Assembly: GCA_034520965.1 (NCBI GenBank) | Contig: JAXHMY010000009.1 | Coordinates: 64,001 to 128,000, forward strand | Direction of reading: 5' to 3' | Length of the DNA stretch: 64,000 nucleotides | Source: Spirochaetia bacterium | GTDB taxonomy: Bacteria > Spirochaetota > Spirochaetia > DSM-16054 > Sediminispirochaetaceae | Part shown: in pieces, positions 1 through 64,000 of the stretch | Position numbering within the stretch: the stretch's first letter is position 1 | How the letters are laid out: each line of letters opens with the position of its first letter | Notes under the pieces: model-generated | The model's input: the letters and a program-made list of their open reading frames with translations, nothing else | Told to the model about the DNA's origin: nothing | Databases searched by the model: none | Made by a program: the position numbers and the translations under genes

Positions 1-1344
1 CTTCCAGTTGATCAACTCGCGGCCCCGTTTTACACAGTAGTCGAGTTTGCAGCTTTCGACGATCATTTCGACCCCTTCAGTCCCTTCGCCCATGATCCTG
101 AATATCTCGCTGGTCTCACCTTCGGCGATCATGTTTTTTTCCCGGAGTTCCACCGGGTCCATCCCCAATTTATGGGCCAGCTCGTCCATGGCCGACTCCA
201 GGGCGAAGTTACCCTGAACGGCCCCGTAGCCGCGGTAAGCGCCGGCGGGGATTTTGTTGGTGTATACGATTTTGCCGCCGAACTTCACCGCCTTCACTTT
301 ATTGTAGAGGGGCAGGGATTTAGATCCGCTTACCATAAAGACGGTCAGGGCGTGCTCGCCGTAGGCGCCGGTGTTGGAGAGGACGTGCATGTCGATGGCG
401 TTGATTTTTCCTTCCCCGGTCGCGCCGATGCGCACATCGAGGCGCATCTGATGGCTGGTGAAGCTGGCCTCGAAAACCTCGCGGCGGCTCATGACCACCT
501 TGGCCGGTTTCCCCGTCTTGAGGGTTATCAGGGCGGCGTAAGGTTCCACGTGCACATGCTGTTTTCCTCCGAAGCCTCCGCCGATGCGTGGCTTTTGCAC
601 CCGGATTTTACGCAGCGGCATGTCCAGGGCTTGCCCCATCAGGCGCCGAGTGTGAAAGGGGTTCTGGGTGGAGGTGACGACATTGAGACGTCCGTGCAGA
701 TCCAGGTAGGTGAAGGCGGCGTGGGGTTCCAGGGCGACATGGGCCTGGGCCTGGGTGTAGTAGGAAGAGGCGACCTGTACCTCGCTCTCCCGGAGCTCTT
801 CTTCCACATCGCCGATCTCCATCGCGTAGGCGGCGGCGATATTACGTTTCGGTTCAAACCCAGTGGGAAACATATCGTGGATCTCCGGTTCCGGGTGAAT
901 GATTGTTTCGTTGTCCGCTGCTTTTTCAAAATCCAAAACCGCTTCCAAAACCTCGTATTCCACCTTGATAAGTTCAGTGGCTTTGCGGGCCGTTTCTTCG
1001 TCTACCGCGGCCACCGCAACGACTTCGTCACCCACATACCGCACGTATTCGTCGAAAATAAACTTATCGTGGGGGCTGGGCTCAGGGTGTCCCTGTCCGG
1101 CCCGGGTATAGGGTATACGCTTTACGTCTTTGTGGCTTATTACACACTCCACTCCGGGCAGTTTCAAAGCCTCGGAGGCGTCGATGGATACTATTCTGGC
1201 GTGGGCGTGGGGGCTGCGGATCAGCTTGACGATTAGCGCGTCCCCGGGGGCGAGGTCGTCGGTGTAGGCCGGCCGTCCCTGCACCAGCCCCTTGCCGTCT
1301 ATTTTTTGTCGATCTTTTTTTACTTCCTGAAACTCCTTATGCAT
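1..1344 (-). CDS. Xanthine dehydrogenase family molybdopterin-binding subunit (runs off the window)
   Basis: Manual translation from ATG 1344: MHKEFQEVKKDRQKIDGKGLVQGRPAYTDDL...RSPHAHARI; contains GGGFGGK and AYRGYG motifs; overlaps the stop of the upstream 2Fe-2S gene. Confidence 0.9.
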   Translation of the reverse strand, partial: MHKEFQEVKKDRQKIDGKGLVQGRPAYTDDLAPGDALIVKLIRSPHAHARIVSIDASEALKLPGVECVISHKDVKRIPYTRAGQGHPEPSPHDKFIFDEYVRYVGDEVVAVAAVDEETARKATELIKVEYEVLEAVLDFEKAADNETIIHPEPEIHDMFPTGFEPKRNIAAAYAMEIGDVEEELRESEVQVASSYYTQAQAHVALEPHAAFTYLDLHGRLNVVTSTQNPFHTRRLMGQALDMPLRKIRVQKPRIGGGFGGKQHVHVEPYAALITLKTGKPAKVVMSRREVFEASFTSHQMRLDVRIGATGEGKINAIDMHVLSNTGAYGEHALTVFMVSGSKSLPLYNKVKAVKFGGKIVYTNKIPAGAYRGYGAVQGNFALESAMDELAHKLGMDPVELREKNMIAEGETSEIFRIMGEGTEGVEMIVESCKLDYCVKRGRELINWK

Positions 1345-1792
1345 AGCCGGCCTCCAGATATTTTTTGATAGCCCTCAGCTGCCCCTCGTAGCCGCTGCAG
1401 CGGCAGAGGTTGCCCGCAAGGTAATGTTTTATCTCTTCTTCACTCGGTGCGTTGAGCTCTTTTTTCATCGCCAGCACGGTCAGAGCAAAACCGGGGGCAC
1501 AGAAACCGCACTGATCGGCCCCTTCGTTGACCAGGTATTCGGAAAACTCTTCGACCTCTTCCCGAAGCCCTTTGATGGTGGTGACCTTCCTGCCGTCGGC
1601 CATCGCGGCCAGGAAGGAGCAGGACAGGATAGGTGACTCGTCCAGCAGCACCGAACACACTCCGCAGCTGCCGGTGTCGCAGCCTTTTTTTACCTCGGTG
1701 TAGCCGGCCGCCCGGAGGCTGTCAGCCAGTATCTCCCCGGGTTTAATATCTAATGATTTTTCTTCGCTGTTTATTTCTAGTGTGATTTTCAT
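1337..1792 (-). CDS. (2Fe-2S)-binding subunit, Mo-hydroxylase (CoxS/XdhC type)
   Basis: GCDTGSCGVC, QCGFC and NLCRC motifs. Confidence 0.95.
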   Translation of the reverse strand: MKITLEINSEEKSLDIKPGEILADSLRAAGYTEVKKGCDTGSCGVCSVLLDESPILSCSFLAAMADGRKVTTIKGLREEVEEFSEYLVNEGADQCGFCAPGFALTVLAMKKELNAPSEEEIKHYLAGNLCRCSGYEGQLRAIKKYLEAGYA

Positions 1793-2577
1793 TCCGCAAC
1801 CTCCATGACCGCTCTTTTTACCAAAACCCGGCAGATTTCCCGCCTGTATTCGGCCTCTCCCCGGATATCGCTGCCGAAACTCAGCTCCTCCGCCGCGGCG
1901 CTGCCGGCTTGTTCGGCGCGCTTTGGGTCCGCCGCCTTATCCGCGCCAAGCACGCCTCCAGCGGTTGCGGCCAGCCGGGCTCGGCCCGGCCGCGCCCCGA
2001 CGGCGATCCGCCATCCCTTCGGACCGAACGCCGCGGCGGCGTTGAGAGCGGCAAAATCCCCGGCGCTGTTCCGGACCGATTGAAAGGCCGCATTGGTGCC
2101 GGTGTCGAGGAGAATTTTTTCTACCAGTACCGGTTCCGACGACCTGTTATTGAGAAAATCCTCGAAGTCTACTGTTCCGTCCCGGTACAGTACGACCCTT
2201 GCGGCCATTGCCAGCAGCGTGGTGTTGAGATCAGAAAAACCGTAGCGTCCGGCGACGGTACCACCGACTGTCACGATGTTTCTCATCTGTACTCCCACAA
2301 TATTTCCCAGGGTACGTGGAAAGAGTCCTCCGAAAACTTCTTTTAATTCCGGGGAGGTTTCGAGATCTCGGGCAGTACTCATCGCGCCGATCTCGATAGC
2401 TGTATCGATACGCCGTATAAAACGAAGATCGAGACGAGTAAGATCCATTGCCGTATCGATCTTCCGGGAATTTAGACGCGACCACGTACCGCCGCCCAAG
2501 GGGTAGGCCTGTCTTTCTTTGAGAAGCGTATACGCTTCATCCAGCGAAGCAGGACGCGTATAGTTAATTATTTCCAT
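1789..2577 (-). CDS. FAD-binding subunit, Mo-hydroxylase (CoxM/XdhB/YgfM type)
   Basis: YTRPASLDEA, LGGGT and RNIVTVGG motifs; start MEIINY with GGAGG upstream. Confidence 0.9.
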   Translation of the reverse strand: MEIINYTRPASLDEAYTLLKERQAYPLGGGTWSRLNSRKIDTAMDLTRLDLRFIRRIDTAIEIGAMSTARDLETSPELKEVFGGLFPRTLGNIVGVQMRNIVTVGGTVAGRYGFSDLNTTLLAMAARVVLYRDGTVDFEDFLNNRSSEPVLVEKILLDTGTNAAFQSVRNSAGDFAALNAAAAFGPKGWRIAVGARPGRARLAATAGGVLGADKAADPKRAEQAGSAAAEELSFGSDIRGEAEYRREICRVLVKRAVMEVAE

Positions 2578-2656
2578 GACTCTTCCTCCCCGTTTCAGTG
2601 TATCACTAATTTTATCACATAGTTTTTCAATATGCAAATATGTTCATACAAGAATG

Positions 2657-2685
2657 TTGACAAATATTCGGAGAAACACTACAAT
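2657..2685 (+). promoter_or_regulatory. Sigma70-type promoter for the rightward Mo-hydroxylase operon
   Basis: TTGACA-17bp-TACAAT. Confidence 0.7.
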
Positions 2686-2720
2686 TTTATGAAAGGGTAA
2701 AAATGGCCGAAGGAGGCTGT

Positions 2721-4862
2721 ATGACAAATGAAATAAGTACTCCAGTTGAAAGGGTCGATGCGCGGGCCAAGACCGACGGTACTGCGCGTTATCTTGCCGA
2801 CATGACTTTTGAGGGGATGCTCTACGCCAAAGCGGTGAGATCCGAGCGCGCCCGGGCAAAAATCATCAATGTGGAAGTTCCCAGGCTTCCGAAGGGATAC
2901 TATTATATTGATGCCTCCGACATACCCTCGGAAGGGAAAAATAAAATTGAAATAATCAAGGACGACTGGCCGGTATTTGCCGACAGGGAAGTGCGTTTCA
3001 TCGGTGACACCATCGCCCTTATCGTCGGACCCGACCGGGGGGAGTTAAACCGCCTCTGCCGGGAGGTGAAGGTGGAGTACGAAGATCTGTCTCCGGCACT
3101 CACCCTGGACGAGGCGGAAGAGTTGAAGGGCGGCCCGATTCACGGGCATGATAACGCTTTTGCCGACTATCACCTGAAGAAGGGGGAGCCCGAGGAAGCA
3201 TTCAAAAGGGCGGACCGTATAATTGAGGATGTGGTGAGTACCGGTTACCAGGAGCACATCTATATGGAGCCCCAGGCAGTCGTTGTCCAGCCGCAGAAGG
3301 GGGGAAAGCTGAATGTATATTTTTCGGGACAGTGCCCATTTTATGTCCGGCACGCGGTGGCTGCAACACTGGGCGTAGAGGAAGGTGAAGTCCGGGTACA
3401 ACAGGCGGTTACCGGCGGTGCTTTCGGCGGAAAGGAACACTACCCCGATGTTGTCTCTACCAGTCTGGCCGTGGCGGCACATAAAACAGGCCGTCCGGTG
3501 GGCTACTTTTTCGACCGTGTGGAGGACATTAGTTATACCGTGAAACGGCATCCGAGTCGAACCAGTTTTCGCACTGCCCTCGATGAACGGGGTAATGTCT
3601 TGGCTATGGATATAGATCTTAAACTCAACGCCGGGGCCTACGAGAGCTGCTCCATGGTAGTTCTGCAGCGTTCAATTTTTTCGGTAAACAGTGTCTATGA
3701 TATACCCAACGTGAAGGTCCGCGGCCGGGCTTTTGCTACCAACAATGTGCCCTCCGACGCCTTTCGGGGATTCGGCGCTCCCCAGGGGCTCTATGCCATG
3801 GAGGTGCATATGAGTCATCTGGCCCGGGCGTTGGGGCTCTCCGAATTGGATTTTAAGCGGCGCTATTTGCTAAAAAAGGGCGGGGTGACGATTTCCAACG
3901 GCCATGTTCATGAAGAGGTAAAGCTGCCGGAGATGATAGAGCGGATAGATCGGATGTCCGGGTATCGTCGCAAAATCGAGGAGTTCAAGCCCGGTGGGTG
4001 GCGGGGCATCGGTTTTTCCATGGTAAACCACGGCAGCGGCTTCACCGGCAGTGGTGAGCAGGATATTATCCGCGCGGTGGTAAAAATAAAAAAACGGGCC
4101 GACGGTTATGTGGAGCTTTTCGCTTCAAACGTCGAGATGGGGCAGGGGCCGCTCACCACTTTCCCTAAAATCGCCGCCGCGGTGCTCGGTATACCGGTAG
4201 ATAAAGTTATCTACAACAATCCCGACACCGACTTGGTCCCCGATTCCGGGCCCACTGTCGCCTCCCGCACTATCGCCATAGTCGGCTATTTGGTCCAAGA
4301 GGCGGCCAAGAAATTAAAAGCTCGCTGGAACGAGTCCGGAGAGCCTGTAGTGGAGCAGCACTACGCCCCTCCCTCGTATCTGCGATGGGATCAGGAAAAG
4401 CTCGAAGGCGACGCCTATCCCTCCTACGGATGGGGCATCAAAGTGATCGAGGTAGAGGTCGATCCTCTTACCTACGAGGTGGAGACCAAGGGAATTTGGG
4501 CGGTTCACGATGTGGGGGTGGCTATTGATGAACAGGTGGTGGAAGGACAGGTCGACGGCGGTATTATTCAAGGCCTCGGGTGGGGAAGCTTGGAGAAATT
4601 AGAGGTGAAGGATGGTCGTTTTCTGCAAAGGACCATGGCCGATTACACCATCCCCACCAGTATGGATTTTCCCAAAATAGAGAGCGCCCTGGTGGACAAT
4701 CCCTATGAATATGGCCCTTTTGGAGCAAAGGGGGCCGGCGAGCTGGTTTTTGAGGGCGCCGCGGAGGCCTTTACCTCGGCAGTGCAAATGGCAATAGACC
4801 GGGATATGCAGCGTATACCTGTTACCCCGGAATATATAATGGAGGTATACGAAAATGGCTGA
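2721..4862 (+). CDS. Xanthine dehydrogenase family molybdopterin-binding subunit
   Basis: QEHIYMEP, GGAFGGKE, AFRGFGAPQ, TVASR and GAKGAGE motifs; AGGAGG RBS. Confidence 0.95.
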   Translation: MTNEISTPVERVDARAKTDGTARYLADMTFEGMLYAKAVRSERARAKIINVEVPRLPKGYYYIDASDIPSEGKNKIEIIKDDWPVFADREVRFIGDTIALIVGPDRGELNRLCREVKVEYEDLSPALTLDEAEELKGGPIHGHDNAFADYHLKKGEPEEAFKRADRIIEDVVSTGYQEHIYMEPQAVVVQPQKGGKLNVYFSGQCPFYVRHAVAATLGVEEGEVRVQQAVTGGAFGGKEHYPDVVSTSLAVAAHKTGRPVGYFFDRVEDISYTVKRHPSRTSFRTALDERGNVLAMDIDLKLNAGAYESCSMVVLQRSIFSVNSVYDIPNVKVRGRAFATNNVPSDAFRGFGAPQGLYAMEVHMSHLARALGLSELDFKRRYLLKKGGVTISNGHVHEEVKLPEMIERIDRMSGYRRKIEEFKPGGWRGIGFSMVNHGSGFTGSGEQDIIRAVVKIKKRADGYVELFASNVEMGQGPLTTFPKIAAAVLGIPVDKVIYNNPDTDLVPDSGPTVASRTIAIVGYLVQEAAKKLKARWNESGEPVVEQHYAPPSYLRWDQEKLEGDAYPSYGWGIKVIEVEVDPLTYEVETKGIWAVHDVGVAIDEQVVEGQVDGGIIQGLGWGSLEKLEVKDGRFLQRTMADYTIPTSMDFPKIESALVDNPYEYGPFGAKGAGELVFEGAAEAFTSAVQMAIDRDMQRIPVTPEYIMEVYENG

Positions 4863-5328
4863 AATAACTTTTTCCGTCAATGGAAAAAGCAGAACGATAG
4901 ACACAAACCCCCTGCGAAGACTTCTCGATGTGTTGCGGGAGGACCTCGGGCTGACCGGGGTGAAGGAGGGATGTGCTGAAGGGGAGTGTGGGGCCTGTTC
5001 TGTTCTCAAAGACGGGCTTTTGGTAAACACCTGCATGGTTCCCATCGGTATCTGTGAAGGATCGGAGATATTAACCCCCGAGGGGCTGCGCGAAACTGAT
5101 CGGGGAAAGGCCATCATCGACGCTTATGCCGAAACGGGTGCGGTGCAGTGCGGTTTCTGCACCCCCGGTATGATGATGGCGAGCGAGGCTCTGTTGGATA
5201 AGAATCCTCAGCCTACGGAAGCAGAAGTGCGTGAAGCCTTGTCGGGTAACCTGTGTCGCTGCACAGGCTACGACATGATAATCGAAGGGGTGCTCAAGGC
5301 GGCGGAAGGGGGGAAGGGACTATGGTAG
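4855..5328 (+). CDS. (2Fe-2S)-binding subunit, Mo-hydroxylase
   Basis: GCAEGECGAC, QCGFC and NLCRC motifs. Confidence 0.95.
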   Translation: MAEITFSVNGKSRTIDTNPLRRLLDVLREDLGLTGVKEGCAEGECGACSVLKDGLLVNTCMVPIGICEGSEILTPEGLRETDRGKAIIDAYAETGAVQCGFCTPGMMMASEALLDKNPQPTEAEVREALSGNLCRCTGYDMIIEGVLKAAEGGKGLW

Positions 5329-6170
5329 ATGCATATCGACCGCAGAGCCTTGAAGAAGCTTTACTGCTTCGAAGTGAAACAGGAGCTATTCCCTTCGCCG
5401 GGGGTACCGATTTGATGGTGAAGTACAGGTATGAATCCGGTGCGGTTCCCGAGTACCCCGGGCCGATTCTCTTTCTGCCGCAGCTGAAAGAGCTGCGCGG
5501 CATACGGGTGAGTGAGGAGGAGATACGCATAGGTGCGGGCAGCACCTTGTCGGAAATCCTCCACTCTCCGCAGGTACCGGAACTCTTAAAAGAAGCGGTA
5601 CGGACTATAGCGGCTCCGGGACTGCGAAACACAGCCACCTTGGGAGGGAATATATGTAACGCCTCCCCGGCGGCAGACGGGGTCTGTGCATTGTACGCTC
5701 TGAACGCGCGGGCCAGGGTTGCCTCGGCCGGTTCTGAGCGGGAATTGCCGCTTTACGATTTTATAACCGGGCCCGGCAAAACCATCCTGGGAGAGGATGA
5801 GTTACTTGTCGCGATTATCCTTCCCATGGAACAATTGTCGCTGCATCTTTTTCGAAAAGTAGGAACGAGAAGGGCGAACGCCCTGGCAAAACTCAATATC
5901 GCCGCAACTGCCAAACTGCGCGGAGATCGTGTGGATGAAGTACGGATCGCCCTGGGCGCGGTTGCTCCGGTAGTGCTCCGTTCTCTGGAGTTGGAAAAAC
6001 AGATGGCGGGTCTGACCAAAACTGAGCTGTCGAAAAAACTTGAGTACTTTGTTGAGGGCTACGAGGCGATGATTCGGCCTATTGATGACCAGCGATCGAC
6101 CGCTGAGTACCGTGGAAAAGTTTCGGTTAAGCTTCTGCGTCAGTTTTTATCCAGCCTGATCGATGCATAG
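5322..6170 (+). CDS. FAD-binding subunit, Mo-hydroxylase
   Basis: AGGTDL, RNTATLGGNICNASPAAD and PIDDQRSTAEYR motifs. Confidence 0.93.
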   Translation: MVDAYRPQSLEEALLLRSETGAIPFAGGTDLMVKYRYESGAVPEYPGPILFLPQLKELRGIRVSEEEIRIGAGSTLSEILHSPQVPELLKEAVRTIAAPGLRNTATLGGNICNASPAADGVCALYALNARARVASAGSERELPLYDFITGPGKTILGEDELLVAIILPMEQLSLHLFRKVGTRRANALAKLNIAATAKLRGDRVDEVRIALGAVAPVVLRSLELEKQMAGLTKTELSKKLEYFVEGYEAMIRPIDDQRSTAEYRGKVSVKLLRQFLSSLIDA

Positions 6171-6195
6171 AAGTATAAAAAGCCGGTATATATAA

Positions 6196-6237
6196 TGGAG
6201 TTAGACGCAAGCGATGAATACATCAAACATCAATATA
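6196..6237. repeat. 42-bp direct repeat, copy 1 (copy 2 at 13378-13419)
   Basis: TGGAGTTAGACGCAAGCGATGAATACATCAAACATCAATATA is identical at both positions. Confidence 0.95.
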
Positions 6238-6250
6238 GCAGGTTATTGCA

Positions 6251-6829
6251 ATGAATGAGGAAAAAACTGAGTGTTGTGATTTAAGTATGATAGTTTCAAC
6301 CTTTTATCATCAATTAAAAAGATATCTAATAGGAAAAATCGGAGATATTCATTTGGCCGAAGATATAGTGCAGGAAGTTATGCTGAAAGTAGTTTCCGCC
6401 CATCGAAAGAGTATATACGTAAAAAATGTAAAGGCCTGGGTGTACCAGATTGCACGCAATACTTTGATAGATCATTACAGGAGAAAAAAGAATACAATAG
6501 AAAACTGCGAAGAATACATTGATGAAATACTGTCTACGCAAAAAGAGGACAATTTCAGCCTAGATGAATACTTGATTCCGATGATAAATTTGCTTCCTGA
6601 AAAATACAGTATGCCTTTATTACTTTTTGATATAAAAAACAAATCACAGAATGAAATTGCCCAAATAATTGATATTTCCCTTTCGGCAACCAAAATGAGG
6701 ATTCAAAGAGCCAGAAAAATGCTATATGGTTTGTTTGTTGAATGTTGTGATATCCAATATACCGAAAACGGATCTTTCTTACATTGTGAAGTAAAAGAAA
6801 CATGTATCCCATTAAGAAATTTGGAATAA
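6251..6829 (+). CDS. sigZ: ECF RNA polymerase sigma factor, SigZ-like
   Basis: AEDIVQEV, WVYQIARNTLIDHYR, KMRIQRAR and the C-terminal ECC typical of SigZ; low GC. Confidence 0.8.
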   Translation: MNEEKTECCDLSMIVSTFYHQLKRYLIGKIGDIHLAEDIVQEVMLKVVSAHRKSIYVKNVKAWVYQIARNTLIDHYRRKKNTIENCEEYIDEILSTQKEDNFSLDEYLIPMINLLPEKYSMPLLLFDIKNKSQNEIAQIIDISLSATKMRIQRARKMLYGLFVECCDIQYTENGSFLHCEVKETCIPLRNLE

Positions 6830-6842
6830 ATTTTTAGAAAAA

Positions 6843-6870
6843 TGTGTCTTTTACGTGCTTCATCTCGTCT
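6843..6870 (+). promoter_or_regulatory. Candidate ECF (SigZ) promoter for the permease
   Basis: TGTGTCTTTT...CGTCT; CGTC is a common ECF -10 element; lies directly downstream of sigZ. Confidence 0.4.
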
Positions 6871-6909
6871 CCCTTATAAAGAAGCTGATTCTACTAATAG
6901 GAGCTATAG

Positions 6910-7806
6910 ATGAACACATTGATTGATACGCTTCAGTATTTTGTCGTAATTACCCTTGAGTTAATAGTCTTGTTTATTGGGATAACCGCAATTGTTGAAT
7001 TTATTCTAATGCATATATCGGAAGAAAAAATGAAAAAACTTCTTTCCGGTAAAGGTTTATGGGGCAATATCATTGGATCCGGACTTGGAAGCGTGACTCC
7101 ATTTTGTGCTTGTTCAACCATACCTATGACAGTTGGATTTCTAAATGCGAAAGTGCCTTTTGGTGCTACAATGTCATTTTTAATAGCTTCACCATTGGTG
7201 AACCCCATTATTATTGGGATGCTGGCGTTTTTCGTTGGTGTCAAAGCGGCAGCCATCTATTTTTTACTTGCTTTTATTCTATCGGTATTTTTTGGCTTCA
7301 TTCTTGAAAAAACTGGATTCAAAAAATATATAAAGAATGTTCGAGTTAAGGGCGACACAAAAATAAACGAACAAACTCCAAAGCAGTTATCATTTAAGTC
7401 AAAAATAAGAATATCATTATTTGCAGGTTGGTCAACATTAAAGCCGGTTCTAATATTTCTACTAATAGGCGTTGCCATAGGCGCAGTGATTTATGGGTAT
7501 ATGCCTGATGATTTTGTATTAAGAATTGCCGGTCCTGGTAATATTTTTGCCGTTCCTGTTGCCGCACTCGTTGGTGTACCGCTTTATATTAGAGCTGAAA
7601 CAGCAATTCCCATAGCGCTTTCTCTTGTAGAGAAAGGAATGGGTATAGGTACTGCCATCGCTTTAATAATAGGCGGTGCAGGTATGGCAATACCCGAGAT
7701 GAGTATGTTGGCAGGTATTTTTAAAATTAAACTTGTAGCTGCAATAGTTACTGTTATTTTTCTTACAGCCGTTATAAGCGGTTTTGTTTTCAATATTATT
7801 TTATAA
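6910..7806 (+). CDS. Permease, ArsP/DUF318 family
   Basis: Multiple TM helices; TPFCACSTIP, FLIASPLVNP and GVPLY motifs. Confidence 0.85.
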   Translation: MNTLIDTLQYFVVITLELIVLFIGITAIVEFILMHISEEKMKKLLSGKGLWGNIIGSGLGSVTPFCACSTIPMTVGFLNAKVPFGATMSFLIASPLVNPIIIGMLAFFVGVKAAAIYFLLAFILSVFFGFILEKTGFKKYIKNVRVKGDTKINEQTPKQLSFKSKIRISLFAGWSTLKPVLIFLLIGVAIGAVIYGYMPDDFVLRIAGPGNIFAVPVAALVGVPLYIRAETAIPIALSLVEKGMGIGTAIALIIGGAGMAIPEMSMLAGIFKIKLVAAIVTVIFLTAVISGFVFNIIL

Positions 7807-7824
7807 CTTACAAAGGAGGCAGTT

Positions 7825-8013
7825 ATGACAGATAAAGATAAAAAGGGCTTATTCACCAGATTGTTTTCTGAAAGACCAAAGAAAGGAGGTTGTTGTAATA
7901 TCCAGTTTGAAGAGATTTCTGATGAAAATTACATATCAGAAAATCAAAAGAATAAGAACTCTGCGAAGATAGAAGATAAAGCAGACATTACAAACAAAAA
8001 AAAAGAGCAATGA
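7825..8013 (+). CDS. Small Cys-Cys (GGCC) hypothetical protein
   Basis: Strong AGGAGG RBS; KKGGCCNIQFEE. Confidence 0.6.
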   Translation: MTDKDKKGLFTRLFSERPKKGGCCNIQFEEISDENYISENQKNKNSAKIEDKADITNKKKEQ

Positions 8014-8347
8014 TTCTGTTGTGATTGGCGACAATTATGTGTGCGTGCGTGGTACGCTATGCCGATATCGGCATTTCCGTGAGGGGGTGGAGATCTTCGT
8101 TATTAATCCACTTTCAAGGGCAAAAACATCGGCTCCTGATTTCAAAACCCGTACATGAGTAACACCGGAAACGGAAAGATCCCGCTGAACTGCGCAGCTG
8201 AAGGCAACATGGAATTAGGAAATATATATTTACCTACCCAGGGATCGAACGTGACAGAAACGATTGAACACTGCAGAGCTGCTGATCTCAAAACAACCTT
8301 TCTCCCGCAATCTTACGCGTTTTCACTCATTTTTGCATTTGTATAAC

Positions 8348-8401
8348 TTGACTAATATGATCAAGCTTATTACTATATGTACATGCAAACATGCGCATGT
8401 A
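8348..8401 (+). promoter_or_regulatory. Sigma70 promoter plus palindromic ArsR-type operator of the ars operon
   Basis: TTGACT-17bp-TACTAT (8348-8376) followed by TACATGC-N8-GCATGTA (8380-8401). Confidence 0.7.
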
Positions 8402-8426
8402 TACATACATCTGATATGTCGGGAGA

Positions 8427-8743
8427 ATGAACCAACCATATGCTTTCAACAGCTGATACCCGACTGCGAATTGTACGGCTGCTCCTTGCAGTCGATAGTT
8501 CGGTATGTGTTTGCGAACTGGTTGATGCCCTGGGGCTATCACGGATTAGCGGGCACAGACTCGTTATTGTCTGCGCTCTGGACATTTCTGCGTACCGCGC
8601 CGATGGATACGAAAGAAGAGAAACAGCTCCGGCGAGATCAGAAGGCTTTGGAACTTCGATTGCAGCTGCGCAAGAACGGAATATGTGTTCTAGGACGGCA
8701 CTCTAGGCACCTTCAGAAGTCTGAAGGAAAGAGTAAAACCTGA
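8427..8743 (+). pseudogene. arsR: ArsR/SmtB repressor remnant with internal deletion and frameshift
   Basis: TRLRIVRLL...VCVCELVDALGL, then the recognition helix is missing; a C-terminal-like segment (LRLQLRKNGICVLG) continues in another frame. Confidence 0.7.
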
Positions 8744-8765
8744 CAAGTAAGAAGGAGAGAGTAAT

Positions 8766-9125
8766 ATGAGTAGTGACAAAATTGTTGATTCAAAGGTGGG
8801 AGTCGAAATCTTCGATCCGCCGATGTGTTGTCCTGGAGGTCTTTGCGGACCAGCAATCGATCCGGCACTTCTGGATGTAAACGAAGCGGTGCTCCGGCTC
8901 AAGAAAGAGCATGGAATTGCCGTACAACGGTATCTGCTTCAGCAGCAGGGGCAGAAGTTCATGGAAAACCCGGAGGTTCTCGCGCTCCTCAAGGAGCACG
9001 GAACGGACATTCTGCCGTTGACTGTGGTCAATGGAATAGTTGTAAAGAAACAGGGTTTCCCTACCTACGAGGAGCTGCTCGCCTGGAGCGAAAGCGGCAA
9101 TTCGGCAGGGGTGGAACAGCAATAA
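8766..9125 (+). CDS. arsD: Arsenite metallochaperone ArsD
   Basis: IFDPPMCCPGGLCGP, LPLTVVNG and FPTYEEL motifs. Confidence 0.93.
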   Translation: MSSDKIVDSKVGVEIFDPPMCCPGGLCGPAIDPALLDVNEAVLRLKKEHGIAVQRYLLQQQGQKFMENPEVLALLKEHGTDILPLTVVNGIVVKKQGFPTYEELLAWSESGNSAGVEQQ

Positions 9126-9139
9126 CAGGAGTAGTTAAC

Positions 9140-11011
9140 ATGAGTTCATCACAGACACAGTATCTATTTTTCTCCGGCAAGGGGGGTGTTGGCAAAACGA
9201 CGATGGCCTGCGCCACCGCAGTTGAGAATGCCGAAGCGGGAAAGCGCACCCTCATCGTCACAACCGATCCGGCGTCAAACCTTTCAGACGTTTTTGAGAC
9301 CGAAATCGGCCATACTGTCAGGCCTTTGGGAGAGAGCCACGGAATAACCGGACTCTACGGTATGGAAATTGACCCGGATCTGGCTACAGAGGAGTACCGG
9401 GAGCGGATTCTCGCACCTATGAGGGCGGTAATGCCGGAGAGCGTGATCAAGGTAATGGAGGAGCAGTTTAACTCGCCATGCACCACGGAGATAGCCTCTT
9501 TCGACCGTTTCGTGGACTTCATGTCCGAAGGCGCCGACTGGGATGTGGTTATTTTTGATACGGCCCCAACAGGCCATACCCTTCGACTCCTGGAGCTTCC
9601 GGTAGACTGGAGCACGCACATCGAAGAGAGTGCCAAGGGGACCGGTAACACCTGCATAGGTCCGGTTGCCTCGATTCAGGAAAACAAGGTCAAATATGAT
9701 GAGGCAACCCGGCTCCTGGCCGATCCGGAACGAACGGAGTTTACCTTCGTGCTCCTGCCCGAGGAGACTTCCATTTACGAGACAAAGCGGTCATCAGCAG
9801 AGCTTGCGGAGATCGGCATAAAAAACACACGTCTTATTGTCAATGGTATTCTTCCGGAAGATGTTTGCGATCATCCGTTCTTTCGCAGTCGCTACGATAT
9901 GCAGCAGAGACACCTGATTCAAATTGGAGAAGAGTTCTCTTCTCCATTGAAGTACATGTACCAGCGAGACGGCGAAATAAAGGGCGTTGTGGGGCTTAAA
10001 CATATAGCTCGGGACCTCTTTGCCGGAAAAAACCACCACCCACAGTATTCACTCGGTTCCCCCGAAATCGGAGGAGAGGCGGAGTATGAGGTGCAGGACT
10101 CCCGCTCTCTCATGGATACGATTCGCCCGAGCACCGAAAAAACCAAGGCGATATTCTTTACCGGTAAGGGCGGCGTCGGCAAGACGGCAGTCTCCTGTGC
10201 TACCGCATTCGCCCTTGGGCGGGCCGGTTTCAAAACCCTCCTGCTGACCACCGATCCAGCCTCACATATCGGCCAGGTCCTGGAGCAGCCGGTGGGCGAT
10301 ACGATTACCGCTGTTAAGGATGCTCAGAATCTCGACGCAGTCATGATTGATCAGGAACAGGCGGTAATAGAGTACAAGGAGCGAATTCTTGAGGATGCAA
10401 AGAAGAAATACTCGGAAGATATGCTCCTGGCGGTTCGAGAGGAACTCGAATCTCCCTGTACCGAGGAGATGGCAGCCTTTGACAAGTTTATGTGGTACGT
10501 AGAAAAAGAGGAGTACGACATAGTTGTATTCGACACAGCTCCCACGGGGCATACATTACGGCTCCTTGAGCTCCCCTTCGACTACGCCGACCAGGTAGGA
10601 ATGATGGTCACCACCACCGGAGAAGGGAATACGGCTAAGAGCGAGACCCAGGCCCGGTTTGACCGAATTATTAAGCAAATGAAAGATCCCGAGCGCAGTG
10701 CCTTCGGTTTTGTTGTCTACCCGGAGTCGACACCCGTGGTTGAGGCGTACCGGGCTATGGAAGATCTGCGGGCAGCGGGAATCGACACACAATTTGTGGT
10801 AGCAAACCAGGTGCTTGAAGAGGAGTATTGCAGCAACGACTTCTTCCGCAAGCGGCGTGCGATGCAGGAGAAGTACCTGGGTGAAATCAATCGTCTGTTT
10901 AAGCTGCCGGTGACAATCATGCCGCTTTTTGAGACTGAGATCACCGGACTGGAGATGGTGGAACGGGGAGCCGATGCGCTTTTTGCCAACACAGCCGTAT
11001 CCTGCACTTAG
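9140..11011 (+). CDS. arsA: Arsenite-activated ATPase ArsA (two NBDs)
   Basis: Two GKGGVGKT and two DTAPTGH motifs; metal-site Cys in SPCTTEI, TCIGP and SPCTEEM. Confidence 0.95.
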   Translation: MSSSQTQYLFFSGKGGVGKTTMACATAVENAEAGKRTLIVTTDPASNLSDVFETEIGHTVRPLGESHGITGLYGMEIDPDLATEEYRERILAPMRAVMPESVIKVMEEQFNSPCTTEIASFDRFVDFMSEGADWDVVIFDTAPTGHTLRLLELPVDWSTHIEESAKGTGNTCIGPVASIQENKVKYDEATRLLADPERTEFTFVLLPEETSIYETKRSSAELAEIGIKNTRLIVNGILPEDVCDHPFFRSRYDMQQRHLIQIGEEFSSPLKYMYQRDGEIKGVVGLKHIARDLFAGKNHHPQYSLGSPEIGGEAEYEVQDSRSLMDTIRPSTEKTKAIFFTGKGGVGKTAVSCATAFALGRAGFKTLLLTTDPASHIGQVLEQPVGDTITAVKDAQNLDAVMIDQEQAVIEYKERILEDAKKKYSEDMLLAVREELESPCTEEMAAFDKFMWYVEKEEYDIVVFDTAPTGHTLRLLELPFDYADQVGMMVTTTGEGNTAKSETQARFDRIIKQMKDPERSAFGFVVYPESTPVVEAYRAMEDLRAAGIDTQFVVANQVLEEEYCSNDFFRKRRAMQEKYLGEINRLFKLPVTIMPLFETEITGLEMVERGADALFANTAVSCT

Positions 11012-11060
11012 AAGGGCCCGGATCGTGAAAATAATACATTTTATATGAGGAGAAGAAACT

Positions 11061-11297
11061 ATGTCGAATCTTGACGCACGAGAGAAAGAGTTAGTAGCTA
11101 TTGGTGCCGCCTATGCCGGCAACTGCATCCCATGCATGGAGTATCATATACCTGCAGCCCGAAAGGCCGGGTTGACGGATGAACAGATTCAGGAAGCTAT
11201 CGAGCTTGCTGAAAAAGTGAAGCAGGTTCCGGCTAAGAAGGTGCTCGATACAGCAAAGTTGCTTATCGCGGGAGTCGGCGGCGGCATTAAAGTATAA
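11061..11297 (+). CDS. Carboxymuconolactone decarboxylase (AhpD-like) family protein
   Basis: REKELVAIGA...NCIPCMEYH...ARKAG.T.EQI.EA pattern. Confidence 0.85.
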   Translation: MSNLDAREKELVAIGAAYAGNCIPCMEYHIPAARKAGLTDEQIQEAIELAEKVKQVPAKKVLDTAKLLIAGVGGGIKV

Positions 11298-11337
11298 TGC
11301 TGCCGTCACGAAGAATTCATAGAAACAGGAGGATTAA

Positions 11338-11724
11338 ATGGCTGAACAGACAAAAAATATAGATACACTTATCGCTGCGGCTCAGGAGTTTGCAGAAGGA
11401 GTCGCCCAAACAGCGGAATACCACGAGTTTCAAACCGCTGTCGATGCGTATCACAAAGACGAAGAGGCTCTGGAGCTCTTGCAAAAGTTCCAAACGGCTC
11501 AAGAGCAAGCACAAAAGTTTGAGCCCTGGGGAGGAGTTTCAACTGGAGGCGAAGAAGATCTGGAGACGCTTCAGGCGAAAGTGTTGGCACAACCGATGCT
11601 TGCCCGATACTTCAGCTCTCAAGAGACGCTTCTTCAGGCGCTCCAGGAGACAAACATCTATATGGCCGACAAGTTGGGGTTTGATTTTGCCGGGCTCACC
11701 AAACCAGCCGGTGGCTGTTGTTAA
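11338..11724 (+). CDS. YlbF/YmcA-like helical protein ending in Cys-Cys
   Basis: AQEFAE...EYHEFQTA...D.EALELL..FQ pattern; C-terminus GGCC*. Confidence 0.75.
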   Translation: MAEQTKNIDTLIAAAQEFAEGVAQTAEYHEFQTAVDAYHKDEEALELLQKFQTAQEQAQKFEPWGGVSTGGEEDLETLQAKVLAQPMLARYFSSQETLLQALQETNIYMADKLGFDFAGLTKPAGGCC

Positions 11725-11748
11725 AGCTTCGAATAAAGAGGATGCAGT

Positions 11749-12120
11749 ATGATTAGTAGAGAACTACAGAACACAGCGGACACCTTGGTGACCGCATTAG
11801 AAAAAAACGAGAGCATTTCAGCTTATCAGGCGGCAAAACGTCGCTCTGAGGAAAACGAGGAGCTCAAGCAGCTTCGGGCGACCTATTCCGAACTACTGCC
11901 CGAGCTCCAGCAAAAGCAAGCGGACGGGACCCTCACGCAGGAGGACATTGGAAGCTTACGCTCCCTCCAGGAACAAATCAATCAACACCCGGCCTCCGTC
12001 GAATTACTTCGCACCCTGCAGGAGGCAACTCCGATACTGAAAGAGTGCAACAGTACGATAAGCCGGATCCTGGGATTCGACTTCTCTGCACACGCAGCAC
12101 CGCCTTCCGGGTGTTGTTAA
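11749..12120 (+). CDS. YlbF/YmcA-like helical protein ending in Cys-Cys
   Basis: Helical YlbF-like pattern; C-terminus LGFDFSAHAAPPSGCC* parallels LGFDFAGLTKPAGGCC* of the preceding gene. Confidence 0.72.
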   Translation: MISRELQNTADTLVTALEKNESISAYQAAKRRSEENEELKQLRATYSELLPELQQKQADGTLTQEDIGSLRSLQEQINQHPASVELLRTLQEATPILKECNSTISRILGFDFSAHAAPPSGCC

Positions 12121-12139
12121 CCACCGGTTTGGACGATAC

Positions 12140-13386
12140 GTGTCTATGCCTGCAATAAAGCAGAATACCCGGGTGCGCAGATACGCGCGCCTTCTTGTAA
12201 AGGTGGCAGTGAACATTCAGCCGGGGCAGCGATTCACCATATGGAAGGCCCCGGTCGACGCTGCTCCCTTTGTGCGGATGCTTACCGAAGAAGCATATAT
12301 TGCCGGAGCCTCGTATGTAGATGTTTTCTGGCGGGACGATCACCTGGAATTGATCCGCCTCATGCGCACAGCTCCTTCGGTCTACACCGATCGCCCTGAT
12401 TGGGAAGTGACTGTTATGGAAAACTCGGCGAGACAGGGGGTGCATTTCTCTTTTTTGACTGCACCTGTGCGGGGGTCTTTGACAATACCCCAACGGCAAT
12501 GGTAGCCCGAGCGCTGGCATTGGAGAGCGAACATCTTCAACGGGTCTGGCAGTTTTTTGTGCGCAATACGGTCAACTGGTCAATTGCCACGGTTCCGACT
12601 CCAAGCTGGGCACACAAGGTGTTCCCGGAGCTCCCGGTCGAAGAGGGAATACAGGAGCTCTGGGAGACCATTTTTGTCACTTGTCGTATAGATACGGAGA
12701 ATTACGTTGAACGATGGGAGCGACACCGAAGCACCCTGGAGGATCGTAGTCGATTGCTCAATGATTTACGCCTTAGAGCACTCCACTTTGAAGGTCCCGG
12801 GACAGAGTTGAGAGTGGGGCTTCCCCGCGGTCACGTATGGCGCAATCCCGGTTTCGTGACGCAAGACGGAATACCCTTCATCGCGGATATCCCAATAGAA
12901 GAGGTGTTTACCCTGCCGCATCGAAATGAGGTGGAAGGCCATGTTCGTTCGACCAGGCCTTTTGTGGTGAACGGACGAACCGTCGATGATTTCACCCTGC
13001 GGTTTCAGAGAGGAAGGATCACCAGTATCGAGGGGTGCAGGCAGGATCAGGAGATGCTTCGCACGCTTATAAACAACAATGAAGGTGCGGATCGGCTCGG
13101 CGAGGTGGCTCTGGTTCCCGTAGACTCACTGGTGGCTAATCGCGACCGCCCCTATTACAACACCCTGTTCGATGAAAACTCCTCCTCTCACCTCGCCTTT
13201 GGTCGTGCGTACCGTTTCTGTCTCGATGGCGGCGAGGAGCTGTCAGAGGAGAAATTCCTCGCCGCCGGGGGCAATGTTAGCTCCGTTCATGTGGATTTCA
13301 TGGTTGGTTCGACGGAGGTACATGTTTTTGGTGAGACATGGGATGGGCTGCGGATACCGATTATGCAAAATGGAGTGTGGAGTTAG
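12140..13386 (+). pseudogene. M29 (AmpS/PepS) aminopeptidase, frameshifted near 12450
   Basis: N-terminal RRYARLLVKVAVNIQPGQ in one frame; PIEEVFT, LGEVALV, LFDEN...HLAFG and VHVDFM in another; T-run near the switch (possible sequencing error). Confidence 0.85.
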
Positions 13387-13439
13387 ACGCAAGCGATGAA
13401 TACATCAAACATCAATATATAAAGAATGTTCGAGTTAAG
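13378..13439. repeat. Chimeric repeat: copy of 6196-6237 fused to copy of 7325-7350
   Basis: 13378-13419 equals 6196-6237; 13414-13439 equals 7325-7350; they overlap at AATATA. Confidence 0.9.
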
Positions 13440-13732
13440 CCTGAGTAAAGCTGCTTTAGCTTTCCGGTCAGGATTGTTTGCATCTGAGCCGGGGATATGC
13501 CCTCAAAATCATCCAGGCCTTTGGTGTTTTTCTCTTCCATGAAGCTGTTCATGAAGGATTGGGCTTCCGAAAGGTTGGAGAACTCCCGGCCTTTCATTTC
13601 GGCAGCGATGCTTTTCTGGGTCTCTGTAGCCATGTTGGGTTTTCCTAGAAACTCCCTGAAGGTGGCGGGATAGGCATCATCGGGCAGACTCTCGCAGTAA
13701 GCCTCGTAGCGGCCCATCGCGTAGGACGCCAA
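13440..13732 (-). pseudogene. Fragment of a hypothetical protein
   Basis: Protein-like segment (NTKGLDDFEGISPAQM) cut off at the chimeric repeat. Confidence 0.35.
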
Positions 13733-13973
13733 GCCGAGCAGTGAGCGTAGCGAACGACCGGGCCCTGCAACCCGAGCTATGTATGATTATTTTGGTAATG
13801 AAAAAAGAGTCGTGTGTTACCTGACATAAGTGAAATAGCCGCCAATTTAAATTATAAATTTCATAATGTAGTTATCCTGAGCACAATAATTGTCTGATGC
13901 TGCTTTTTATTGTAAAGGTACGATCAAATTAAGTAGAAATATGTTGAAAATAGCACTTTCAAGTAATCTATTG

Positions 13974-14002
13974 TTGACAGGAAGAATAAGCTATTTTATC
14001 AT
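13974..14002 (+). promoter_or_regulatory. Sigma70-type promoter of the oxidoreductase/rhodanese operon
   Basis: TTGACA-17bp-TATCAT. Confidence 0.65.
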
Positions 14003-14176
14003 GCAGTCAGTATTGCTTAGAATTTATGTAATGCTTGCGACATATAGGACTTTTTTAACCTAACACCGCGTTCGGCGCCATTTGGCAAGCGTAACGCTTG
14101 GGAAGACTTGTGTAAAACCACCAGATGTCCAGGTGCTTGGCAAGATAAAGGTATTCAATTTTTAGGAGGAATATGT

Positions 14177-15994
14177 ATGAATCCAACTACGGTTAAAGAT
14201 ATGCTAACCGTTGTCGAGAGTTGCATGGGTGATGCACCCCCGTATTGTCATACGGCATGCCCAATGCATACCGACGTAAAAGGTTACGTCAACCTGATCG
14301 CGGATGGTAAACACAAAGAAGCGATTCAGACAATCCGGGAAAAGCTGTTTCTTCCCAAAACCCTTGGACGGGTTTGCGCCCATCCCTGCGAGGAGCAGTG
14401 TAAACGAAACGAGGTGGGTAATGCGATGTCGATTGCGGCGCTCAAACGCTTTGTCGCAGACAACTACGACGATGAGAATGATTGGGACCTCACCTGCGAA
14501 GCGGAGCGACCAGAAAAAATTGCGGTTATTGGAGCAGGACCTGCCGGAGCGCAGGCAGCTCTCGATTTGCGTCGCAACGGATACCAGGTAACGATTTACG
14601 AGAAACATCCGGTTGTGGGCGGTATGTTGTATGTTGGAATACCTTCATACCGGCTGCCGCGGGAAATTATCAATGCTGAATACAGTCTCCTGAACCGTCT
14701 TGGTGTTCGCTTTGAGCTGTCAACTGAAGTTGGCAAGGACATTCCCTTTGATGATCTTGTAGAACAGTATGATGGCGTGGTTATAGCGATTGGTGCACAC
14801 AAGGGATTCAAGCTCCCCGTAAAGGGTGCGGAACTGCCTGGTGCGGTGCAGGCGGTCGATTTTCTGCGTGAGGTGAGTCTGACGGGAAAGTACGAAGGCT
14901 TCGGTAAACGTGTTACCATTATTGGCGGTGGTAACGTTGCCCTTGACTCTGCTCGTACGGCGATACGTCTTGGTGCCGAGAAAGTCCACCTGGTTTGTCT
15001 TGAGCGTGATATCAAGGAAATGTTCGCCCACGACTGGGAAGTTGAGGAAGCCGTTGAAGAAGGCGTCATTCTGCACAACTCCTGGGGTACCGATACGATT
15101 GAGGGTAACGGAAAGGTCGAACGAATCAACCTGAAGAAGTGTATCCAGGTATTCGACCCGAAAGGCCGCTTCAACCCCGCTTATGACGAACAGAACAAGG
15201 ATACGATCGAGACGGACATGGTGATCTTTGCAATCGGCCAGGGTGTGGACAGCGAATTTGCAACGTCGGTGGAAGTTGGTCGGGGCGGTCGCTTTGTCGT
15301 CGACGCGAAAACACTCCAGACCACCAATCGTAAAGTATTTGCCTGCGGCGACGGCACCGGCATCTCGCTTATGGCTGTCGAGGCGATGTCGGAGGGAAGG
15401 ATTGCGGCAGAATCGCTGCATCGGTACCTGAACGGTCGGGATATGCGTTCCAACCGGGATCACGAAAGAGCGTACCGCACCAGCCTTGAGACGACGATTC
15501 CGGCAGATGACACAAATCCTGTTCGGGTCGAGACCCGGAAGATGGATATCGCGACGCGCAAACAAACGTTTAGCGAGGTGGACCTCGGTTTCTCTGAAGA
15601 AGAGGCTCTTAACGAGGCTTCCCGATGTCTTAAATGCGAGTGCCGTCTCTGTGTCAAAGAGTGCCTCATGCTTCAGGAGTATTCGCCGGACAGTCCCAAG
15701 ACCTATTTCAAGGAGGTACTGATCAACGGCAAACTGGATGCTATCACCCCCTTCTCCTGTAATATGTGCGGTACCTGCACACTGGTCTGTCCGAGGGATT
15801 TTAGACTTCAGGAAATTTTCATGAATATGCGGAAAGAACTGGTTGCGGCCAATCACGGCAAGTCGCCGATGAAGGGTCACAAAGCGATCGAAATGCATCA
15901 GCTGTTGGGCTTCTCCCGCATCTTCAATACAACACAAGCGGCCAAAACTTCTGGTAGCAACGGCAAGGAAAAGTCCGCAGGAGGTAGCAAATGA
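14177..15994 (+). CDS. FAD/NAD(P)-dependent Fe-S oxidoreductase (GltD/NfnB-like) with C-terminal 4Fe-4S dicluster
   Basis: CHTACP, GRVCAHPCE, GAGPAG, GGGNVALD, EASRCLKCECRLCVKEC and CNMCGTCTLVCP; AGGAGG RBS. Confidence 0.9.
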   Translation: MNPTTVKDMLTVVESCMGDAPPYCHTACPMHTDVKGYVNLIADGKHKEAIQTIREKLFLPKTLGRVCAHPCEEQCKRNEVGNAMSIAALKRFVADNYDDENDWDLTCEAERPEKIAVIGAGPAGAQAALDLRRNGYQVTIYEKHPVVGGMLYVGIPSYRLPREIINAEYSLLNRLGVRFELSTEVGKDIPFDDLVEQYDGVVIAIGAHKGFKLPVKGAELPGAVQAVDFLREVSLTGKYEGFGKRVTIIGGGNVALDSARTAIRLGAEKVHLVCLERDIKEMFAHDWEVEEAVEEGVILHNSWGTDTIEGNGKVERINLKKCIQVFDPKGRFNPAYDEQNKDTIETDMVIFAIGQGVDSEFATSVEVGRGGRFVVDAKTLQTTNRKVFACGDGTGISLMAVEAMSEGRIAAESLHRYLNGRDMRSNRDHERAYRTSLETTIPADDTNPVRVETRKMDIATRKQTFSEVDLGFSEEEALNEASRCLKCECRLCVKECLMLQEYSPDSPKTYFKEVLINGKLDAITPFSCNMCGTCTLVCPRDFRLQEIFMNMRKELVAANHGKSPMKGHKAIEMHQLLGFSRIFNTTQAAKTSGSNGKEKSAGGSK

Positions 15995-16758
15995 CACCGA
16001 CAAAACGTATCTTTTTCCCAGGATGCAGCCTTCCTTCGTATAACCCGGAGGCGGTTGAAAAAATGATGGAACACCTGAAGGAGCGCCTTCCTGGAACAGG
16101 AGCGATTCTCAAGTGCTGCGGTAAGCCCACCAAGGCCCTTGGCCAGGTGGATAAATTCAAGAAGCGGTACGCCGGTGTACAGAAAGAGTTTGACCGGCTC
16201 GGGGCCGAAGAGATTATCGTCGCCTGCCAGTCCTGTTTTCTGACCCTTTCGGAGTACAGCCCGAAGCAAAAAATACGCTCGCTCTGGACGTTGCTGCCGG
16301 AAATCGGACTGCCCGAGGCCTCCCGCGGTATCGGCAAGGATAGCGACATCACCTTTGCGATTCATGATTCCTGTTCAACCCGGTACCGGTCGGATATCCA
16401 CGAAGGTGTTCGCTGGATCATGGACGAACTCGGATATAAGTATGAGGAACCGCCACATACCAAGGGGTCGACCCTCTGCTGCGGTTTTGGCGGAATGATT
16501 CTGCCGGCCAACCCGGAGCTTGCGCAGCGGATCATGGAGAACCGCACCTCCGAGGTGGAGTCTGAGTACATGGTCACGTACTGTGCGGCGTGCCGCGGGT
16601 CGATGATGATGGGTGGCAAAACTGCTCTTCATATACTTGACCTAATATTCGGCGGTCCCTGGAACTCGAAGTCTACATTTCCCGGTTCCGGCACCACGAT
16701 TGAATCGTGGAAGAACCGGCGGAAGGCAAAAAAGGGACTTGAAACCGTGCTTTCTTAA
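15991..16758 (+). CDS. CCG-domain Fe-S protein (HdrB/GlpC-like)
   Basis: FFPGC, KCCG, ACQSC, HDSC, LCCGFGG and YCAAC; ATGA overlap with the upstream gene. Confidence 0.88.
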   Translation: MTPTKRIFFPGCSLPSYNPEAVEKMMEHLKERLPGTGAILKCCGKPTKALGQVDKFKKRYAGVQKEFDRLGAEEIIVACQSCFLTLSEYSPKQKIRSLWTLLPEIGLPEASRGIGKDSDITFAIHDSCSTRYRSDIHEGVRWIMDELGYKYEEPPHTKGSTLCCGFGGMILPANPELAQRIMENRTSEVESEYMVTYCAACRGSMMMGGKTALHILDLIFGGPWNSKSTFPGSGTTIESWKNRRKAKKGLETVLS

Positions 16759-16767
16759 GGTTTTACC

Positions 16768-16810
16768 CACCCGGATCTGGCTGCTTAAGGCCCCTCCGGG
16801 TGTATTTTTT
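16768..16810 (+). terminator. Terminator-like hairpin (second copy ~18200-18242)
   Basis: CACCCGGA...TCCGGGTG stem followed by a T-run. Confidence 0.5.
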
Positions 16811-16859
16811 ATCCTGCGTTTTTTCGCAGGAAAGATTTATCATTACAGGAGTTTGAACA

Positions 16860-17969
16860 ATGAAAAGGATTCTCTTTTTCGGACTGGTTCTCCTGGCAGT
16901 TATTTCGGCAACTTCCCTCTTTGGGGTGGATATTGAGCCGAAATACCAGGAGTACGCTCGCTCTGAGATCTTGATCAGCCCGGAACGGGCGCAGTACCTG
17001 ATGCAGAACGAGGATAATATAGTCGTTGTGGATGTGCGTGATGAGGGAGACTACGAGGCGGGACATCTTCCCGGTGCAGTCAATACATTTCGTAAAGATT
17101 ACGGCGCCCGCGGCGGCGAGTACAACTTAATGTGTATGCGAGTGGATTCTGCAAAGATTCACGAGCTTCTTGGCACCCTTGGAATCGACGGTAACAGCCG
17201 CATCATTGTCTATTCGGCTGGTTCCGGCTTCGATTCGTTTCGTTTCGCGTGGCTCGTCACTATGTACGGACACGACCGGGAGAAGGTGCATATCATCGAC
17301 GGTTTCTTTCCTGCCTGGAAAGCTGCAGGACTGCCTACTACCACCGATAAACCTTCAGTAAGCCCGGTACGCTACCAGCCCCCGGGCACGGTGGACGAGT
17401 CACGGCTTGCACTCATTGAGGATGTGGACCGGGCGCTCAAAGACCCGAATGTGATTATCCTTGATACCCGGACCCCTGCAGAGTGGTGGGGTATTGCGCA
17501 GTACGAGGGTGCGTCCCGCAAGGGCCACATTCCCGGAGCAATCCACATCAACTATGCCGAGAACTTTACCGATGAAGGCATCAAGTCCGCTGCAGAACTG
17601 CGGGCCCTCTATGAGGCGGCCGGCGTCACTCCCGACAAGGAGATTATCGCCTACTGTCAGTCCGGCATACGTTCTTCTCTGACAACCACCATTCTTGCCG
17701 ATGTACTTGGTTATCCCAACGTCAAAAACTACGACGGCTCGTGGGTAGAGTGGAGCTATGATCGCGATCGCCCTGTCACCGCGTATTTTCTTTACATTGT
17801 ATCAGCAGTATTTATCCTTGGTATAGTTGTTATCGGAGCGGCATACATTGTGAAGAGACGAAAAGGCAAGAGCAGCAAACTCCTGAAAATCGATCTGCTT
17901 GTTCTTATTATCTATGCGATTTTTCTGATGTGGTATTTTAACCTCTTCAGCTTAATCAGCGGATCATGA
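16860..17969 (+). CDS. Exported tandem-rhodanese sulfurtransferase, truncated duplicate lacking the DedA domain
   Basis: Near-identical to the N-terminal 366 aa of 18292-19980; ends at the duplication junction. Confidence 0.8.
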   Translation: MKRILFFGLVLLAVISATSLFGVDIEPKYQEYARSEILISPERAQYLMQNEDNIVVVDVRDEGDYEAGHLPGAVNTFRKDYGARGGEYNLMCMRVDSAKIHELLGTLGIDGNSRIIVYSAGSGFDSFRFAWLVTMYGHDREKVHIIDGFFPAWKAAGLPTTTDKPSVSPVRYQPPGTVDESRLALIEDVDRALKDPNVIILDTRTPAEWWGIAQYEGASRKGHIPGAIHINYAENFTDEGIKSAAELRALYEAAGVTPDKEIIAYCQSGIRSSLTTTILADVLGYPNVKNYDGSWVEWSYDRDRPVTAYFLYIVSAVFILGIVVIGAAYIVKRRKGKSSKLLKIDLLVLIIYAIFLMWYFNLFSLISGS

Positions 17970-18190
17970 AGAACCGTACCTCTGAGGTGGAGTCTGAGCA
18001 CATGGTCACTTACTGTGTGGCGTGCCGCGGGTCGATTATGATGGGCGGCAAAACTGCTCTTCATATACTTGACCTTATATTTGGCGGTCCCTGGAATTCG
18101 CAGTCTACATTTCCCGGTTCCGGCACCACGATTGAATCGTGGAAGAACCGGCGGAAGGCAAAAAAGGGACTTGAATCCGTGCTTGCTTAA
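17966..18190 (+). pseudogene. Duplicated 3' fragment of the CCG protein gene
   Basis: Near-identical to the last 74 aa of 15991-16758. Confidence 0.85.
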
Positions 18191-18291
18191 GGCTTTACCT
18201 ACCCGGATCTGGCTGCTTTGGGCCCCTCCGGGTGTATTTTTTATCCTGCGTTTTTTCGCAGGAAAGATTTATCATTACAGGAGTTTGAACA

Positions 18292-19980
18292 ATGAAAAGG
18301 ATTCTCTTTTTCGGACTGGTTCTCTTGGCAGTTATTTCGGCAACTTCCTTGTTTGGGGTGGATATTGAGCCGAAATACCAGGAGTACGCTCGCTCTGAGA
18401 TCTTGATCAGCCCGGAACGGGCGCAGTACCTGATGCAGAACGAGGATAATATAGTCGTTGTGGATGTGCGTGAAGAGGGAGACTACGAGGCGGGACATCT
18501 TCCCGGTGCAGTCAATACATTTCGTAAAGATTACGGCGCCCGCGGCGGCGAGTACAACTTAATGTGTATGCGAGTGGATTCTGCAAAGATTCACGAGCTT
18601 CTTGGCACCCTCGGAATCGACGGTAACAGTCGCATCATTGTCTATTCGGCTGGTTCCGGCTTCGATTCGTTTCGTTTCGCGTGGCTTGTCACCATGTACG
18701 GACACGACCGGGAGAAGGTGCATATCATCGACGGTTTCTTTCCTGCCTGGAAAGCTGCAGGACTGCCTACTACCACCGATAAACCTTCAGTAAGCCCGGT
18801 ACGCTACCAGCCCCCGGGCACGGTGGACGAGTCACGGCTTGCACTCATTGAGGATGTGGACCGGGCGCTCAAAGACCCGAACGTGATAATTCTCGACACC
18901 CGGACCCCTGCAGAGTGGTGGGGTATTGCGCAGTACGAGGGTGCGTCCCGCAAGGGCCACATTCCCGGAGCAATCCACATCAACTATGCCGAGAACTTTA
19001 CCGATGAAGGCATCAAGTCCGCTGCAGAACTGCGGGCCCTCTATGAGGCGGCCGGCGTCACTCCCGACAAGGAGATTATCGCCTACTGTCAGTCCGGCAT
19101 ACGTTCTTCTCTGACAACCACCATTCTTGCCGATGTACTTGGTTATCCCAACGTCAAAAACTACGACGGCTCGTGGGTAGAGTGGAGCTATGATCGCGAT
19201 CGCCCTGTCACCGCGTATTTTCTTTACATTGTATCAGCAGTATTTATCCTTGGTATAGTTGTTATCGGAGCGGCATACATTGTGAAGAGACGAAAAGGCA
19301 AGAGCAGCAAACTCCTGAAAATCGATCTGCTTGTTCTTATTATCTATGCGATTTTTCTGATGTGGTATTTTAACCTCTTCAGCTTGATCAGTATGGACCG
19401 TATCAATGAACTTCAGATGTGGATTGAGAGTTTCGGTTTGTTAGGCCCGGTCGTTTTTATGCTGCTCTTTATTGCGGCGTGTGTTTTCTTCCTACCCGGA
19501 GGTCCGTTTGGCATCATCGCGGGCATCATTTTCGGTCCCATTTTCGGGACAATCTGGGCTATTTTGGGAGCGACAATCGGTGCATCACTGGCTTTCCTTC
19601 TGGGACGATATGCGTTACGAGGTTTTGCGGAAAACCTGGTTGCCAAGAATCCCAAGCTCAAGAAGATAGACGACGGTGTAGAAAAAAACGGGTGGCGCAT
19701 GCTTATGATTACCCGCTTTATACCGATTTTTCCGTTTAATGTACAGAATTATGTATACGGGCTGACCAAGATCAAGTTTGTAACCTATGCCGGCCTCTCC
19801 TTCCTGTTTATGCTGCCGGGTACAATGGCGTACGTCTTTATAGCCGGCGCAGCCGTTTCCGGAGCGAATATGTCAACAATCCTGATCTACTTCGCTATCG
19901 GTGCCATCATCCTGGTTGGCCTGTCCCTGCTTCCTAAATTACTGAAAAAGAAGAGTAATGTTGAAGACATAATCGAGTAA
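18292..19980 (+). CDS. Rhodanese sulfurtransferase (YnjE-like) fused to a TVP38/DedA membrane domain
   Basis: Signal peptide; GHLPGA, GHIPGA, active-site YCQSGIRS and YDGSWVEW; C-terminal RFIPIFPFNVQNY TVP38 motif. Confidence 0.9.
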   Translation: MKRILFFGLVLLAVISATSLFGVDIEPKYQEYARSEILISPERAQYLMQNEDNIVVVDVREEGDYEAGHLPGAVNTFRKDYGARGGEYNLMCMRVDSAKIHELLGTLGIDGNSRIIVYSAGSGFDSFRFAWLVTMYGHDREKVHIIDGFFPAWKAAGLPTTTDKPSVSPVRYQPPGTVDESRLALIEDVDRALKDPNVIILDTRTPAEWWGIAQYEGASRKGHIPGAIHINYAENFTDEGIKSAAELRALYEAAGVTPDKEIIAYCQSGIRSSLTTTILADVLGYPNVKNYDGSWVEWSYDRDRPVTAYFLYIVSAVFILGIVVIGAAYIVKRRKGKSSKLLKIDLLVLIIYAIFLMWYFNLFSLISMDRINELQMWIESFGLLGPVVFMLLFIAACVFFLPGGPFGIIAGIIFGPIFGTIWAILGATIGASLAFLLGRYALRGFAENLVAKNPKLKKIDDGVEKNGWRMLMITRFIPIFPFNVQNYVYGLTKIKFVTYAGLSFLFMLPGTMAYVFIAGAAVSGANMSTILIYFAIGAIILVGLSLLPKLLKKKSNVEDIIE

Positions 19981-19987
19981 TTAGTTA

Positions 19988-20599
19988 TTAATTCGTTGAA
20001 TTGCCAGGGGCTTCGTTTTCGAAGCCCCTGATATTAAGGATGTAGGCGTACTGCCGGAAAAACAGTAGAAGCTTGCGCCCCCGTGCTTCCTCTAGAGAGA
20101 GCCCTATGTGCTTAAAGGTGCTTCTCCATTGAGCGTCTGTTTTGTTGGAGTGGGGGTGGCCGAAAAACTCCATGTTGAACAAACTGTCTATGAAGAACGT
20201 AAGGTATTTTTGCAAGCAATTACTATACACATCCTCTATGATGATAATTTTCCTGCACACCCGGGAAGTTTCTTTTAAGATGGCCTCAGGATCGGGGGTG
20301 TGGTGCAGGACGGTAAGCAGTAATCCGCAATCAAAATGCTTATCGGGAAAGGGAATCTGGATTCCATCATACAGTGTGGGGGCAAGACTCGGATCAAGAC
20401 TCTTGTCTTTGACATCGAGAGAAGTAACATGATATCTTTTTTCACGAAGAGCGAAGGATACCGCCCCTTTACCGGAGCCAATATCAAGGATAGTGCTTTT
20501 TTCCGGCAGGAAGCCTTCAATGTGATTGAGTTTACCCTGAGCCCATACTCTCGAGAGGTAACGGGAAAATGAGTTTAACGAAATGTTGCTGTGTTTCAT
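19988..20599 (-). CDS. Class I SAM-dependent methyltransferase
   Basis: ILDIGSGKG, IPFPDKHFD and VLHH motifs. Confidence 0.85.
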   Translation of the reverse strand: MKHSNISLNSFSRYLSRVWAQGKLNHIEGFLPEKSTILDIGSGKGAVSFALREKRYHVTSLDVKDKSLDPSLAPTLYDGIQIPFPDKHFDCGLLLTVLHHTPDPEAILKETSRVCRKIIIIEDVYSNCLQKYLTFFIDSLFNMEFFGHPHSNKTDAQWRSTFKHIGLSLEEARGRKLLLFFRQYAYILNIRGFENEAPGNSTN

Positions 20600-20650
20600 T
20601 GCCGGTAGTATATACCAGCAGGCAGTGGATTGCATAGCGGAGGAGAGTAC

Positions 20651-21238
20651 ATGCTGGATACCTATGCCAGAAAACTGGTTCAGCCCTTATTTGAGCGCTT
20701 GGCAACGATTTGTATCCGCCTGCATCTTTCGCCTAATACTATCACCTTGATATCATTGCTGGTTGGAGTGTTTGCAGGTCTTTTTATTTACTTGAACATG
20801 CCCCTTGCAGCACTTGCATGTCTATGGTGTTCCGGGCTCCTGGATGTGCTTGATGGGACTGTTGCGCGTCGGACAGGGAAGGTTTCGGCCTTTGGAACGG
20901 TTATGGATATTACCTTTGACAGAATTGTCGAGTTATCCCTTGTGATAGGAATTGCCTGCAGGAATCCGGATATTACATTCTACCTCCTTATCCTTACTGC
21001 ATCAATCGTTATCTCAATGACCATTTTCCTTACTGTGGCTGCGGCGGCGGATAAAAGCGGAATAAAAAGTTTTTTCTATCAAGCCGGCATTGCGGAACGT
21101 TCAGAAGGGTTCATCATGTTCAGTTTGATGATCATCTTTTCACAATGGGCCGGGTTGATTACCTTAATATTCGCCGGTATGATTTTCTTTACAGCACTGC
21201 AGCGTTTTTTCGAGGCTAAAAGGCTGTTTGAAAAATGA
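20651..21238 (+). CDS. CDP-alcohol phosphatidyltransferase family protein (YnjF-like)
   Basis: LDVLDGTVARRTG...FGTVMDITFDRIVE signature. Confidence 0.92.
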   Translation: MLDTYARKLVQPLFERLATICIRLHLSPNTITLISLLVGVFAGLFIYLNMPLAALACLWCSGLLDVLDGTVARRTGKVSAFGTVMDITFDRIVELSLVIGIACRNPDITFYLLILTASIVISMTIFLTVAAAADKSGIKSFFYQAGIAERSEGFIMFSLMIIFSQWAGLITLIFAGMIFFTALQRFFEAKRLFEK

Positions 21239-22263
21239 ATCCGCAGGCCATTGTCCGGGTGAATCAGGTATACAAACAATACAATACTACTCAGGCTGTA
21301 TGCGGAGTTGATTTTGACCTGCACAGGGGAGAGCTGTTATGCATTGTCGGACCATCGGGAGCGGGAAAAACAACCTTGCTTCGTTTGTTGGCCGATCTTG
21401 AAGATGTGGATGGCGGCTACATTGTTTTTTCACAGCCGCCCTGCCGGGAACACCCTGTTGTCCTTGTGTTTCAGGATTTTTTGCTGTTTCCAAGCATGAC
21501 TGTAGAGGCAAACATTGGATTCGGATTAAAAGCACGTAAGCTTCCAAAGGCAGAAATCAAAGAACGGGTGGAACATCTCCTGGGATCCTTTGGCATTCAG
21601 GATAAAGCCATGCAGTATCCTGGACAGCTTTCCGCGGGTCAACAACAGCGGGTCGCTTTGGCCCGGGCCTTAGCGATCCGGCCGCGGATTCTCCTGTTAG
21701 ATGAGCCCTTTGCCCATCTGGATAAAACATTAAAAATGGAAACAGCACTTTTCCTTCGAAGGATGATCAGAGAGTTTCATATCACCGCCATGGCGGTAAC
21801 TCATGACCTGCAGGAGGCCTTTGCCATGAGTGATCGTATCGGTATTATGATCGATGGAAGAATGGAACAGATTGGTCCGGTAGATGAGGTATATGCGGCA
21901 CCTGCATCTTTGGAAGCAGCGAAGTTCCTTGGGCCTGTCAATCGCTTTCCCGCAGGCCTGCTCCAATCTATGGAGATAAGCAAACAACTGCAGCAAGAAA
22001 TCGATCAGGGTATCTATGGCATACCCTTTGAGCCGGAAACACCACTCTTTTGCCGAGCCGAAAGCATAACTGTATCGCCTCATTCGCAGGGCGGCGGTGT
22101 GGTAGAAGATGTTACCTTTGTCGGAATGATGGTGATGTATCATATTCGCAGCTTTTACTCCAACAAACCATACGTATTAAATGTTTTCAGTCTGGACACT
22201 ACTATCAAACCCGGTACCCGGGTTATGATACATATAACTCATATAACAGTAGAGGAGGGCTAA
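21235..22263 (+). CDS. ABC transporter ATP-binding protein (PotA/YnjD-like)
   Basis: GPSGAGKT, LSAGQQQR and LLLDEP. Confidence 0.93.
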   Translation: MNPQAIVRVNQVYKQYNTTQAVCGVDFDLHRGELLCIVGPSGAGKTTLLRLLADLEDVDGGYIVFSQPPCREHPVVLVFQDFLLFPSMTVEANIGFGLKARKLPKAEIKERVEHLLGSFGIQDKAMQYPGQLSAGQQQRVALARALAIRPRILLLDEPFAHLDKTLKMETALFLRRMIREFHITAMAVTHDLQEAFAMSDRIGIMIDGRMEQIGPVDEVYAAPASLEAAKFLGPVNRFPAGLLQSMEISKQLQQEIDQGIYGIPFEPETPLFCRAESITVSPHSQGGGVVEDVTFVGMMVMYHIRSFYSNKPYVLNVFSLDTTIKPGTRVMIHITHITVEEG

Positions 22264-22265
22264 GG

Positions 22266-23492
22266 ATGATAAAACGATTTCTTACAGTCATCATGATGAT
22301 AATGGCTTCACATCTTTTTGCACTCGGTACAGCCGAGACAGCAGATTTTAACTGGCAGGATGCAAGCTGGGAAGAAATACTCGAAGAGGCAGACGGTACT
22401 GAGGTATCGTTTCACATGTGGGGCGGTGACTCAGCAATCAATGAATGGATTGAAGGCTATGTGGCTGAGGAACTTAAAAAACGTTACAACGTAACCCTCA
22501 ATATGGTGCCCATGAACGCTCTCCTCTTTGTAGACCGCTTGTTGGCCGAGAAAGAGGCTGGACGTACTGGGGGCAGCATCGATCTAATGTGGATAAATGG
22601 AGAGAACTTTAAACGAACAAAAGAAGCTGAGGCACTGCTGGGGCCATTTGCACATAAACTTCCAAATTTTAATAATTATGTCGACCCGGAAACAGCTAAA
22701 TACGACTCCGGATATCCGACCAACGGCTATGAGGTGCCTTATGGGCAGGCTCAGTTTGTGTTTGAATACGACTCTGCGGCCGACCATGGCTGGCTGCCGG
22801 AAAGCTTTGCAAGCTTGCCGCAATGGGTTCGTGAAAATCCGGGTATGTTTACCTATCCGGAGCCGAGCGATTTTACCGGTTCTGCCTTTATTCGGCAGGT
22901 ATTTATTGCAATAACTGGCGGCTCCCAGCAATATCTTGAGGGATGGGATCCTGAACTCTACGAAAAAAATGCACCGCTTCTATGGGAATATTTGAATGAT
23001 ATTGCACCCTATCTCTGGCAACGTGGAAGGAGTTATCCCCGTGAGTTGTCCGTCCTGGATTCGATGTTTGAGCGTGGTGAGGTTGCGATTAATATGAACT
23101 TCACTCAGGCGAATGCACAGTCACGTATTATTGAAGGTCGTTACCCAGAGACGGTCCGCACCTTTGTTATGGAGGAGGGTACAATTTCCAACTCCCATTT
23201 TACTGCAATTGCCTTTAATGCACCTAATCCTGCGGGAGCTCTCGTTTTGTCCAACTTACTGCTGGATCCGGCTGTGCAAGCCTCGAAGAACGATCCTGCA
23301 AACTGGGGCGATTTTACTGTATTAGATATGGAAAAGCTTAGTCCCCAGGACCGGGCCCGTTTTGATGCCATAGATTTAGGGGAAGCGACGTTGAGCCCGG
23401 ATGAATTAAAGGCCGCAGCTGTCCAGGAAATCCCTTCAGAATATCTGGAAGCGCTTCAGAATGATTGGTTCATCCACGTTCTTGAAAAATAG
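22266..23492 (+). CDS. ABC substrate-binding protein, YnjB-like
   Basis: Signal peptide; WGG, IDLMWINGENF and YPEPSDFTGSAF motifs characteristic of YnjB. Confidence 0.85.
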   Translation: MIKRFLTVIMMIMASHLFALGTAETADFNWQDASWEEILEEADGTEVSFHMWGGDSAINEWIEGYVAEELKKRYNVTLNMVPMNALLFVDRLLAEKEAGRTGGSIDLMWINGENFKRTKEAEALLGPFAHKLPNFNNYVDPETAKYDSGYPTNGYEVPYGQAQFVFEYDSAADHGWLPESFASLPQWVRENPGMFTYPEPSDFTGSAFIRQVFIAITGGSQQYLEGWDPELYEKNAPLLWEYLNDIAPYLWQRGRSYPRELSVLDSMFERGEVAINMNFTQANAQSRIIEGRYPETVRTFVMEEGTISNSHFTAIAFNAPNPAGALVLSNLLLDPAVQASKNDPANWGDFTVLDMEKLSPQDRARFDAIDLGEATLSPDELKAAAVQEIPSEYLEALQNDWFIHVLEK

Positions 23493-24357
23493 AAATTCTT
23501 TCTCCGGGAAGCGCAGCTTCTTTAAAGGGGAACTGTATAAGCTCACTCCTCTTCTTATCCCCGGGCTGATGCTTGCTGCTGGAATCCTCTATACACTGCA
23601 GCTGTCACTGCAGCCAGCAGATTTATCAGCCTATCAGGCTGCGCTTGCCCAGCCGGGATTAGTAAGAAACATCTTTTTCTCACTCTATGTCGCAGCGATA
23701 TCGACTGTGGTATCTATCGCTGCCGGGACTGCTTTGGCCTATCTCGTCTGGCGTCTGCCTTCAGCTTATGGGCGTTGGGGACAAGCCTTTCTGGTTCCGC
23801 TGGTTCTCCCGCATATTGCAGTGGGCTTTCTGGTCCTGCTGTGGTTCAGCCAAACGGGGATTCTGGCTTCGATGTTTGAACGCTTATCTGGGGTTTTCCC
23901 TCTTGCGAGTTCTTTCCAGTCTCCTCTTTTTAAAGGCAATGGCGCTGGAATCATCCTTGGGTATGTTTACAAGTCCACCCCCTTTGCCCTTCTGCTCATT
24001 ATGCCTGTACTGCGCCGAATTCCAAAAAACTATCTTCAAACCGGGCTAATGCTTGGTGCCAGTGAATTCCGCTGCTTTTATAAGATAATCCTTCCACGGT
24101 TGGTTCCAGGAATATCTGCTGCTGCCATCATTATATTTGTCTACAGTTTTGGCGCCTACGATCTTCCTTTCATTGTTGGGGAAAGTAGACCCCGTATGAT
24201 TAGCCTCTATCTGTATCGTCTCTATTTTACTCGGCCAATAGCTGAGCGCCCGACTGCTGCGGCGCTGCTGCTGCTTGTATTCTTGTGCGGGATTGCAATG
24301 GTTATGCTTTACGCCCGGGCGGTTCGTCCTGCAGAGGAGAGGGAGCGTAAACTATGA
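23461..24357 (+). CDS. ABC transporter permease (YnjC N-half-like)
   Basis: TM helices; EAA-like LQTGLMLGAS loop. Confidence 0.85.
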   Translation: MIGSSTFLKNRNSFSGKRSFFKGELYKLTPLLIPGLMLAAGILYTLQLSLQPADLSAYQAALAQPGLVRNIFFSLYVAAISTVVSIAAGTALAYLVWRLPSAYGRWGQAFLVPLVLPHIAVGFLVLLWFSQTGILASMFERLSGVFPLASSFQSPLFKGNGAGIILGYVYKSTPFALLLIMPVLRRIPKNYLQTGLMLGASEFRCFYKIILPRLVPGISAAAIIIFVYSFGAYDLPFIVGESRPRMISLYLYRLYFTRPIAERPTAAALLLLVFLCGIAMVMLYARAVRPAEERERKL

Positions 24358-25196
24358 AACTCTCTCCTGCTACACTATTCTCCAGTAAGCAAAGAGGAAA
24401 CATAATCTTGTTTTGGCTTCTATTAATAGTAGTCATACTAGTTCCCCTCATTTTTCTGCTTATTGCATCCTTTGCTGGTACATGGCCCTTTCCCCGAATC
24501 CTGCCGGCAAGCTGGTCGTTGCGCTCATGGAAGTATGTAGCCTCCAATATGCAAGGCATTGCGCATGCCCTTGGCAGCTCTGCACTCTATTCCCTTGGAG
24601 CTGCTCTTATTACCGCACTCTTCTGTTGGCTCCCTGCCCAGTTTTTAGCCAGGCACACATTCCGTGGCCAGACGATTCTGGAGGCACTCTTGCTAACCCC
24701 CGCCTTGGTTCCCGCCATCACTTTCTCTATGGGATTGCAGGTATTATTCATCCGATTGCATCTTGCTGACTCAATAGTCGGGGTGGTTCTGATTCTCACC
24801 CTGGTTTCCTATCCCTATATGTTGCGCTCGATCAAAACCGGATACCTTGCCTATAAGGTATCCTACGATGAATGTGCCCGTAACCTCGGCATCGGTGAAC
24901 TGCAGCGCCTGTGGCATGTGGAATTGCCCCTGGTTCTACCCGCTTTTCTTTCCGGTGGAACCATAGTATTCCTTGTTGCCTTCTCCGAATATTTTCTGGT
25001 CTTTCTCATTGGGGGCGGAACCATTCCCTCCTTCCCGGGCTATCTTGTACCATTCCTGACTGGATCTGATCGTGCTGTTGCTTCTACTTTGACACTGCTT
25101 TTCCTGCTCGTTCCCTTTGCCCTTTTCCTCCTTCAGGAAATATTTTTAGAGCGCTTCTACCGCCGAAAGGGAATAACCATGACCGGAAAAAGCTGA
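24354..25196 (+). CDS. ABC transporter permease (YnjC C-half-like)
   Basis: WPFPRILP, YDECARNLG and FSEY...IGGG. Confidence 0.85.
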   Translation: MKLSPATLFSSKQRGNIILFWLLLIVVILVPLIFLLIASFAGTWPFPRILPASWSLRSWKYVASNMQGIAHALGSSALYSLGAALITALFCWLPAQFLARHTFRGQTILEALLLTPALVPAITFSMGLQVLFIRLHLADSIVGVVLILTLVSYPYMLRSIKTGYLAYKVSYDECARNLGIGELQRLWHVELPLVLPAFLSGGTIVFLVAFSEYFLVFLIGGGTIPSFPGYLVPFLTGSDRAVASTLTLLFLLVPFALFLLQEIFLERFYRRKGITMTGKS

Positions 25197-25203
25197 ACTG
25201 AAA

Positions 25204-25267
25204 CCGGACGGGAGGAAGCAGGTCCGCCACGATAGTAGCGGGCCTGATAGGCCGCCGCACCCCGGAG
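25204..25267. repeat. Diverged partial copy of the GC-rich structured element at 51529-51591
   Basis: Shares CCGGACGG...CACGA-AGTAGCG...GCCGCCG-ACCCCGGAG and has a compensated stem. Confidence 0.6.
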
Positions 25268-25297
25268 CAGCACGTTCCCGGGAGAGATGTGGAGTTA

Positions 25298-26659
25298 TCA
25301 CGATTTTCCTGAGTTCACATTCAACCATGCCGCGGCGGCCATCTGTACAGGGTCCCAGGGACTGCTCAGGGGCGGGGTGTAGCTCAAATCCAGCATAACA
25401 AACTCTGATACGCCAAGTCCCTGCTGCAGCGCTACAGCAATTATATCTATCCGCTTCGATACTTCTGCCTGCAGTGGACCGATTATCTGGCAGCCGAGAA
25501 GTCTTTGTGTATTCTTGTCAGCGGTGAAGCGGATATTCAGCTTGTGCGCCGGCGGGTAGTACTGTTTGTGATCCCAGGTCTCAAAGCTGTGCGTATACGG
25601 CTCGAATCCCGCCTCAGCCGCCTCCCTGTCATTGAGCCCGGTTCTGGCGATGACCATATCAAAAAGTTTCAACGACTGGGTTCCCAGTGTACCGGGATAT
25701 TTACTTTCCAGCCCGCAGATATTCTCCCCAATTATCCGGCCGTGTTTGTGGGCTGTGGTGCCAAGGGCTATGTAGACAGGCTGCTTTGTAATCGCATGGA
25801 GCGATTCGACGCAGTCACCGCCGGCATACACATCCTCGATATTGGTCTCCATCTTGCGGTTTACTTTTAGTGTGCCCTTGACCCCGATCTCAACGCCGAT
25901 GCTTTGACCCAGTGAGGACTCGGGGACAGCCCCGGTGGCGACCAGTATCATCTCCGCCGCAAAAGCCTTTCCGTTTCCCGTCAAGACCTCCAGACCATCG
26001 GCCTTTTCCGAAATCCTTTCTACTTTGTTTCTGGTAAAGATCTCCGCTCCGCGGTTTTCAAGGCCTGTTCGCACAATTTCAGCAAACTCTTTATCTACCG
26101 TCGGGAGTATCTGATCCAGAAACTCCAAAAGTTTCACCTTTATTCCCCGCCGTATGAGCGCTTCGGTCATCTCAAGCCCGATATACCCGCCACCGACTAT
26201 TACCGCCTCCCGGGGCGCCGTTTCTTTGATAAAACGGTCAATCCGGCGGGCCTCGTTGATCCAGCGAAGGGTAAAAACCCCCGGCAGATCCAGCCCAGGA
26301 ATGTTCGGCAGGGCTGACTTTCCTCCTGTTCCGATAACGAGTTTATCGTATCCAAGCGAGGTTTTTTCTCCTTCGGAATCGATAAAAACAACCTTTCTGG
26401 CTTTCGGGTCGATGGTTCGGACTTCAGCGCCAAGGTAGAGCTTCAATCCGGAAGCCCTGATTTCATCGGCCGTTCGGTGAGCCAGATCCTGGTAATCTGC
26501 TATCTCTCCTCCAAGAAAGAAGGGAATGCCGCAGATACTGAAATTCGGGTAGGTATTACCCGAGAGTACCGAAACATCGGCTTCGGAATCGAGTTCACAG
26601 ATCCTCAATCCTGCGGTAATACCAACATCGCTGCCGCCTATAATAAGCACTCTTTTCAT
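25298..26659 (-). CDS. CoA-disulfide reductase / NADH oxidase family flavoprotein
   Basis: NFSICGIPF, GGGYIGLE, YAGGDC and DLSYTPPLSSPWDP. Confidence 0.9.
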   Translation of the reverse strand: MKRVLIIGGSDVGITAGLRICELDSEADVSVLSGNTYPNFSICGIPFFLGGEIADYQDLAHRTADEIRASGLKLYLGAEVRTIDPKARKVVFIDSEGEKTSLGYDKLVIGTGGKSALPNIPGLDLPGVFTLRWINEARRIDRFIKETAPREAVIVGGGYIGLEMTEALIRRGIKVKLLEFLDQILPTVDKEFAEIVRTGLENRGAEIFTRNKVERISEKADGLEVLTGNGKAFAAEMILVATGAVPESSLGQSIGVEIGVKGTLKVNRKMETNIEDVYAGGDCVESLHAITKQPVYIALGTTAHKHGRIIGENICGLESKYPGTLGTQSLKLFDMVIARTGLNDREAAEAGFEPYTHSFETWDHKQYYPPAHKLNIRFTADKNTQRLLGCQIIGPLQAEVSKRIDIIAVALQQGLGVSEFVMLDLSYTPPLSSPWDPVQMAAAAWLNVNSGKS

Positions 26660-26802
26660 TTACCTATGCTCCATAATTGTAGTATATGACCCTTTGTAAA
26701 AGAAAACCTAGATAAGCGATCGAAAACCATTGAAGCAGCTACTTCCCGAGGGTTACTTCCATCTCCGCACTGGTATTCATACACCACAGCTATCTCCTCC
26801 GG

Positions 26803-27201
26803 TTATTCAAATTGGTTAAAAAAACTCTTACCTACATAATATGCTAAATTATGCATATCTTCAAATTCAATAAGACCTGCAGGTGCCTGTGAGTGTACCA
26901 AGCCAGGCTTCAGCCTGTTTTTTCTGATTATGGCGATAACAGCACGCAAAACGCTGTGACCTTTTGCAAGTTTATAGTAAACCCATAAACCTTTCTTCTC
27001 AGATTCTACAAATCCGGCATTTCTTAAAACGGCGAGCTGTCTGGATACCTTGTATTGAGGCAATAGAAGAGCGTCAGTGAGTTCACAAACACATAGACCG
27101 CTCTCATGAATAAAAATCAGCATTAAAACTCGAATCCGCTGCTCATCCGAAAGCGCTTTGAAAAACTCACCCCAATTTTGTTCGCTTTCGTTCATAGTCA
27201 T
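26803..27201 (-). CDS. ArsR/SmtB family regulator (C-terminus possibly chimeric)
   Basis: FKALSDEQRIR, LCVCELTDAL and KVSRQLAVLR. Confidence 0.85.
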   Translation of the reverse strand: MTMNESEQNWGEFFKALSDEQRIRVLMLIFIHESGLCVCELTDALLLPQYKVSRQLAVLRNAGFVESEKKGLWVYYKLAKGHSVLRAVIAIIRKNRLKPGLVHSQAPAGLIEFEDMHNLAYYVGKSFFNQFE

Positions 27202-27348
27202 AGTACATAACATAATACATGCCATTAATGTTATGCAAGATAGATAAAATGTGAGGCATTGTTAAACCCGCTTTTATCTATCAGTTTTTTGTATATTTAT
27301 CCCCCAGGGTCTTCAAGTTCTGAAGGCGCGGTTGCTCCAATGCATTCA

Positions 27349-27828
27349 TCATAGAAGCAGCAGAAATACTATCCCGACGAGACTGACAAGGACGAAGGTC
27401 AATACATTTCTCACGATGGTAAACTTCTTGCCGAAAGACAGAAGCTCGAGAGGGAGGGTCGATATTCCCATAAGAATCGCGATCATAACAAAACCGAAAA
27501 TGGCACCATAATTGGCTCCGTAGTCGCGCAAAAAACCAGCAAAGGGAAATACCGCTGCCGGTTGAATCAGTGCAAAGGACCCTATAAGCCCGCCAAGCAG
27601 AATAGAAAAAAATCCGTTCCCCGAACCAAGTAAATTCGCTATTAATTTCTGCGGGATAAATACCTGCATAAAGGACATCAATATAAAAATAAAAAAAAGC
27701 ACCGGAAGTATTGAGAGCGCAATGTGTCCGGTCGCGAGCAGTGCATTTTTAGTTTTAGTCCTATCTTTTACCAGAGATACAAGCAGAAGAATAGCTGCAA
27801 TTACCAGATAAATTGTTCCTGTATCCAT
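27349..27828 (-). CDS. Small permease subunit (split DUF318-like pair)
   Basis: TM helices; homologous to 30683-31162 and 59184-59666 (FP.A..L...GA; P.E...G.K....RN). Confidence 0.75.
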   Translation of the reverse strand: MDTGTIYLVIAAILLLVSLVKDRTKTKNALLATGHIALSILPVLFFIFILMSFMQVFIPQKLIANLLGSGNGFFSILLGGLIGSFALIQPAAVFPFAGFLRDYGANYGAIFGFVMIAILMGISTLPLELLSFGKKFTIVRNVLTFVLVSLVGIVFLLLL

Positions 27829-27829
27829 T

Positions 27830-28357
27830 TTAATTCTCCCTTGCAGGGCTGAATGAGTTTCTTTCCCATTTTTCTATGAGAAATTCACCGAAGATCCCTA
27901 TCAGTAAGGCGGATGGAATGATTACTGCAATTCTCAAAACTGCAAATTGAACTCCGAGAAAACTGATCTCAAGGGGCAATAAAGGCGCTTTGCCTCCCCA
28001 CGCGGTGATAAAGGAGAGAATAGCTGCAATAGATGCGCCTTTTTCTCTCAGTATTCTTAAAAGAGGAAACATGGTAAAAAGAGAACCGCCAAGGATGATT
28101 GGAAATGTGGATGCAAAGAGCAATCCTTTAAAACCGGCCTCTTTTCCTAAAAACCTGGAGAGATGCTTGGGATGCACCCATACTTTTATCAGGCCAATAA
28201 TGATAAACACCGCTATCATTATTTTAATTACTCTCAAAAAAGTATCGTAGGTTATGGATCCCATCAGGAGTGCCTTGGGAACGGAAAAAACGGCCACTCC
28301 CCCCCAGAGCAAAAGTGCAATACCAATATAGATGAGGGAATTTTTATATCTGTTCAT
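27830..28357 (-). CDS. Small permease subunit (split DUF318-like pair)
   Basis: TM helices; homologous to 30147-30686 (FP....L.KGA, AW...K.P...E...LG..F). Confidence 0.75.
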   Translation of the reverse strand: MNRYKNSLIYIGIALLLWGGVAVFSVPKALLMGSITYDTFLRVIKIMIAVFIIIGLIKVWVHPKHLSRFLGKEAGFKGLLFASTFPIILGGSLFTMFPLLRILREKGASIAAILSFITAWGGKAPLLPLEISFLGVQFAVLRIAVIIPSALLIGIFGEFLIEKWERNSFSPAREN

Positions 28358-28408
28358 CGAAAGCCTCCGGCAAAAAAAATCAATGATTAACATAATAATT
28401 ATATGGTA

Positions 28409-28428
28409 AATTGTCAATATAGCCAAAT
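28409..28428. promoter_or_regulatory. Palindromic operator, copy 1 of 4
   Basis: AATTGTC-AATATA-GCCAAAT upstream of the permease pair. Confidence 0.55.
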
Positions 28429-28530
28429 AACTGTTAAAGAATACCTAATACTTGTTGTAACGGCCTATCCACCATCTTGCCGCCGCGGCAAGGTTAAAGA
28501 CCTTTGCAACTTGTCTGTTCACGGGCTTGT

Positions 28531-29241
28531 CTATAAAAGGTTCAGGGTGTCATTCAGAATATAAAGACCGCCAAAAATTACGAGGATGCCGCAGGTTTTC
28601 TTCAACAGTTCTGTAGTCCTGTTCTTTTCATTCCAGCTCAGATAGGATTTGACCCAACCGGTCATCAATCCCCCCAGCACGATAACTGCACTGTGTCCCA
28701 ATGCGTACATCGCAAAGAGCGCTACCGACAAACCCGGTGTACTGCTGGAGGAGTAGAAGGTTACCCCCAAAAGAGGGGCCATAAAGGCAAAGGAGCAGGG
28801 TCCGAGAACGGTACCGAAGATCAAGCCCAAAATAAAAGCCTCTCCATACCACCCGGAAAATAATCCTAAAAAACGCGGGGACACTGCCAACTCAGGCAGC
28901 GGAAGGAAGCCTGTGAGTACCAGTCCGAAGCCGATAATAAAAACGCCTACGATAATTGAAACGGCCGGACCGGTGTCGCCGAACAGGCGCCCCAATCGAT
29001 AGGTAACAAATCCGATTATGAGAAGCGTCACCAGTATCCCGAGTGCGAACAGGAACGACATAAAACCGGCACTTCGCGTACCGTCGCCCTTGCGTACGAT
29101 ATGACCGATAATAAGCGGCATACCCGCCAGGTGGCACGGACTCAATACTACACTGAGCACTCCCCACACAAAAGCTGCCCAGACAGCGAGCCACGCCGAC
29201 GCCTGCAGCATCTGCGAAAGTGTCGAAAAAAGCCCGACCAC
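28531..29241 (-). CDS. Cytochrome c biogenesis CcdA / DsbD-beta family protein
   Basis: LSPCHL and LGPCSF redox Cys motifs in TM helices. Confidence 0.88.
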   Translation of the reverse strand: MVGLFSTLSQMLQASAWLAVWAAFVWGVLSVVLSPCHLAGMPLIIGHIVRKGDGTRSAGFMSFLFALGILVTLLIIGFVTYRLGRLFGDTGPAVSIIVGVFIIGFGLVLTGFLPLPELAVSPRFLGLFSGWYGEAFILGLIFGTVLGPCSFAFMAPLLGVTFYSSSSTPGLSVALFAMYALGHSAVIVLGGLMTGWVKSYLSWNEKNRTTELLKKTCGILVIFGGLYILNDTLNLL

Positions 29242-29639
29242 TACCGTCCGACTCCCTTCTGTTTGAGAATCTCAAGCAGCTGCTCTTTGGGCAGGAAGCC
29301 TTCATGCCGAAAGTACTCGTTTCCCTGGGAGTCGAGGAAAACCTGTGTCGGGATAACGCGAATACCGTATTCGGCAGCGTACGGACGTTCTTCGGGAGTC
29401 CAGACATCATAGAAGATGACCTCAACCTGTTGTGGATACTCCTCGCGAATTTCATCCATAATCGGCTGCATCATTTTGCAGGGCACACAGTTAACCGATC
29501 CGAGTTCTATAAAGCTTACTTTGGCTGCGGTAGCTACGGCATCCTTGTTGGAAGGCGTATTCTTACTTGAATCGGCTTCGCATCCTGAAACAAAGAGTGC
29601 TAATAACAGTAAAAGGACAGCCCTGAATTTAAGTCTCAT
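29241..29639 (-). CDS. Thioredoxin-family lipoprotein
   Basis: Lipobox FVSGC; CVPC motif; IPTQVF. Confidence 0.88.
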   Translation of the reverse strand: MRLKFRAVLLLLLALFVSGCEADSSKNTPSNKDAVATAAKVSFIELGSVNCVPCKMMQPIMDEIREEYPQQVEVIFYDVWTPEERPYAAEYGIRVIPTQVFLDSQGNEYFRHEGFLPKEQLLEILKQKGVGR

Positions 29640-29723
29640 ATGTGCTCCATTGAATAAGCATTTTTTTTATTTTTATAGTAGATTAGTAAATAAGTCAATA
29701 AAATTAATTAATCTTAATTCCTT

Positions 29724-29743
29724 TTTTGGTGATATTGCCAAAT
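29724..29743. promoter_or_regulatory. Palindromic operator, copy 2 of 4
   Basis: TTTTGGT-GATATT-GCCAAAT upstream of arsR 29770. Confidence 0.65.
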
Positions 29744-29769
29744 ATCTAATTGTAGGATAAAATAGAAGT

Positions 29770-30135
29770 ATGGATTGCTCAGTTACAAAATCTGAAATGT
29801 TGAACGAAATGCCGAATAAAGACTGTATTTGCGAGCTGGCCGAATTGTTAAAAACCCTTGGTCACTCATCACGCCTTATGATAGTGGAGGCTCTTGGAAA
29901 AAAATCTTATTGTGTATGCGATCTCACGGCAATGATCGGCGCTGACACGTCCACTGTCTCCAAGCACCTTTCGCTTCTCAAGGCAGCCGGTATTGTACGC
30001 CGCGAGAAACAGGGTACCCATGTCTATTATTCCCTTACCTGCCCCTGCGTTATCGACGCGGTAGCACAGTTGAAACCGCTTATTAAAGAGAAGTTGCAGC
30101 ATTACAGTCATATGATTGAAGTTTCGAATCCCTGA
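29770..30135 (+). CDS. ArsR/SmtB family regulator
   Basis: LKTLGHSSRL, CVCDL, STVSKHL and LTCPCV. Confidence 0.9.
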   Translation: MDCSVTKSEMLNEMPNKDCICELAELLKTLGHSSRLMIVEALGKKSYCVCDLTAMIGADTSTVSKHLSLLKAAGIVRREKQGTHVYYSLTCPCVIDAVAQLKPLIKEKLQHYSHMIEVSNP

Positions 30136-30146
30136 ACAAGTAATCA

Positions 30147-30686
30147 CTACTTTGTAAGTTTCTCCACCTTCCTGACTATATCCAGCCGGTCGGAATCATT
30201 AAGGGAGAGGCCCAGGAGCCAGGATATGACAATTATTCCTGGAATATCCACGAGGAGACGGGTCAATGCGAAGCGCGGACCAAGGGCTTCGTATTCAAAC
30301 AGCAGCATCGGTATCTTGGTAGTCGACCAGGCTCCGATAAAGATAAACACATTCCGGAAACTGGCCCCTTTTTTTAAAAAGACCGCCGCCACGGGAAAGG
30401 CCCCATAGAGGGGGCCGGCTGCGGCGGAACCGATAAGCACCGCCAGGAGAACTCCTTTCATACCTGATCCGTGGCCCATGAAGCGCACCATAGTGTGCCG
30501 GGGAACCCAGATATCCAGCAGCCCCAGTAGAACAAATATCGGGGGAATAACGAGCAGGACTTCCCTCAGGCTGTAAGCCGTAATGGAAAATGATTTTAGC
30601 GCGAGTCCTGTGTTTACCAGTGCGAGAACTACAAGCATGAGCAGGGTTATGAGAAAAAATCTATATCGAATAAAAAGCTTATTCAT
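30147..30686 (-). CDS. Small permease subunit (split DUF318-like pair)
   Basis: AGPLYGAFPVAAVFLKKGA and AWSTTKIP. Confidence 0.8.
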   Translation of the reverse strand: MNKLFIRYRFFLITLLMLVVLALVNTGLALKSFSITAYSLREVLLVIPPIFVLLGLLDIWVPRHTMVRFMGHGSGMKGVLLAVLIGSAAAGPLYGAFPVAAVFLKKGASFRNVFIFIGAWSTTKIPMLLFEYEALGPRFALTRLLVDIPGIIVISWLLGLSLNDSDRLDIVRKVEKLTK

Positions 30687-31162
30687 ACGGTGTGTACCCA
30701 TCCTATAATAACCGCAACCAGGAAAGAAAAGAGAAACGCGAGTAGGTTCCTTATAACTGCTGTCTTGACGCCGAAATACTCAATCTCCACAGGAAAAGTA
30801 ATAACTCCCACCATCATGAGCGTTGAAACGAAGGCGGCGATTTGCATATAACCGGCCCCGTTCTGCAACAGTATGGAAGCGGTGGGAAAGGCGACAAAAC
30901 CCGGAATAAGAGTCACCGAACCGACAACGGCAGCTCCGATAGTACCCAGCCATCCGGATTCCACCCCCAGAATTCGGGAGATTGTTTCCGCGTTCATTAT
31001 GGAAAGTACTATTCCGGTAAGTACAAGCACCCCCAGAAACTGGGGCATAATATTCTCGAATGCTTTCCACGCCTTTTTTATCGCCTTTACTGTTTTCTGT
31101 TTGTCCTTATAAAGCGAAACCGCAAGCAGAATTACTGTGGCAGTATATAGAATTATTGTCAT
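30683..31162 (-). CDS. Small permease subunit (split DUF318-like pair)
   Basis: LIPGFVAFPTASILLQNGAG; ATGA overlap with its partner. Confidence 0.8.
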   Translation of the reverse strand: MTIILYTATVILLAVSLYKDKQKTVKAIKKAWKAFENIMPQFLGVLVLTGIVLSIMNAETISRILGVESGWLGTIGAAVVGSVTLIPGFVAFPTASILLQNGAGYMQIAAFVSTLMMVGVITFPVEIEYFGVKTAVIRNLLAFLFSFLVAVIIGWVHTV

Positions 31163-31193
31163 TTTTTAGTCTTTACTAGTATCTTCTTCTATG

Positions 31194-31610
31194 TTATCTA
31201 TGCCATTCACCCTTCAGTTCCATAGTTTCCCGCAGGGTCGACAGGACGGTGCTGTTTCTCCGGGCGACTTTGAATATGGAATCTATTCTTCTGTCCGTAT
31301 CCGGTGAGTCGATAGTCAGCTCATAATGTACAGAAATGATTTTCGGCGGTGAGTCCTGCCGGACACCCGTTACCTTTACTTTTAGACCATCTATCTGTAC
31401 CCCGCTGTTCGAGGCCACTAAACCCATGGAACTCGTGATGCATCCCCCCGCCGCGGCAAGGAGGGTTTCCGCCGGATTAAAACCGGCGGAAGGGTCTCCA
31501 CTCTTTGCACCGAGTTCGAGGGAAAAAGAGCGAACCGAAGCGGTGGTGGTAGTACCATTTTCATTTCTCTTCAAATCTACATGGTATTCTTGGGTAGCCA
31601 TTTTGTACAC
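31194..31610 (-). CDS. OsmC/Ohr family protein
   Basis: GFNPAETLLAAAGGC; the second conserved Cys appears replaced (NSTV). Confidence 0.82.
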   Translation of the reverse strand: MYKMATQEYHVDLKRNENGTTTTASVRSFSLELGAKSGDPSAGFNPAETLLAAAGGCITSSMGLVASNSGVQIDGLKVKVTGVRQDSPPKIISVHYELTIDSPDTDRRIDSIFKVARRNSTVLSTLRETMELKGEWHR

Positions 31611-31625
31611 CTATCTATTTCAAAA

Positions 31626-32861
31626 TTATAAGACAATGTTTCCATACAGCATTCCCACAATGGTGGAAAAGACAACTACCAGGCCCGCGTAAGTAAGGGT
31701 CTTCTTCGCCCCCAGCTCGCTGCCGATTACCAGCAGGTTGGGCAGGCTCAAAGATGGGCCGGCCAGAAGCAGTGCCAGTGAGGGGCCGTTGCCCATACCG
31801 GCGCCAAGTAATCCCTGCATAATAGGTACTTCGGTCAGGGTGGCAAAGTACATCAAGGCGCCCACTACCGCGGCGGCCAGGTTTGCACCAAGAGAGTTTC
31901 CGCCTACAAAGGCGGCAATCCACGACTCGGGAATAATGGCCATATGGCCGGGTCTGCCTAACAGAAAGCCGGCTACCAGCACACCGCCAAAGAGCAGCGG
32001 CAGAATTTGCACGGCAAAATCACGGGTAGCCACGACCCAGTCGCCCAGTTCGGTGCGGTTGAACCAGCGGATTAGCATGTAAATGAGTGCCGCCGCAAAA
32101 AGTGCGGTGATTATATACTTGCTCTGGTAGATGAAGTCCCACACCGCCAGAGAACCGCCGGCGGGGGCCCAGTTGATAAATACCAAAATACCGATCATCG
32201 AAAGCATATACAGGCCATTCTGTCCTAAAGAACGTCCGCCCTCTTCCTCATCGTCATAGGAGAACATTGCCCCGTTGGTTACCCGGGCTGCATCCTCCTT
32301 GCGGAAAATCAGGTGCATACTCAAACCGATCAGAACCGAAAACAGTATCGCTCCGACCGCCCTGGCAATACCCAGCTGCAGGCCGAGCACTTTCGCGGTA
32401 AGCACAATCGCCAGAATATTGATGGCCGGCCCGGAGTAGAGGAAGGCCACTGCCGGTCCGATGCCCGCGCCCTTACGGTAAATACCCTTGAACAAGGGCA
32501 AAACCGTACAGGAGCAGACCGCCAGAATAGTGCCGGAGACTGAAGCCACACCGTAAGCCAGGGGCTTGGGGGCGTCCGGGCCCAGATAGCGCATAACCGC
32601 CTGCTGGTTCAGAAATACCATCACCGCACCGGCAATAAAGAAGGCCGGCACCAGACAGAGCAGCACGTGCTCGCGGGCATATTCGCCCAGCATTAAAAAG
32701 GATTCCTGCAAGGCCGCAGAAACCCGCTCATTCCCGAAAGGCATGAAGTAGGCGGCCAGGAATATACCGGTCAGCAGTGTCAGCACACGGTTCTTTTTTT
32801 CTCCCCAGAACCGCTTAAGAACAGAAGGGGAAGTCTTTTGCTCTTTCACTGTAGTGCTCAT
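31626..32861 (-). CDS. Permease, ArsP/DUF318 family
   Basis: AVCSCTVLP, FLYSGPAIN, YFATLTEVP and LLAGPSLSLP. Confidence 0.9.
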   Translation of the reverse strand: MSTTVKEQKTSPSVLKRFWGEKKNRVLTLLTGIFLAAYFMPFGNERVSAALQESFLMLGEYAREHVLLCLVPAFFIAGAVMVFLNQQAVMRYLGPDAPKPLAYGVASVSGTILAVCSCTVLPLFKGIYRKGAGIGPAVAFLYSGPAINILAIVLTAKVLGLQLGIARAVGAILFSVLIGLSMHLIFRKEDAARVTNGAMFSYDDEEEGGRSLGQNGLYMLSMIGILVFINWAPAGGSLAVWDFIYQSKYIITALFAAALIYMLIRWFNRTELGDWVVATRDFAVQILPLLFGGVLVAGFLLGRPGHMAIIPESWIAAFVGGNSLGANLAAAVVGALMYFATLTEVPIMQGLLGAGMGNGPSLALLLAGPSLSLPNLLVIGSELGAKKTLTYAGLVVVFSTIVGMLYGNIVL

Positions 32862-32862
32862 T

Positions 32863-33249
32863 TTACACCGTCTCCTTTAAGCCGAGCAGTTTACTGGCCA
32901 TCCGACGCTGTACATCTCTCACAAGCTCATCGTCTATCTTAGTTTTTCCCTTTTCAACTCCGAAATCGGTGGTTTTCAGGTGGGTGAAGGGAATTCCTTT
33001 GCTTTCGAAAATCCTCTTGCCGCAGGCAATCGGGCAACCGTCAATTACAATATTTTCATCTGCAGCCTTGGCCGATTCCACAAAGCCGGAATGGTCGGCG
33101 CCCATGGCCGCCAGACAGGTCATCTTTCCCACTCCAATTTGCATTAAACCGCGGGCAACCCGATCGGCCAAAAATCCGGTATTCGCAACCCCGGAACAGG
33201 CATATATCAGTTTTACAGGGGCATCACTCATACAATCACAACTCATCAT
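32863..33249 (-). CDS. Putative zinc-binding (DGC domain) protein
   Basis: YACSG, MTCLA and IDGCPIACG. Confidence 0.85.
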   Translation of the reverse strand: MMSCDCMSDAPVKLIYACSGVANTGFLADRVARGLMQIGVGKMTCLAAMGADHSGFVESAKAADENIVIDGCPIACGKRIFESKGIPFTHLKTTDFGVEKGKTKIDDELVRDVQRRMASKLLGLKETV

Positions 33250-33275
33250 TATCTCCTTGGTAAAGTTTATTTCTT

Positions 33276-33295
33276 ATTTGGTAATATAACCAAAT
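33276..33295. promoter_or_regulatory. Palindromic operator, copy 3 of 4 (perfect arms)
   Basis: ATTTGGT-AATATA-ACCAAAT between the divergent DGC operon and arsR. Confidence 0.7.
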
Positions 33296-33353
33296 GTACA
33301 AAACTCGTCAAGAGCTATTGACTTATGAACCATAAATAAACACAATAGAACCG

Positions 33354-33671
33354 ATGACCGAACAAGAACGAGTACGCTGTGAAGCTCGAGCAGCTATCTT
33401 TAAGGCCCTGGGCCATCCGAGCCGGCTCTACATTTGCGAACGTCTGCGGGAAGCGCCGCACTGTGTCTGCGAGCTCACCGAGCTGGTGGGGGCGGACACC
33501 TCTACTATATCAAAGCACCTGACCATATTACGCAATGTCGGCCTGGTGAGCAGCGAAAAAAGCGGTACCACCGTATACTACAGCCTTGCCTGCAGTTGTC
33601 TGAAGCAGTTTCTCCAGGGGGCGGAAGCCCTCCTGAAAATGAAGGCCGAAAGCGACTCCGCCGCACTGTAA
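33354..33671 (+). CDS. ArsR/SmtB family regulator
   Basis: FKALGHPSRL, CVCEL, STISKHL and LACSCL; paralog of 29770-30135. Confidence 0.9.
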   Translation: MTEQERVRCEARAAIFKALGHPSRLYICERLREAPHCVCELTELVGADTSTISKHLTILRNVGLVSSEKSGTTVYYSLACSCLKQFLQGAEALLKMKAESDSAAL

Positions 33672-33758
33672 TAAGAAAACCACTTTTTCTTTTATCATCA
33701 AGCTGGACCATGGTGCACTAGGATGCCTTGTTGACACTCAACTGTAATATGGTTATAT
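33594..33758. repeat. Left target-site duplication of IS1634 (165 bp)
   Basis: Identical to 35725-35888 except for one G in a G-run. Confidence 0.93.
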
Positions 33759-35724
33759 CTCGACTTTTGCAGCTAAAAAGCAAAATATGAGTCGTAACTA
33801 ACTACTTTATAACAAATTGCATGGGGGCACTAAAAACACAAGACTGTTGTGTTTTAGCCCTTTTTTTTGGATCTGCCGAAGATTTTTTTAATTTCTCCGG
33901 CAGTTCGGTATTTTCGGCTAAAGTCGATGCTCATAGTCTCTCCGATATCCGAGAGCACCTGGTCATAATAATCAAACAGATACATATTCTCTTCCAATAG
34001 TGAGCATGAGCTGCGCCTTAGGCTTTGGAGTATCTTCTGTACAGGGTACTTGCACCCGAGTCTTTTCTCCAACAACCGTAATAGCACAAGAGCTACAAAA
34101 CAGCTGAGAAAATGTGCTTCGATGTGATCTTCTCGGGAGACGTACACCGGACGGGTCTCAAGATCACTTTTAGTGACCCTGAAAGAATCCTCTATCTTCC
34201 AAAGTCCCCGGTAGATCTCGACGATGTTCTCATCCTCCTTATCAAGCTCACTGGTTACAATAGCGTAATAGCCATCGTATTTTTCTTCTTCGGCAAGAGC
34301 ATCCTTATCGGCAATGAGGAAATGTTTAGCATCACCGACCAGTTCACCGGAGGATGGGGAGAAGGTGAGGTCTTTCACATATTTGGCAGCCCCATAGGAG
34401 TTTGCTTTGGCATAGGCGGCAGGAGATGAGATGAGTTTTTGCGCTTTCGACAACACCGCCTCTCGGTCCGCCTTTGCTTTCTTGGCATAGTCAGGACTGT
34501 AGAACACAATATGCTTCTCATTGACCGAGATCTTCTGTCTCTTGCCTTGCAGCGTAGAGACATAAATCTCTCTGGGGTAGATGCGCGACTTGATCTTGAA
34601 CCCTTCCCGGCCGATCTCCCGGTACTCACTCTGATCAAGCACATATTCCTTAAAGGCTGCATCAGCAGCCCGTATTGAATAACTGAGCACGTACCCACAA
34701 CGGTCAATGAGAATCCGGCGAATGTTATCCCCGGAGATCATTCCCCTATCGCCGACCACGATAAACCGCCCCAGTTCGTACTTTTTACGGATCTGATGAA
34801 TCATCGGAATGAGGGTTTGCTTGTCGAGCATATTTCCCGGATACAAGCCGTAGGTCAGCGGAATACCGTCGGTGTCCATGAACAGCCCCATCTGGACGAT
34901 CGGATCAGGCCTGTGTTCTTTAGAGACCCCTTTACGCCTGAGCTCATCCTGCTTAGATATCTCGAAGTAGTAGTTGGTCACATCGTAGTAGACCAGTGAA
35001 GTATCCCGGCCGTAGAGCTTTTTAATCCGCTTATGTATGGCCAGGAGCATCGGATCCTTGAATTGTGCAAAGAAGGAAAGAGAGCGGTATACGTCATCGA
35101 GGGAGAAATCCATTTTATCGAAGAGCATATTCCGCTTTTCAAATGCCCGTTTCTTTGAGCCGGGGGCAAGGAGGCGGGAATAAACGAGCATCTTGAAAAT
35201 TGCGTTGTGATTGTACTGAGCATCGGTGTAGCGCCTGCGGTTGTTGATGAAATAGTCCAGCTCCATTTCGTGGTAGAGATGAGAGAAGACCACATGGCCG
35301 AAGTTCTTTCTGTTGTCAGTGCCGAGAGGTAAAGTCGAGTGAGGAGAGATGGAAAGGTCGATGGTGTGGTTCTCCTCTTTTCGAGCTTGATCCATTTGCT
35401 CTGCAACCTGTTCAAAGTGAGCGATGGGCTCATCGTACTGTTTTTCCAACACATCAAGATATCCAAGGCTCATAATCGTTTTCTGCCTTGTTTTTCCCTG
35501 GCTGTCACGAAACCCGTGCACAATTGAAAGCTGCGTACGCCCTGTCTTTGACGAGGTGCTTTTTTTCAAATACATGCTGCCCCCTCCCCTATAAAAAGAG
35601 TATAGCACATAACGTAACACAACGCAACTATTATATGTTGTTAAATTTAAAAAAAATCTCCCCTATGTTGTTATGGGAAAGAAAAATATTTTGTCGGATT
35701 ATTTAAAGGGCTGCAGAACTAGGG
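33759..35724 (-). mobile_element. IS1634-family insertion sequence
   Basis: Imperfect terminal IRs CTCGACTTTTGCAGC / CCCTAGTTCTGCAGC (11/15); long flanking direct repeats; DDE transposase. Confidence 0.9.
33854..35575 (-). CDS. IS1634 family transposase
   Basis: YYDVTNYYFE, GVSKEHRPDP, VVGDRG and YRGLWKIEDSFR..KS.L..RP. Confidence 0.93.
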   Translation of the reverse strand: MYLKKSTSSKTGRTQLSIVHGFRDSQGKTRQKTIMSLGYLDVLEKQYDEPIAHFEQVAEQMDQARKEENHTIDLSISPHSTLPLGTDNRKNFGHVVFSHLYHEMELDYFINNRRRYTDAQYNHNAIFKMLVYSRLLAPGSKKRAFEKRNMLFDKMDFSLDDVYRSLSFFAQFKDPMLLAIHKRIKKLYGRDTSLVYYDVTNYYFEISKQDELRRKGVSKEHRPDPIVQMGLFMDTDGIPLTYGLYPGNMLDKQTLIPMIHQIRKKYELGRFIVVGDRGMISGDNIRRILIDRCGYVLSYSIRAADAAFKEYVLDQSEYREIGREGFKIKSRIYPREIYVSTLQGKRQKISVNEKHIVFYSPDYAKKAKADREAVLSKAQKLISSPAAYAKANSYGAAKYVKDLTFSPSSGELVGDAKHFLIADKDALAEEEKYDGYYAIVTSELDKEDENIVEIYRGLWKIEDSFRVTKSDLETRPVYVSREDHIEAHFLSCFVALVLLRLLEKRLGCKYPVQKILQSLRRSSCSLLEENMYLFDYYDQVLSDIGETMSIDFSRKYRTAGEIKKIFGRSKKKG

Positions 35725-35888
35725 AGTTGTCTGAAGCAGTTTCTCCAGGGGCGGAAGCCCTCCTGAAAATGAAGGCCGAAAGCGACTCCGCCGCACTGTA
35801 ATAAGAAAACCACTTTTTCTTTTATCATCAAGCTGGACCATGGTGCACTAGGATGCCTTGTTGACACTCAACTGTAATATGGTTATAT
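35725..35888. repeat. Right target-site duplication of IS1634 (164 bp)
   Basis: Direct repeat of 33594-33758. Confidence 0.93.
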
Positions 35889-35896
35889 TGCCAATA
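35877..35896. promoter_or_regulatory. Palindromic operator, copy 4 of 4
   Basis: ATATGGT-TATATT-GCCAATA upstream of the small thioredoxin gene. Confidence 0.6.
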
Positions 35897-35919
35897 AGTC
35901 AATATTATAGGAGGAAACA

Positions 35920-36153
35920 ATGGTATTACAAATACTCGGTTCCGGCTGCCCAAAGTGTCAGAAACTGGCGCAGAATGCACAAGCTGCTATAGATGAGGTA
36001 GGAGTCGATGCCTCGGTTGAAAAGGTAACCGATGTGGATCAAATTATGGAGATGGGAGTAGCTATGACTCCTGCCCTGGCAATTGATGGAGAAGTTAAAT
36101 CGGCGGGAAAGATCCTTTCGGCAGATAAGATCGCCGACATGCTGCGCTCATAA
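35920..36153 (+). CDS. Small redox-active disulfide protein (thioredoxin-like, MTH895/Thioredoxin_3 type)
   Basis: ILGSGCPKC and MTPALAIDG; AGGAGG RBS. Confidence 0.9.
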   Translation: MVLQILGSGCPKCQKLAQNAQAAIDEVGVDASVEKVTDVDQIMEMGVAMTPALAIDGEVKSAGKILSADKIADMLRS

Positions 36154-36316
36154 AACCATTGCCGCAGCCTAATGGCATACGCCGACAGTAAACTGGAGAA
36201 CTGCCCGCTCTCTCGGATAAGCCGGTATGCTCCGAATGCTGGATTCACTGCTACCGCGCGGAGGAGAGAGCGGCCATCAAAGCGGTCATAGGCTTATGTT
36301 TGATCTGAAGTTCCGT

Positions 36317-36613
36317 TTAAGATGCTTTAATGATTGTAAGTCTCAACCCCAACGCATGAAGTATTGCATCAAGAGTTTTTATAGTTGGATTTCCGTCTTC
36401 AGAAAGTGACCTGTAGAGATGCTGACGATTGAGGTTTGTCTTTTCTGCAAGTTTTGTTATGCCTCCTTGAGCATCAACGACCGTCCTGATCGCTTTAAGA
36501 AAAGCTGGTAAATTGCCATCTACCTCATAATCTTCCAAGGCTGCTGTCAAGTACTCGGTTGCCTCCGATGAATCTCTTACCAGCTCTTTTACAAAATCTC
36601 TATATGCTTTCAT
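36317..36613 (-). CDS. Addiction module antidote protein (HigA-like HTH)
   Basis: EYLTAALE, GGITKLAEKTNLNRQHLYRSLS..GNP. Confidence 0.88.
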   Translation of the reverse strand: MKAYRDFVKELVRDSSEATEYLTAALEDYEVDGNLPAFLKAIRTVVDAQGGITKLAEKTNLNRQHLYRSLSEDGNPTIKTLDAILHALGLRLTIIKAS

Positions 36614-36770
36614 TCTTCTTCCTCTCTAAATAGTCTTTCCAGTAAACCTGCGCGCGTTTGATATCCTTTGTTTGGAAAGCCTTAGCACCACCATTTAATA
36701 GAATTACCAGTGTCTTCCCTTCAATACCGAAGTAGACCCGGTAACCAGCGCCAAATGAGAATCTGAAACG
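36600..36770 (-). pseudogene. Addiction module killer (HigB/RelE-like) C-terminal remnant
   Basis: Manual translation RFSFGAGYRVYFGIEGKTLVILLNGG...QTKDIKRAQVYWKDY; N-terminal half absent. Confidence 0.75.
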
Positions 36771-36788
36771 GTTCGATAATCACAATGA

Positions 36789-36810
36789 ATTGTCGCATAT
36801 ATACGACAAT
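36789..36810. promoter_or_regulatory. Palindromic TA operator
   Basis: ATTGTCG-N8-CGACAAT upstream of the killer/antidote pair. Confidence 0.55.
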
Positions 36811-37028
36811 CAGTCAATACTAATCAAGCAGATCCGGATCTTTCCATAATTTCTGGGCTTCGATGAAGTCAATATTGTGTCAAGCTCTATTTCGGGAGCT
36901 AAAAAAATTTAACCGTGATCGAGGTTTCTTCAGGAGCATTTCAGCCTGAAAACTACTACTGCCAGCGCGCCTATAACACCGGCGACGGGTTCAACCATGC
37001 CTTTAGTGCTCTGCAGGTGGGTGTTGAT

Positions 37029-37923
37029 TCAAATTTGATTTTGGGTGCAATCCTGTTCTTCCGGATCTTCTATTTGAATTGTAGTATGAATTATATTGAA
37101 CTTATTATGTAAATCTTCGCTTATTCTATTGAGAAGTTCGTTCCGGTTACAGTGTGCTTTAACTACCGCGTGAACAGTAAGAGCAGTTTCAGTTGTACTC
37201 ATTGCCCAGATATGCAGGTCGTGAAAATGTTCTACCTCCGACAGAGAGTTTAAATAATTTTTAACCCCCTCTCTGTCAATTCCTTTCGGAACAGCATCAA
37301 GGGCTAAGCTTGTGGAATCTTTCAACAGGCCCCAAGTGCCCCAAAATATAATTAAAGCTATTATTATACTCATCACCGGATCGAGCCAATAAAAACTTGT
37401 AAAAGTTAACACGAGTCCGACAACGACAACTCCGAGGGATATCCCGGCATCGGCAGCCATATGCAGGAATGCACCTTTTATGTTTAAGTCTTGCTTTCTT
37501 CCAGAGAAAGAGTAATGCGGTTACGGCGTTGATTACCACACCTATTCCGGCGACAACCATAATTGTCGTTCCTTCAACTTGCTGTGGTTCGGCAAATCTG
37601 CCTATCGCCTCCCACATTATAACTCCGATTGCAACAAGAAGAATCATGGCATTCAAAAATGCCGCCAGAACACTCGCTTTTTTGTATCCATAGGTGTATT
37701 TCCCATTAGCCGATTTTTTCACGAGATAACTCGCACCCCAGGCTATAAGCAATCCAAGCACATCGCTGAGGTTATGTCCGGCATCGGCAATCAAGGCCAA
37801 TGAGTTGACAATTAAGCCGAATGTTAATTCAACAATTATAAAACCAACGTTCAATGCAATTCCGATTGCGAAAGCTTTACCGAAATCTTTTACTTCGTGT
37901 GTATGCGAATGATTATCTTCCAC
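37029..37923 (-). pseudogene. Cation diffusion facilitator (CzcD/ZitB-like), frameshifted near 37490-37510
   Basis: His-rich N-terminus and ALIADAGHNLSD in one frame; FLHMAADA and HDLHIWAMS in another. Confidence 0.88.
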
Positions 37924-38046
37924 GTTTTACCTCCAACAGTTACGAGAGATCGACAACTACGTATGCAATGAGAGTTTTCTTCTTCCCCCATTCATGCTCT
38001 GATGTAAATGTGTTGTATTGATTGCAGCTTCGATCTCCCGGTGCTC

Positions 38047-38493
38047 CTATATTATATCTTGTAGTTTTTTTAGACGGGAAAAGAATGCATCTGCTTCCTT
38101 TTTCCCCAATTCATCGACTATTCCTTCAATGAGGTGGAAATGCATATGATGATGATTGCGGTACTCTTCTTTGCCTCTCTCGGACAAACCAATAAAGTAT
38201 GAACGCTTATCCTGAGCATCCTTCGAACGGAATATATATCCCTTCTCTTCCAATCGATGCACCATGACGGTGAGTGTGCCGGTAGTCACACCTAGTATTC
38301 CGGCGAGCTCCTTCATTCTCATCTCACCACGGTTGCCGATAACCTCAATCAGATGCATTTGTGCAAGCGACACACCGGTGTCCGATACTACGCTCTGTTC
38401 CCACGAGTTCATACGTTCGAAGAATTCGGTGAGCGTTCTCGAATACTCTTCGTAGAGCTCATCTATTTGTCTAGTGATCTTTTCCATTTTCAT
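38047..38493 (-). CDS. MarR family regulator (AdcR-like, His cluster)
   Basis: MRMKELA..LGVTTGTLT, DKRS and HHHMH. Confidence 0.88.
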   Translation of the reverse strand: MKMEKITRQIDELYEEYSRTLTEFFERMNSWEQSVVSDTGVSLAQMHLIEVIGNRGEMRMKELAGILGVTTGTLTVMVHRLEEKGYIFRSKDAQDKRSYFIGLSERGKEEYRNHHHMHFHLIEGIVDELGKKEADAFFSRLKKLQDII

Positions 38494-38613
38494 TTACCTT
38501 GATTATCAAAGTAAATGAAAAAAGTTTGATTGTCAAGGTATTCAGCACACACATCTACAAGTTGTACAATGCCTTGATTGGCGAAAATTCTCAGGCTGTC
38601 GGAACTATGGTTT

Positions 38614-39261
38614 TTATTTTTTCGTTTCTTCACGAAAGAGTATGGCAGCTTCGGTTCGGTTTGATACTCCGAGCTTTCTAAACAGGCTGGTAGTAATGTT
38701 GCGGACGCTCTTTTCGGCAATTGAGAGTTCGTCGGCGATCTCCTTGTTTAGCTTGCCTTGAGCTATAGAAGCCATAACTTGCCGTTCCCGTAAGCCTAAA
38801 GTTGGTTTGAAAGCTGCTTTCTGAAGTGAACTTTTTTTTTCTGAATCATTAAGAAGGCACTGTACCTCCGGGTCGAAAACTTGCTTGCCCTGTGCAATCT
38901 CTCTCACCGACTCAATGATATATGCTCCGTCACTATCTTTCAGGATATACCCGTCGATTCCGAGTTGTCGAGCTTTTCGTAATGTAATCTTTTCAATAAA
39001 ACCGGAAAGAATGAGAATCTTGATTTCCGGTTTAACAAAACGGACTTGCGAGATGACCGAGCTTCCATCGCCATCGTTCAGGTGCAGGTCCATAAGAACA
39101 ACATCGGCACCCGTGATGCTCCGTAGAGCAGAGTTGGTCTCTTGGATGGAAGAGGCTTCACCGATCACGTGAATATCCTGGGTGCGTTCAAATAAGCTGC
39201 GTAGTCCTTGTCGTACAATTGCATGATCATCGATGATAAAAACATCAATAGAATTAATCAT
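38614..39261 (-). CDS. NarL/LuxR family response regulator
   Basis: IIDDH, VLMDL and GKLNKEIA..L.IAEKSVRN. Confidence 0.92.
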   Translation of the reverse strand: MINSIDVFIIDDHAIVRQGLRSLFERTQDIHVIGEASSIQETNSALRSITGADVVLMDLHLNDGDGSSVISQVRFVKPEIKILILSGFIEKITLRKARQLGIDGYILKDSDGAYIIESVREIAQGKQVFDPEVQCLLNDSEKKSSLQKAAFKPTLGLRERQVMASIAQGKLNKEIADELSIAEKSVRNITTSLFRKLGVSNRTEAAILFREETKK

Positions 39262-40606
39262 TAGAGTTTTCTTTTAGTGAAATTGACAGTATAACCGAGT
39301 TTCTCTTCGACGATCCATCAATTGTAAGCCTACCGTTTAGTTTATCTGCGCGATCTCTCATTGACGGCAGCCCACGGCCTTCTACTATTGTAGATGGAAA
39401 TCCGATGCCGTCGTCGATTATTGATAGGACAAGTTGCTTTGCAATCAGGCTGATTCGAATTTGCATTGTTTTTGCGTGTCCGTGCTTCACTGCATTGGAA
39501 ACAGCTTCTGTAAGTATGGCCTGAAGATCTTCTGAAGAGTATAAAAATACTGAGCTGAGCAGATCGGATCGAATGTCTGTTATAACTGTTATCTCAGCGG
39601 GAAAAACTGACTGCAGGGCATTGCAATGCTCCGTAACCATTGAGATTAGCTCCGAGCCTCTAAGGGATTGGGTTTCAGAACGACTTATGAATACTCGAAT
39701 TTCTCTGATCAGTTTGTTTAGTGAATTGCGGACGGTATATATGTCTTCAGACTCCTTTGCAAGGCAATCTGTATTAGCAACCTGTTCTAAACGGAGTCCT
39801 GTGGCGAAGAGCACCTGGATCACTTTGTCGTGCAGTTCTCTCCCTACTCTCTCCCTTTCTTCTTGCAGAAGTTGTTTTGATTTCAGATTTTTAGACTTTT
39901 CTGTTGATATTCTGTCTATACCGCGGGTAACACTCATGAATACCATAAGAGCTATGATCGCAATTCCGGTGCGAAGTAGTTCAACAGGGAATCGATATAA
40001 CTGAAAAAAGTGAAGAGGATCAACTACGATCCCGGCAAGTGCTCCGTACAGTAGGAATGTTACCGATAAAAGATAAAGGCGTCGGGGTATTTGAGGACCA
40101 CAAAAGGTAGCGAGATGCCGGCCGCTGTCATGTAAGCCGACAGCAACAAGGAGCGCCGCAGGAAATGCAATTCCAATTCGAGCAACTGCCTCTAAATAAT
40201 TTATAGTTTGTACTACATCTCTTCCTCTTTTCAAAAGGAAAAATCCTATCAACAGGTAACATACAAAGACGCCTTTTGGAATAAACCTTATACGTTTATT
40301 AAAATTGTGATAACAGAGTTCTATTCTAAGACCAAAATTCATTAAGATTACAAAAGATAGACTTGTGAACAATGTAGTAGCAACAGCGAGGGGAATGTAT
40401 GAGTCAGGGCCGACAAAATAACGAAGAAATAGGGTCGACCACTCCACTACGGCATGGATAACTCCAAACCAGCCCAGAATAGAGAGATATCGGAGGAGTG
40501 GTACCGTTGTCTCACCACGTCCTGAGGAGAAAAAAGCCGTCAGACCGAGAGTGAAGAATGATAAACCGTATATCAGGTATATTAAAACCCCAAACCACTC
40601 GGGCAC
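39254..40606 (-). CDS. Membrane sensor histidine kinase (HisKA_3)
   Basis: ~7 TM helices; ERERVGRELHD, EAVSNAVKH and DDGIGF. Confidence 0.9.
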   Translation of the reverse strand: MPEWFGVLIYLIYGLSFFTLGLTAFFSSGRGETTVPLLRYLSILGWFGVIHAVVEWSTLFLRYFVGPDSYIPLAVATTLFTSLSFVILMNFGLRIELCYHNFNKRIRFIPKGVFVCYLLIGFFLLKRGRDVVQTINYLEAVARIGIAFPAALLVAVGLHDSGRHLATFCGPQIPRRLYLLSVTFLLYGALAGIVVDPLHFFQLYRFPVELLRTGIAIIALMVFMSVTRGIDRISTEKSKNLKSKQLLQEERERVGRELHDKVIQVLFATGLRLEQVANTDCLAKESEDIYTVRNSLNKLIREIRVFISRSETQSLRGSELISMVTEHCNALQSVFPAEITVITDIRSDLLSSVFLYSSEDLQAILTEAVSNAVKHGHAKTMQIRISLIAKQLVLSIIDDGIGFPSTIVEGRGLPSMRDRADKLNGRLTIDGSSKRNSVILSISLKENSND

Positions 40607-40642
40607 CCTTGTCCCCTCCGATTCATTAAAGTAAAAGTACTA

Positions 40643-41698
40643 TTAAAACCGTCCGATAACTACCTCTTCTTCGGATAAAATTCCCGCTTGTACCAATGCG
40701 CGTTGATAAGAGGTCGACTCTCGCGACATGCGGACCGTAGCTCCGCTGATACCATCTACCGACCACTGAGCGGTCTTAGTTGCACCGCTAACTACGTCCA
40801 TTCCGAATTGTCGTTGATCGTTCACCCCTTTTGCAAACTTATCAACATTCCAATTCACCAATGAGGTTACTTTTGTTGCATTCTTTCCAACAAGGTTCTT
40901 GCTTATCGAGTCGTAGTTGCCTTTCCAACCCCCAAGTCCAAAATACCCATAAGAAGGATCCTGTTCCTGTGGGCGGTTGCCGTCAAAACTTACCCCCAAA
41001 GCACCAACAAAATCACGAACGGTAGAATTGTCGTTAATGTGTGCTAATTTTCCTTGATCATTCACTACGTGTGAATATTCATCGTGGATGTGTAGTATGC
41101 TTCTACCACTGATTTCGTCAAAACTCTCGGGTTTCATAAACCCGGAACCTGAAGTGCGAATTGTTGGAACCATAAGCCCGTTATCAACGGTAAGCTCCTT
41201 CATTTGGGTTTGATAATCGAAATCCGGGCTGAACTTCATTTCCATTTGGTATCTGGTAATTGGATCAACAATTGCCACGGCTACGGTGCCGTCTGCTGCA
41301 ACAGCTGTGGCATAGAAGGACATCATGTCTGCCGTATATATGCGGAACATCGTTCTTCCCGCTTCGTAATTGCTGCCTGGTACCGCTGTGGTCGGGGTAA
41401 CCGAGAAATCGACTTCAACATACGCATTACCACTTTGTCTGGTGACCCAGTATCCGTCTTTTTTTACCCAAAACCACATTGTCGCGTCGGTGATTATGCC
41501 GTCCTCATCGAGTTCAAGTATAGTCTCGATATATTTGCCTGCATCATCGAAGGAGGTACCCTTTGCCTCGCCTGCCCATGAGTATCCAACATAGCGCCCG
41601 GCATTTAACTCGGTGGTCTTGTCTCCATCAGAACCGCAGCCAATAAGCAGTGCCGATAAAGCTGCAGTCGTTAATAAAACTGCTATTAATCTTCGCAT
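40643..41698 (-). CDS. Lipoprotein with two FMN-flavinylation-like motifs
   Basis: Lipobox LLIGC; DVVSGAT and DGISGAT near the C-terminus. Confidence 0.7.
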   Translation of the reverse strand: MRRLIAVLLTTAALSALLIGCGSDGDKTTELNAGRYVGYSWAGEAKGTSFDDAGKYIETILELDEDGIITDATMWFWVKKDGYWVTRQSGNAYVEVDFSVTPTTAVPGSNYEAGRTMFRIYTADMMSFYATAVAADGTVAVAIVDPITRYQMEMKFSPDFDYQTQMKELTVDNGLMVPTIRTSGSGFMKPESFDEISGRSILHIHDEYSHVVNDQGKLAHINDNSTVRDFVGALGVSFDGNRPQEQDPSYGYFGLGGWKGNYDSISKNLVGKNATKVTSLVNWNVDKFAKGVNDQRQFGMDVVSGATKTAQWSVDGISGATVRMSRESTSYQRALVQAGILSEEEVVIGRF

Positions 41699-41773
41699 TG
41701 TTTTGCTCCTAAAAAATAGTTTAGTAATTAGATAATGATACAAAGATACTTTCAGAAAGCAGTTGTTGCAATA

Positions 41774-41787
41774 AGGACATTTGTCCC
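41774..41787. promoter_or_regulatory. Candidate NarL/DosR-type response-regulator box
   Basis: AGGAC-ATTT-GTCCC palindrome 76 bp upstream of the lipoprotein start. Confidence 0.45.
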
Positions 41788-41928
41788 ATGTTTATGCTTA
41801 TTAAATAAGATACAGTAGCCTTGAACTTCCATCACTTCCGTAACATTAGTTACATACTCAGCTTAATAAATAGGTTATGTTGAGCTAAAGACTCTTTTAG
41901 AATCTTTGAATTTTCGAGGGGGTAGAAG

Positions 41929-42508
41929 ATGAAATTGCAGGTGAGTAAAGATTTGCGAGACGAACACGAGGCCGTGCTGACGGGGCTTGAACTGCTGCAG
42001 GCGGTCGGACGCAGCCTGGAGAGACAGGGCGTGAGTGAAGAGGCGATCGAAGACGGCGAAAAGATGCTCGAGTTTTTTTCTGTTTTTGGGGATGGATGCC
42101 ATCATGCAAAGGAGGAGCGTTACTTCTTTCCCGAAGTCGAACGCCTCAAGCTGCCTTTCGATCAGGACAGAACAGATAAACTGGTGGAGGAACACGAGCA
42201 GGGGCGCGGTTACATAAAATCGATGCGGAAAGTTCTCGACTCACTTCGTACCAATGAGGTAAAAAATACATCGGATTTCGGCAGCCTGGCAGATGAGTAT
42301 ACTCGGATGCTCTCGGATCATATCGATGCTGGAAGATGAGCTGTTTCTCCACTACGATGCCGCGGTCTCTCCCGAGACAGACCGGCATCTGGCGGCGAAG
42401 TTCGACAAATTCGAAGATCAGGTGATGGGGGCAGGAGTGCACGAACGGTTCCACCGCCTGCTTGAAAGCTTGAGCGCCAAGTATCTTCAGGAGGGTAGGA
42501 CAGAATGA
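41929..42508 (+). pseudogene. Hemerythrin-like (HHE) domain protein, frameshifted near 42330
   Basis: LRDEHE, CHHAKEE..FFP and EEHEQGR; DHI then EDELF in a shifted frame. Confidence 0.8.
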
Positions 42509-42614
42509 CTGTGGCTGTCTTAAAAGAAGCTTTGGCATCTGCGTACAAGGAGGATTAGGGTGCACCAGAGCTTGACATATACAAAAATAACTATTATGTT
42601 AGTTAACGATAACT

Positions 42615-43511
42615 ATGTTTAGAATTGATCAAGCAACTGCCGGAACCCGGCACTATTCACCAACCACACTCAAAACAGTTGCAAAAATAGAAGCACGCGA
42701 TCGAAAAATGCTGCTTGGTTTTGTCGTGGCCAGTACTGTGCTTATAGCCTTGGGGGAGTGGGCAGCATTTCACTATGGTATGGTAAATCGGTATGGTATC
42801 GTACCGGTTCTCCTGAGGGCGATTATTTATATTGCTGCTGCGAGCACCCTTTGGGCTCTGCTGCTTTCGGCCAACCGGCGCCATGTGGGGCGCCTCATGC
42901 AGCGTAATGAGCTGTATTTTCATAGCTTATTAGAGGCTTACGAAGGAGCATTAGAGCTAAAAGATTACTATACGGGCGGGCATGGACGGCGGGTTGCCGA
43001 GTATACCGCCGTACTGTGTAAAATCCTTGAATTGTCTGATGAAGAGTTCGAGCAGATAACTCATGCTGCTCTACTCCATGATATTGGTAAAATTGGCGTT
43101 CCCGACAGCATACTTACTAAACCGGCAGCTCTTACAGATGAGGAGTTTGCCTATATACGGCAGCATCCGGTAAGCGGTGCGAATCTGCTCGACAGGATAG
43201 ATGGATTGCAGGAATTATCACCGCTTGTACGGTACCATCATGAGCGCTACTCAGGAGGAGGGTATCCTAGTGGTTTGCAAGGTAAGGATATACCTTTCGG
43301 AGCCCGGATTATTGCGTTAGCCGATTCGTTTGACGCTCTCACGACGGTACGGCCTTACAAATCTGCGGTCTCATTCGAGCAGGCCTTCGAAGAGTTGTTA
43401 AGAGGCCGACAAACCCTCTATGACCCCGGTTTGGTTGATGCCTTCTCCTCCTCTTCTTCGTTCGATGCGCTTCGGGCTGTATTTGATAAGGTGAAAGACG
43501 GATTGCAATAA
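42615..43511 (+). CDS. HD-GYP domain phosphodiesterase with N-terminal TM helices
   Basis: YTGGHG.RV, LLHDIGK, HHERYSGGGYP and RPYK. Confidence 0.92.
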   Translation: MFRIDQATAGTRHYSPTTLKTVAKIEARDRKMLLGFVVASTVLIALGEWAAFHYGMVNRYGIVPVLLRAIIYIAAASTLWALLLSANRRHVGRLMQRNELYFHSLLEAYEGALELKDYYTGGHGRRVAEYTAVLCKILELSDEEFEQITHAALLHDIGKIGVPDSILTKPAALTDEEFAYIRQHPVSGANLLDRIDGLQELSPLVRYHHERYSGGGYPSGLQGKDIPFGARIIALADSFDALTTVRPYKSAVSFEQAFEELLRGRQTLYDPGLVDAFSSSSSFDALRAVFDKVKDGLQ

Positions 43512-43780
43512 AAACTAATCGGACTTGAGCATGTGAACGAGAGCATCCGGTTTGAGAATGTGCAGTAGTTTCCCATCGGTTCGTATGAAAGGGCATCTAA
43601 AATCGAATGTCAACTGGGTCGGAAAGATTGATTGATTGCCACCAGTCACGGTGTTTCTGGCGGGAGAACCCCACTCAGATCGTGGAAAAATACCTCGAGT
43701 GGGCCGACAGTTATAAGAAAGCCTATGAGTACGGCGGCAATTTCGCTCGACAGGCGGCAGAAACACTCCTCTAGTAGGTC

Positions 43781-45077
43781 TTACTCCCAATCGAGAAGGC
43801 GATGCTCTCCGGAAAGTTTCTGGATTTCGGTAATGTCCTGTGAAACCTCGATCACTCCGCGGTAGGTTCCGTTCTTATCGAAGATGGGGTAGTAACGGAT
43901 ATGTATTACCCGGCCCTGAAAGTTGAGCCAGAACTCCGCCTTATCGCGCTCTTTGTTCTTGAAGGCCTGCACGATCTCCTTGACCACGTGAACACTCTTG
44001 GGGGGATGACACTTCTGCACGTCTCGTCCAATTATGGAAGGTGTACGGGGAAAGACTCTGTCGTCGGTTGCCGAGTAGTAGCGAACCTTATCGTGCTCAT
44101 CGACGTAGGTGATATCGAAAGGCAGATGCCGCAGCATGAGGTCCAACTGCTCCTGAGTTAAAAATCCCTCGTTCAAGGGTATTTGAATCGGTTTGTCTAA
44201 CATAATTCCTCCATCAGCTTTGTTCTGTATACCGGATTCGCCGCCGGGTAAGTAGTCGGCGATGTTCGGGCCGGCCTGTTCCTCAGGATGCTCCTGTCTA
44301 TAGCGCTTTATAGCCAGAGAAGGGTCCCACAGGCTGCCGGGCGTCGCCCAGCTGTAGCCTATCTCCTCCTCTTCACTGCGGATTGCCGCCCAGTCGATGG
44401 GGGTGAGTTTTTTCAGAGAAGTAGGATAGAGGATCTTCTCCTCCATAAATATCATCTTCTCCATCTTCTTCTTGAGGGCCTTGAAGAGACTCTTAATTTC
44501 GGAGGCGGGGCTGTCGCCCTCCAGCGCCCGTCTCAAGTACTTCATGGCATCGCGGATCTCGTCGTGTTTGCCCCACATAACCGTGGTTGGACCGGTAAAT
44601 CCCTTCGCCTCGAGTTTGGGAAAGAGCTGGTTCTCCTTGCGCTGGTAGTGCTTCTCGAAGGTAAAGAGCTCATCCACCTTCGAGCGTATCAGCTCTGTGG
44701 ATTCCGTATGCTCCTTTCCCTTCTTTTTCAGCTTTTTGACCAGTTCGTCCAGCTCGTCAATCCGCCTCTCCAGCTTTCGGTTTTCCTGCCGGTAGGTGTA
44801 AATCGGATGCCCGTCGACTTGGGCTTCGTCCTTAGTTTTTTTAAGCGAGTCTTCGAATACCTCGACATGCACCTCGCACAGGTCTTGTATCGAAGATGGT
44901 GGAAACCCCTCGTCTACCAACGACTGTTCCATCGCGGCGATTTCTTCCGCAGAGAGGTCCTCCAGCAGATCTGCGAATTCTTCTTTAAGATCGTGCACGG
45001 GTTGCCCCCGCATGCAATCGTTTGACAATCTGTTTCAGTTTCTCCTGCTTCTCTTCGTTCTGAAAAAACTCACTCAT
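43781..45077 (-). pseudogene. DUF438/hemerythrin + PAS domain protein, frameshifted at a G-run ~45005
   Basis: Start MSEFFQNEEKQEKLKQIVKRLHAG; LCEVH, GHPI, HYQRKENQLFP and CHPPKS. Confidence 0.85.
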
Positions 45078-45139
45078 AGCCACCTCCATGGGGCATTATA
45101 TCATACAATCTCAACATGCTATTCGTGAATCCTATATCA

Positions 45140-45530
45140 AAAAAAGTTTCCTCTAATAAAAATTTTCTAATAGCCTTTACTATTTCATTTTCTAATCTTG
45201 GCTTATCCTGCTCATGTACTACATTCAGAACAGAGTTGCCAATAAAGTCTTTTGGAGAATAACCGAGAACATCCAGCATTGATGGGCTTACATATTCTGC
45301 ATGCAGTTATGAATCTATTTTCACAATAGCAATCTTTGGATGGTTTTCCAGTAGTTCAAAGATCGAATCGTTTTTATTCACCTTTCCCTTGGATGATCTA
45401 TGGGTTGTAGTATCAATAGCCTTTTCGCCGTATGGGCTTCAACGACCTCAAACCCATGTTTCTCTATCGTCTTTGCTTCATTCAGAGCAATTATGGCTTT
45501 GTCTTCCACCAGGAGGATTTCCTTCGACAT
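45140..45530 (-). pseudogene. Remnant of a REC/PAS signalling gene
   Basis: MSKEILLVEDKAIIAL...HGFEV (paralog of 48516) joined to a PAS fragment (YVSPSMLDVLGYSP). Confidence 0.55.
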
Positions 45531-45608
45531 CAGTATACCTATAATACAAAATGGAAATATTGGACAAAAATACGCCTATAGACTTTACTATTCAAGTAGG
45601 AATGGATA

Positions 45609-48516
45609 TCACTCTTCTTCAATTGGAAACCGAATAGTAAAGACCGGATTTGGCTTCTTTTGCAGATCTATAGTGCCGTCCAACTGAGCTACTAATGAGT
45701 TAATCAGTTGTAATCCAAGTGTGTCGGTGCTTTCAATTTCAATATCCTCGGGGAAAGGATTCCCGGTATTCGAAAGGGTGAGTTCATATTGAGTATTCTG
45801 TGTGTCCTTCTTCATTTCTATTGTAAAGACTGCCTCTTCTCTCTCGGAGAAACCGTGTTTAATCGCATTAGTAGCTATTTCATTTATTACCAACCCTAAT
45901 GAAATAGCTGTCTTTGTTGGAATGTATACATCTTCAACCTTATTGATTATTTGAACAGTTCTGCTTGAAGTAGAATAGAATATGGACTCTAAAATATCTT
46001 GAAAGTATTCTTTAACCTCAATTTGCCCTATATCATCCTGTTGGTGGAGTTTTTCGTGAACTAATTTGATTATCTCCATTCTCTGTCTTAAGTCGGATAA
46101 ATCATTCTCGATTTCCGATTCCTTTAAGCTTATCAGGGAAGAAATCATATTGAGGTTGTTTTTCGTTCTATGGTTTAACTCCTTCATATAATAGTCTTTT
46201 TGAGCTATTGTATTCACCAATTTTTCTTCAGTTTTTTTATGAGAAGTAATGTCTGTAATAAATCCTTCTATGTGATGAAGCTTATTCTCTGAAGTATATA
46301 TACCGATTCCCTGTTCCCACACCCATTTCAACTTACCGGTTTTGGTTGTAATTTGATATTGTAATTGAAAGTGCCGCATTTGTGTAAGAGCTGTTTGTAC
46401 AGCCTCCCATACATGCTCTTTGTCTTCTGGAATGATTAGTTCTCCATATGAGATTACTTGGTTTTCTTTTAGCTCCTCCGGCAAATACTCTGTGAGTGCA
46501 AAGGCTCCTTCACTTACAAACTCCATTGTCCAATTCCAATCGTTCTTCGATATATACGCAATCCCAGGGAGGTTACCCATTAAGGTTTCAAGCCGGCGAT
46601 TGATTTTCTTGACGTTATCTTCCGATCTCTTCTTGTCAGTAATGTCTCTTATAAGCCCTATGAATCCTGTGATGCGGTTCTCCACATCTTTTAAGAAAAA
46701 TACATTTGTCTCACCTAAAAATATAGTTTCATCCTTTTTTCTATAATGAACCGGAAATAAAAAGTCCTTCAGATCACCCTTGTGCTCTTTAATAGCCATC
46801 CCCATTTGATTGTATTCTTCTTCATTTTTGTAGATAGTCACTGTCTTCTTGCCTTGGAGATCTTCAAGGCTATACCCAAATAAATCTGTAAATGCCGGGT
46901 TACAGTCAATAATATTTCTATCGGTATCTGCAACGAGAATTGCATCTCGAATACTATTAAATAAGCCTCTGTACTTTCTCTCGTTTTCAGCGATTTGCCT
47001 ATCTTTCTCATATTGTTCGGTTACATCTCGAAAGACCAGTACAACCCCGGTGATGTTTCCTTCATCGTCCTTAATAGGTGCAGCACTGTCTGCTATCTGG
47101 TACTCATCGCCCTGCTTCGATATGAGCATGGTGTGGTTGGCAAGGCCTACTATTTCCCCATTTTCTAAAACTTTTTCCACCGGATTATTGACGAGTTCTC
47201 TGGTATCAGCATTTATGATGTGAAACGCCACACCAAGGTTTTCTCCTTTAGCCTCCTGAACAGACCATCCAGTAAGCATTTCTGCCACAGGGTTCATGTG
47301 TACGATTTTACCGTCGGTATCAGTGGATATAACTGCATCTCCTATGGAATTAAGAGTGGTACAAAGATTCTCTTCACTTTCTTGAAGTCGTTTCTCTCTT
47401 TGCTTTCTGTCTGTAACATCGCGTACTGATACAATAGCACCCTGCTTCCCTTTAAACTCTATTGGAATACCAATTGTCTCTACCCACACTGAAGTTCCGT
47501 CCATTCGTAGAAATTTTAAATCCGTTTTATCGGACACCGTCCTTCGTTCTACGTTGAGTTTTCTTATTCGTTCCAACGCAATGGATCTAAAAGCAGGATG
47601 AAGCCGATCGACGACCAGTGTACCGATTACATCAGATGCAGATGTGGCCCCAAATAGCTTGGCTGCTGCAGGGTTCAGATATGCAAACCGTGATTCTGTT
47701 TGAATAAACAGAGGTTCTGGGTTTTCCTCTACAATGGCACGAAATTGCTCTTCGCTTTTTCTTAAATTCTCCTCGGCTAAGTTCTTTTCGGTGACATCAT
47801 TGATGATCGAAAACAGAAGTTGCCTATTCTGTATTAGAATAGGGCTGGACCTTACTTCCACATCTCTTATTGAGCCATCAGCAATTTTATGCTTGAAATA
47901 GAATACATTCCGTTCTTCTTCCCGTGCTCTCTTCATCTCCTGTAATACTTCTTTCTCACTGAGCTGATTGATTTCTTGTATCTTCATGCTTGTGAGGACT
48001 TCAGGGGGCCATCGATAAAACTCCAAAGCTGCTCGGTTTACGTCTATTATATTCCCTGTCTCCGGCTCTATGAGCATCATTGGTGAATGGGAGTTATGAA
48101 ATACCGATTTATATCTTTTCTCTCTTTCTTTTACGTTTTGATGAGCTTCAAAGAGGTCAAACGCCATGTTTATGGTTTCTATAAGGACGAATTCTCCTGA
48201 GTTCTTCAGCACATAGCCATAACGGGTAATCTTTTTTACTTTATCCACATACTCTTTTTCGGAGTGGCTGGTATGAAAAATGATGGGAATTTCACGTGTT
48301 TTGAGTATCTGTCGGGGCAGCATCCGTCCCATCCATACCCTTACCCAGGTCGATATCCATTAGTATTAGTGAGATTGCTGGATCTTCCTGTACAATATAA
48401 ACGGCTTTTTCCCCCTGGTAAGCTGTGATTACTTCAAAATCATGCTTTTTAAGCATCTTAGCGGTGGTCATAGCTATAATGGCTTCATCTTCTACAAGGA
48501 GGATCTTTTTCTTCAT
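45609..48516 (-). pseudogene. REC-multiPAS-HisKA_2 histidine kinase, frameshifted at a C-run ~48315
   Basis: REC domain (ILLVEDE, LMDIDL) in one frame; PAS repeats, ELNHRTKNNL and NEIATNAIKH in the next. Confidence 0.88.
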
Positions 48517-48983
48517 CAAAAATACCTTTATTTCATCGTAGTAATGGAGATTATAATCCTATTGATAGACATTCTCAAGGAAGGAATTATACCTTTGAAA
48601 ATTTATGACAGAGATTTTTATCAGGGAGGTTTTCATCAAGATTCCCGATTACCGTTCCTATTCCCGGGCGGCGCGGCGGGCCCTGCAGGAGTTTACCCTT
48701 CTCCTGGGACATCGATATAGAGGATGATGATTACTCCCTTTACGATCTCGGAGGAAGGATGATAGCGATTGCCGACCGGGAGCTTCCCCTGGTCACTTAA
48801 CCGGGGCCAAGCCTTAGAGTGCAAAGTCTCTTTGGAGCAAATTGGCGACCCGATTGGGGAGGACCGATTCCGGATAAGCGCGGCAAGTTTTATCCGGGAT
48901 TGCAGCTCTCCGGAGGATATAGAGAGGCGGATCGGCGGAATTCCACCGACTTATTGCGAAGGACCCCGCTGGACACTGGGGAA

Positions 48984-49196
48984 TCAATCCAGAAGCTCAT
49001 GGCCTGTGATGAACTTTTTTTCACTCTTCTTTGCATCATCAATATAGTTTTCTATAAACCGAATATCCTGAATATCTTCATATAACTCATACATCGATTT
49101 CTTGAGGAGTGTTGATTTATCCTCATGTAAGTATTCAGTGAGATATTCCAAAATTTTTTCCTCTTCGTCGTTCAATCTTACAGATACTACTGCCAT
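48984..49196 (-). CDS. Ribbon-helix-helix antitoxin (DUF6290-like)
   Basis: MAVVSVRLNDEE...YEDIQD; overlaps the toxin gene. Confidence 0.75.
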   Translation of the reverse strand: MAVVSVRLNDEEEKILEYLTEYLHEDKSTLLKKSMYELYEDIQDIRFIENYIDDAKKSEKKFITGHELLD

Positions 49197-49459
49197 TTTT
49201 TATACACCTCCGACCTCTTTGCGATTGTCAGTACATACATATCCTCATCTTCAATTTTAAAGACGGCACGATATTTTCCTTTTCTTAGTCTATAGTAATT
49301 TACAGATGAATCAGAGACTAATTTCTTTATGTCAAATAGATTTAAGTCTTTTGTTGTGTCAATTGAAACAAAAGCATGAACAAAAAGCTGAGCAATCTCT
49401 TTTGGAAGTTTGCCCTTATCAATCTCTTTCTTGATATCTTCATCATAATAGACCATCAT
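49187..49459 (-). CDS. RelE/ParE family toxin
   Basis: DIKKL...YYRLRKGKYRAVF...IAKRSEVYK. Confidence 0.85.
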   Translation of the reverse strand: MMVYYDEDIKKEIDKGKLPKEIAQLFVHAFVSIDTTKDLNLFDIKKLVSDSSVNYYRLRKGKYRAVFKIEDEDMYVLTIAKRSEVYKKWQ

Positions 49460-49657
49460 ATAAAATGTAGTGCAAAGTCATACACTGGTCAAGTTATTTT
49501 TATAGAAAATAAAACTTAAAATCTCAATCTGCGTTGTGCCGAGAACCATGGGGTGGTCAAGGTCTTGAGCACACAAATCTACAGGATACGAGAGTGAATT
49601 TCGCTTGCAATTACGGCATGTTGTTGTATATTATGATTATATACAGAAGGGGAGGCT

Positions 49658-49947
49658 TTGGTGGACTTTTCCAATATTGTAGGATTCGATTGGGATGAGA
49701 ATAAGTTCTATAAAAATATTGGAAAGCACAACGTTTTTGCTACTGAGGCTGAACAGCTTTTCTTCAATCATCCCTTAGTAGTTAAACGCGAGCTTAAGCA
49801 CTCCCGGATAGAAGAGCGATTTTATGCTTTGGGGCAAACAAATCATGATAGGTTACTTTTCATCGTGTTTATTATTCGTTCTGATAAAATCCGAGTTGTC
49901 TCGGTCAGAGAGATGAAAAAAGGGAGGCGAGAGTATATGAAGTCTAG
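49658..49947 (+). CDS. BrnT family toxin (apparent 1-nt loss in the A-run 49916-49921 fuses it to brnA)
   Basis: GFDWDENK..KN..KH.V, EERFYALG and IRVVSVR; adding one A restores MKKREARVYEV*. Confidence 0.8.
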
Positions 49948-50224
49948 AAAAAAAGAAATTCCTGAGTTTAATAATGAAAAAGAAGAACGTAAGTTCTGGG
50001 AAGATCATGATTCCGCTGACTTTTTGAAATGGGATGAGGCACAAATTGCCCGCTTTCCAGAACTAAAGCCGACGACAAAATCCATTTCCATCCGATTACC
50101 TCAAGACTTGATTGATGATCTAAAAATTTTGGCACACAGACGTGACATTCCTTACCAATCACTTCTCAAAGTCTTTTTAGCCGAGAAAATTGAGGATGAA
50201 TTTGGAAAGAAGCGGGGTGGCTGA
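49937..50224 (+). CDS. BrnA/CopG family antitoxin
   Basis: IPEFNNEKEERKFWEDHDS, KSISIRLP and IPYQSLLK. Confidence 0.85.
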   Translation: MKSRKKEIPEFNNEKEERKFWEDHDSADFLKWDEAQIARFPELKPTTKSISIRLPQDLIDDLKILAHRRDIPYQSLLKVFLAEKIEDEFGKKRGG

Positions 50225-50408
50225 CTCGCGCGTGATGCCTTTTAACGAACACCTATAGTGGTTATATGGCTGCACAGCTACGGTTGAGGCGAAAGATGAT
50301 ATTTTCCTTTTGTTCGCTAAACAGAACTCCCGAAAAAAAGACCTGGACATTGTTTCAAATATTATTATCTCCCTGGAAGATATCCGACAGCAGCTGTTGA
50401 GCACAGGA

Positions 50409-50540
50409 ATTCTAATTTTGTAAGTCTTTTGACTTCCAAAATTAGAATAACCTCAAACCCTTTAAGATAAATTACTTATCCTAAAGAAAATGTGAGCATT
50501 CTAAATTTGAAAATTTTAATAAAATTTTCAAATTTAGAAT
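50409..50540. repeat. Three adjacent AT-rich inverted repeats
   Basis: 18-bp arms (50409-26/50431-48, 1 mismatch); 11-bp arms (50460-70/50476-86, 1 mismatch); perfect 20-bp arms (50498-517/50521-540). Confidence 0.85.
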
Positions 50541-50598
50541 CGCTGTGTTGAGCATACAACTATTGTCTCTCTCTTTTAAGGGGTCTATACTTGCAGTA

Positions 50599-50859
50599 AT
50601 GGGAAAAGGTGTATGGATAGACGAGCTTTCAGACGTACTCTTCTGGGATGTAGAGCGCAAATCCCTGGATTCGCAAAAGCATATCCGCTGGATAATCGAA
50701 CGTGTTCTGGAAAAGGGAAATTATAGCGACTGGCTTGCATTAAAAACCAACGTGACAAAAGAGACGCTGGAAAAGGAGTTTAACCGGTTAAGGATTGATC
50801 CAAAATCACGGAATTTTTTGAGGCGATACCTGCATGGCACTGATCAGTTATCCCGATAG
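50599..50859 (+). CDS. DUF6922-like putative antitoxin
   Basis: LFWDV...WIIERVLEKG...DW pattern; precedes the AbiEii-like gene. Confidence 0.7.
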   Translation: MGKGVWIDELSDVLFWDVERKSLDSQKHIRWIIERVLEKGNYSDWLALKTNVTKETLEKEFNRLRIDPKSRNFLRRYLHGTDQLSR

Positions 50860-51460
50860 TGTTGATCCGGTTTTACTGGATCTGCTGAGCTATGTGATTC
50901 AGGAAAAAGATCTGGAACCCTTTTTACTTGGAGGGGGGACCTCTCTGTCCCTCCGGTTTGGACATCGCTCTTCCGAAGATCTCGATTTTTTCTCCCGGGA
51001 GAAGTTCGATACAGACCGCCTGCAGAACTGTTTTGCAGACTCATTTCCGGATTCCAGATTTTAAACCGGACCGAAGGAAGCCTCTGCCTGATGGTACAGG
51101 GTATCAAGATTGATTTTCTCTTATCACCCTTATCCTCTTCTAAGAGAAGCGGATATCCGGGAGGGATCAAGGTTCCTCTCTCTACCGGATATATCGGCGA
51201 TGAAAATAAATGCAATTACAAGCCGGGGCTCAAAAAAAGATTTCTTTGACCTCTATCTTCTTCACCAGACTGGAATTTCCATCTCCACCAGCCTTGACCA
51301 TTTCTCCATGAAATATAACGGGAACAGGTTTCTTGCCCTCCGGAGCCTTCTGTGGTTCGAGGATGCGGATTCCGAACCGGATCCGATACTCCTTAACAAC
51401 TGGTCCTGGGAATATGTAAAAAAAGAGATTGCTGCACTTGTTGAAAAAATTATCAGCTGA
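50834..51460 (+). pseudogene. AbiEii/AbiGii nucleotidyltransferase toxin, frameshifted ~51060
   Basis: LGGGTSLSLRFGHRSSEDLDFF; AMKINAITSRGSKKDFFDLY in the second frame. Confidence 0.85.
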
Positions 51461-51641
51461 TACAGCATTTCGCGCCAGGGACCCGGAGGGCGCCGAAGGC
51501 GGTCCGGCGGAGGGGCGAAGGCCCGGAGCCGGACGGAAGGCGGGAGGGGCGCGCACGAAGTAGCGCCCCGACAAGCCGCCGAACCCCGGAGGAGGCCCGG
51601 CCCCCTGCCGGCAGGCAGGGGGAGGCACCCGGAAAAACCAG
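51461..51641. repeat. GC-rich, T-poor multi-hairpin element (second copy 54022-54202)
   Basis: Stems CGCC/GGCG, GTCCGGC/GCCGGAC, GGGGCGC/GCGCCCC and CCCCTGC/GCAGGGG; 3 T in 170 nt. Confidence 0.8.
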
Positions 51642-51874
51642 AGTTCTGGGAGGGTCATGATTCCGCTGACTTTTTGAAATGGGATGAGGCGCAGATTGCC
51701 CGCTTTCCAAAACTGAAGCCGACGACAAAATCCATTTCCATCCGATTACCTCAAGACTTGATTGATGATTTAAAAATTCTGGCACACAAACGTGACATCC
51801 CTTACCAATCACTTCTCAAAGTCTTTTTAACCGAGAAAATTGAAGATGAATTTGGAAAGAAGCGGGGTGGCTGA
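51642..51874 (+). pseudogene. 5'-truncated brnA copy
   Basis: Homologous to 49992-50224. Confidence 0.8.
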
Positions 51875-51968
51875 CTCGCGCGTGATACCTTTTCCATCGC
51901 GAATATCGTTGCACGGTGATAAGTCGGCCTGGTTATAAAGCGGAAGGTCCGGCCGATTCTGCAAGTAT

Positions 51969-52130
51969 GTGGAAAACTACTACGAGCAGTACGACAACGG
52001 GATCGTAATGTATAACGAGGGAAGAAGGGCGAGACATGGCCTTTCGATGATGGGGTCGGATTATACGCAGTGGCACGGCTTCTACGAGGTGGCGGAGTGC
52101 TTTTACATGGAACTCATACCGGAGGCGAGC
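51969..52130 (+). pseudogene. Fragment of a multiheme cytochrome c (HAO/octaheme-like C-terminus)
   Basis: YYEQYD...EGRRARHGLSMMGSDYTQWHGFYEVA motif. Confidence 0.55.
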
Positions 52131-52459
52131 CTGCCGAAATGGAGCGTTTTGCCGAAGAGGTTGCAAAGGGGGATCTCTATATTGAACTGGAGGATGAGGG
52201 ACAAACCAGGGGCAAGGAGAGCACAGGGGTGTATAGGTCTCTCATCGGAATGCTCGATTCGCTGAAGATGAAGGCGGAAGTGTTGCAGAGCATCGCTGAT
52301 AAGGATCTTACGGTAGATGTGCAGAAGGCCTCCGATAGAGATGTCTTCGGGGAATATCTCATTACCATGAAGAACTCCTTGAATGAAATCCTTCTGCAGG
52401 TGTTTTCGGCGGTCGCTCAGTTCAAACTCGATCAGAGCTACAAAGGCATGGAAAACTGA
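52130..52459 (+). pseudogene. Fragment of a methyl-accepting chemotaxis protein (HAMP region)
   Basis: VAKGDL...KAEVLQSIADKDLTVDV...SDRDVFG...MKNSLNEIL. Confidence 0.6.
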
Positions 52460-52494
52460 ATAAAAAAACTTCTGGTCATGGAGTAAGAGTTCTC

Positions 52495-52820
52495 TTAATT
52501 ACCCCATACTCGATATGTTTCATTCCACGCCCTAACTAATGCCTTCGCTGCTTCTCTCACATCCTCTTCGCTAGTGTCCCGACCGAGAGATAGCCGAACC
52601 GCACCGAGGGCAACTTCCCTTTCTATTTTCATAGCCTGTAAAACCTCGGAGGGACTCTCCACATCCTCATGACAGGCGGAGCCGGTCGAAGCCGCAAGCT
52701 CGGGAGCTGTAGCCAGCAGGGTGTTGCCGCTTACTCCGGGAAATGAGACGTTCAGCGTATTGGGAAGACGTTCTTTCCGATGACCGTTTAATCGCAGCTG
52801 TGGTATTTTATCGAGGAGAG
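52495..52820 (-). pseudogene. Cysteine desulfurase (IscS/NifS) C-terminal fragment
   Basis: Manual translation RLPNTLNVSF...ASTGSACH...PSEVLQAM...GAVRLSLGR. Confidence 0.8.
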
Positions 52821-52975
52821 AGAACAGCTGCTCGAGTTCTTCTCCGGTAAGCTCGGCGGCACAGACCTCGGTTACTCTCCTGATGTAGCACTGTTGTTCG
52901 AGTTTGGCTAGACCTTTAGCTGCGGTAGCCTTGTCTATGTCGGTTTTACTGCTAATCTAGTTTTGAGTGATGCCA
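52820..52975 (-). pseudogene. MarR-like fragments
   Basis: IDKATAAKGLAKLEQQCYIR and ELTGEELEQLFSLLDK segments. Confidence 0.45.
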
Positions 52976-53104
52976 GGTGATCGGTGAAGAAGAAAGAGGA
53001 AAAAATGCTGCCCGCTGCCGATAAGCTCAAACAGACAGTAGTTTGGGGCCGTGCCGGTCTGCAGCCCTTGAGCAAATGGGAGTTGCCCTCTCGATTAACA
53101 GACA

Positions 53105-53377
53105 TTAATACACCTCATCATGTGAACCTATGTCCACCGGTACGATGGCGTCTTTCTCTATCGTGAAGAAAAGCGTGATGCGGTAAGATATGTTGATGGA
53201 GACCGAATACAGCTCCGAGAGATTCCCTTTTAGCTTGTGTAGACGCAGGGACGGATGGCCAGGATCGACCTCAAGGAGCTCTAGACACTTGCGATACTGC
53301 TGTTTGAGCTCAGGATGGCGCCCGAGAAACTTGCGTGCCTTCTTATTATAATCCTCGGTATACAGGATCCTATACAT
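53105..53377 (-). CDS. RelE/ParE (plasmid stabilisation) toxin
   Basis: HPSLRLHKLKG...SINISYRI...DIGSHDEVY. Confidence 0.88.
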   Translation of the reverse strand: MYRILYTEDYNKKARKFLGRHPELKQQYRKCLELLEVDPGHPSLRLHKLKGNLSELYSVSINISYRITLFFTIEKDAIVPVDIGSHDEVY

Positions 53378-53627
53378 TCTCGATGCGTTGGAGGTGATCC
53401 TTTACAGACTCTTCTATGTATGCACCCTCGGCAAGGGACTTTTTGGTATTGACGAGGGCTGCCTGCAGCTCACATTCCCGCAGATGATTGTATGTTTCCA
53501 CGGGCATTACCACATACCTGGTCTTTCCGTGCATGGTAATTACCGCCTCGTGATCACCCTCCGTTGATGCTTCTATAATCTTTACCCCATGCTTCTTTAG
53601 CTCGTTGGCTGGAATCGTATAGCTCAT
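53370..53627 (-). CDS. Phd/YefM family antitoxin
   Basis: IPANELKKHG...AVITMHGKTRYVVM; overlaps the toxin gene. Confidence 0.82.
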   Translation of the reverse strand: MSYTIPANELKKHGVKIIEASTEGDHEAVITMHGKTRYVVMPVETYNHLRECELQAALVNTKKSLAEGAYIEESVKDHLQRIENV

Positions 53628-53792
53628 CACATCACCTCCATATGATGATACATAATACTAATGATAATACTAAAAAGCAATTTAAAATAGTACATATTTT
53701 AGTATTTTAAATAGTACCTTTTTGGGCTGTGCCCGGCAGGATAGATTGGCTCACACACCCTATATTTTTGAATTGAAAGGAGGAAGTAGACG

Positions 53793-54446
53793 AAAAAAAG
53801 ATTTCTTTGACCTCTATCTTCTTCACCAGACTGGAATTTCCATCTCCACCAGCCTTGACCATTTCTCCATGAAATATAACGGGGACAGGTTTCTTGCTCT
53901 CCGGAGCCTTCTATGGTTCGAGGATACGGATTCCGAACCGGATCCGATACTCCTTAACAACTGGTCCTGGGAATATGTAAAAAAAGAGATTGCTGAACTT
54001 GTTGAAAAAATTATCAGCTGATACAGCATTTCGCGCCAGGGACCTGGAGGGCGCCGAAGGCGGTCCGGCGGAGGGGCGAAGGCCCGGAGCCGGACGGAAG
54101 GCGGCAGGGGCGCGCACGAAGCAGCGCCCCGACAAGCCGCCGAACCCCGGAGGAGGCCCGGCCCCCTGCCGGCAGGCAGGGGGAGGCGCCCGGAAAAACC
54201 AGAGTTCTGGGAAGATCATGATTCCGCTGACTTTTTGAAATGGGATGAGGCACAAATTGCCCGCTTTCCAGAACTAAAGCCGACGACAAAATCCATTTCC
54301 ATCCGATTACCTCAAGACTTGATTGATGATCTAAAGATTCTGGCACACAGACGCGACATTCCTTACCAATCACTTCTCAAAGTCCTCTTAGCCGAGAAAT
54401 ATCAGGATGAATTTGGAAAGAAGCGGGGTGGCTGACTCGCGCGTGA
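53793..54446. repeat. 654-bp direct repeat, copy 2
   Basis: Matches 51232-51885. Confidence 0.93.
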
Positions 54447-54693
54447 ACCTCCGTCTTACCCAGGGGGTAGAATTCCACTATGGCCATCTGCAGCTCCTTT
54501 CTTTCTTAGTTCCTGCCGTTGGTATCCAACGACTATGGTTAGAAGATACAGATGAAAGTCGGGCAACTCCATAAACGGGAAATGAAAAAAAATAACAGAT
54601 TGTTATACAACAAAGTAAAATAAAGTTTCTATTATTATACTTTTGAATTGTAAAGTAAAATATGATGTTATATGCTATACGCTAAGAGAAAAA

Positions 54694-55229
54694 ATGGATA
54701 TAAATGATTTTGTAGCCGGAACCTATAAAAGCGGCTATCGATATAAATATTTTTTACCGGAAAAAATCAACCATTCCTTTGTCTGCTCCAACCCGGAGAT
54801 CAACAATAGTCTGGAAAGAGGCGCATTGAAGATAGGTGAACTCAACTCCTTCTCTAAACTTGACCCTGATACCGAAATGTTTATTGTCATGCACATTTTT
54901 AAAGAAGCGGTAGTTTCAAGTAGAATAGAACTGAGACAGCCGAAAACGCGGTTGCCACGCTTCACGAAATCATCGATCTGAAAGCTGATATAGAAAAAAA
55001 CAGAATTATGGGAATGGGAAGACGGTCTCCAACAGCCATGCTGCTCTTGACACGCCTATTTAAAAAACCGGTCATAAACGTGAAGGATGTGCAGTTCCTT
55101 ACGAGTCTCTCCCCAAAAGCAGCCAACGATCTTGTACAGATTTTCCTCGAACACAACATACTCAAGGAGATTACCGGCAACCGGCGAAACAGGGTTTTTG
55201 CTTTTGAGGAATATATCAAGCTGTTTTAG
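54694..55229 (+). pseudogene. Fic family protein with the catalytic core deleted
   Basis: N-terminal ...KEAVVSSRIE joined to C-terminal LKEITGNRRNRVFAFEEY; no HPFxxGNGR motif. Confidence 0.8.
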
Positions 55230-55544
55230 AAGGCGCAGGCTATTAATCCTCTCCCTGACCTCTTCCAATTTGATTTCGGCATGGCGCCGCATATCGTCGC
55301 AGGCATCCGCAGCTGTGTGGTCTACCCGTAGAGCCAGGAGCTCCCGGATCTCTTTGAGGGAAAAACCGAGGCGCTTGGCGTGGGTGATAAAATCTAGAAG
55401 CTGTAACGTTTCGGGAGGAAATTGCCGATAACCGGCATCACTCCGTTCGGGTTCGGGTACGAGTCCTTCCCGCTCGTAGTAGCGGATCGTCTCAATCCCG
55501 ACGTGAGCGCGTCGGGCTACTTCGCCAATTGTCATTACTGTCAT
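55230..55544 (-). pseudogene. MerR-family heavy-metal regulator, 3'-truncated
   Basis: TIGEVARRAHVGIETIRYYEREGL and AKRLGFSLKEI; C-terminal Cys metal loop missing. Confidence 0.8.
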
Positions 55545-55560
55545 GCTCGTACCTCCAGTA

Positions 55561-55671
55561 CTACAACATATAGGTAATATCAGAGGTAGCGGCAGGATGT
55601 ACGTAGATGCCCGTCTTCAGCTCGAGCATGGTAATCTCGTTCCGAATGGCTGTGGCGAACTGGTTAATCAT
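55561..55671 (-). pseudogene. 3' remnant of a second disulfide oxidoreductase copy
   Basis: MINQFATAIRNEITMLELKTGIYVHPAATSDITYML* matches the end of 57138-58496. Confidence 0.85.
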
Positions 55672-55795
55672 GTGGCTTCGCATGACATGTTACCTCAATT
55701 TTGGCTATTCTACTATATAAGCATATATGAAGAAAAGGACGTTAGCAGCGTAGAGTGTGACCAGTTGAATGCGGCTGCAAGCGCTAAACGCCCGC

Positions 55796-57016
55796 TTACC
55801 TGACCGAGCGTTCTTCAAGCATTGCTCGAAGCCTCCGGTGCTGAACCTCAAGTATTGGCCCAGCGTCGAGTTCGGTCATGGAGGTATAGTGTTCCCGGTA
55901 GAGGGACAATAGTTCAGTGTCGTCGGGGTCTATATTCCAAAAGGCCATATAGTCACTCAGGTTGCGGAGTTCTGGATACGTGAAAAAGTCAATACCCGGA
56001 GGGCCAACCATAAAGAAGAGCGGAATAAGTCCCCACCCCCACAAAGTCCGGCGTTCTCCCAGGTGCATTCGTGCGGTGTAGAGGGGGTCGTCATGCTCAA
56101 GGAGCTCAAGCGTGGGGTGTATTTCCACCGCGCCGTCGCGCGGCCCAGGTACCAGGTCACGACCCGAGGTGAGCGGAACCTTGTCGGTCAGGCCCAGAAT
56201 AAACTCCACCTGAGAGGGGTCACCCGCAGCCGGTGCCGACCGCTGCCGTCCATTTGGACTAATCAAATGCGGTTCGTTGGAAAACGCAGCAAAGCCAACC
56301 TGAACCCCATCATCTCCTGGCCACGACGGTATATCTTCAGGCCAGAACACACGTCCATTGTGATGCTGGCTCAGCATAACTGCAACCGGTTCATTGTTTT
56401 TCGCATCGAGTACCACGTAGATGGACCCGTGTATATCGAGCTGATGCCAGTCCACCGGGTCGCCAACAAGCCGGGCGGCTGTGCGCTTCCAGTCCGACAT
56501 GTGCGCCGGAAGGCCACTGCCCGGAAACACGAAACTGTACTTGAGAAACAGCAACTCTCGTTCACTACCCGGTACAATGTCCTTATAGATTCGCCCGTAC
56601 GCAGTCGGTGTCAGACTCATAGCTTCCGGAGCGGGAGGCAGCATCGCGGCTGCATCACCAAGAAAACGGAGATAGTAAGATTCGTTTTCCTGTATCCGGC
56701 GGAGTACCTCCCGCGTTACGTCGGTAGCAATGAGTTCTCCCGACTCGTTATAGGCGTGCGTGTTCGGCAGATATTCGGTGTAGAAATCCATGGGCCGGTA
56801 GCTATCCGGGGACAGAAAGACTCGAGGCAGGTGCTTTTCGAGCAACTTTCGGGTTGCCGGATCATCCTGCGGCAGATACTCCATCCGCGACGGATACCGA
56901 GCAAAGGCAGTCTGGAAGCTCTCGCCGCCGGATCGGGACAGCAGCACCAAGGCAACTGCGACTGTCACCACTACAACGATTCCTGCCCACTGTGCCACTT
57001 TCTTACTCACACTCAT
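55796..57016 (-). CDS. Hypothetical membrane-anchored/exported protein
   Basis: 406-aa ORF with GGAGG RBS and N-terminal TM helix; no family recognised. Confidence 0.7.
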   Translation of the reverse strand: MSVSKKVAQWAGIVVVVTVAVALVLLSRSGGESFQTAFARYPSRMEYLPQDDPATRKLLEKHLPRVFLSPDSYRPMDFYTEYLPNTHAYNESGELIATDVTREVLRRIQENESYYLRFLGDAAAMLPPAPEAMSLTPTAYGRIYKDIVPGSERELLFLKYSFVFPGSGLPAHMSDWKRTAARLVGDPVDWHQLDIHGSIYVVLDAKNNEPVAVMLSQHHNGRVFWPEDIPSWPGDDGVQVGFAAFSNEPHLISPNGRQRSAPAAGDPSQVEFILGLTDKVPLTSGRDLVPGPRDGAVEIHPTLELLEHDDPLYTARMHLGERRTLWGWGLIPLFFMVGPPGIDFFTYPELRNLSDYMAFWNIDPDDTELLSLYREHYTSMTELDAGPILEVQHRRLRAMLEERSVR

Positions 57017-57074
57017 CCTCCCTGCTACATTACACTCTTCACACTGGTCCGTGGAGGCCCGGCTTTGGCAGTTG

Positions 57075-57120
57075 CCGACGTGAGCGCGTCGGGCTACTCT
57101 CCGTTCGTGAGGCTGCCCAT
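57075..57120 (-). pseudogene. 5' remnant of a second merR copy
   Basis: 24 nt identical to 55498-55521 (VARRAHVG); ATG at 57120 right after the oxidoreductase stop. Confidence 0.7.
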
Positions 57121-57137
57121 GTCACCATCCCCAACTG

Positions 57138-58496
57138 CTAGAGCATGTATGCGATGTCCGAGGTCGCCGCCGGATGAACATAGATACCCGTCTTCAGCTC
57201 GAGCACGGTAATCTCGTTCCGAATGGCCGTGGCGAACATGTTGATCATCTCCCCGGCGTGACCGCCGAGCAGGTGTGCCCCAAGGATTCTTCCGCTCTTT
57301 TTATCGACGATTACCTTGTATGCACCGTGGGACTCGTTTGTTCGTCGGAGAGTATACCAGTCGCTCATGTCTCCGGCTTGAACTTTCAGGTCGTAACCGG
57401 CCGCCCGTGCTTCCTCTTCCAGCATTCCTGCCCGCGCCAAAGAGGGAACGGTAAAGGCTACGCTGGGGGTCCCCTGGTAGTTGGGCCGCTTGCGATTGCC
57501 CTTCAAAATATTGCCCACAGCGACCATCCCCTCATGCACGGCGACGGGAGTGAGCTTCGCCCCCGCAGTATCCGCTGCGTCGCCGGCGGCATAGACGGCA
57601 GGATTTGAAACGCTCTGCAGAAACTCGTTTACGGTGACCCCTCGTTTCGCATCGAATGACACATTGCCCGTGTCCAGGTCGAGATCGTCGAGCTCGGGCA
57701 CACGCCCGGCTCCATGAACTACCATATCGGCTTCGATTGTTCTTCGCTCAGAGGTGGATACCGTATACCGGCCATCGCCATGATCGTTTTCTGTGACCTC
57801 CGCAACCTCCGTGTGTAATCTGATATCGATTCCTATTTCCCGGGATATGTTCGTGAGCTGCCCCGCCAGGTCCGGATCGAATCCCCTGAGAATTTGGTCG
57901 CCCCGTTGGAGGACGGTCACCGTCGCTCCGGCCCGGGCAGCAATGTGGGCAAACTCCATGGAGACAAAGCCTCCTCCGACAAAGACAATCCGTTTGGGAA
58001 GCTCGGGTAACTCGAGAAAATCGGTACTGGTGACCAGATGCCCGGCCCCCGGGAAGCTGAGCGTGCGGGGTCGTTGCCCTACGGCTATAACGATGGATTC
58101 CGCACGTAACTCACGGTCACCTACGGCGAGCGTGGTGCCTCCGGTAAACCGGGCGCTGCCGTGTACCGTTTCTACTCCCAATTTCTCCAGTGACTGTGTG
58201 ATGGAACCGGGGGTGTCCCGGATGATCGCCTCTTTATGCTTCATAAGTGCCGGCCAGTCGATTGTGAGTTCTCCCTCCACACCCATACCGGACATTCGGC
58301 GACTCCAATCGATGAGTTCGGCCGCACCGACAAGCACCTTCTTGGGATCACAGCCCCGAAGCGCGCATGTACCACCGTACGGCCTGGAGTCTACCACGGC
58401 AACCTTTTTGCCCGCTCGAGCGGCTTTGTGTGCAGCCGACACGCCCGCCATGCCGACTCCGATAACAACAACGTCGTAGTTACTATTCAATTCCAT
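57138..58496 (-). CDS. Class I pyridine nucleotide-disulfide oxidoreductase (glutathione reductase/MerA-like, no C-terminal Cys pair)
   Basis: GGTCALRGCDPKK, GGGFVSMEFA, YAAGD and VHPAATSD. Confidence 0.9.
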   Translation of the reverse strand: MELNSNYDVVVIGVGMAGVSAAHKAARAGKKVAVVDSRPYGGTCALRGCDPKKVLVGAAELIDWSRRMSGMGVEGELTIDWPALMKHKEAIIRDTPGSITQSLEKLGVETVHGSARFTGGTTLAVGDRELRAESIVIAVGQRPRTLSFPGAGHLVTSTDFLELPELPKRIVFVGGGFVSMEFAHIAARAGATVTVLQRGDQILRGFDPDLAGQLTNISREIGIDIRLHTEVAEVTENDHGDGRYTVSTSERRTIEADMVVHGAGRVPELDDLDLDTGNVSFDAKRGVTVNEFLQSVSNPAVYAAGDAADTAGAKLTPVAVHEGMVAVGNILKGNRKRPNYQGTPSVAFTVPSLARAGMLEEEARAAGYDLKVQAGDMSDWYTLRRTNESHGAYKVIVDKKSGRILGAHLLGGHAGEMINMFATAIRNEITVLELKTGIYVHPAATSDIAYML

Positions 58497-58643
58497 ACCG
58501 AAACTCCTTATTCCGTAATTTTTTGATGACCTGGACTGGGAACTCACGTGGAGCGTTGCAAACCGGCATGCTTCAGCTTCGGCTGTCCGATTTCCGATCG
58601 GTTTCTGCTTTTGTCTCAGCTATCTGTCTTCGAGCATAGTAAT

Positions 58644-58675
58644 AATATAAACCTTGTACCCTACTACAAGGTCAA
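58644..58675 (-). promoter_or_regulatory. MerR-type promoter/operator
   Basis: TTGACC with a 19-20 bp spacer containing the dyad ACCTTGTA-N6-TACAAGGT, then TTATAT/TATATT. Confidence 0.8.
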
Positions 58676-58726
58676 GTAAAAATTGAAGGTTTTTGAAACG
58701 CAGAGCAGTTTTTTTGTATTTTACTA

Positions 58727-58755
58727 TTGACTCATAATCTATAGTGACTTATATT
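58727..58755 (+). promoter_or_regulatory. Sigma70-type promoter of the padR operon
   Basis: TTGACT-17bp-TATATT. Confidence 0.6.
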
Positions 58756-58776
58756 CATTAGTAGAAGGAGGCTCTG

Positions 58777-59187
58777 ATGAAAGGTAATAAAACCGAATCC
58801 GACTGCCACTCGGGCACTCGCGGCGAAGAGGCCCGAGTACACGGGCTTATCCAGGCCATGCTGCTGCTCAGTGTAGGAGAGAGCCCGAGCCACGGCTACG
58901 AGTTGTTCAAAAGACTTTCGGAGGAGCTTCCCGAGGGGCTTGTGCCCGACGTGGCGGTTCTCTACCGGATTTTACGAAAGTTTGAAAAAGAAGGCTTTGT
59001 GGCTTCGCGAATTACCCCCGGTGAGGGCGGGCCGGCGCGCAAGGTATACTCCCTCACCCCGAACGGTAAGGATTATCTGGCCCAGTGGTATGAAACCGTT
59101 CACACGCGGGTAAGGGCCCTTGAGCATTTTGTGCAGAAATACGAACAGCTCAGCGGACGGCTGCACACAGAGGAGGAGGAAAAATGA
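58777..59187 (+). CDS. PadR family regulator
   Basis: PSHGYEL, LYRILRKFEKEG and GPARKVYSLTPNG. Confidence 0.9.
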   Translation: MKGNKTESDCHSGTRGEEARVHGLIQAMLLLSVGESPSHGYELFKRLSEELPEGLVPDVAVLYRILRKFEKEGFVASRITPGEGGPARKVYSLTPNGKDYLAQWYETVHTRVRALEHFVQKYEQLSGRLHTEEEEK

Positions 59188-59666
59188 ACGCTGCTACTAT
59201 CACGGTAAATGTAATTGCCCTGGCGGCACTGCTGTGGGCGCTTAGCAAGGATCGCAGCAAGACGAAACAGGCCCTTCGCGTGGCGGTCCGCTCTTTCCTA
59301 GGGATGTTGCCGATGGTCCTCACCATTATCATTCTCATCGGAGTACTGCTTGGTTTCGTTACGCCACAGATTATTCAGAATCTGCTTGGCGAGGAGAGCG
59401 GATTTTTCGGAATACTTACCGCGGCTCTCATCGGCGCGGTAATGCACATTCCCTCGCTTATCGCCTTTCCTCTGGCCGCGTCGCTGTTGGAAGGGGGAGC
59501 GGCGGTGGGAACGGTCGCCGGCTTCATTGCCAGCCTCACCATGATCGGGGTGCTTACCTTCCCGGTGGAGGTTCGTGAATTGGGAGTCAAAATGACGATT
59601 ATGCGCAACGGCTTCGGCTTTCTCTTCGCCATTGCCATAGCACTAGTCATGGGGGTTTTACTATGA
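59184..59666 (+). CDS. Small permease subunit (split DUF318-like pair)
   Basis: HIPSLIAFPLAASLLEGGA; homolog of 30683-31162. Confidence 0.8.
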   Translation: MNAATITVNVIALAALLWALSKDRSKTKQALRVAVRSFLGMLPMVLTIIILIGVLLGFVTPQIIQNLLGEESGFFGILTAALIGAVMHIPSLIAFPLAASLLEGGAAVGTVAGFIASLTMIGVLTFPVEVRELGVKMTIMRNGFGFLFAIAIALVMGVLL

Positions 59667-60219
59667 ACGAGAAGAATAGAAAAACGATTCGGAATGCAGA
59701 GCCAGTGCAGAAAAGTAGTACTGAAGGATTGGAGTAGGAACTGCAGTGATCGCCGGTATCCTCATCTATCTGTTTCCGGATAACAGGGCTCGGGCAGTAG
59801 ACACTTCGCTGCGCTTTTTCTACGAGATGATATCGATCCTCCCGGCAATAGTCGTTCTCATCGGTCTGTTCGCCGTCTTTGTTCCCAAGCAGATGGTGGC
59901 AAACTATCTGGGACACGCCTCCGGAGTCAAAGGATTTCTCCTGGCAATATTCCTGGGCGCCCTTCCCACGGGCCCACTTTACGTGGCCTTTCCCCTGGCT
60001 GCCGCTATGCTGAAGAAAGGGGCCCGGGTGGCCAACATGATAGTATTTCTCACCGCCTGGGCCTGCATAAAGCTGCCCCAGGAGATGGTGGAGCTGCAGT
60101 TCATGGGGCTTAAGTTTACCCTGCTCCGTTTCAGCCTCACGGCGGCTGCCGCCGTACTGATGGGACTGCTTACCGAGAGATTGATGAAGACTGCCGAAAA
60201 TACACAAGAATCGGCGTAA
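59663..60219 (+). CDS. Small permease subunit (split DUF318-like pair); frameshift near 59720 or GTG start at 59746
   Basis: TGPLYVAFPLAAAMLKKGA and AWACIKLP; homolog of 30147-30686. Confidence 0.75.
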
Positions 60220-60245
60220 TGTCTAAAAAAGAGAGGTATGAAAAA

Positions 60246-60635
60246 ATGAAAATTGTCGACCTACATTCCATTACCGCTTATCCATTGGAAGAAAAGGATA
60301 AGAACGTGTTTTTTGAAACCCGAGAGTTCAAGACGCGTATCACCGAGCTCGGGGAGGGTGGAAAAATTCCCCAATGTGATATGACTTCCCATGTGATCTT
60401 TGTCGTCATAAAAGGCGAAGCGGAGCTCACGGTCAATGAAGAGACGAAGACGATTCGAGAAGGAGAGGCAATGATTACCGAACCGGCTCGACTCTCGCTT
60501 TATTCGGAGAGGGGCGTACGGATCATGGGTATCCAGATTCACCTGCAAAACGAACGAGAAATCAGGCATGGATGTTGTAACGAATTGGTCACCGGTCTCT
60601 TGATATTCATCTCACACACTCATACAGGTCCCTGA
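60246..60635 (+). CDS. Cupin domain protein
   Basis: VIFVVIKGEAELTVNEE...IREGE cupin pattern. Confidence 0.7.
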   Translation: MKIVDLHSITAYPLEEKDKNVFFETREFKTRITELGEGGKIPQCDMTSHVIFVVIKGEAELTVNEETKTIREGEAMITEPARLSLYSERGVRIMGIQIHLQNEREIRHGCCNELVTGLLIFISHTHTGP

Positions 60636-61155
60636 AGCCTTTCCCGATGTTTTTGCTCTCATCGAGGAGGGGATTAAAGGGGCCTCCGTTGACGTAGGAA
60701 CTTATGGGACCGGATCCACCTCCCGAACCGCTCCCGTCGCCACCTCCGGCGGCTCGACCTCCGGACCCGGCAGCGGAACCTGAGTCGCTATTGTTTTGCC
60801 ACTCGATCGCTCGTTGGTCGATTTCCATCAGCTGGTCAGGGGTGAGCAGCTCTAATTCCAGGTACTGCAGAGTTTCATCCGCCCACGTCGCTTCTATCCG
60901 CCCCATGGACTCGATATCCTCCATCACTTCTCGCAGTTCCCGCTTCTGCCCTTCGCTGAGTCTCAATTCTTTATTCTCAGTAACCATTCCGTAGACATAG
61001 CCGAAGAAGCGTCCGAGATTATAGACCACGGCAGTCTCCTCCTTGGCCTTCTGAATTTCCGGGTCGGGGGTGCTCTGGGCGTGTGCCGGGAAGTTCACCG
61101 CCGTCGCTAAAAGGGCTGCGAAGATTGCCATTGGTATAAAAAGTTTCCTGTTCAT
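60607..61155 (-). CDS. Exported hypothetical protein with Gly/Ser-rich linker
   Basis: Signal peptide (AHA); LRLSEGQK, LLTPDQL and terminal FNPL; last gene of the exporter operon. Confidence 0.7.
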   Translation of the reverse strand: MNRKLFIPMAIFAALLATAVNFPAHAQSTPDPEIQKAKEETAVVYNLGRFFGYVYGMVTENKELRLSEGQKRELREVMEDIESMGRIEATWADETLQYLELELLTPDQLMEIDQRAIEWQNNSDSGSAAGSGGRAAGGGDGSGSGGGSGPISSYVNGGPFNPLLDESKNIGKGFRDLYECVR

Positions 61156-61177
61156 GTTACTCCTCTCCTATGTATTT

Positions 61178-62404
61178 TTATTCGTAGCGGAGCGCATCGA
61201 TGGGGTCTAAGCGAGATGCTCGATAGGCCGGATACCCTCCGAAAAACAGGCCGATGAGAAATGCGAAACCGAAGGCTAAAAATATCGAGGCAAGCGACAA
61301 TTGGGATGCCATTCCCCCGAAGGTTGAAACTCCCCAGGAGGATGCAATTCCGAGGCCGATTCCCGCTATTCCACCGAGAAGGGATATAATGACCGCCTCG
61401 GAGATAAACTGCCGCATGATGTCGGCGGCGGTGGCACCGAGGGCCATCCGCACACCTATCTCCCGGGTCCTCTCGGTGACCGATACCAGCATGATGTTCA
61501 TAATGCCGATTCCTCCCACTATCAGGCTGATGGCGGCAATGCTCACCAGCAGAATGGTAAAGGTCTCCGTCACGTCTTGGCGGGTGGCGAGGATGTCGAG
61601 TTGATTGGCAATATAGAAGTCGGCCGAATCCATGTTGGGTAAGTTATGCAGTCTCAATATCTCCTGTTCCAGGATACGCTGCAATTCACGCATAATCTCC
61701 GTACTATTCGCCGTTATATTGATCAGTGCATACTCCCTCTCTCCCTCCACGTAGCGCTGGAAGGTCGATATGGGGATAAAGACGGAGGTATCCGAGCTGG
61801 AGCTGCCCTTCTCCTCCATGATTCCGGCGATGCGGTAATTGATTCCATTGATTCTGATCTGCCGGCCTAGGGGGTCATCACCCTCCGGAAAGAGGCTGCG
61901 GTAGATCTCGATACCGATAACGGCGACTCGCCTGCGGCCGTCGACATCGGCGGCGGTAAAAAAGTCTCCGTGTACGGGATGAAAGTTCCGTATTTCTGGA
62001 TACTCGGTAGTGGTTCCGACGAGGCTTGCCACGGCATTCACGTTCTCGTATTTTACCTGCCCCGTGGCGGACGCCTCGGGAGCTGCAGCAGTGACATATT
62101 CGGGGGAGAAGGAGCGGATGAGTTCGAGGTCCTCTTCGGTAAGGGAGGGCCGGATATTCGTCGTGTTTCTGCGTACGAGGCTTCCCCCGCGCCTTTCTCC
62201 GGAGTACACGAGCATGAGGTTGGAACCGAGGGACTCCAGGCTCTCTTCGACGGATTTTCTCGCTCCGTTTCCCAGTGCCACCAGGGCGATAACCGCGGCG
62301 ACTCCTATCATTACACCGAGGGCGGTAAGAAAGGAACGCACCTTGTTCGATGCGATGCTGCGGAGACTCATTTTGAGGCTTTCGTAGAAGGCAACTCTCT
62401 TCAT
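61178..62404 (-). CDS. MacB/FtsX-like ABC permease
   Basis: RSFLTALGVMIGVAAV, VGGIGIMNIMLVSVTERTREIG and LDPIDALRYE. Confidence 0.93.
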   Translation of the reverse strand: MKRVAFYESLKMSLRSIASNKVRSFLTALGVMIGVAAVIALVALGNGARKSVEESLESLGSNLMLVYSGERRGGSLVRRNTTNIRPSLTEEDLELIRSFSPEYVTAAAPEASATGQVKYENVNAVASLVGTTTEYPEIRNFHPVHGDFFTAADVDGRRRVAVIGIEIYRSLFPEGDDPLGRQIRINGINYRIAGIMEEKGSSSSDTSVFIPISTFQRYVEGEREYALINITANSTEIMRELQRILEQEILRLHNLPNMDSADFYIANQLDILATRQDVTETFTILLVSIAAISLIVGGIGIMNIMLVSVTERTREIGVRMALGATAADIMRQFISEAVIISLLGGIAGIGLGIASSWGVSTFGGMASQLSLASIFLAFGFAFLIGLFFGGYPAYRASRLDPIDALRYE

Positions 62405-63102
62405 CAGACATACTCCTCGGCAGGGATATCCGCGATTATCCGCCCGTCCATCAGCCGGACCTCCCGTTTTGCCTCACGGGCCAGCTCGGTATCGTGGGTT
62501 ACCATTAAGAGGGTTACCCCCTCATCATGGAGTTCGTGGAACAGCTGCATTATATCCGTACCGGTCTTCGAATCGAGGGCTCCGGTCGGCTCATCGGCCA
62601 GCAGATAATCTTCGGCTCGCTCGCCAAGGCCCTTGCAATGGCAACCCGCTGACGCTGGCCGCCGGAGAGTCGATTTGGTACACGCCCCTCCCTGTCGCTC
62701 AGGCCGACTCGTGCCATCATGCTGCGGGCCCGCTCCTTCCGCTCTTTCGGCTTGAGCCCGGCATATATGAGGGGGAGTTCGACATTCTCCAATGCCGTCT
62801 CGCGTCCAAGCAGATTGAAGGACTGAAATACAAAGCCGATATACTTGTTCCGCACATGGGCCAGCTCATTGCCTTTCATCTTGGATACATCGGTGCCCGA
62901 AAGACGGTAGCCTCCTTCGGTGGGATTGTCGAGACAGCCGATAATGTCCATCAGGGTGGACTTGCCCGATCCGCTCGGCCCGACTATGGCCACGAACTCA
63001 CCCTCGGCGACAGTAAGGCTCAGCTCGTCGTATCGCCTTTACGATAGTCGGTCCCATGACATAGTGGCGCCTCAAGTTTTCCATTTCGATTATCGCCGCC
63101 AT
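62404..63102 (-). pseudogene. LolD/MacB-type ABC ATP-binding protein, frameshifts ~63033 and ~62600
   Basis: MAAIIEMENLRRHY start; GPSGSGKST and [17 protein letters not shown] continues in another frame. Confidence 0.85.
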
Positions 63103-63103
63103 T

Positions 63104-64000
63104 TTATCGCCCCCCGCCGCTGCCCGGCGTATTCATAGGTAGAATCGATGATCCCGACGAGGAGCTCTCGCCAGCCCCAAGGGTGAATGCGGTCCCCTCC
63201 GGCACTACCACCTGAGCCCCTTCTTCGAGACCCTCGGTAATGACAATATTCCTGCCGTCGGAAGCCCCCGCAAGGACCCGCCTGGTTACCGTCTCTCCGT
63301 CTTCATAGACTTCGAGATAGTCATCTTCCGCGCACCGAAGAGACCGCGGAGGCGGGGACGATCAGCCCTGTATCGTTGCTTACGAGTACGGAAAGATCGG
63401 CGCTCATCCCGGGACGCAATCTCTCTCCGTTCCCTTTCGAATGGATGAGGGCCGAAACGGTAAAAATTGATATGTTGTTCACGATTTCCGCAGAGGGGCT
63501 CACCTTGTCTACTCGCGAGTCAATTGACTCGGCTCCGAGCATATCGGCGCTGATTCTCACCGGCATTCCCGCCTCGATCTTCGCGATATCGAACTCATCA
63601 ACTTCCGCGAGGACCCGCAGACGTGTGAGATCGGCAAAGGTAAGAAGTGGGGCACCGCTGTTTACCTGTTCTCCTTCAAAGGCCTGCGAATTCAGTACCA
63701 CACCTCTGAAGGAGGCCCGAATTACCGTCCCATCAATCTTCTCGTTCGCCCTCTCGAGAAGCAGGAGATTCTGATCGACCTTGATGCCGGCGGCTCTGCG
63801 GTCCAGTTCGGCATGGGCCGCCGCCTCGCGTGCTTTCTCGAGCTGAGCCCGGGTAATCGAACCGGCTGAGAAGAGTCCTTCCTGCTCCGCCACCTGCTCT
63901 TCTGCACTGTGTAAGACGAGTTCGCTTCTTCGGAAATCGAGCCGGGCCTGTTCGAGGTCGAGTTCTGCCTTTTGAATATCTTTTTTCAAATCTGCATCGT
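63104..64000 (-). CDS. Efflux periplasmic adaptor (MacA/HlyD-like), 5'-partial, frameshift ~63325
   Basis: IRASFRGVV, EVDEFDIAKI and LRPGMSA. Confidence 0.85.

Follow-up and report, generated by a model that had tools for sequence, protein, structure and literature searches.

The closest described counterpart of the locus reported here is the haloarchaeal arsD-arsA-hcsL-hcsS cluster, carried for example on pNRC100, whose proteins ArsA, HcsL, and HcsS are already named in NCBIfam (NF041417, NF041416, and NF041415). In Halobacterium NRC-1, where hcsL and hcsS are the two genes directly behind arsA, arsenite resistance is reported in a review to require arsADRC and not arsB, with an unidentified transporter having been proposed (PMC3600143). 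Our literature searches found no paper on hcsL or hcsS themselves. A second relative is RicA:RicF (YmcA:YlbF) of Bacillus subtilis (PDB 6PRK), whose RicAFT complex is characterized by two [4Fe-4S] clusters and a function in RNase Y processing, and a third is the canonical arsRDABC or arsRDA-acr3 operon (R773 type, TIGR04291).

The locus lies in a 64,000-nucleotide stretch of spirochaete DNA, which we call the window. It shares with the haloarchaeal system the gene order, the ArsA clade, an ArsD without a tail, YlbF-derived proteins ending in Cys-Cys, and a variable presence of Acr3 and ArsM; it differs in its bacterial host, in that all three proteins score under the model cutoffs, in having a full 123-residue YlbF domain where haloarchaeal HcsS has about 60 residues, in an ArsA with Cys564 in addition to Cys243, and in CMD, zinc-ribbon, ArsD-like thioredoxin, and M29 genes that come and go between bacterial loci. 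The likeness to RicA:RicF lies in the fold, the two paralogues, and the cysteines of the C-terminal tails, while the locus lacks a RicT gene, has an arsenic context, consists of tandem genes with natural fusions elsewhere, and is only 18–20% identical. With the canonical operons it has in common the ArsD site, the ArsA ligands and two-domain build, and a probable coupling to a membrane exporter; in contrast, its ArsA belongs to a separate clade (~34–37% identity), whereas canonical operons lack a YlbF pair, often have an ArsD with its own Cys-Cys tail, and contain ArsC.

Gene content of the locus

The first-pass annotation had listed arsD, a two-domain arsA, a CxxC CMD protein, two CC-tailed proteins, and an M29 peptidase, all of which were confirmed by family matches (Table 1); it overlooked a broken arsR, the frame split in the M29 gene, and the existence of another module copy. 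We refer to the two tandem genes 3′ of arsA as cc1 and cc2, or together as the pair.

Table 1. Features of the locus, in window positions
Feature	Position	Strand	Match or remark
42-bp direct repeat, left copy	6196..6237	+	100% identical to 13378–13419
SigZ-like ECF sigma factor	6251..6829	+	best match NF007215, under cutoff; G+C 32% (low)
ArsP-family permease, ~300 aa type, candidate exporter	6910..7806	+	PF03773 178 bits, cutoff 32.3
62-aa ORF with internal GGCC motif	7825..8013	+	no family above cutoff
arsR pseudogene	8427..8743	+	two frames match intact ArsR residues 14–43 and 67–121
arsD metallochaperone	8766..9125	+	NF033727 106.7 bits, cutoff 90
arsA, two-domain ATPase, 623 aa	9140..11011	+	NF041417 678 bits, TIGR04291 495
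CMD/AhpD-like protein, CxxC = CIPC, variable accessory gene	11061..11297	+	PF02627, TIGR00778 above cutoff
cc1, YlbF fold, ends KPAGGCC, HcsL counterpart	11338..11724	+	PF06133; NF041416 62.5 bits, cutoff 140; hhalign 99.2% to HcsL
cc2, YlbF-fold paralogue, ends PPSGCC, full-length HcsS counterpart	11749..12120	+	PF06133; hhalign to HcsS 89.3%
M29 aminopeptidase, split over two frames	12140..13386	+	PF02073 in both frames
42-bp direct repeat, right copy	13378..13419	+	followed by 26-bp piece from inside arsP

The arsR gene has lost about 25 codons from its DNA-binding region and shifts frame; contigs from runs X1 and X2, both of one sample, match this sequence without gaps. The M29 split, on the other hand, is likely an assembly slip: the contigs from runs X1 and X3 carry an extra base near 12434, inside the gene. 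The left copy of the 42-bp repeat includes the 3′-terminal bases of the M29 gene together with the adjoining spacer. A promoter and terminator scan stayed at chance level (11 found, 9.9 expected).

ArsD and ArsA

ArsD passes its family cutoff and has the N-terminal CCxxxxC site (MCCPGGLC). It lacks a C-terminal Cys-Cys tail, as do all 14 ArsD of this kind (one from the window, 10 from loci of its clade, and three from haloarchaeal loci), while three of four canonical plasmid ArsD have one.

Alignment to 1F48 upheld the earlier statement that ArsA retains all metal-site cysteines: C114/C172/C440, H146/H471, and S438 match the metalloid site of E. coli ArsA (C113/C172/C422/H148/H453/S420), and the protein has two nucleotide-binding domains with the GKGGVGKT and DTAPTGH motifs. 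It scores under the canonical TIGR04291 cutoff (494.8 bits vs. 650), in keeping with a separate clade, and also under that of ArsA_halo NF041417 (677.7 vs. 800), which is still its best-scoring family. In the phylogeny called for by the first-pass annotation it clusters with haloarchaeal ArsA (SH-aLRT 95; the tree was a quick one and raised long-branch warnings). Two extra cysteines, Cys243 and Cys564, are invariant in this clade. We considered them as the zinc CxxC of Get3, a comparison that is weakened because each stands alone in that loop, shifted by one or two positions.

The cysteine-tailed YlbF pair

The proteins end in LGFDFAGLTKPAGGCC (cc1) and LGFDFSAHAAPPSGCC (cc2). Such tails are not a chance occurrence: only four of the 5564 stop-to-stop frames of at least 80 residues in the genome end in CC, and three of these four are cc1, cc2, and the second copy of cc2. 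Both proteins pass the Com_YlbF gathering cutoff (PF06133; 52.1 and 56.1 bits, cutoff 23.9), bearing out their earlier assignment to YlbF. The suspected link to the haloarchaeal “halo-CC-star” proteins was borne out as well by profile alignment (Table 1), although direct scores stay low. Thus cc1 has the YlbF-like body, the terminal Cys-Cys, and the first place behind arsA that characterize HcsL without reaching the HcsL cutoff (cc2 scores 34.4 bits there), and cc2, with 123 residues against ~60 in the model, scores 14.5 bits against the HcsS cutoff of 55. The cc2 profile nevertheless aligns to HcsS far better than that of cc1 (35.4%), over the last 35 columns only. Judged by sequence, cc1 and cc2 are the bacterial counterparts of HcsL and HcsS.

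The expectation of two CC tails needs correction. C127/C128 of cc1 are conserved in at least 90% of 57 aligned rows and C122 of cc2 is invariant in 41 rows, while in 26 of 43 cc2 proteins the tail ends in just one cysteine, so that a second Cys-Cys is not conserved. As(III) prefers three thiols, and the conserved minimum is two cysteines on cc1 plus one on cc2.

Among the best 150 profile matches, 11 are two-domain cc1-cc2 fusions. One natural fusion is predicted to fold as a compact single unit (pLDDT 88.8, pTM 0.79), and one fusion domain superposes on RicA (6PRK_A) with a TM score of 0.74 (by target), an rmsd of 2.7, and an E-value of 0.22. Because natural fusions fold as one compact unit in these models, a RicAF-like cc1:cc2 heterodimer, as proposed in the first-pass annotation, is likely. 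A single-sequence fold of another fusion (P0012) was poor (pTM 0.36), two Foldseek runs gave no match with E ≤ 0.001, and an Atlas structure search with cc1 gave none with TM > 0.42. Cluster look-up returned no taxa and only generic YlbF names, and a profile search replaced a word-index search that had found only two homologues of cc1. In the YlbF tree, where many forks are unresolved, YlbF proteins without Cys branch separately and pairs distant from arsA have no clade of their own.

Exporters in the genome

The most striking earlier claim, that the operon has no pump, fails for this genome, which limits its significance. A profile search places acr3 at C9:57301–58353 (C9 is the contig carrying the window; TIGR00832 386 bits, cutoff 283), 5.6 kb to the left of the window start, 14.8 kb from arsA, and 2.5 kb from a second cc1 copy. 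The latter belongs to a second, decayed copy of the module (C9:59600–61643), beside acr3 and with CMD deleted. Inside the window, the ArsP-family permease gene stands upstream of arsR. The impression of a pump-less locus is therefore a window-edge effect: the system cannot be called pump-less with Acr3 encoded just outside the window, next to the second pair, and an acr3 partner elsewhere is just what the first-pass annotation had named as refuting pump independence. The genome (85.9% complete) yielded no ArsB, LMW-type ArsC, or ArsM.

The idea behind that claim was that ArsA, using ATP, loads As(III) onto a soluble dimer or recycles it, the dimer being the end point or handing over to ArsM, so that no membrane pump is needed. 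Other genomes lend it something: Acr3 or ArsB was not matched in eight of the 15 drafts with this ArsA (ArsB in none of 12 tested; completeness of the drafts not established), a locus with the order arsD-arsA-pair-M29-arsM (L016) has no pump within 21.9 kb, and pNRC100 has the order arsA-hcsL-hcsS-arsR-arsM, arsB reportedly being without a role in NRC-1 (PMC3600143). The invariant Cys243 and Cys564 would also suit such loading. Against this stand the Acr3 (386 bits) and ArsP (178 bits) of the present genome without a detected ArsM, the full or near-full ArsP match in seven of the eight Acr3-less drafts, and an Acr3 or ArsB in the gene run of the pair in 8/32 metagenome and 2/6 haloarchaeal loci; a stoichiometric sink would, in addition, have a small capacity. 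We regard this reading as quite unlikely. The earlier statement that haloarchaeal clusters are without a pump is correct only in part: two of the six loci examined have ACR3 as a neighbor.

Alternatively, ArsA could energize the ArsP-family permease, the pair serving this route as adaptor or buffer, perhaps with methylated arsenicals as substrates. The gene arsP lies upstream in the window and in 7/19 related loci, in one of them (L174) immediately before arsD-arsA; the run X3 contig joins the M29 end directly to the 6196–6237 repeat, the start of the sigZ-arsP block; and an ArsA-ArsP coupling was proposed from tree matching (PMC2963123). The arsP block, however, is much lower in G+C than the module, the window ArsP differs in type from the long ArsP of relatives, and ArsP of C. 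jejuni does not export inorganic arsenite (PMC6205960), which together make this route distinctly improbable. Genome-level co-occurrence (14 of the 15 genomes with this ArsA) was rejected as evidence, since ArsP is common background (72/99 genomes of the order).

Conservation and neighborhoods of the pair

Within one spirochaete order, 13 of the 15 genomes that encode this ArsA contain the pair, as do 14 of the 84 that do not (Fisher test, p 2e-7, a value overstated because kin genomes, which all our genome counts include, are not independent). The neighborhood survey of genome, metagenome, and haloarchaeal loci answered the question of whether the pair is conserved beside arsD-arsA in the affirmative. 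All six haloarchaeal loci examined read arsD-arsA-hcsL-hcsS. The 19 genome-derived loci of this ArsA (six shorter than 6 kb) contain acr3-like genes in eight, cc1 in eight, cc2 in seven, M29 in four, and CMD in one. Among 32 metagenome loci, found with the CC tail motif itself as the pattern and therefore biased to this subtype, cc2 is present in 30, arsA in 20, and CMD in seven; the ten loci of at least 8 kb have arsA in nine and a pump in five. A Nitrospirota-centered sample yielded one pair in 201 genomes. CMD, once suggested as the dedicated thiol reductant, gains no support in that part: it is patchy in both sets, deleted in the second copy, and present in five related ArsA loci without the pair.

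Some pairs adjoin genes unrelated to metals (pyruvate dehydrogenase-like, malic enzyme-like, and glutamate synthase-like, the first two labeled by eye), as would be expected if the pair were a hitch-hiker with a housekeeping role such as RNA processing and a merely historical arsenic link. This is highly improbable given the constant order arsA-cc1-cc2 from spirochaetes to haloarchaea and the separate branch of the Cys-free YlbF proteins.

In five genomes (G412, G675, G676, G677, and G678) the pair lies directly 3′ of a gene for the Fe-S carrier Mrp/ApbC, and a sister ArsA clade has an IscA/HesB-like protein ending in CC in place of the pair. Both observations suit a RicA:RicF-like role, in which the tails and a third protein would ligate an Fe-S or other metal cluster and the pair would be client to a P-loop ATPase, ArsA in this locus and Mrp/ApbC in others, for repair or redox control under arsenic stress and not for holding arsenite. 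Fold and sequence tie the pair to RicA/RicF, whose cysteine tails ligate a [4Fe-4S] cluster with RicT (PMC6751060), and the genome has a PSP1/RicT-like gene. That gene, however, lies on a different contig, and 6/14 control genomes also have one; the five Mrp cases, with their shared flanking genes, probably go back to a single event; and zinc-ribbon, HesB, Rdx, and ArsD proteins encoded in ars loci can likewise end in CC, which suggests a common tag for metalloid binding. Such a role appears doubtful.

Proposed role of the pair

The explanation we favor, at about an even chance, is a thiol buffer for As(III) that feeds ordinary efflux. The locus is the more complete of two arsD-arsA accessory-module copies in an arsenic island with Acr3 and an ArsP-family permease. 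In this reading, cc1 and cc2 would dimerize with each other, and their cysteine tails would bind As(III)/Sb(III) as a buffered supply for ArsD/ArsA, which in turn would pass As(III) to the membrane exporter. The pair may also supply in trans the Cys-Cys tail that ArsD of this clade lacks and that most canonical ArsD examined carry. In RicAF, the two tails exit on opposite faces and cluster binding requires a third partner (PMC6751060); a three-thiol site in the pair would thus need fold-back or a partner. The buffer reading also has to accommodate the mismatch of ArsA and Acr3 trees described in PMC2963123, the Acr3-less drafts, and the fact that 14 of the 27 genomes carrying the pair lack this ArsA.

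A broader proposal makes the Cys-tailed YlbF heterodimer the missing output of an ArsA clade common to bacteria and haloarchaea, with ATP-driven As(III) loading so that the metalloid is stored or passed on to ArsM, Acr3, or ArsP, and a metal-cluster client of Mrp/ApbC elsewhere. We consider it unlikely; if true, it would explain how ArsA functions in Halobacterium NRC-1 without ArsB. Either way, the pair forms a module that is widespread among bacteria and archaea and would give the YlbF fold a role beyond RNA processing, and its soluble full-length members and natural fusions make this role testable with small proteins.

Where this ArsA is absent, the pair could be a stand-alone buffer for thiophilic metals under the favored buffer reading. 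ArsA-free pairs adjoin CsoR/CopZ, P1B ATPase, ArsR and ArsP, ArsR and Usp, or ZupT-like genes. Counting against the buffer reading, two genomes, G665 and G210, have the pair in the same position: G210, a single contig and 99% complete, is without ArsA and ArsD, and G665 has Acr3.

The Cys-tailed pair and its module

The gene set of the first-pass annotation (arsD, arsA, CMD, cc1, cc2 and M29) was recovered in full at the positions assigned to it, and the module is real and conserved, with a putative function. ArsA, whose closest relatives are in Spirochaetota genomes, retains the canonical metal-site ligands as claimed, judged by the residues given in PMC2440759; PMC12415280 notes three conserved ArsA cysteines. 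Only 4 of the 5564 frames of at least 80 aa in the whole genome end in Cys-Cys, three of them in the module and its second copy, a count that omits the second cc1 copy because of its GTG start. About 25 codons for the DNA-binding region are missing from the upstream arsR, with identical sequence in contigs from two runs of one sample that may be the assembly source, and an ArsP-family permease lies 5' of this arsR within the window. The M29 frameshift, likely an assembly slip, does not appear in the X1 and X3 contigs.

Both cc1 and cc2 score above the Com_YlbF cutoff, and the proposed kinship with the haloarchaeal “halo-CC-star” proteins held: HcsL is the best match for both, at scores below the HcsL cutoff. 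On plasmids, cc1 matches four haloarchaeal hcsL genes and nothing else. Profile comparison with HcsL gave 99.2% for cc1 versus 96.7% for cc2, and with HcsS 89.3% for cc2 versus 35.4% for cc1. This pairs cc1 with HcsL and cc2 with HcsS, and since what HcsS retains of the YlbF domain is its final helix and the tail, cc2 is the full-length counterpart of HcsS. In a tree of sequences stripped of their tails (55 rows, selected from 23 loci and joined by window, haloarchaeal and outgroup rows), cc1 and cc2 fall into distinct groups (support 83 and 89, respectively separate from the Cys-free YlbF proteins); HcsL has no clear place in it.

With E 1e-10 as the limit, the profile search gave 289 representatives. 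Among the best 150 of these and two earlier matches, 104/152 have the CC tail and 40/152 a single or split Cys, counts biased because the profile includes the tail. Of the best 150, 11 are two-domain fusions of the pair. The tail is CC in 41 of 48 distinct cc1 sequences; for cc2 it is CC in 11/43 and a single Cys in 26/43. In two proteins of the search, P0068 and P0095, Cys-tailed YlbF domains are fused C-terminal to another region, presumed to resemble the class II ribonucleotide reductase C-terminal domain. The fold of one two-domain fusion, predicted from a 13-row alignment, reached pLDDT 88.8 and pTM 0.79, possibly helped by likeness to the solved RicAF structure, and a domain of that fusion matched RicA (TM 0.74, E-value not significant). 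RicA pairs with RicF in a heterodimer, the tail cysteines of which ligate an Fe-S cluster together with RicT (PMC6751060). Besides its four Cys-tailed copies, the source genome gave a single YlbF match, a marginal one.

Positions of the features discussed (C1 and C9, contigs of the source genome G000; L005, a locus on C9)
Feature	Sequence	Positions	Remark
Molybdenum hydroxylase clusters	window; L005	1-6170; 17015-19345	xanthine dehydrogenase-like, between the two ars copies; labels by eye
42-bp repeat, with M29 gene end	window	6196-6237; within 13378-13439 (right copy)	bounds the 7.2-kb sigZ-arsP-ars block
26-bp arsP piece	window	7325-7350	recurs after the right 42-bp copy (within 13378-13439)
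arsA	window	9140-11011	two-domain
Second ArsA half	window	10142-11008	resembles archaeal Get3-type ATPases 3ZQ6 and 3UG6 in the CxxC-motif loop; without their long insert
cc1	window	11338-11724	
cc2	window	11749-12120	
Tandem duplication	window	15991-19980	labels by eye
Rhodanese-like genes	window	16860-17969; 18292-19980	near-identical
acr3	C9	57301-58353	just beyond the window edge
Second module copy	C9 (= L005:13601-15644)	59600-61643	deletions in arsD, arsA and CMD; arsR and both YlbF frames intact
Single-domain ArsA/Get3-like gene	C1	143494-146445	split over two frames; beside a cstA-like gene (by eye)
PSP1-domain (RicT-like) gene	C1	393047-393301	one in the source genome

The ArsA clade

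The haloarchaeal ArsA model scores highest on the window ArsA. A quick 51-row tree with long-branch warnings places this ArsA together with its haloarchaeal homologues and a single Nitrospirota protein (SH-aLRT 95), and sets this haloarchaeal-like clade and a sister spirochaete clade apart from seven canonical ArsA (support 100). Cys243 and Cys564 are invariant among 63 close relatives; haloarchaeal ArsA has Cys243 alone, and both are absent from the sister clade and from canonical ArsA. The five sister-clade loci (L031–L035) are without the YlbF pair, and all encode CMD and an IscA/HesB-like CC* protein, four of them also a Cys-tailed zinc-ribbon protein. A C-terminal CC, found in 3/4 canonical plasmid ArsD, is absent from ArsD of the window, of 10 loci of its clade and of three haloarchaeal loci.

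A second copy and an acr3 gene

The earlier claim of a module with no pump fails for this genome: just outside the window lies an acr3 gene, at 386 bits (cutoff 283). ArsB, ArsM and LMW ArsC were not found in the source genome (85.9% complete). One strand of C9:46000-65999 carries usp, acr3, arsR, an NADH oxidase-like gene, DUF169 and a thioredoxin-ferredoxin gene, and the opposite strand the second module copy, with an intact arsR, remnants of arsD and arsA, an ArsD/YuzD-like thioredoxin-fold protein, cc1 and cc2. Its cc1-cc2 stretch is 96% identical to that of the window; the CMD gene is deleted and its first codons are fused to cc1, a joint that X1 and X2 contigs, both from one sample, carry too. 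The copy has kept both YlbF frames despite the loss of ArsD, ArsA and CMD, but with 8 amino-acid and 10 silent changes in cc2 the evidence of selection is weak. The intact arsR of this copy could control the window module, in which arsR is broken. The 42-bp repeat, the 26-bp arsP piece and an X3 contig in which the sigZ block begins right behind M29 suggest a tandem duplication or another gene order, with deletions afterwards.

Distribution of the pair

The 19 genome-derived loci of this ArsA clade, six of them under 6 kb, contain genes for ArsD-like thioredoxin (14), zinc ribbon (11), cc1 (8), cc2 (7), M29 (4) and CMD (1), together with acr3-like genes (8), arsP (7) and arsM (1). The 32 metagenome loci, retrieved by tail motif and many apparently redundant, have cc2 in 30, arsA in 20, zinc ribbon in 19, Acr3 or ArsB in 8 and CMD in 7. 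On haloarchaeal plasmids the order arsD-arsA-hcsL-hcsS is found in 6/6 loci, with ACR3 in 2/6 and arsM in 3/6.

In one order, 15 of 99 genomes encode this ArsA (E 1e-199 or better; five weak matches and one extra weak one in G407 dropped), 27 have the pair, whole or partial, and 13 have both. More than half of the pair-bearing genomes are thus without this ArsA, which is therefore no obligate partner. Among 400 other genomes sampled across the phylum, the Cys-tailed pair turned up in one, G210, which lacks both ArsA and ArsD. In five related genomes (loci L107, L168, L169, L170 and L171) the pair directly follows a Mrp/ApbC Fe-S carrier ATPase gene; a RicAF-like cluster carrier is a reading of the pair that we consider unlikely. 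A Rex repressor gene lies near these five loci. Other pairs distant from arsA have CsoR/CopZ or a P1B ATPase close by, precede arsR-usp or a ZupT-like gene, follow arsP-arsR, or lie amid unrelated genes; that the pair merely hitch-hikes seems to us very improbable.

Putative function

We give about an even chance to a heterodimeric thiol buffer: cc1 and cc2 would pair, their tails would bind As(III)/Sb(III), and the metalloid would pass to ArsD, ArsA and ordinary efflux. Coupling of ArsA to Acr3 or ArsP has been proposed, for Acr3 with one heterologous experiment cited (PMC2963123 and PMC6205960). The frequent absence of this ArsA from genomes with the pair speaks against the buffer reading, and so do the exporter counts. 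Among the 15 genomes with this ArsA, all drafts of unstated completeness, Acr3 is above the cutoff in 4 and weaker or fragmentary in 3. The eight with no Acr3 match, and ArsB in 0/12 tested genomes, favor a pump-free sink loaded by ArsA, which we nevertheless hold to be quite improbable. ArsP is present in 14 of the 15, against a background of 72/99, and we rate coupling of ArsA to ArsP no higher than the sink.

The haloarchaeal form is already named in NCBIfam. Full-text literature, with most subscription papers outside its coverage, yielded nothing on HcsL/HcsS, nor on ars operons that encode YlbF proteins, and halo-CC-star, CC-star and Cys-Cys-COOH do not occur among the matches listed. The present analysis adds the HcsS-cc2 link, the natural fusions, an ArsD without the CC tail and the settings in which the pair occurs apart from ArsA.

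Finally, in the tandem duplication elsewhere in the window, the second rhodanese-like gene has an added membrane domain, and the end of the gene upstream of the two is also repeated.
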